DNA from: Promethearchaeota archaeon
GTDB taxonomy: Archaea; Asgardarchaeota; Lokiarchaeia; Sigyniarchaeales; SOKP01
DNA: 22,261 nucleotides
Direction: 5' to 3'
Assembly: GCA_016926735.1 (NCBI GenBank)
Contig: JAFGOA010000144.1
Coordinates: 1 to 22,261 of the forward strand
Part shown: positions 1 to 22,261 of the stretch, in pieces
Layout: the number at the start of each line of letters is the position of its first letter
How positions within the stretch are numbered: the stretch's first letter is position 1
Program-made: the position numbers and the translations under genes
The notes under the pieces: generated by a model
Told to the model about the DNA's origin: nothing
Seen by the model: the letters and a program-made list of their open reading frames with translations, nothing else
The model's database searches: none

Positions 1-974
1 TAATCATTTTCTGTAATAATAAGTTTATCATAATGATTTTTTGAGACTTTCCATTGTTTAATGTAAATATATTTATTTATTAAATTATCAATATAATCAA
101 AATAATATTGTATTTGATCAAGACGCATTTCATGAAAAGAAGATATATTAATAAATAAATCTGCAATTTTATGAGGTAATAGCTCTATTTGAGAAGGAAG
201 GAGAAATATAATATCTGACTCTTCAAATTCGACTTTTATTTCAGAAAAATTTTTAAATTTTCTGAATTTAAATATTTTTTTTTCTCGGAATTGATTAGAT
301 AGATATCTTTCAGCAACATATAATGCTGGAGGTATATCAATTATAATATATTTTATTTTAGGTATTAATTTTAGAAATACATAAGCAGTTCTACCATAAC
401 CAGCTCCTAATTCCATTATTGAATTAATATTATTTTTATTAATTTTTTCCATAATAGAATAATATTCTATTATTGAATTAGCTAAATCTTGAGATATGAT
501 TTTTTTTTTTTTATAAATTCTTGGAGGATTACCTTCAATAGGTTCATCAATTTTTTTTAATAAATTTTCTTTATCAACCTTTTTTGTATACCTCCATAAC
601 ATAAATACTAATAAGTTATAAAAATAACTTTTTAGAAATGATGATTTGATGATTCTATATTTAAAATTAAATACAAAAGCATGGATTAAATTTTTAATTA
701 CAGATAATTTTGGAATATTAAATAATAAGAATTTTATTTGATCATCTTGCCAAATTTTATAAGATTGAATAATCCAAGTAAAATAATTAAGAGCAAGAGT
801 TATTTTAAAATTTTTATATCCATCTTTTTCTAATTGAGAAATATTCTTATCATTTAGTAATAACCAAAGGTTACTTGGCAATAATTCTTTTCTTGATTTT
901 AGAAATTCTTGTTTCATTAAATTTAATTGATCATATTCTCTATTTGAGAAAGTTTTTATATTTTTTTTTTCCAT
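1..974 (-). CDS. Putative sugar O-methyltransferase (class I SAM-dependent, NanM/TIGR04371-like), 3'-truncated by the window edge
   Basis: Not in the ORF track because no stop lies in the window. Segments translated by hand share one frame from ATG 974: MEKKNIKTFSNREYDQLNLMKQEF...GYKNFKITLALNYFTW...EGNPPRIYKKKKIISQDLANS...IMELGAGYGRTAYVF...YIIIDIPPALY...KQWKVSKNHYDKLIITEND. ELGAGYG is SAM motif I and IIDIP is motif II. Confidence 0.85.
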   Translation of the reverse strand, partial: MEKKNIKTFSNREYDQLNLMKQEFLKSRKELLPSNLWLLLNDKNISQLEKDGYKNFKITLALNYFTWIIQSYKIWQDDQIKFLLFNIPKLSVIKNLIHAFVFNFKYRIIKSSFLKSYFYNLLVFMLWRYTKKVDKENLLKKIDEPIEGNPPRIYKKKKIISQDLANSIIEYYSIMEKINKNNINSIMELGAGYGRTAYVFLKLIPKIKYIIIDIPPALYVAERYLSNQFREKKIFKFRKFKNFSEIKVEFEESDIIFLLPSQIELLPHKIADLFINISSFHEMRLDQIQYYFDYIDNLINKYIYIKQWKVSKNHYDKLIITEND

Positions 975-1135
975 TATAGTTAAAATTCCTAATTATATTA
1001 TTCAATCATGTAATTGATTTTATAACATTCTAATAAAAAAAAGAATATAAATTTTAAGATATGAATAAAGAAAGAATTAAAAAGATTGAACAAATAAATA
1101 ATTTAAAAATTAAGTTTTAATTAATAAAATTACAC

Positions 1136-2293
1136 ATGTCAGAAGATAATCTTATTCCAATAGAAGATGTGCTAGAAGAAAATGAACGAGTAAAAGAACT
1201 TGAGAAAAGTAATTTTATCATAAAACCTAAGAAGATTGAGCAATATCTTAATGAATTCAAAAATAGAAAATCTGCCAAACCTAATGAAAAGACCTGGAAT
1301 GATTTAAAAGTTTTAATTACAGGAATAAGTGGTTTTGCAGGAAGTCACTTGGCAGAACATCTTTTAGATTTGGGGTGTAAAGTATTTGGTACAATAAGAA
1401 GACATGCTGTTCCTATGTATGAAAATATAGAACATCTTCGAGGAAGAATAAAATTATATGAAGCAGATCTTACAAGTGCAGAAAGAGTCTATAATATTAT
1501 AGAGGAGATAAACCCAAATTATGTTTTCCATCTTGCAGCTGAATCATTTGTACCCACATCATTCAGAGAACCAGCAAGGGTAATTAATAATAATATTGTT
1601 GGTACTATAAATATTTTTGAAGCTTTAAGAAAGTACGATAATGATTTAAAAAAAATACAAGTTGCCTGTAGTAGTGAACAATATGGTCTTGTTGATCCTT
1701 CAGAAGTTCCCGTAATAGAAGAATTAAAAATAAATCCCTTTAGACCAAGAAGCATTTATGGTATTACAAAAGTTGCAACTGAACAAATTGCTTGGCTTTA
1801 TCATAATTCCTATGGGATCCCTTCGATTATTACCCGGGGATTTAACCATGAAGGACCAAGAAGAGGTATTCAATTTGTAACAAGTGTAATTCATCGTCAA
1901 ATTGTTGAAATCTTAAAAAACTATAGAAAAAGTATAATAATAGGAAATCCAAATGCAATAAGAGATTTCACTCACGTAAAAGATACAATCAATGCTTATA
2001 TTCTAATATGTGAAAAGGGAGAATCAGGAGAACCATATAATGTATGCAGTGGAAAAGGGATTAGCATATCAGATTACATAATGTTATCAAAACAATTATA
2101 TGATATAAAAGCAGATGTTTTTGTTGATTCTAATAGATTAAGACCAAGCGAAGTTCCTTTATTAATTGGTAAAAATGATAAAATTGTAGAAAAAACTGGA
2201 TGGCAACCCGAAAGGTCTATTTTAGATATAATTAAAGAAGGAGTAAATTTTTTTGATAAACATCCAGAACAATTAGGTATTGAAGCTCATTGA
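1136..2293 (+). CDS. GDP-mannose/GDP-heptose 4,6-dehydratase family extended SDR
   Basis: ITGISGFAGSHL Rossmann motif, HLAAESFVPTSF, SSEQYG (Glu retained), YGITK (YxxxK), FNHEGPRRG, GNPNAIRDF, RLRPSEV. About 55-aa charged N-terminal extension. Hexose versus heptose substrate cannot be resolved by eye. Confidence 0.85.
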   Translation: MSEDNLIPIEDVLEENERVKELEKSNFIIKPKKIEQYLNEFKNRKSAKPNEKTWNDLKVLITGISGFAGSHLAEHLLDLGCKVFGTIRRHAVPMYENIEHLRGRIKLYEADLTSAERVYNIIEEINPNYVFHLAAESFVPTSFREPARVINNNIVGTINIFEALRKYDNDLKKIQVACSSEQYGLVDPSEVPVIEELKINPFRPRSIYGITKVATEQIAWLYHNSYGIPSIITRGFNHEGPRRGIQFVTSVIHRQIVEILKNYRKSIIIGNPNAIRDFTHVKDTINAYILICEKGESGEPYNVCSGKGISISDYIMLSKQLYDIKADVFVDSNRLRPSEVPLLIGKNDKIVEKTGWQPERSILDIIKEGVNFFDKHPEQLGIEAH

Positions 2294-2527
2294 AATAATC
2301 TTAGTCTAGTTGAATATATTTGGTAAAACTCGATACTATTTTCTTATATAATTAACAGATTCCTTCTGTTATTATCTAATTATTATTTAAACTTTTAAAA
2401 TATTAATTATCAAGATCTAATAAAAGATTATTTATTATGACGAAATGTTTTTTAATAATGAAAAAACAAATTCTGTTAACTAATATATAGAAATAAATAC
2501 AATAAATATTATAATATAGTTCCATTA

Positions 2528-2534
2528 GAGGTGA
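2528..2534 (+). promoter_or_regulatory. Shine-Dalgarno site GAGGTGA upstream of ATG 2541
   Basis: GAGGTGA ends 6 nt before the start codon and matches the archaeal-type SD consensus. Confidence 0.6.
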
Positions 2535-2540
2535 AGAATT

Positions 2541-2780
2541 ATGGATATAGCAGAAAAAAAAACAGATTATGAAAATATATTAATTCCAAATCCATTAGCT
2601 GAAAAATTAAAAAATATAATGAAAGATACAGGATTTTCATCTATTTCAAATTACATATCATCCATCTTGAGACAATTCATTTCCGCTAAAGATGGTGAAA
2701 AAAATCTGAAGCAAGCATTTTCAAAAGAAGAAGAAGAATCTATTAAGCAGAGATTGATAAATCTAGGATATTTAGAATAG
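2541..2780 (+). CDS. Small CopG/ribbon-helix-helix family protein with C-terminal RLxxLGYL motif
   Basis: Strand-helix-helix pattern (ILIPNPLAEKLKNIMKDTGFSSISNYISSILRQ), then FSKEEEESIKQRLINLGYLE. Has an SD site and lies 26 bp upstream of sat. Confidence 0.7.
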   Translation: MDIAEKKTDYENILIPNPLAEKLKNIMKDTGFSSISNYISSILRQFISAKDGEKNLKQAFSKEEEESIKQRLINLGYLE

Positions 2781-2806
2781 AAATAAATTTAAAGGAATTA
2801 ATCATT

Positions 2807-3952
2807 ATGATTGAACCACATGGGGGTACTTTAATCAATAAAGCTTTGCCTCAATCAGAAAAAAAAAGAATTTTAAACGAAATCCATGAATTTAATAAAA
2901 TTCCCGTAAATATACAGAAATGGAAAGAGATAAAGAATCTTTCTTTTGGAATTTTCAGTCCTTTAGGGGGTTTTATGAATGAAAATGACGTAATAAACGT
3001 ACTTGAACATATGTATTTAGAAAGTGATGTTGCTTGGCCAATTCCAATTGTTTTGGATGTATCTAAGGAAGAAGTGGCTAATTTAAAGGAAGATGATAGC
3101 ATAATTCTGACTGATATGAAAGATAATCCAATAGCCCTTTTAAATATTGAAAGTATCTATAATTATGATAAAAATTATTTTGCTGAAAAAATATTTGGTA
3201 CAATAGATATTTCACATCCAGGAGTAAAGAAAATAAAGGAACAAAAAGAATATCTTATAGGAGGAGAAGTCTTTCTAATAAATGAGTTGAATTCTCCTTT
3301 TCCAAATTTAGACTTAAAACCTCTTGAAACGCGTGTATTATTTAAAGCAAAAAAATGGGATAGAGTTGTAGCATTTCAAACAAGAAATCCACCACATCTA
3401 GGCCATGAATATATCCAAAAGGCATCTCTTACTTTTAATGATGGTTTATTTATTAACCCTGTAATTGGAAGAAAAAAACAAGGAGATTTTCTTGATGAAG
3501 TAATTATAGAATCATATAAAACTCTTATTAAGAATTATTTTCCAAAAAATAGAGTTGTTATGAGTATTTTTGAAACAGAAATGAGATATGCTGGTCCGAA
3601 AGAAGCTATTTTTCATGCTATCGCCAGAAAAAATTATGGATGTGACCATATTATTATTGGTAGGGATCATGCAGGAGTAGGAAATTTTTATAAACCTTAT
3701 GATGCCCATGAGATATTTAAAAATTTTCCAGATTTAGGTATTGAACCATTATTCTTTAGATCGTTTTCAAAATGTGCAATTTGTGATTCTGTAGTAAATG
3801 ATAAAATTTGCCCTCATCCTCCAGATAAACATGTTTTTTTCAGCGGAACAGATATAAGAGATATTTTATTATCTGGAAAAAAACCAACACCAGATATTAT
3901 GAGACCAGAAGTTGCTGAAGTAATATTAAAATATCAAAATCCATTTTGCTAA
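2807..3952 (+). CDS. sat: Sulfate adenylyltransferase (ATP sulfurylase)
   Basis: PHGG N-terminus, FSPLGGFM, FQTRNPPHLGH (HxGH), RYAGPKEA, GRDHAG, Zn site CAIC...CPH, MRPEV. Confidence 0.97.
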   Translation: MIEPHGGTLINKALPQSEKKRILNEIHEFNKIPVNIQKWKEIKNLSFGIFSPLGGFMNENDVINVLEHMYLESDVAWPIPIVLDVSKEEVANLKEDDSIILTDMKDNPIALLNIESIYNYDKNYFAEKIFGTIDISHPGVKKIKEQKEYLIGGEVFLINELNSPFPNLDLKPLETRVLFKAKKWDRVVAFQTRNPPHLGHEYIQKASLTFNDGLFINPVIGRKKQGDFLDEVIIESYKTLIKNYFPKNRVVMSIFETEMRYAGPKEAIFHAIARKNYGCDHIIIGRDHAGVGNFYKPYDAHEIFKNFPDLGIEPLFFRSFSKCAICDSVVNDKICPHPPDKHVFFSGTDIRDILLSGKKPTPDIMRPEVAEVILKYQNPFC

Positions 3953-3974
3953 ATTTTAAATTATATTAAATTAA

Positions 3975-4517
3975 ATGATCTTTATGGAACATAAAGGATT
4001 TACATTATGGTTTACGGGGCTTGCATGCTCAGGTAAAACCGTTCTTGCTGATGCTGTTGCTAATGAATTAAAAAAGCTCGAAATGAAAGTAGAAAGACTA
4101 GATGGGGATATCGTTAGAAAAAATCTAACAAAAGATTTAGGATTTACTGAAGAAGATCGAAATAAAAATATAGAAAGAGTAACTTTCGTCGCAAAGTTAT
4201 TATCTAGGAATGGAGTTGCCGTTTTAGCATCTTTTATATCTCCATACAATCAGATAAGAGATTATTCTCGAAATGAAATTGAAAATTATATTTTAGTCTA
4301 TGTGAAATGCTCACTAAAAGTATGTGAAGAAAGGGATGTAAAAGGAATGTATGCCAAAGCTAGAGCTGGTGAGATTAATAATTTTACCGGAATTGATCAT
4401 CCTTTTGAAGAACCAAATAATCCAGATATAGTTGTTGAAACGGATAAACAATCTATAGAAGAAAGTAAGCAAATTATTCTGAATTCACTTTATAATATGG
4501 GTTTTCTCCCTCAATAG
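3975..4517 (+). CDS. cysC: Adenylylsulfate (APS) kinase
   Basis: LWFTGLACSGKT P-loop, LDGD, DLGF..EDR..N, FISPY, RDVKGMY.KA, FTGI..PFEEP. Alternative start at ATG 3984. Confidence 0.96.
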   Translation: MIFMEHKGFTLWFTGLACSGKTVLADAVANELKKLEMKVERLDGDIVRKNLTKDLGFTEEDRNKNIERVTFVAKLLSRNGVAVLASFISPYNQIRDYSRNEIENYILVYVKCSLKVCEERDVKGMYAKARAGEINNFTGIDHPFEEPNNPDIVVETDKQSIEESKQIILNSLYNMGFLPQ

Positions 4518-4532
4518 TGATAATATTATATT

Positions 4533-5474
4533 TCATTTTTCATTTAATAATTCTAAAATTTTCTTTTTTAAATTCTTATAACTAAAACCATAATATTCTA
4601 AAAGTTCATTTCTCGATCCAGATTGTCCAAAACTATTTTCTATGCCTATTATTTTAATTTTCTTAGGACAATACTCAGAGATGATTCTAGATATTATACT
4701 GCCAAAACCGCAATATGTATTATGTTCTTCAATAACTATGACATTTTTATCATTTTTTATTAAAGAGATGAGATTTTTAGTATTTATCGGTTTAATAGTA
4801 GATTGATTTAAGATTCTTATTGATATATGCAATTCTTGTTCTAGTTTTAAAGCAAATTGAGATGCTATATAAGATCCAGAACCAATTCCAATAATACATA
4901 TATCATTGCTTTCATTACCATTTTTTATTACATCTATAGCATTTGGATCAAACTCAAAATCTTTTTTATGAATTACATTTAGATTACCTCGAGGCAATCT
5001 AATATAAAAAGGACCGGGAATCCTAAATGCATATTCCAGAACTTTTACTATTTCTATATTGTCACCTGGAACAATAACATTCAAATTTGGTAAGCATGCC
5101 ATTAAACTTAAATCTTCTAATGCACTATGAGTACTACCATCTCCTCCTACAAGCCCACCATGAGTTGTAATAAATTTGATATTTAAATTATCATGACAAG
5201 CTAATCTTATAAATTCCCATGCTCTACCTGTTGTAAATAAAGAAAACCCACATACAATAGGCATTTTATTTGAAATGGCAAATCCCATAGAGGCTCCAAT
5301 CATATTTTGTTCTGCAATACCAAAATTAAAAAATCGGTGCGGATATTTTTGAGCGAAAATATCTGATTTTGTTGATAATGATAAATCTGCATTTAAAACT
5401 ACCATATTTTGATATTTATCACCATTATAAGTTAGGAAATTACCAAGCACATCACGGGCAGGAAGATTTATCAT
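4533..5474 (-). CDS. Transketolase, C-terminal subunit (pyrimidine-binding and C-terminal domains)
   Basis: ADLSLST, FNFGIAEQNM, DGSTH, GPFYIRLPR, IEEH, FGQSG; adjacent to the N-terminal subunit gene. Confidence 0.93.
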   Translation of the reverse strand: MINLPARDVLGNFLTYNGDKYQNMVVLNADLSLSTKSDIFAQKYPHRFFNFGIAEQNMIGASMGFAISNKMPIVCGFSLFTTGRAWEFIRLACHDNLNIKFITTHGGLVGGDGSTHSALEDLSLMACLPNLNVIVPGDNIEIVKVLEYAFRIPGPFYIRLPRGNLNVIHKKDFEFDPNAIDVIKNGNESNDICIIGIGSGSYIASQFALKLEQELHISIRILNQSTIKPINTKNLISLIKNDKNVIVIEEHNTYCGFGSIISRIISEYCPKKIKIIGIENSFGQSGSRNELLEYYGFSYKNLKKKILELLNEK

Positions 5475-5479
5475 ATTTA

Positions 5480-6331
5480 TTAATCACCTTGAATTATTTC
5501 TATTTGTTTATTTATTTCCAAAACAGCAGATTCATATTCTTCTTTATTTGGTGGTTTACCATGATATCTTCGTGTATGCTCCATGAAAGAGACATCACTT
5601 CCTTTAATTAAATATGAAATAACAACAGTCGGTTTACGGAAAATTTTACAAGCATTTTTAAATCCATTAATTATTTCGTTGATATTTGACCCATCTATCT
5701 CTATTACTTCCCATCCAAATGCTTTCCATTTGTCAGCTAATGGCTCTAATGACATAACTTCTTCTGTGGAGCCATCACTTTGTATTCCATTTCTATCAAC
5801 AATTGCAATTAAATTATCTAATTTATAATGGCTTGCAGCCATAGCAGCTTCCCATACAACTCCTTCATTTAATTCACCATCTCCTAACAAGGTAAAAATT
5901 TTCTTGTTATTATTATTTAATTTTGCTGCTAATGCACATCCTATGCTTACAGAAAAGCCAATTCCTAAAGAACCAGTAGAAATCTCTATACCTAGATCTT
6001 TATTTTTTTTAGGGTGTCCTTGGAGTCTTGAACCAAAACTTCTAAGGGTATATAATTCTTTTTTTTCAATAAGTCCTATTTTAGATAATACAGCATATAA
6101 AGCTGGAGCCGCATGTCCTTTACTAAGGATAAAGATATCTCTATCTTCCATTAAAGGATTTTTAGCATCAAATTTCATCACTTTTTTATATAACAGATAA
6201 ATTAAATTAACACAAGATAATGATCCTCCCGGATGCCCAGATTGAGCTATCCAGATCATTTTCAAAATTTGTTTTTTGAGTTTTAAAATGTCTGTTAATA
6301 ATACCTTTTCTTCAATTGATGAGATTTGCAT
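5480..6331 (-). CDS. Transketolase, N-terminal (TPP-binding) subunit
   Basis: SGHPGGSLS, LSKGHAAPALY, LQGHP, STGSLG, TPP motif GDGE...DRN, HGKPP. Confidence 0.95.
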   Translation of the reverse strand: MQISSIEEKVLLTDILKLKKQILKMIWIAQSGHPGGSLSCVNLIYLLYKKVMKFDAKNPLMEDRDIFILSKGHAAPALYAVLSKIGLIEKKELYTLRSFGSRLQGHPKKNKDLGIEISTGSLGIGFSVSIGCALAAKLNNNNKKIFTLLGDGELNEGVVWEAAMAASHYKLDNLIAIVDRNGIQSDGSTEEVMSLEPLADKWKAFGWEVIEIDGSNINEIINGFKNACKIFRKPTVVISYLIKGSDVSFMEHTRRYHGKPPNKEEYESAVLEINKQIEIIQGD

Positions 6332-6337
6332 GGTTTT

Positions 6338-7321
6338 TTAATCTCTTGAAATATAATTTATAAGTTTTTCTTGATTAAAGAATTCAATAGGAGGTAAAGA
6401 AGCGGAATAGTTTGCGCCTTTAATAGCTAATTCTACAGCAATAGATGGAGATAATCCATTAGCATATGATAAACCTAAAATTGCCATAATAATACTTCCA
6501 ACAGTTACATAACTTCTAACAGGAGAACTTACTGATGAAGAATATATTTCAAAATTTTCTTTTGTATTTTGAAATAAGTAAGATTTTGATTCAATATGAT
6601 TTAATAAAACACTTTTAGTTTTTGTAGTATTGATAATTCTTTTTCCAACTATCGAAACACTAGTGTCATTACAGCATTCGATTGACAAAGCATTGAGTGC
6701 ATTTGGAAGATGTAATCTAATCATATCAATTCCTTCATATAAATAATAATTATTTATATTTGGACGTGCTATAATAGGTACTGAAAAATTATTTTTTATT
6801 TTATTTAGTAAATTATTGATAAAATTATCTTGAAATAAACCCCCGATTCCGTAATCCAATATCAATATAGAATCTAAATCAGAATCACGAGATAATATTT
6901 TCTCTAGTAATTTCTTATGTGTGGTATTGGGAATATTTTGATTATAATCTGTTTCTAATCGAAGAATATGCTGGTTCATAGCTTTAATTCTGGTGATTTG
7001 AGGTGTATTAATAGTATCATCAATTAAAATTCCAGAGGTCTCTATTGATAAATCGTGTAATTTTTTTAGAAAAAACTCACCTTCATAGTCATTTCCTATA
7101 ATAGTTGAGATTTCTGGAATTCCACCTAGAGATTTTATAAATTTTAAAACAAGACCAATTCCACCGAGGTATGTAATGGTTTCTTCTATTTTTACATTAG
7201 GAACTGGAGCATCAGGAGAAATTCTATCAGCTTGACCTGTTATATATTTATCTACTAAGGCTTCTCCAATAATTAAAACTTTTTTATTTTTCCAACTTTT
7301 TATATTTTCGATTATGTTCAT
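6338..7321 (-). CDS. HldE/RfaE kinase-domain-like (PfkB family) protein with degenerate catalytic motifs
   Basis: N-terminal HldE signature retained (LVDKYITGQADRISPDAPVP; later TR...NQHILRLE, LDY). The PfkB GAGD motif aligns to TVGS and the NxxE motif is absent. Confidence 0.8.
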   Translation of the reverse strand: MNIIENIKSWKNKKVLIIGEALVDKYITGQADRISPDAPVPNVKIEETITYLGGIGLVLKFIKSLGGIPEISTIIGNDYEGEFFLKKLHDLSIETSGILIDDTINTPQITRIKAMNQHILRLETDYNQNIPNTTHKKLLEKILSRDSDLDSILILDYGIGGLFQDNFINNLLNKIKNNFSVPIIARPNINNYYLYEGIDMIRLHLPNALNALSIECCNDTSVSIVGKRIINTTKTKSVLLNHIESKSYLFQNTKENFEIYSSSVSSPVRSYVTVGSIIMAILGLSYANGLSPSIAVELAIKGANYSASLPPIEFFNQEKLINYISRD

Positions 7322-7337
7322 TTTTGAGCAATTATTG

Positions 7338-7994
7338 TTATAGTTTTAATTGTTTTTGTAATTTTTCCCAATCATTCAGAAACGATTTTATTCCTTCTTC
7401 TGTTCTTGGGTGCTTAAACATTTTTTCTAAGACATCAAATGGAATTGTAGCAATATGTACTCCCATTTTAGCAGATTCAATTACATGTCTTGCGTTTCTA
7501 ATAGATGCTGCGATTATTTCAGACTTAAATTTGTATTTTTCAATAATTTGCATAGTCTCTTTAAGCATATCAATTTCATTTTGACCACTATCCATTAATC
7601 TTCCTATAAAAGGGCTGATATAAGAAGCACCTGCTTTTGCGGCTAATAATACTTGATTTTGGGAAAACACAAGAGTCACATTAGTTTTAATTCCTTCAGG
7701 TTCTAAAATTTTAACTGCTTTAATTCCTTCTTTAGTAAAAGGAATTTTTACAACAATATTAGAACCAATCTTTATTAGCTCTCTAGCTTCTTTAACCATT
7801 TCTTCCGTTGTCAAACCAATCACTTCGCCACTTACAGGACCTTTTACAATTTCACAAATTTTTTTTAGTTGTTCTATAGGTTCAGCACCTTCTTTTGCCA
7901 GAAGACTTGGATTTGTAGTGACTCCATCAAGAATCCCTAATTCTTGATATTCTTTTATTTGCTTTAAATTAGCAGTATCAATAAAAAATTTCAT
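7338..7994 (-). CDS. tal: Transaldolase (short TalC/FSA-fold type)
   Basis: [14 protein letters not shown], Schiff-base Lys in VVKIP, NVTLVFS, AASIR. Glu in SGEV and Phe in SPFIGR indicate transaldolase rather than fructose-6-phosphate aldolase. Confidence 0.93.
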
Positions 7995-8030
7995 ATAACA
8001 TCATTTAATTTTTTTTAATAATAATAATAT

Positions 8031-8585
8031 TCATTTGAATTTTATATTTTCGGCAAATTCTAATAGATTTTTATAGATATAATCTGGTTTAATTTCATTT
8101 AATTTCTTTTTTTCTTTAATTCCATGTCCTGTGAGAACCAATACTGTTTTACACCCAGCATTTTTTCCAGCTTTAATATCGTTTAATGTATCTCCTACTA
8201 TATAAGATTTTTTAAGATCAATATTATATTTTTCTTTTGCTTTAATTATCATCCCTGGATTAGGTTTTCTACATTCGCATATTCCGGTGAACATAGGATG
8301 ATGAGGACAAAAAAAGATATCATCAAGAAAAATCTTATTTTTTTTAAGAATTAAATTCATTTTTTTATGAATTTGATTAAGTCTAGCTTCTGAAAAATAA
8401 CCTCTAGCAATACCTGCTTGATTAGTGATCACAATTAAAAGATATCCCTTTTCTTTTAATATTTTAAGTGCATCTATTACTCCCTCTAATAAAACAAAAT
8501 CATCTGGATTAGATAAATAATTAATTTCTTTATTAATTACTCCATCTCTATCTAAAAAAATAGAATATCGCTTATCTTTCATCAT
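8031..8585 (-). CDS. gmhB: D-glycero-D-manno-heptose-1,7-bisphosphate phosphatase (HAD IIIA)
   Basis: FLDRDGVIN, ITNQAGI, Zn site CPHHP...CECRKP, VGD...D; clustered with gmhA and hddA. Confidence 0.92.
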   Translation of the reverse strand: MMKDKRYSIFLDRDGVINKEINYLSNPDDFVLLEGVIDALKILKEKGYLLIVITNQAGIARGYFSEARLNQIHKKMNLILKKNKIFLDDIFFCPHHPMFTGICECRKPNPGMIIKAKEKYNIDLKKSYIVGDTLNDIKAGKNAGCKTVLVLTGHGIKEKKKLNEIKPDYIYKNLLEFAENIKFK

Positions 8586-8588
8586 GCA

Positions 8589-9209
8589 TCAAGTTTTTAA
8601 TTGATTTATTACTTGGTTTGGATCTTCTGCTTTTAATATTGTACTTGAACTGCTTAAAATATCAGCTTTATCAAGTAGTTTACTATTATCCAAGTTAACA
8701 CCTCCATCAACATCAATTTTAAAATTGAACTTAGTTTTATATCTTGATAATTCGTTGACTTTATTGATTGTTTCGGGTATAAATTTTTGGCCTGACCAAC
8801 CAGGATTCACACCCATAATAAGAATAAAATGTATATCTTTTAAAAAAGGAATAACTTCAGATATAGGAGTTGAAGGATTGAGAACAATCCCAATTTCTTT
8901 ATTGTACTTTTTTATTTCATCTATAACTTTTTTTGTTGGATTTTCAGCTTCGATATGAAAAAAAAAAGCATCTATAAAATGAATTATTTTTTTAATATAA
9001 TTAAAAGGATCTATAACCATTAAATGAGCAAAAATTGGAATTTTAAAATTGGTTTTAAGGATTCTAAAAAGATCCAAATATAACATAGTATTATTTACAA
9101 AAATACCATCCATTACATCTACATGAATATAATCTAAATTTTTTAAGTTCTTTATTTGATCTATATTGGTATTTTCTAATGCATGGAGAGCTACAGCTAC
9201 TTTCTTCAT
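8589..9209 (-). CDS. rpe: Ribulose-phosphate 3-epimerase
   Basis: HVDVMDG.FV.N, HLMV, FHIE, LNPSTP, MGVNPGWSGQKF, VDGGVN. Confidence 0.93.
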   Translation of the reverse strand: MKKVAVALHALENTNIDQIKNLKNLDYIHVDVMDGIFVNNTMLYLDLFRILKTNFKIPIFAHLMVIDPFNYIKKIIHFIDAFFFHIEAENPTKKVIDEIKKYNKEIGIVLNPSTPISEVIPFLKDIHFILIMGVNPGWSGQKFIPETINKVNELSRYKTKFNFKIDVDGGVNLDNSKLLDKADILSSSSTILKAEDPNQVINQLKT

Positions 9210-9223
9210 ATTAAACTTTTTCC

Positions 9224-9790
9224 TTAACTAAACAACTCTTTTTCAACTAAATAACAAATTATATGACCTACAGTAATATGACCTTCTTGTATTCGAGGAG
9301 TATCCATAGAAGAAATCTTCAAGCAATAATCTGTGATTTTTTCTATATTATTTTCTTTCTTTCCAGTAAATCCAATAGTGATTGCACCCCTATTTTTCGC
9401 TTCTTCAAGACCTTTTATAACATTTGGTGAATTTCCAGAAGTACTAATACCAATAACAATATCTCCTTTATTAACAAGTGATGATACTTGTCTTTCAAAT
9501 ATTTTTTCATAACCAAAATCATTTGCGGTAGCAGTTATACTTGAAGTATTTGTACTTAAAGCTAAAGCAGGTAAAGAATCTCTATCCAAATAAAATTTTC
9601 CAACAAATTCAGTGGCAATATGTTGCGCATCAGCAGCACTTCCACCATTTCCAAATAGAACAACTTTATTATTTTTTTTATAGGCTTCTATAATCTTATT
9701 TGAAATATCAATAATTAATTGTACTTGATTTTTTAACTCTTCTTTAATTTTAATAGATTCATCTAATATAGAAATTATTTCATTTTGCAT
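9224..9790 (-). CDS. gmhA: Sedoheptulose-7-phosphate isomerase
   Basis: GNGGSAADAQH, ANDFGYE.IF.RQ, ISTSGNSPN, TPRIQEGH. Confidence 0.96.
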   Translation of the reverse strand: MQNEIISILDESIKIKEELKNQVQLIIDISNKIIEAYKKNNKVVLFGNGGSAADAQHIATEFVGKFYLDRDSLPALALSTNTSSITATANDFGYEKIFERQVSSLVNKGDIVIGISTSGNSPNVIKGLEEAKNRGAITIGFTGKKENNIEKITDYCLKISSMDTPRIQEGHITVGHIICYLVEKELFS

Positions 9791-9881
9791 AAAATCTTAT
9801 TCTCAGAAAAATTATTTAAAATTGATTTAAATAAATAAGGGTACAAAAAAAAGATAACTCCTTTTGTTATTAAGTTTTAGA

Positions 9882-10895
9882 CTAATTATCAACTTTCCAT
9901 ACTTCTATTCCATTAGGATTGAAATGAAAATTTATAATCTTTCCACCTATTTTTTCTAACTGTTTGATTACTTCAGATTTATGATTTGGATCAGAAAATA
10001 ACAATAGATGCCCACCACCTCCAGCACCTAGAAGTTTTCCTCCAATAACACCAAATCTTCTTGAGGTTATATAGAAGTTTTCAATCATTTTATTAGTAAT
10101 TTTACTACTTAAACTTTTTTTTACTAACCACCCTTCATGTAATAATCTGCCAAATTGTTGAATTTTACTTAGTTCATTTGATTCAATTATATCTTTCATA
10201 AAATATGCTACTTTCTTCAAATCCTTCATTGATTCTATAAATGATTTTTTTTCTATATTATATGCTTCTATAACCTCATCTTGAATATCTGAAGAAAAAT
10301 GCGATCCACCTACATAACATAAAATCATACAATATTGGAGTTCATTAATCATTTGAGTAGATGATTTTATTGGTTTTACTTTAACCTTATCTGTAAATTC
10401 AATAAAATTAAAGCCACCATAAGATGCTGCAAATTGATCTTGATATCCACCTTTTTGATTTAATTCAATTCTTTCAATATCACATGCTTTTTGCGCAATA
10501 TCATATTTATTGTATCCAAAATTATAAAATTCATTAAATGCACCAATTAGAGCCACAGCAAGTGAAGATGATCCTCCCATACCAGATCCAGGAGGTAATT
10601 CTGAATAAATTGTTAAATCAAATCCCTTATTGATTTCTAAATAATTTATTACACCTTTAATTACTTCAAATTTAGTTGTATAATCCTTATCTCCAATTTG
10701 AAAATTATATTTTTCATTTGAATTAATTGCATTGATATGAATATAATCATCTTCTCTTTGCTTGATTGATACATATATATGTCTATCAATTGTTGTACTT
10801 ATTACACATCCACCATGTTCCAAACAATATGGAGGCATATCAGTACCACCACCACCAAAACTAACTCTAAAAGGAGCTTTTGCGCGAACAATCAT
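9882..10895 (-). CDS. hddA: D-glycero-alpha-D-manno-heptose-7-phosphate kinase (GHMP family)
   Basis: APFRVSFGGGGTD, PPGSGMGGSS, GGYQDQFAA, GGKLLGAGGGG; next to gmhA. Confidence 0.88.
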   Translation of the reverse strand: MIVRAKAPFRVSFGGGGTDMPPYCLEHGGCVISTTIDRHIYVSIKQREDDYIHINAINSNEKYNFQIGDKDYTTKFEVIKGVINYLEINKGFDLTIYSELPPGSGMGGSSSLAVALIGAFNEFYNFGYNKYDIAQKACDIERIELNQKGGYQDQFAASYGGFNFIEFTDKVKVKPIKSSTQMINELQYCMILCYVGGSHFSSDIQDEVIEAYNIEKKSFIESMKDLKKVAYFMKDIIESNELSKIQQFGRLLHEGWLVKKSLSSKITNKMIENFYITSRRFGVIGGKLLGAGGGGHLLLFSDPNHKSEVIKQLEKIGGKIINFHFNPNGIEVWKVDN

Positions 10896-11050
10896 AATTT
10901 TCTTTTTCTTATATTTTTAAATCTTATTTATATAATTAATTGATTATTATAAATTTTCAAAATTTCATTCAACAATATCGTAAAATTAATGATGTAATAC
11001 TTATTATATCATTTGATTTAAAAAATAATACGATCAGAAAGAATTATTTT

Positions 11051-12097
11051 ATGACGAATGTAATAATAACAGGTTCTGATGGATTTTTGGGTTCACATTT
11101 GGTTGACTTTTTATTAGATAAAGGATATTTTATTTTTGCTTTTAAAAGACCTGATAGTTCAATACATAATTTATCTCATTATTTAAACAATTACAATAAA
11201 AATGCGAATATAGAGAGAATTTCTTTTATAAAAAATAAGATTGAAATTCCAACTATTGAAAAGCATTTAAAGATTCTTGAAGTAGATATAAATAATTCAA
11301 AATTAGTTAATGATTTAATTTTAGAAATTAAACCTGATTTAATATATCATTTTGCAGCCCAACCTTATGTTATTCCTTCTTGGAATGATCCCATAACAAC
11401 AATACAAACAAATATAATTGGAACGATTAATATTTTCGAACCTTTAAAGAAATACAATATTAAATGTCGAGTCATTGTTGCAGGTTCAAGTGCAGTTTAT
11501 GGAACAACAACTGATAAAATTAAAAGACCGTTAAAAGAATCCGATCCAATAGAAGCAGTTCATCCATATGGAATTAGTAAAATAGCCACAGAACTCCTTG
11601 CAAGACAATATTATCTAAATTTTAAGATTGATATCGTTAATTTGAGATTTTTTAATCAAACAGGACCTAGAAAAATAAATGATGCTTGTTCTGATTTTAT
11701 ACAAAAAATAGCCCAAATTGAATTAGGGTTGATTTCTCCTGTTGTTGAAGTTGGAAATTTAGAATCATATAGAGATATAATGGGCATACAAGATACTATT
11801 CAAGCTATTTGGTTAGCCACAGAAAAGGGGAGATCTGGAGAAACATATAATGTCTGTTCAAATAGGAAAATCTATATTAGAAAAGTATTAAATATATGTT
11901 TAAGTTTTTCATCAAAAAAGATTCAAATAATTGAGAATAAACCAGAAAAACTGAGAAAAACTGATGAAGATATTATTTTAGGAGATAATACAAAGATTGT
12001 TTCAGAATTACAATTTAAAATCCAACAATCTGTTGAGGAATTTCTCAAAGAATCTTTTGATTATTGGTTAAACTATTATAAAAATAAAGAAAAGTAA
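11051..12097 (+). CDS. GDP-sugar extended SDR (GMD/RMD family), probably a 4-keto-6-deoxy reductase
   Basis: ITGSDGFLGSHL, HFAAQPYVIPSW, GSSAVYG (Ala where GMD dehydratases have Glu), YGISK, FNQTGPR, GNLESYRD. ATG 11051 directly precedes the Rossmann strand and is preferred to the TTG at 10940. Confidence 0.8.
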   Translation: MTNVIITGSDGFLGSHLVDFLLDKGYFIFAFKRPDSSIHNLSHYLNNYNKNANIERISFIKNKIEIPTIEKHLKILEVDINNSKLVNDLILEIKPDLIYHFAAQPYVIPSWNDPITTIQTNIIGTINIFEPLKKYNIKCRVIVAGSSAVYGTTTDKIKRPLKESDPIEAVHPYGISKIATELLARQYYLNFKIDIVNLRFFNQTGPRKINDACSDFIQKIAQIELGLISPVVEVGNLESYRDIMGIQDTIQAIWLATEKGRSGETYNVCSNRKIYIRKVLNICLSFSSKKIQIIENKPEKLRKTDEDIILGDNTKIVSELQFKIQQSVEEFLKESFDYWLNYYKNKEK

Positions 12098-12110
12098 TAG
12101 ATTCTTTTTT

Positions 12111-15100
12111 TTAATTTTTGTTATATGTAAAAGAAATTGTTCTTATATTGTTAATCTTCAACTCAGAATTACAATGTGGACATTTTATATTAGACTCCTT
12201 GTCTAATTTTTTTAAAATATTATCTTTTAATGAAGCAGAACAATCTTTATTACCACATAATTTTAATTCTTCATATATTTTTATTTTATCATTTTTAATA
12301 TTTGAATTATTGATAATAACTTCATTTGCAGATACTTTATCAGAGATATAATCTTTTGAATTTTCAATAAACTTAATTAAATAAGGGGCGTTTGCTCCAA
12401 TTTTAAGTGATATGTTCTCTCCCGCTTGAAATTTATTTATTTTTCTTGAAAACTGAATATTTCTAATAAGATCACTAATAATTCTCTCAGTTAAAATATC
12501 CTCATCAACAGTTTTATCCAAATAAATTATGCCATATTTTGAATCTGTTTTTACATAATCTTCATTAGATTTAAATGATTTTGTAATCTCTAACTCTTTT
12601 ACATTAACAGTTTTTTTAAAAATTATCTGGAATTCTTCTTCAGGTACTTTTTCTTCAGTTACAATAACAATCTTTTTGTTTGGCCATCTTAATCTAATCC
12701 GATATTCGTCTTTTAAAGCTCTTGCTTCTTCAATTAATTCTTGAATGAAAATCATTTGATTTTCTATATCCTCATCTATTAATTTTTCCTCTACTTTGGG
12801 CCAATCCTGCAAGTGAATACTCAGTGTTTCGTTTAGATTCATTGATTTCATATTGAGTTTAAACATTTTATGATATATTTCTTCAGTTAACATAGGATTA
12901 ATTGGAGATAATAGCAATAGAACTTTAAAAAGAACATCATAAAGTAATGATAGAACAGGATATTTCTCTGAATCATCAGAATATACTTCGATTTTATCTC
13001 GAATTAAAACTACATACCATCGACTGAGATCATTCACAATAAAATCTCTCAAAGTTTCGGTTATAGATGGAAGTATATATGTATCTGATAAATTTGTGAT
13101 TTTCTTAATAGTTGTATTTAATCTTGAAAGAAGCCATTTATCGGTTTTATCCATTTTCTTAATATCATACTTATGTTTGGAAGGATTAAAATTAGCTAAT
13201 CTACATTTTTCATTTGCATATACAAATAGATTCCAAATTGTATTTATTACTCTATAAGTATCTGCATATTCTTTTGCACTAAAATTCAAATCTCTACCTG
13301 GTTGAGTTGCGCCTATACAATAAAATCTAAAAGTTTCAATCCCTTTAATTTTAGAATATGATTTTTTTTTCTGTAAATCCTTTAAAGTACCATTTATTAG
13401 ATCTTCAGGTTCAATAAAATTACCAAGAGATTTACTCATTTTTTCACCTTCTCTCATCACCCAACCATGCATATAACATGCATCATAGTTCTTACGTTTA
13501 GAAGATACCATAGCACTACATAAAAGACTATTGAACCATCCTCTTATTTGATCTTTTCCTTCTAGTATAAAATCAGCGGGTATCCATGTGTCATAATGAC
13601 TTTCACCATCATATACTTCTTGAGCTGCCCAAACTACAGAACCAGAATCTAACCATACATCAAGAATATCTGGAATTCGGGTTTTTGTACCCTTTTTGCA
13701 TTTTTCACATTTCCATGTTATTTTATCAATCCAAGGCCTATGTAAATCTTCAGGACATTCCCCGGCTATTTTTTTTAGTTCTTTAGCCGATCCAATCACA
13801 GTTATATCTCCACATTTTTTATCATTACAAATCCACACACTGAGAGGAATACCCCAGAAGCGTTGACGGGATATGCACCAATCTTTTATAGAAGATAACC
13901 AACTTTTAAACCATTTCATTCCAGCCCATTCTGGAACCCAATATATTTTTTCATTTTGTCCTAATAATTCTTCACTTATAGACTCTGTTTTAAAAAACCA
14001 TTGTTTTGTAGCTCTATAGACTAGTTTTGATTTACATCTCCAACAATGAGCATATTCATGTTCAACTATGTCTGTGTCAATTAAAGTCCCTTTTTCTTTG
14101 AGAATCTCTATTATTTCTTTATTCGCATCAAATACAAATTGATTTTTAAATTTTCCAGCTTTTTCATTATAAAGTCCATCAATTTTAACAGGATTAAAAA
14201 TCGGCAATCCATTTTTTACACCTACATCAAAATCTTCAGGTCCGTGTCCTGGAGCAGTATGAACTAATCCAACACCTTCACCTGCAGAGACATATTCCTC
14301 GGATAAAAGGATTGAATGCATCTTTTCACTCTTTTTAGCAAGTTCTTTTTGATATGGAACTTCATCCAGTAAAGGATGAATATATTTCATACCTTCTAAG
14401 TCTTCTCCAATATAATCTCGATCGATCTTATATTTATAACCTAATTGACCAGAAATAAAGAATGTAATAGAATTTTTAGATAAAATCCAATATTCATCTA
14501 AATCCTTAATATATACTTTAGCATATTCTGCAATTGGATTAACCATTATTGCTGAATTTGCGACTAAAGTCCAAGGTGTAGTTGTCCAAATTATAAAAAA
14601 TGTCTTTTCATCTTCTGCTGATTCAAATTTAACAAAGATACTTGTATCTTTTACATTTAAATATTCATGTTCATGTTTTGCTAGAGCTGTTGCACAACGA
14701 GGACAACAATTTAATGGTCTATAGAATTGATATAATAAATCATTTTCCCATGCTCGTTTTAATGTCCACCATATTCCCTCAATATAACTATTTTTAAAAG
14801 TTATGTAAGGATTTTCCCAATTCCAAAAATATGAACCAAGTCTTTTAAATTGATCATTCATAATTTTAAGATTTCTTTGAGCAAATTCTTTGCAGTTTGT
14901 AATAAATTTATCGACACCATATTCCAAAATTTCTTGTTTATTTTTTATATTAAGTTCTTTTTCCATTTGAACTTCAATTGGTAGACCATGGGTATCATAA
15001 CCAGGAGTATCAGTGACTTTAAACCCTTGCATTCTTTTATACCTAATGAGATAATCTTTCAGAATTTTATTCCATGCGGTGCCTAAATGGATTGATCCTG

Positions 15101-15248
15101 TTGTATAAGGAGGTCCATCAATAAAGCGCCATATCTTATCTGGATTTTCTTTCGTTTTTATCATTGAATAAATGTCTTCATTTTCCCAAAATTCTAAGAT
15201 CCTTTCTTCTAATTTTAATAAATCTAGGTTTTTACTTATTGGTTCCAA
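12111..15248 (-). CDS. ileS: Isoleucine--tRNA ligase (archaeal/type II) with C-terminal Cys4 cluster
   Basis: DGPPYTTGSIHLGTAWN (HIGH region), DTHGLPIE, WTTTPWTL, GLVHTAPGHG, DWCISRQRFWG, GKDQIRGWF, KMSKS. TTG start. Confidence 0.97.
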   Translation of the reverse strand: MEPISKNLDLLKLEERILEFWENEDIYSMIKTKENPDKIWRFIDGPPYTTGSIHLGTAWNKILKDYLIRYKRMQGFKVTDTPGYDTHGLPIEVQMEKELNIKNKQEILEYGVDKFITNCKEFAQRNLKIMNDQFKRLGSYFWNWENPYITFKNSYIEGIWWTLKRAWENDLLYQFYRPLNCCPRCATALAKHEHEYLNVKDTSIFVKFESAEDEKTFFIIWTTTPWTLVANSAIMVNPIAEYAKVYIKDLDEYWILSKNSITFFISGQLGYKYKIDRDYIGEDLEGMKYIHPLLDEVPYQKELAKKSEKMHSILLSEEYVSAGEGVGLVHTAPGHGPEDFDVGVKNGLPIFNPVKIDGLYNEKAGKFKNQFVFDANKEIIEILKEKGTLIDTDIVEHEYAHCWRCKSKLVYRATKQWFFKTESISEELLGQNEKIYWVPEWAGMKWFKSWLSSIKDWCISRQRFWGIPLSVWICNDKKCGDITVIGSAKELKKIAGECPEDLHRPWIDKITWKCEKCKKGTKTRIPDILDVWLDSGSVVWAAQEVYDGESHYDTWIPADFILEGKDQIRGWFNSLLCSAMVSSKRKNYDACYMHGWVMREGEKMSKSLGNFIEPEDLINGTLKDLQKKKSYSKIKGIETFRFYCIGATQPGRDLNFSAKEYADTYRVINTIWNLFVYANEKCRLANFNPSKHKYDIKKMDKTDKWLLSRLNTTIKKITNLSDTYILPSITETLRDFIVNDLSRWYVVLIRDKIEVYSDDSEKYPVLSLLYDVLFKVLLLLSPINPMLTEEIYHKMFKLNMKSMNLNETLSIHLQDWPKVEEKLIDEDIENQMIFIQELIEEARALKDEYRIRLRWPNKKIVIVTEEKVPEEEFQIIFKKTVNVKELEITKSFKSNEDYVKTDSKYGIIYLDKTVDEDILTERIISDLIRNIQFSRKINKFQAGENISLKIGANAPYLIKFIENSKDYISDKVSANEVIINNSNIKNDKIKIYEELKLCGNKDCSASLKDNILKKLDKESNIKCPHCNSELKINNIRTISFTYNKN

Positions 15249-15378
15249 GATAACATCAATCTAAAATTAATAATTATTTTAGATAATAAGGAAAAATTAA
15301 AAAATTTAATCAATTATCTCAACGGAAGTAATTATTAGCTTTTATTTTTAGGTTTTTTTTTAAATTATCTTTTAAAAT

Positions 15379-17043
15379 TTAATAAAAGGAAGGAGGAGGT
15401 GATTTTAGACAAAATCCACATTTTCCAAATGATTTTATCGTCTGTTCCCAACAATGTTTATGATAAGGGCGTTCACAATAAGGACATTCGATATAACATG
15501 AATCCCCTTCAGTTTCAGCAATTCTAATATTACATGAAGGACATTCTATTTTATGACATATAACACAAGCAACAACAGAAACTTCAAATATTTTTTTGGA
15601 AATTAAATTAAATAGATCAACCAAATAATGATTCGGACTCCAATCATTATAAAAATCCTTAAAAGAAACATTCAGATCATTTTTTATTTTCTCGTGAGTT
15701 TCCAAATCAAATTCATTTACAACAATTATTTTCGGTATCATCAACGGATATTCTTTAGGGAGTTCAATTTTAAATTCAAAAGTTAAATCCTCTGACTTCA
15801 TCTTTCCTTTCATATCTACGTAGATTGTATTGCTAAGAACATCATAATTGATATTTTGATAGTGTTCTCTTAGTAAATCTATTTCAAAGTTAATACGAGA
15901 ATGTTTATCAATTAACCATGATATCTCTCTTAAAACACCAATTGTTTCAGAGGAATTCTCAATCCAATTCTTAACTGAATCTAATTCATTGATTGGTCTC
16001 CAAATAATATCTTGCAATTCTTGGTCTAATTCAATAATCGGTAATTTAGGAAATGGTTCTAGATCAATTTTTAGAAAATATTCCTTAAAGCCATATGTTA
16101 ATAGTTTTACTTGTAATTTACTTATACTTCCATAAATCATCTTATATTGGTATTCTTGAGCTATTATATTTACTTCTGCTTCAATCTTTTTAATTGAATA
16201 TAGTTTTTTCTCCAATTCATGGAGAATATCAATTATATGAGGTGGATTTTTTTTTTTCCAATTTTTTAATGTCTCCAATGTTTGATTTGGATCTTGAAAA
16301 AGTGATTTTATTTCGGTTGGAAGTATTAGATGAGGTTTATTAGGATAATTTGAAAAATTAATATTTATTATAAACGTTTTAGTTAAAGTAATTGTAAGAT
16401 AAACAATAATATTAGCTATTCCTTCTTCTTTGTGGTCAAAGGCAAATTCTTGCTGGATTAATCCTAATTCTGTATTAATTTTCAAAGAATCTATATCCGA
16501 ATCTGCAAATAATCCTTCAGAGCTAGTAATTATATTATTGGGTATATTATTATTTTTATTTTCAATTTCAGGATTGGGAGTTTCTTGTATAATCTCATTT
16601 TGATTATCAATAAAGAAGTTATTATTGGTATAGGAAGGGGTTAAATATTGTTCTGACTCAAAATCAGAAGGATATAAATCCATATTGGGTGTGATATATT
16701 TATCTTGTTCAAGATTATCTGATTCAACATGAGAAGTATTAAGTTTTTGCTCTATTTTTAATTTTAATTCATCAACAATTTCAATGACTTTCATATTTTC
16801 ATACCAGTTAAGTATTGTATCTAAAGTGATATCACCAAGCAAGAGTCGAACTTTTTCATGAAATATAAATTCAGGAGGATTAGTTGGAAAATCAGAACCA
16901 AATTTTATTTCAAGTTCATATTGTTCTTCTCCTGATTTGTAAACATAACCATATAAATGAGATATATCTCCAGAAACCATCCAAAATGAATATTTTGAAG
17001 CAATTATTTGTGCTTCTTTTAAGATTCTTTGTTTATCCATCAA
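15379..17043 (-). CDS. Tandem UEV/RWD-like (UBC-fold) repeat protein with C-terminal C4HC3-type RING finger; putative E3 ligase
   Basis: Four ~100-aa repeats, each with [FY]PxxxP-like and late-Trp motifs (FPTNPP/NW, YPNKP/NW, FPKLP/NW, YPLMIP/DWSP). No Cys before residue 493, then CVIC-CPSC-C-CPYC-HKHC-W-CGFC. Confidence 0.75.
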   Translation of the reverse strand: MMDKQRILKEAQIIASKYSFWMVSGDISHLYGYVYKSGEEQYELEIKFGSDFPTNPPEFIFHEKVRLLLGDITLDTILNWYENMKVIEIVDELKLKIEQKLNTSHVESDNLEQDKYITPNMDLYPSDFESEQYLTPSYTNNNFFIDNQNEIIQETPNPEIENKNNNIPNNIITSSEGLFADSDIDSLKINTELGLIQQEFAFDHKEEGIANIIVYLTITLTKTFIININFSNYPNKPHLILPTEIKSLFQDPNQTLETLKNWKKKNPPHIIDILHELEKKLYSIKKIEAEVNIIAQEYQYKMIYGSISKLQVKLLTYGFKEYFLKIDLEPFPKLPIIELDQELQDIIWRPINELDSVKNWIENSSETIGVLREISWLIDKHSRINFEIDLLREHYQNINYDVLSNTIYVDMKGKMKSEDLTFEFKIELPKEYPLMIPKIIVVNEFDLETHEKIKNDLNVSFKDFYNDWSPNHYLVDLFNLISKKIFEVSVVACVICHKIECPSCNIRIAETEGDSCYIECPYCERPYHKHCWEQTIKSFGKCGFCLKSPPPSFY

Positions 17044-17338
17044 TTCAACTTTTTGATATATTAATTATTCTTAAATGATAAAATACTAATAAAATATTAA
17101 AAATGTTTACTATAAGTTATGATAATTTAGAGATATAAGTTACTTTTTCTAATTCATTAATTATTATAGTAGAGAATGAAATTTAAAAAAAAAGAGGCAT
17201 AGAATTCTCATATCAAATTCATATCAGTCAAAAATTTTAAATTTGTATAGAAAAGTGATATATGATATGGAAAACCAAAGGGGTCAGACATATAAATACT
17301 TATAAAAAATTAAATATAAGTATGAAACCTGGAGAGGT

Positions 17339-17521
17339 GATATTGAACTAATAGAGAAGTATAAGACATATATAGGTAAACGAATCAAACGAGGTTTATT
17401 TTAATTGATTAAAGAGATTAAAATCAATGCGGACGTAAATCCTGCAATGAATATCCTAAAAAAAGTAGTTCCCACAACCTTTGATGGTAAGGGAATAGAG
17501 GCGATGGTGTTATCGCCATGA
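17339..17521 (+). pseudogene. tnpB: 3' remnant of IS200/IS605-family tnpB (NADVN-type)
   Basis: One frame reads DIELIEKYKTYIGKRIKRGLF*LIKEIKINADVNPAMNILKKVVPTTFDGKGIEAMVLSP*, with an internal TAA at 17402. GKRIKRGLF and INADVN.A.NI are characteristic TnpB C-terminal motifs. A weaker KIKYKYE trace lies near 17305-17326. Confidence 0.85.
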
Positions 17522-17602
17522 ATTGTTATAATTCGTTGTTATTATTATAATTATATACAATTCTTAATAGAACTTTATGGGTTATACTGGTTCTGATAAC
17601 AT
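17461..17602 (+). repeat. Direct repeat copy 1: tnpB 3' end plus downstream putative right-end/omegaRNA region
   Basis: Ungapped match to 19077..19218; hand count 122/142 identical (~86%). Confidence 0.9.
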
Positions 17603-17701
17603 GTAGAATAAGGTTTTATTTAGGTTATAATAAATAATTAATTTTAATAAATATTAAAAATTTAGATTTCTCGGCAAAAGAATAAGTTAAAAAGGTTACT
17701 A

Positions 17702-17820
17702 ATGCTCATGGGATTTTTACTAAAAATATCTATTAATATGGGAACACATTCTGAAATATCTCCTTATGGAGATGAAAATTCAAGTAATTAAATAATATCA
17801 GTAAATAAAGATATAGTTAT
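17702..17820 (+). pseudogene. Possible C-terminal remnant of a UDP-GlcNAc 2-epimerase (WecB/NeuC-like)
   Basis: Frame from 17702 reads MLMGFLLKISINMGTHSEISPYGDENSSN*IISVNKDIV, resembling the family's terminal PYGDG.SS.KI motif. Short motif only. Confidence 0.3.
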
Positions 17821-17868
17821 GTATGGATTGCTAAAAATAACACAATTAAAACTTATGTGATTCATTAA

Positions 17869-19047
17869 ATGGTTGATAAGAATATTCTAATGTTGTCTTC
17901 AGCGGAATATAAAGCAAGTTCAAGATTTACTAGGAGTGCTCAAATGTTCTCAGAAAAGGGGAATAATGTAGAGATATTATGCTGTGATAGATTATATAAT
18001 AATCCTAAAAGAGAAAAACTTGATAAAATTAATATTAGATTTGTCCGATCATTTCTTTCAAAAAAAAAATTAAATGTCCTAACAATGCCTTTCTTTTTAT
18101 TATATTTATATCTAAAATATTTAATTAAAACAATAAAGAAACCAAAGATAGACATTATTTATTCATATACTCTTGATTTATTACCAATTTCAATTCTTTT
18201 GAAAAAAATAAAAAAATCTAAATTAATCTATGATTCTGCTGAGTATTATCCTGGAATGATCATAAATTATGTTCCTAAATTTATATATTATATGGTAAGA
18301 GCTATATATTACAAACTTGCAAAAAAAGCAGATTATGTTATTACGACAAATAAATTGTTGGAATATCAATTTAAACTAGCTAAAGTTAAAAAAGTCAAAA
18401 TAATAGCAAACGTTCCAGATACTAATATTTTCTTTTTTAACGAGAATAATAGAAATAAAATAAGAAATGATTTAAAAATTCCAAATAATACCATTGTATT
18501 TTCTTTTATAGGGTTTATGGCTGAATTTCGTGGGCTTGAAGAAATGGTTCAAGCCAGTAAGATTTTAAGTAAAGAAAATAATAATTTTAAAATCTTAATT
18601 ATAGGTAAAGGTCCAAAAAAACAAGAAATAATGAGGAGAATTGAAGTAAATGGTTTAAAGGAATTTTTTATAATTAAAGATTTTATCGAGTTAAATTCCG
18701 TTCCACAATATTTGAGTGCTTCTGATGTTGTATTTATCTTATATAATCCAGATAAATTAAATAATTGGTATGGTGTCCCAAATAAGCTTTTTGAGGCAAT
18801 GGCTTGTGAGAGAGCTGTAATTGGAAGTAATTTTGGAAATTTAAAAAATTTAATTAATGATATAAAATGTGGACTTCTTGTAGATATGAAGAATCCAAAA
18901 GATATTGCTGATAAAATGAAAATTATTTTAGAAGATGGTGCTCTTAGAACTAAATTAGGAAAAAATGGTTATAATCGTACTATTAATGAATATAATCTAA
19001 AATATAATACAAATACACTAAATAAAGTTATTGAAGAATTGAATTAA
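17869..19047 (+). CDS. Glycosyltransferase family 4 (GT-B)
   Basis: LIYDSAEYYP, FIGFMAEFRGLE, IIGKGP, PNKLFEAMACERAVIGSN, GLLVD. Confidence 0.92.
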   Translation: MVDKNILMLSSAEYKASSRFTRSAQMFSEKGNNVEILCCDRLYNNPKREKLDKINIRFVRSFLSKKKLNVLTMPFFLLYLYLKYLIKTIKKPKIDIIYSYTLDLLPISILLKKIKKSKLIYDSAEYYPGMIINYVPKFIYYMVRAIYYKLAKKADYVITTNKLLEYQFKLAKVKKVKIIANVPDTNIFFFNENNRNKIRNDLKIPNNTIVFSFIGFMAEFRGLEEMVQASKILSKENNNFKILIIGKGPKKQEIMRRIEVNGLKEFFIIKDFIELNSVPQYLSASDVVFILYNPDKLNNWYGVPNKLFEAMACERAVIGSNFGNLKNLINDIKCGLLVDMKNPKDIADKMKIILEDGALRTKLGKNGYNRTINEYNLKYNTNTLNKVIEELN

Positions 19048-19056
19048 TTATTTTAT

Positions 19057-19218
19057 GCCACTATAAATACTTTAAGAAAAGTAGTTCCTACAGCCTTCGA
19101 TGGTAAAGGAATAGAATCGATGGTGTTATCACCATGAATTGTTATAATTTGTTGATCGTAACTCAATTATATATAAATCTTAATAGCACTTTATAGGTTA
19201 TACTGGTTCTAATAACAT
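19057..19218 (+). mobile_element. Direct repeat copy 2: shorter tnpB 3'-end/right-end remnant
   Basis: Reads ATINTLRKVVPTAFDGKGIESMVLSP* (stop 19135-19137) and matches copy 1 at constant offset 1616. Starts 9 bp after the GT4 stop. Hairpin ATGGTG-TTAT-CACCAT at 19120-19135. Confidence 0.85.
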
Positions 19219-19307
19219 AAGTTATAATGGTTTTAATAACATGAAATATATGAATATGTATGAAGTATTATCAACTTCGTCAATCATTATTTATTATTAA
19301 ATAAATT

Positions 19308-20624
19308 ATGTTTAAATTAAATAACTTTTTTAAATTAAAGATCTCAAAGGATTTTCTAATATATCTTATTGGAAATATTACTTTTGCTGGAATCAATATT
19401 CTCTGTACCAGTATGATTGCTCGGTATTTAAGTCCAAGCCATTTTGGAGAATTTTCATTGATATATAGAATAATTCAGATCATAATTATAATATCAGATA
19501 TCGGATTGGGGCAAAGTTTGATAAAATTCGCATCTGAATTTAATTCAAAAAAAGAATTTGATAAAGTTGATGATCTTATAAATTACACTTTTAGACTTCG
19601 GTTTTTTGTCTCTCTATTTATTTGTATAATAGGTCTTCTTTTTTCAAGTACATTATCAAAATATTTATTAAAAAATGAAGCTCTTTTAATTCCACTAATG
19701 ATTGCTTTTATGGGGGGAATTGGATTTTCAATTTTCGAATTTCAGAAATCAGTATTACTATTTAAACAACAATTCAATAAAATACCAATATTAATTAACA
19801 TTCAAATTATATCGATTTTTATTCTCCTCGCTTTATTATCAATAAATTCTGAATTAAATCTACTAAACTCAATTATAATATACAATATAATTCCTATATT
19901 AGTTGTTTTTCTTGGTTTTTTTTTAATTAAATTTAAGTTTAATCTTTTTAAAAAATCCGAATTTAATTATAAAAAAATACTAAAATTTAGTTTCTATTTG
20001 AATATTTCAAATATATTATTGATATTACTGAATCGAACTGATATTTTTTATTTAAATTTCTTTTTTGATGTAGAGATAACAGGAATTTATTCAGCAGCAT
20101 TAAATATGGCAGCTTTTTTGAATGTATTAATAAGTACAATTACATTTTTTATACTGCCAAAGGTTTCTGAATTATTAGATATGAAGGAAATAAAAAAAGC
20201 TTTTAAAATAATTTTAAAATATTCAACTTTACTATATATAATAACAGTTATACCCACAGTATTTTTATCTGACCATATTATTCTATTATTTTTTGGTTCA
20301 AGTTATGACCGTTCAATCCTTATATTTCGAATATTGATTATATCTATTGGTTTAGGCTTGATTACAACTCCGGCAAATACATTAATACTAAAATTCAACA
20401 AACCATATATCTATACTATAATGATTGTATCACAATTGTTAATTTTTCTAATAGGAACCCCTATATTCTTTAACTTCTTTGGTTATATTGGTTTTGCTTA
20501 TATTACATTTATATTTAATTTATTTGGTCTAATATACGTTATTAGTTATTTATTATTATACTTTAGAAAAAAGAGAAAGGAACTCATATTAACCGAACCA
20601 AATGATAATCTGATAAATGATTAA
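19308..20624 (+). CDS. Oligosaccharide flippase (Wzx/MOP superfamily)
   Basis: Polytopic hydrophobic protein with ARYLSPSHFGEFSL, DIGL...LIKF, NRTD, TGIYSAA, ILPKVS; lies between glycosyltransferase genes. Confidence 0.9.
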   Translation: MFKLNNFFKLKISKDFLIYLIGNITFAGINILCTSMIARYLSPSHFGEFSLIYRIIQIIIIISDIGLGQSLIKFASEFNSKKEFDKVDDLINYTFRLRFFVSLFICIIGLLFSSTLSKYLLKNEALLIPLMIAFMGGIGFSIFEFQKSVLLFKQQFNKIPILINIQIISIFILLALLSINSELNLLNSIIIYNIIPILVVFLGFFLIKFKFNLFKKSEFNYKKILKFSFYLNISNILLILLNRTDIFYLNFFFDVEITGIYSAALNMAAFLNVLISTITFFILPKVSELLDMKEIKKAFKIILKYSTLLYIITVIPTVFLSDHIILLFFGSSYDRSILIFRILIISIGLGLITTPANTLILKFNKPYIYTIMIVSQLLIFLIGTPIFFNFFGYIGFAYITFIFNLFGLIYVISYLLLYFRKKRKELILTEPNDNLIND

Positions 20625-20821
20625 ATTAAATTTATTTAAAATTTATTTATATTTACCAATATTTTTAATCTAAGGAAGAAATCTTAATAATTATTAACTG
20701 TGATAAATTATTCAAATATATTAATCCATAATAAATATTAAAAGTAATTTTTAGAAGAATTAAAGAGATATTTTATATTATAAAAATAATAAATAATCAT
20801 TTATTATTACGATATTAAACA

Positions 20822-21664
20822 ATGGATAAGAGCCAACCTTTTATAACTGTTTTTACACCAAACTTTAATAAATCGGAGTTTATTTTAGAAACCATTCAAA
20901 GTATTCTAAATCAAACATATACTAATTTCGAATATATTATTATTGATGATTGCTCAACAGATGAAAGCTGGAATATAATTCAAAATCAAGCTAAAAAAGA
21001 TAATAGAATAAAATGTTATAGAAATAAGATTAATTTAAGAATAGTGGAAACAAGAAATAGAGGATTTCGATATAGCTCTCCAGATGCAAAATATTTTTCT
21101 ATCATTGACAGCGATGACGTTGCAGATAAAAAAAGATTAGAATATCAAATTAATTTTCTTGAGAAAAATAAAGACTATGGAATGGTTGGATCTAATGCAA
21201 TAATTATCAATGAAAAATCAAAAATAGTCGGATATCGAAATTATCCTTCAGAAAATGAAAAAATAAAAAAAATTATCGCTCGAATTAATCCTTTTACTCA
21301 ATCTAGTGTAACTCTTAGAAAAAAAGTAATTAAAGAGATAGGATTATATAATAAAAAATGGTTTGTATGTCAAGATTATGATTATTGGTTAAGAGTAGGA
21401 ATTAAATGGAAATTAAAAAATCTAAATAAACCACTTATTAGATACCGATTAAACACAAATCAAGTGAAAAATAAATTTCTCAAAGAGACTTTATTACATA
21501 CTTTAGAAATTCAAAAAAAAGCAATCTTATTATATGGATATAAAGATTCATTATATTCAAAAATAAATAGAATATTTCTAAAGTTATTAATTTCATTTCC
21601 AAGATTGTCTTTAATTATTTATAAAATCATCATCAGGTATTTTTCGAAAATTTTAAAATTATAA
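20822..21664 (+). CDS. Glycosyltransferase family 2 (GT-A)
   Basis: ITVFTPNFN, SILNQTY.NFE, IIDDCSTD, RNRG, DSDD, QDYDYWLR. Confidence 0.93.
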   Translation: MDKSQPFITVFTPNFNKSEFILETIQSILNQTYTNFEYIIIDDCSTDESWNIIQNQAKKDNRIKCYRNKINLRIVETRNRGFRYSSPDAKYFSIIDSDDVADKKRLEYQINFLEKNKDYGMVGSNAIIINEKSKIVGYRNYPSENEKIKKIIARINPFTQSSVTLRKKVIKEIGLYNKKWFVCQDYDYWLRVGIKWKLKNLNKPLIRYRLNTNQVKNKFLKETLLHTLEIQKKAILLYGYKDSLYSKINRIFLKLLISFPRLSLIIYKIIIRYFSKILKL

Positions 21665-21870
21665 TAAGGAAAAAAATATTTGGATTCTTATTATAATCAT
21701 ATAATTTCAAAATAAAGAGATAATTAATTTGAATGATATATTAGAAGACAGAAAAGGGATTTTCATTAAAAATATAATATTAACGAGAAGTGTAGGTTAA
21801 AAATTATTTTTATTGAATTCTGTTATTAATAATCATTTATTATTTGTATGTTATGAAAGTAATTAATTAT

Positions 21871-22060
21871 AGTTTTATTTAATTAATTAAGTGAACTACC
21901 CCGTCTTAAATGACGTAGCTTCCTACGAGTGCACAATCGCTTCTACTACGGACTGGCCTGTATATCGTAGAAAACCCTTCCATTGATCTAAGAAGGATTC
22001 CTCGTTCACAGAGGGTTGATGCGATAGGAAATCATACTTCTTTTCTTTTTTACGTAAAAG
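21871..22060 (-). ncRNA. Predicted TnpB omegaRNA (reRNA); 5' limit approximate, guide from flank 21871-21890
   Basis: Inferred from the established TnpB arrangement (scaffold overlaps the tnpB 3' end and right end). Expression not shown. Confidence 0.5.
21891..21922 (-). mobile_element. IS200/IS605-family right end (subterminal hairpin, ends TCAC)
   Basis: Minus strand after the tnpB TAG reads GAAGCTACGTCATTTAAGACGGGGTAGTTCAC, with stem CGTC-ATTTAA-GACG and terminal GTAGTTCAC. Composition drops abruptly to AT-only flank beyond 21891. Confidence 0.85.
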
Positions 22061-22261
22061 AAATTTGACCATAATATTGATTGCTGAATTGAGATCTCGG
22101 TCAATATGATTTCCACAAGCGCAAATAATAACTCGTTCATGAATAGAACGTTTTTTTTTCTTCCGCATTGACAACAGACTTGGGTTGTAGCTGATTCATC
22201 AATTTTTATTACTCTTTTACCTATTTTTTCTGCTTTATAGGTTAAAAATTGTATAAATCGA
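21923..22261 (-). pseudogene. tnpB: tnpB C-terminal part (Zn finger + RuvC-III), 5'-truncated by the window, frameshifted at an A9 run
   Basis: Frame from 22260: RFIQFLTYKAEKIGKRVIKIDESATTQVCCQCGRKK. Homology continues in the -1 frame: RSIHERVIICACGNHIDRDLNSAINIM. The switch is at T9 22151-22159 on the plus strand. Confidence 0.88.

Follow-up and report, generated by a model that had tools for sequence, protein, structure and literature searches.

The window, i.e., the whole stretch of 22,261 nucleotides that was analyzed, stems from a Promethearchaeota archaeon and carries on its reverse strand a gene for a protein with four repeats of the UBC/RWD type and a RING finger, which is followed on the same strand by ileS (Table 1). 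The open reading frame encodes 553 amino acids (aa) from the ATG at position 17040, or 554 aa from the in-frame TTG at position 17043. The consensus of the aligned homologues opens at the ATG, with M-D-K-x-R, and residues are numbered from it throughout, one less than in an initial annotation of this DNA. All 553 residues are accounted for by the repeats, a linker and the RING in the AlphaFold layout. The full-length model (92 sequences) contains four UBC-type copies, a disordered stretch at aa 104-181 and a weak RING, while a second model of aa 183-553 (37 diverse sequences) has a pLDDT of 86. In the linker, a short motif at aa 115-126 (window positions 16663-16698) is kept in 106 of 121 homologues. 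A promoter scan, bacterial in type, remained at chance level (14 versus 22.6 in shuffles), and no RNA dataset was listed as holding the gene.

Table 1. Features of the locus, with residue ranges counted from the ATG at position 17040.
Feature	Position	Strand	Remarks
Gene for the 553-aa protein, four dead UBC/RWD repeats and a RING	15379..17040	(-)	
Repeat 1, aa 1-103, most E2-like of the four repeats	16732..17040	(-)	
Acidic Asn/Glu-rich disordered linker, aa 104-182, length varies	16495..16731	(-)	pLDDT <50
Repeat 2, aa 183-281, occupies the position of the FANCL ELF domain	16198..16494	(-)	
Repeat 3, aa 282-378, one continuous helix into repeat 4	15907..16197	(-)	
Repeat 4, aa 379-488, RWD/UEV-like	15577..15906	(-)	
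RING finger, 12 ligands	15403..15576	(-)	Pattern in 119/121 family members; model pLDDT 65-87
ileS (isoleucyl-tRNA synthetase)	12111..15248	(-)	Pfam tRNA-synt_1, E 6e-109; downstream neighbour

Of 8,000 candidates scored in the homologue search, 322 had an E-value up to 0.001. Among the 120 homologues listed, identity to the window protein is 51-93%, and all named ones carry Asgard labels, mostly Lokiarchaeota/Promethearchaeota, in agreement with the Asgard origin that had been proposed. Some members are entered in public records as 'ubiquitin-protein ligase' or as 'E2 variant'. With a seven-row profile (E up to 1e-12, five candidates scored per genome), 116 of 400 genomes of the phylum were matched; some of the matches are single-repeat paralogues. 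By group, these were 92/134 genomes of the window's own family, 17/26 of the other families of its class and 6/6 of one further family, which is labelled Jordarchaeia, and there was no match outside these groups among the 400 genomes. The four-repeat forms are restricted, among those seen, to the order of the window, and the other families of the class have three repeats and a RING, often in several paralogues. One relative carries a Thermoplasmata label, which was taken from the record alone. A quick tree of 48 prokaryotic rows, with five two-repeat Jordarchaeal rows left out, groups the window protein with others of its order in a clade of 20 rows (SH-aLRT 92), which forms an open fork with a six-row clade of three-repeat proteins (98) and longer-branched paralogues. 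The four-UBC-repeat plus RING protein is a conserved Lokiarchaeial family. Neither FANCL nor BRE was among the 21 representative hits that were read, 18 of them Pfam-scanned (150 listed; 363 at E up to 0.001); one tandem active E2 was seen among these inspected hits. Scans of genome collections with P0171 and P0182 found no relative.

The four repeats are non-catalytic folds of the UBC/UEV/RWD superfamily. The initial annotation had recognized them from the letters alone, and both the reading frame and the repeats proved to be real by HHalign, Pfam and AlphaFold; that they model as UBC-like folds was seen with AlphaFold, Foldseek and VIA. Each repeat is modelled as a helix, a three-strand meander, a PxxxP strand and further helices, with a pLDDT of about 90 for repeats 1-3 and a lower value for repeat 4. 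HHalign of family sub-alignments linked repeat 1 to repeats 2 (97%), 3 (96%) and 4 (87%) and repeat 2 to repeat 3 (98%), and matched repeats 1 (96%) and 4 (78%) to Asgard E2s, while linker controls stayed below 4%; no significant direct match was obtained for repeats 2 and 4, repeats 3 and 4, or E2s with repeats 2 or 3. For the window protein, the Pfam families UQ_con (E 1e-8) and RWD (E 9e-5) are both past the cut-off, and at E up to 0.1 RWD was found in 36 and UQ_con in 32 of 37 diverse members. In a sequence search of the PDB, the best matches of a broad family profile were E2s (E 3e-6).

On the structural level, repeats 1 and 4 match E2, UEV and RWD structures with VIA Z-scores of 10-12.5 and an rmsd of 2.3-3.0. 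Repeat 1 is closest to the E2 2h2y (Z 11.1, rmsd 2.3, 101 residues aligned); its hairpin F19 W20 M21 S23 G24 H28 L29 G31 is invariant, and repeat 1 was seen only in members from the window's own order. Repeat 2 (model 181-281) matches Cdc34/UBE2R2 (Z 8.5), and its domain is also present in other Lokiarchaeial proteins, with many single-repeat matches. Repeat 3 has structure matches only inside two-domain alignments, and in the AlphaFold model it is bridged to repeat 4 by a helix (366-391), which gives a double-RWD-like unit. Repeat 4, in which the YPxxxP motif is intact (Y431-P436), matches the Tsg101 UEV (Z 12.5, rmsd 2.6, 108 aa) and RWDD1 (Z 11.1).

The repeats had been described as catalytically dead, and this applies to the whole family: HPN is found in none of the 121 members in any repeat, the catalytic-Cys region is devoid of Cys in 116-121 of 121, repeat by repeat, and a Cys near the catalytic site occurs in 0-3 of 121. 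The catalytic-Cys position of repeat 1 is Thr72 (Gln in most homologues), and the model of repeat 4 has a helix in place of the HPN loop. An active E2 was rejected because HPN is missing and the catalytic-Cys region is essentially Cys-free. It was also correctly noted that no Cys precedes the RING (none in aa 1-491, the first being residue 492), but this is special to the window copy, as position 299, which lies in strand 1 of repeat 3, is a Cys in 86/121 homologues. Cys299, together with Ser459, which lies at the catalytic-Cys offset of repeat 4 in 121/121 members, would be the candidate residues if the protein were an active E2-E3 fusion and one of its repeats carried ubiquitin. However, Cys299 lies in strand 1 and is missing from the window copy, Ser459 is replaced by Ala or Met in the E1-linked three-repeat relatives, the model has a helix in the catalytic region, and HPN is absent from all repeats; such a fusion is hardly credible.

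The C-terminal cluster is made up of ten Cys and two His (C492, C495, C500, C503, C515, C519, C522, H527, H529, C530, C541, C544). The strict 12-ligand pattern is present in 119/121 family members and in 31/37 diverse relatives, compared to 0/20,000 tail shuffles. The spacing of eight of the ligands (C492/C495, C519/C522, H527/C530, C541/C544) is invariant and gives a C4HC3 core, so that the C4HC3 RING of the initial annotation stands as to its core; it did not include the further ligands, the probable three zincs and the non-canonical E2-contact residues. The four extra ligands, C500, C503, C515 and H529, align with the insertion of RBX1, which was the best RING match in the PDB for the four-repeat family profile (E 0.013). 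The third zinc site of RBX1 has three Cys and one His (PMC5462531). In two-zinc relatives, one CxxC pair, the C515 equivalent and H529 have been lost together, and this joint loss of four ligands supports a separate third site. From the sequence pattern, C500/C503/C515/H529 probably form a third, RBX1-like zinc site. The assignment of the two CxxC pairs to core and insertion is ambiguous: the invariant I494 and the match to RBX1 favour 492/495 as the core pair, but BLAST and MAFFT put the CxxC pair of the two-zinc relatives on 500/503. Structurally, the putative cross-brace of the RING is covered only within whole-chain alignments to FANCL and Ltn1.

At the positions of the helix Trp, the loop-2 Pro and the linchpin Arg, by which RINGs usually contact the E2, Thr534, Gly542 and Leu545 are found in 119/119 matching members. 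I494, presumably the hydrophobic E2-contact position of loop 1, is invariant, and F543 is also present. The absence of the usual Trp, Pro and Arg argues against an easy E3 assignment. Trp is an E2-contact residue, yet active RINGs that do not have it exist, e.g., Cnot4 (PMC3166285). The same RING, with its invariant surface kept, has been grafted onto unrelated membrane proteins, which suggests that it is an autonomous module.

The non-canonical contact residues are one point for a second reading, according to which the protein is a non-catalytic scaffold or ubiquitin-binding adaptor, similar to BRE/BABAM2, on which a JAMM deubiquitinase or a further RING is held; its own RING would be structural or an inactive partner as in BARD1. 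BRE is at rank 2-3 in Foldseek (E 3e-7 to 7e-7), a repeat of the same type is fused to a JAMM-like domain on contig C31 of the genome, a paralogue adjoins a JAB-RING gene (locus L084), and three-repeat relatives exist that have no RING (P0186, P0189, P0190). On the other hand, the RING is the most conserved part of the protein (0.82) and has been transferred to membrane proteins as a unit; the relatives P0122, P0124 and P0125 carry the canonical Trp or C-P-x-C, the Jordarchaeal P0122 having a two-zinc C4HC3 RING with the helix Trp; and the linkage described below is to E1 and E2, not to JAB alone. We thus regard a scaffold as unlikely.

The gene neighbourhood differs between four-repeat and three-repeat proteins. 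Conservation of the linkage to ileS had been suggested as a check. In 18 of the 30 best loci, among them that of the window, ileS is the next gene downstream and has the same orientation, and it is also nearby in two other families of the window's order. No E1, E2 or JAB adjoins the four-repeat genes at the loci examined (30 at 1.5 kb, 12 at wider flanks), so the operon evidence for the window protein is indirect. It comes from the three-repeat relatives, four of six of which in the clade are directly upstream of and co-oriented with an E1 gene (L038, L070, L073, L077); at L073 the order is three-repeat gene-E1-E2-JAB. P0171, a protein of 351 aa with three repeats and a two-zinc C4HC3 RING that is 27% identical to the window protein over aa 191-544 (E 3e-37), is encoded by the first gene of a Ub-E1-E2-JAB-RING-RING run on a metagenome contig (L137). 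Jordarchaeal two-repeat RING proteins abut E1 and E2 (L034-L036, L086), but these are four genomes of one genus and not independent. No DNA-repair gene was noticed next to any locus. The residence of relatives in ubiquitin operons supports, as a prediction, the E3 of an Asgard-type ubiquitin system that had been proposed initially, and adds evidence that was not then at hand.

A ubiquitin system, which the initial annotation had not seen in the window, is encoded on other contigs of the genome, which is 99% complete: C237 carries a Ubl-E1-E2-JAB operon, C108 a further E1 and E2, and C100 a ubiquitin. The genome has six JAB matches; no Cullin match was found in it at E up to 1, at which remote homologues could escape. 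Of the two E2s, that of C108 is the closer to the E2 of the L073 operon, with 67% identity versus 43% for that of C237. The operon E1s of the class share 59-62% identity with the C108 E1 in its N-terminal part, compared to 38-42% with the C237 E1; the single-segment bit score is higher for the C237 E1, since the match to the C108 E1 is split. For the L137 ubiquitin, the C100 ubiquitin is the only match in this genome. The C108-type E2 is present in 133/161 genomes of the class, with HPN and the catalytic Cys kept. The C108 E2 gene, for which a frameshift was considered and rejected, is intact and starts with ATT. Judged by the operons of the relatives, the dispersed C108/C100 set most likely provides the cognate partners. 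When the RING (aa 470-553) was modelled together with the C108 E2 and three zincs, the complex scored 0.29 versus a mark of 0.32, which weighs neither way.

The C108 E1 gene has two in-frame stops in 4/4 genomes of the genus, in which a 30-nt stop-containing insert interrupts a glycine-rich motif; the insert is absent from three other genomes inspected. It has bulge-helix-bulge geometry, with 4/4 pairs in the central helix in three genomes and 3/4 in one, and an inner stem with 8-9 of 9 positions paired and two-sided changes, while the outer stem is weak. Judged by this geometry, the insert is probably an intron, and the E1 would work only if it is spliced out. Three RNA runs of the same study contained nothing on the C108 E1 locus.

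Taken together, we predict that the window protein is probably a single-chain, substrate-recruiting RING E3 of the Lokiarchaeial ubiquitin system. Besides the folds, the zinc cluster and the operons of the relatives, the whole-chain Foldseek ranking with RWD-RING E3s on top, the invariant I494 and the archaeal RING E3 cascade known from reconstitution speak for it; the residues in place of Trp, Pro and Arg, the lack of E1, E2 or JAB at the four-repeat loci examined, the open fork between the E1-linked and the four-repeat clade, and the in-frame stops of the likely cognate E1 speak against it. The RING would dock a charged E2, most likely of the C108 type, fed by the C108 E1 and the C100 ubiquitin-like protein, and would promote transfer to a substrate Lys. 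By analogy to the double RWD of FANCL, repeats 3 and 4, with repeat 2, may be the substrate-binding arm, acting via their invariant beta-hairpin tips, and repeat 1, on its long acidic linker, may have been added in the window's order and bind ubiquitin or a partner non-covalently. That its surface is highly conserved suggests that the protein has a single, conserved partner complex. The ancestral form would have been a three-repeat plus RING protein heading a ubiquitin operon, which in the window's order may have dispersed, with the gene settling beside ileS.

A more specific reading, compatible with the RING E3 but specifying its substrate, is that of a translation quality-control E3, similar to Ltn1/listerin or RNF25, that tags stalled nascent chains or ribosomal proteins. 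Repeat 4 plus RING matches Ltn1 (VIA Z 8.6-8.8, rmsd 8.5-8.8; at Z 8.8, rmsd 8.8 over 151 aa; Foldseek E 4e-5), and a probable Helarchaeal relative has been tabulated as LTN1-like in a recent supplement (PMC12962969). However, the HEAT-repeat body of the Ltn1 type is missing, and the Atlas scores of listerin rows (0.84-0.86) are, being below 0.9, leads only. A gene of the NFACT/Rqc2 family is present in 5/5 genomes but also in 11/14 control genomes, so it does not discriminate. The ileS linkage would fit, but it is confined to one order and may be hitch-hiking. We regard this substrate assignment as improbable.

Whole-chain comparison led to FANCL, to which the protein had been likened initially. 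With both models, FANCL was the top Foldseek match (E 2.5e-7, and 2.4e-9 for 7kzp_L), followed by BRE, Ltn1, CENP-O and Knl1, but the TM-scores to FANCL are just 0.27-0.31, and a whole-chain ranking rewards any chain of UBC folds with a RING. Aligned end to end with FANCL, aa 190-553 reach a VIA Z of 9.5 (308 aa, rmsd 26). Repeats 3 and 4 match the central domain of FANCL (Z 10.2, rmsd 6.8, 176 aa) and, tied in Z, the double RWD of Knl1 (Z 9.7, rmsd 3.8, 177 aa), and for single domains UEV, RWD and E2 structures score level with or above FANCL. Three UBC-like domains and a C-terminal RING, as in FANCL, are found in aa 183-553 and in the three-repeat relatives; the window protein does not have the two-zinc C4HC3 RING with helix Trp, but 12 ligands and Thr534. 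In Atlas, aa 183-553 gave FANCL at 0.88 with 156 features, a lead only as it is below 0.9, and the two-zinc P0171 gave FANCL clusters first at 0.92 with 184 shared features, level with a Lokiarchaeial cluster and with a structural TM of 0.29. Among the 37 diverse members, Pfam at E up to 0.1 matched FANCL_C in 5, FANCL_d2 in 2 and BRE in 4. No FANCL family was listed for the window protein, and no FANCL cut-off was reached where bit scores were shown (FANCL_C 22.3 bits versus 27.3 for P0122; FANCL_d1 13.7 versus 23.8 for P0123), nor did any FANCL profile pass its curated cut-off in five genomes. FANCL was also absent from the top 60 of the 343 matches that the broad profile had in the PDB, and from the top 60 of 159 for P0171. 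FANCL-like holds for the architecture and the whole-chain fold ranking, but FANCL orthology is unproven, as the repeats, taken singly, are at least equally close to E2/UEV/RWD and none of the FANCL Pfam cut-offs was reached.

The top whole-chain match, the Atlas result for P0171 and the FANCL_C matches are the points for a functional equivalent of FANCL in DNA cross-link repair, which would monoubiquitinate a DNA clamp. Such a role is very unlikely in view of the low TM-scores, the FANCL Pfam scores below the cut-off and the lack of a repair gene noticed beside any locus; in addition, the FancD2 and FANCI_S1 profiles were silent (0/5 genomes each), but so were the control genomes, so this result has no positive control. 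Separate from function is descent: it is possible, though we hold it tentatively and rather doubt it, that FANCL has its archaeal sister, or its source, in this family and would have arisen from an operon-heading three-repeat plus RING E3 of the kind still present in L137. If so, the same ancestor may be behind BRE, the Ltn1 tail and the double RWDs of kinetochores, Lokiarchaeia would have added the RBX1-like third zinc and the fourth repeat, and substrate-recruiting multidomain E3s would be older than eukaryotes.

No paper was found that describes the repeat plus RING architecture; the asCOG tables of Liu et al. may annotate the family, and the available text of their bioRxiv preprint contains neither the word RING nor RWD. 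Non-catalytic Asgard UBCs and one Asgard RWD-like sequence have been noted, and an archaeal dead E2 has been proposed as the source from which RWD proteins radiated during eukaryogenesis (PMC6601020); the Asgard rows seen in its alignment file are single domains, none recognized as the window family. In the accessible part of the 2026 supplement of PMC12962969, Helarchaeal, Lokiarchaeal and Jordarchaeal signature proteins are tabulated as LTN1- or BRE-like (supplementary file 3, rows 835, 837, 1026, 1206, 2493). The matched ranges, 176-361 (LTN1) and 2-303 and 1-276 (BRE), fit three-repeat relatives, and these proteins, compared by ranges and taxa, are probably relatives of the window family. 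The main text of that paper, as far as available, has no FANC or RWD word, its readable supplements have no FANCL or RWD, and no comment on an operon or three zincs was found for the tabulated proteins; the accessible part of PMC13734099 has no FANCL or RWD entry.

The identifiable E1, E2 and ubiquitin partners and the compact operon version make the family a reconstitutable model of pre-eukaryotic substrate-specific ubiquitylation, and allow a direct test of how FANCL, tandem RWDs and the three-zinc RING originated.

Among known systems, FANCL (ELF, double RWD and RING; PDB 7kzp, 3k1l, 3zqs) shares with the family the tandem Cys-less UBC folds followed by a RING and the C4HC3 order of the RING core, and the three-repeat relatives, with 351-367 aa, are FANCL-like in length. 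The window protein adds an N-terminal repeat, an acidic linker and four zinc ligands; its RING has no helix Trp, its predicted domain packing differs, and its relatives are encoded in E1/E2 operons. BRE/BABAM2 of BRCA1-A and BRISC (PDB 6gvw, 6h3c) shares the tandem UEV/RWD-type domains, but has no RING and scaffolds a deubiquitinase. In FANCL, the ELF domain binds ubiquitin, the double RWD the substrate and the RING the E2 (PMC4543658). The tail of Ltn1/listerin (PDB 8aaf, 9gy4) has an RWD directly followed by a RING, as in the window protein, yet it is preceded by an N-terminal domain and a long HEAT body, where the window protein has further UBC repeats. The three-zinc RINGs of RBX1/RBX2 (C6H3C2D) share the twelve ligands, the inserted CxxC-x11-C and H-x-H-C; in contrast to RBX1, the fourth and eighth core ligands of the window RING are Cys, and there is no cullin-binding strand. 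With the broad profile, the RINGs of Pirh2 and Arkadia score above RBX1, and the likeness to RBX1 may be convergent. An archaeal RING E3 cascade has already been reconstituted, the likewise operon-encoded Ub/E1/E2/srfp/Rpn11 system of Caldiarchaeum subterraneum (PMC5654768). The E3 of that system, the characterized archaeal RING E3, is a small RING protein and has no substrate arm, whereas the window family carries tandem dead-E2 domains as a putative substrate arm of 300-490 aa.

The likely cognate E1 gene, located on another contig of the window's genome (G000:C108:8300-10150; L147), contains a 30-nt insert with stops inside the glycine-rich motif. Each of the genus's four genomes has this insert (L147 and L178-L180), its geometry is that of a bulge-helix-bulge, and the changes in the stem are two-sided. 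It is probably an mRNA intron. Ten inserts, each about 30-39 nt long and together occupying five or six sites, were seen in the E2 orthologues of seven further Lokiarchaeial genomes (L139-L145); three of them are in the gene of L143 and two in that of L144. In nine of the ten, the best of several registers tried gives a 4/4 central helix, a count obtained without a shuffle control. The inserts suggest that mRNA introns are frequent in ubiquitin-system genes. The E2 gene on the same contig as the likely cognate E1 (L001:1423-1929) has no ATG; its apparent start codon is ATT, which is preceded by a GGTGA element, and the orthologues have a methionine at the same position.

The E3 candidate gene and ileS are enclosed by a cluster of sugar-nucleotide, heptose, sulfate-activation and glycosyltransferase genes (window 1136-12097 and 17869-21664). 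These genes were mostly named from their translations, and a GHMP kinase and one glycosyltransferase were confirmed by Pfam. Similar neighbors recur at the loci of relatives. The window also contains two apparent tnpB remnants, the first of which was assigned by eye from its resemblance to the TnpB C-terminal motif.

Apparent transposon gene remnants in the window
Feature	Position	Strand	Basis
tnpB remnant (apparent)	17376-17520	+	read by eye; stop-interrupted
tnpB remnant (apparent)	21923-22174	-	Pfam Cas12f1-like_TNB, E 3e-5, below cut-off

Broken genes were observed in relatives, namely a split ileS in two of them (L049:7992-11135 and L017:2211-3325), and, in genome G326 (L184), one copy of the window protein's family that is frameshifted within repeat 3. 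In one paralogue group of the three-repeat relatives, the next gene is co-oriented and encodes a protein of 356-382 aa at all five loci (L039, L040, L071, L072, and L075). Its product combines two RING-like clusters with a zinc ribbon and is possibly a partner E3.

Dead UBC repeats also occur in other contexts. In a 219-aa protein of the window's genome (G000:C31:803-1459, minus strand), a dead UBC domain resembling repeat 2 is fused to a JAMM-like one, whose H-S-H motif was read by eye, and similar frames of 220-240 aa are found across many genomes of the family. Other proteins have a zinc ribbon and two or three dead UBC repeats of a related kind but lack a RING (L050:4141-4938, L051:3681-4466, P0186, P0189, P0190, and P0293); the genes of L050 and L051 are placed between E2 and Ubl/E1 genes. 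P0191 and P0290, both 614 aa long, have about five or more UBC-like repeats in tandem, and P0191 ends in a degenerate, RING-like region. The 12-ligand RING of the window protein's type is also attached to proteins whose N-termini are hydrophobic (L041, P0209, P0229, P0235, P0237, P0247, and others), some of which have long repeat-rich regions. These RING proteins resemble receptor-like membrane E3s.
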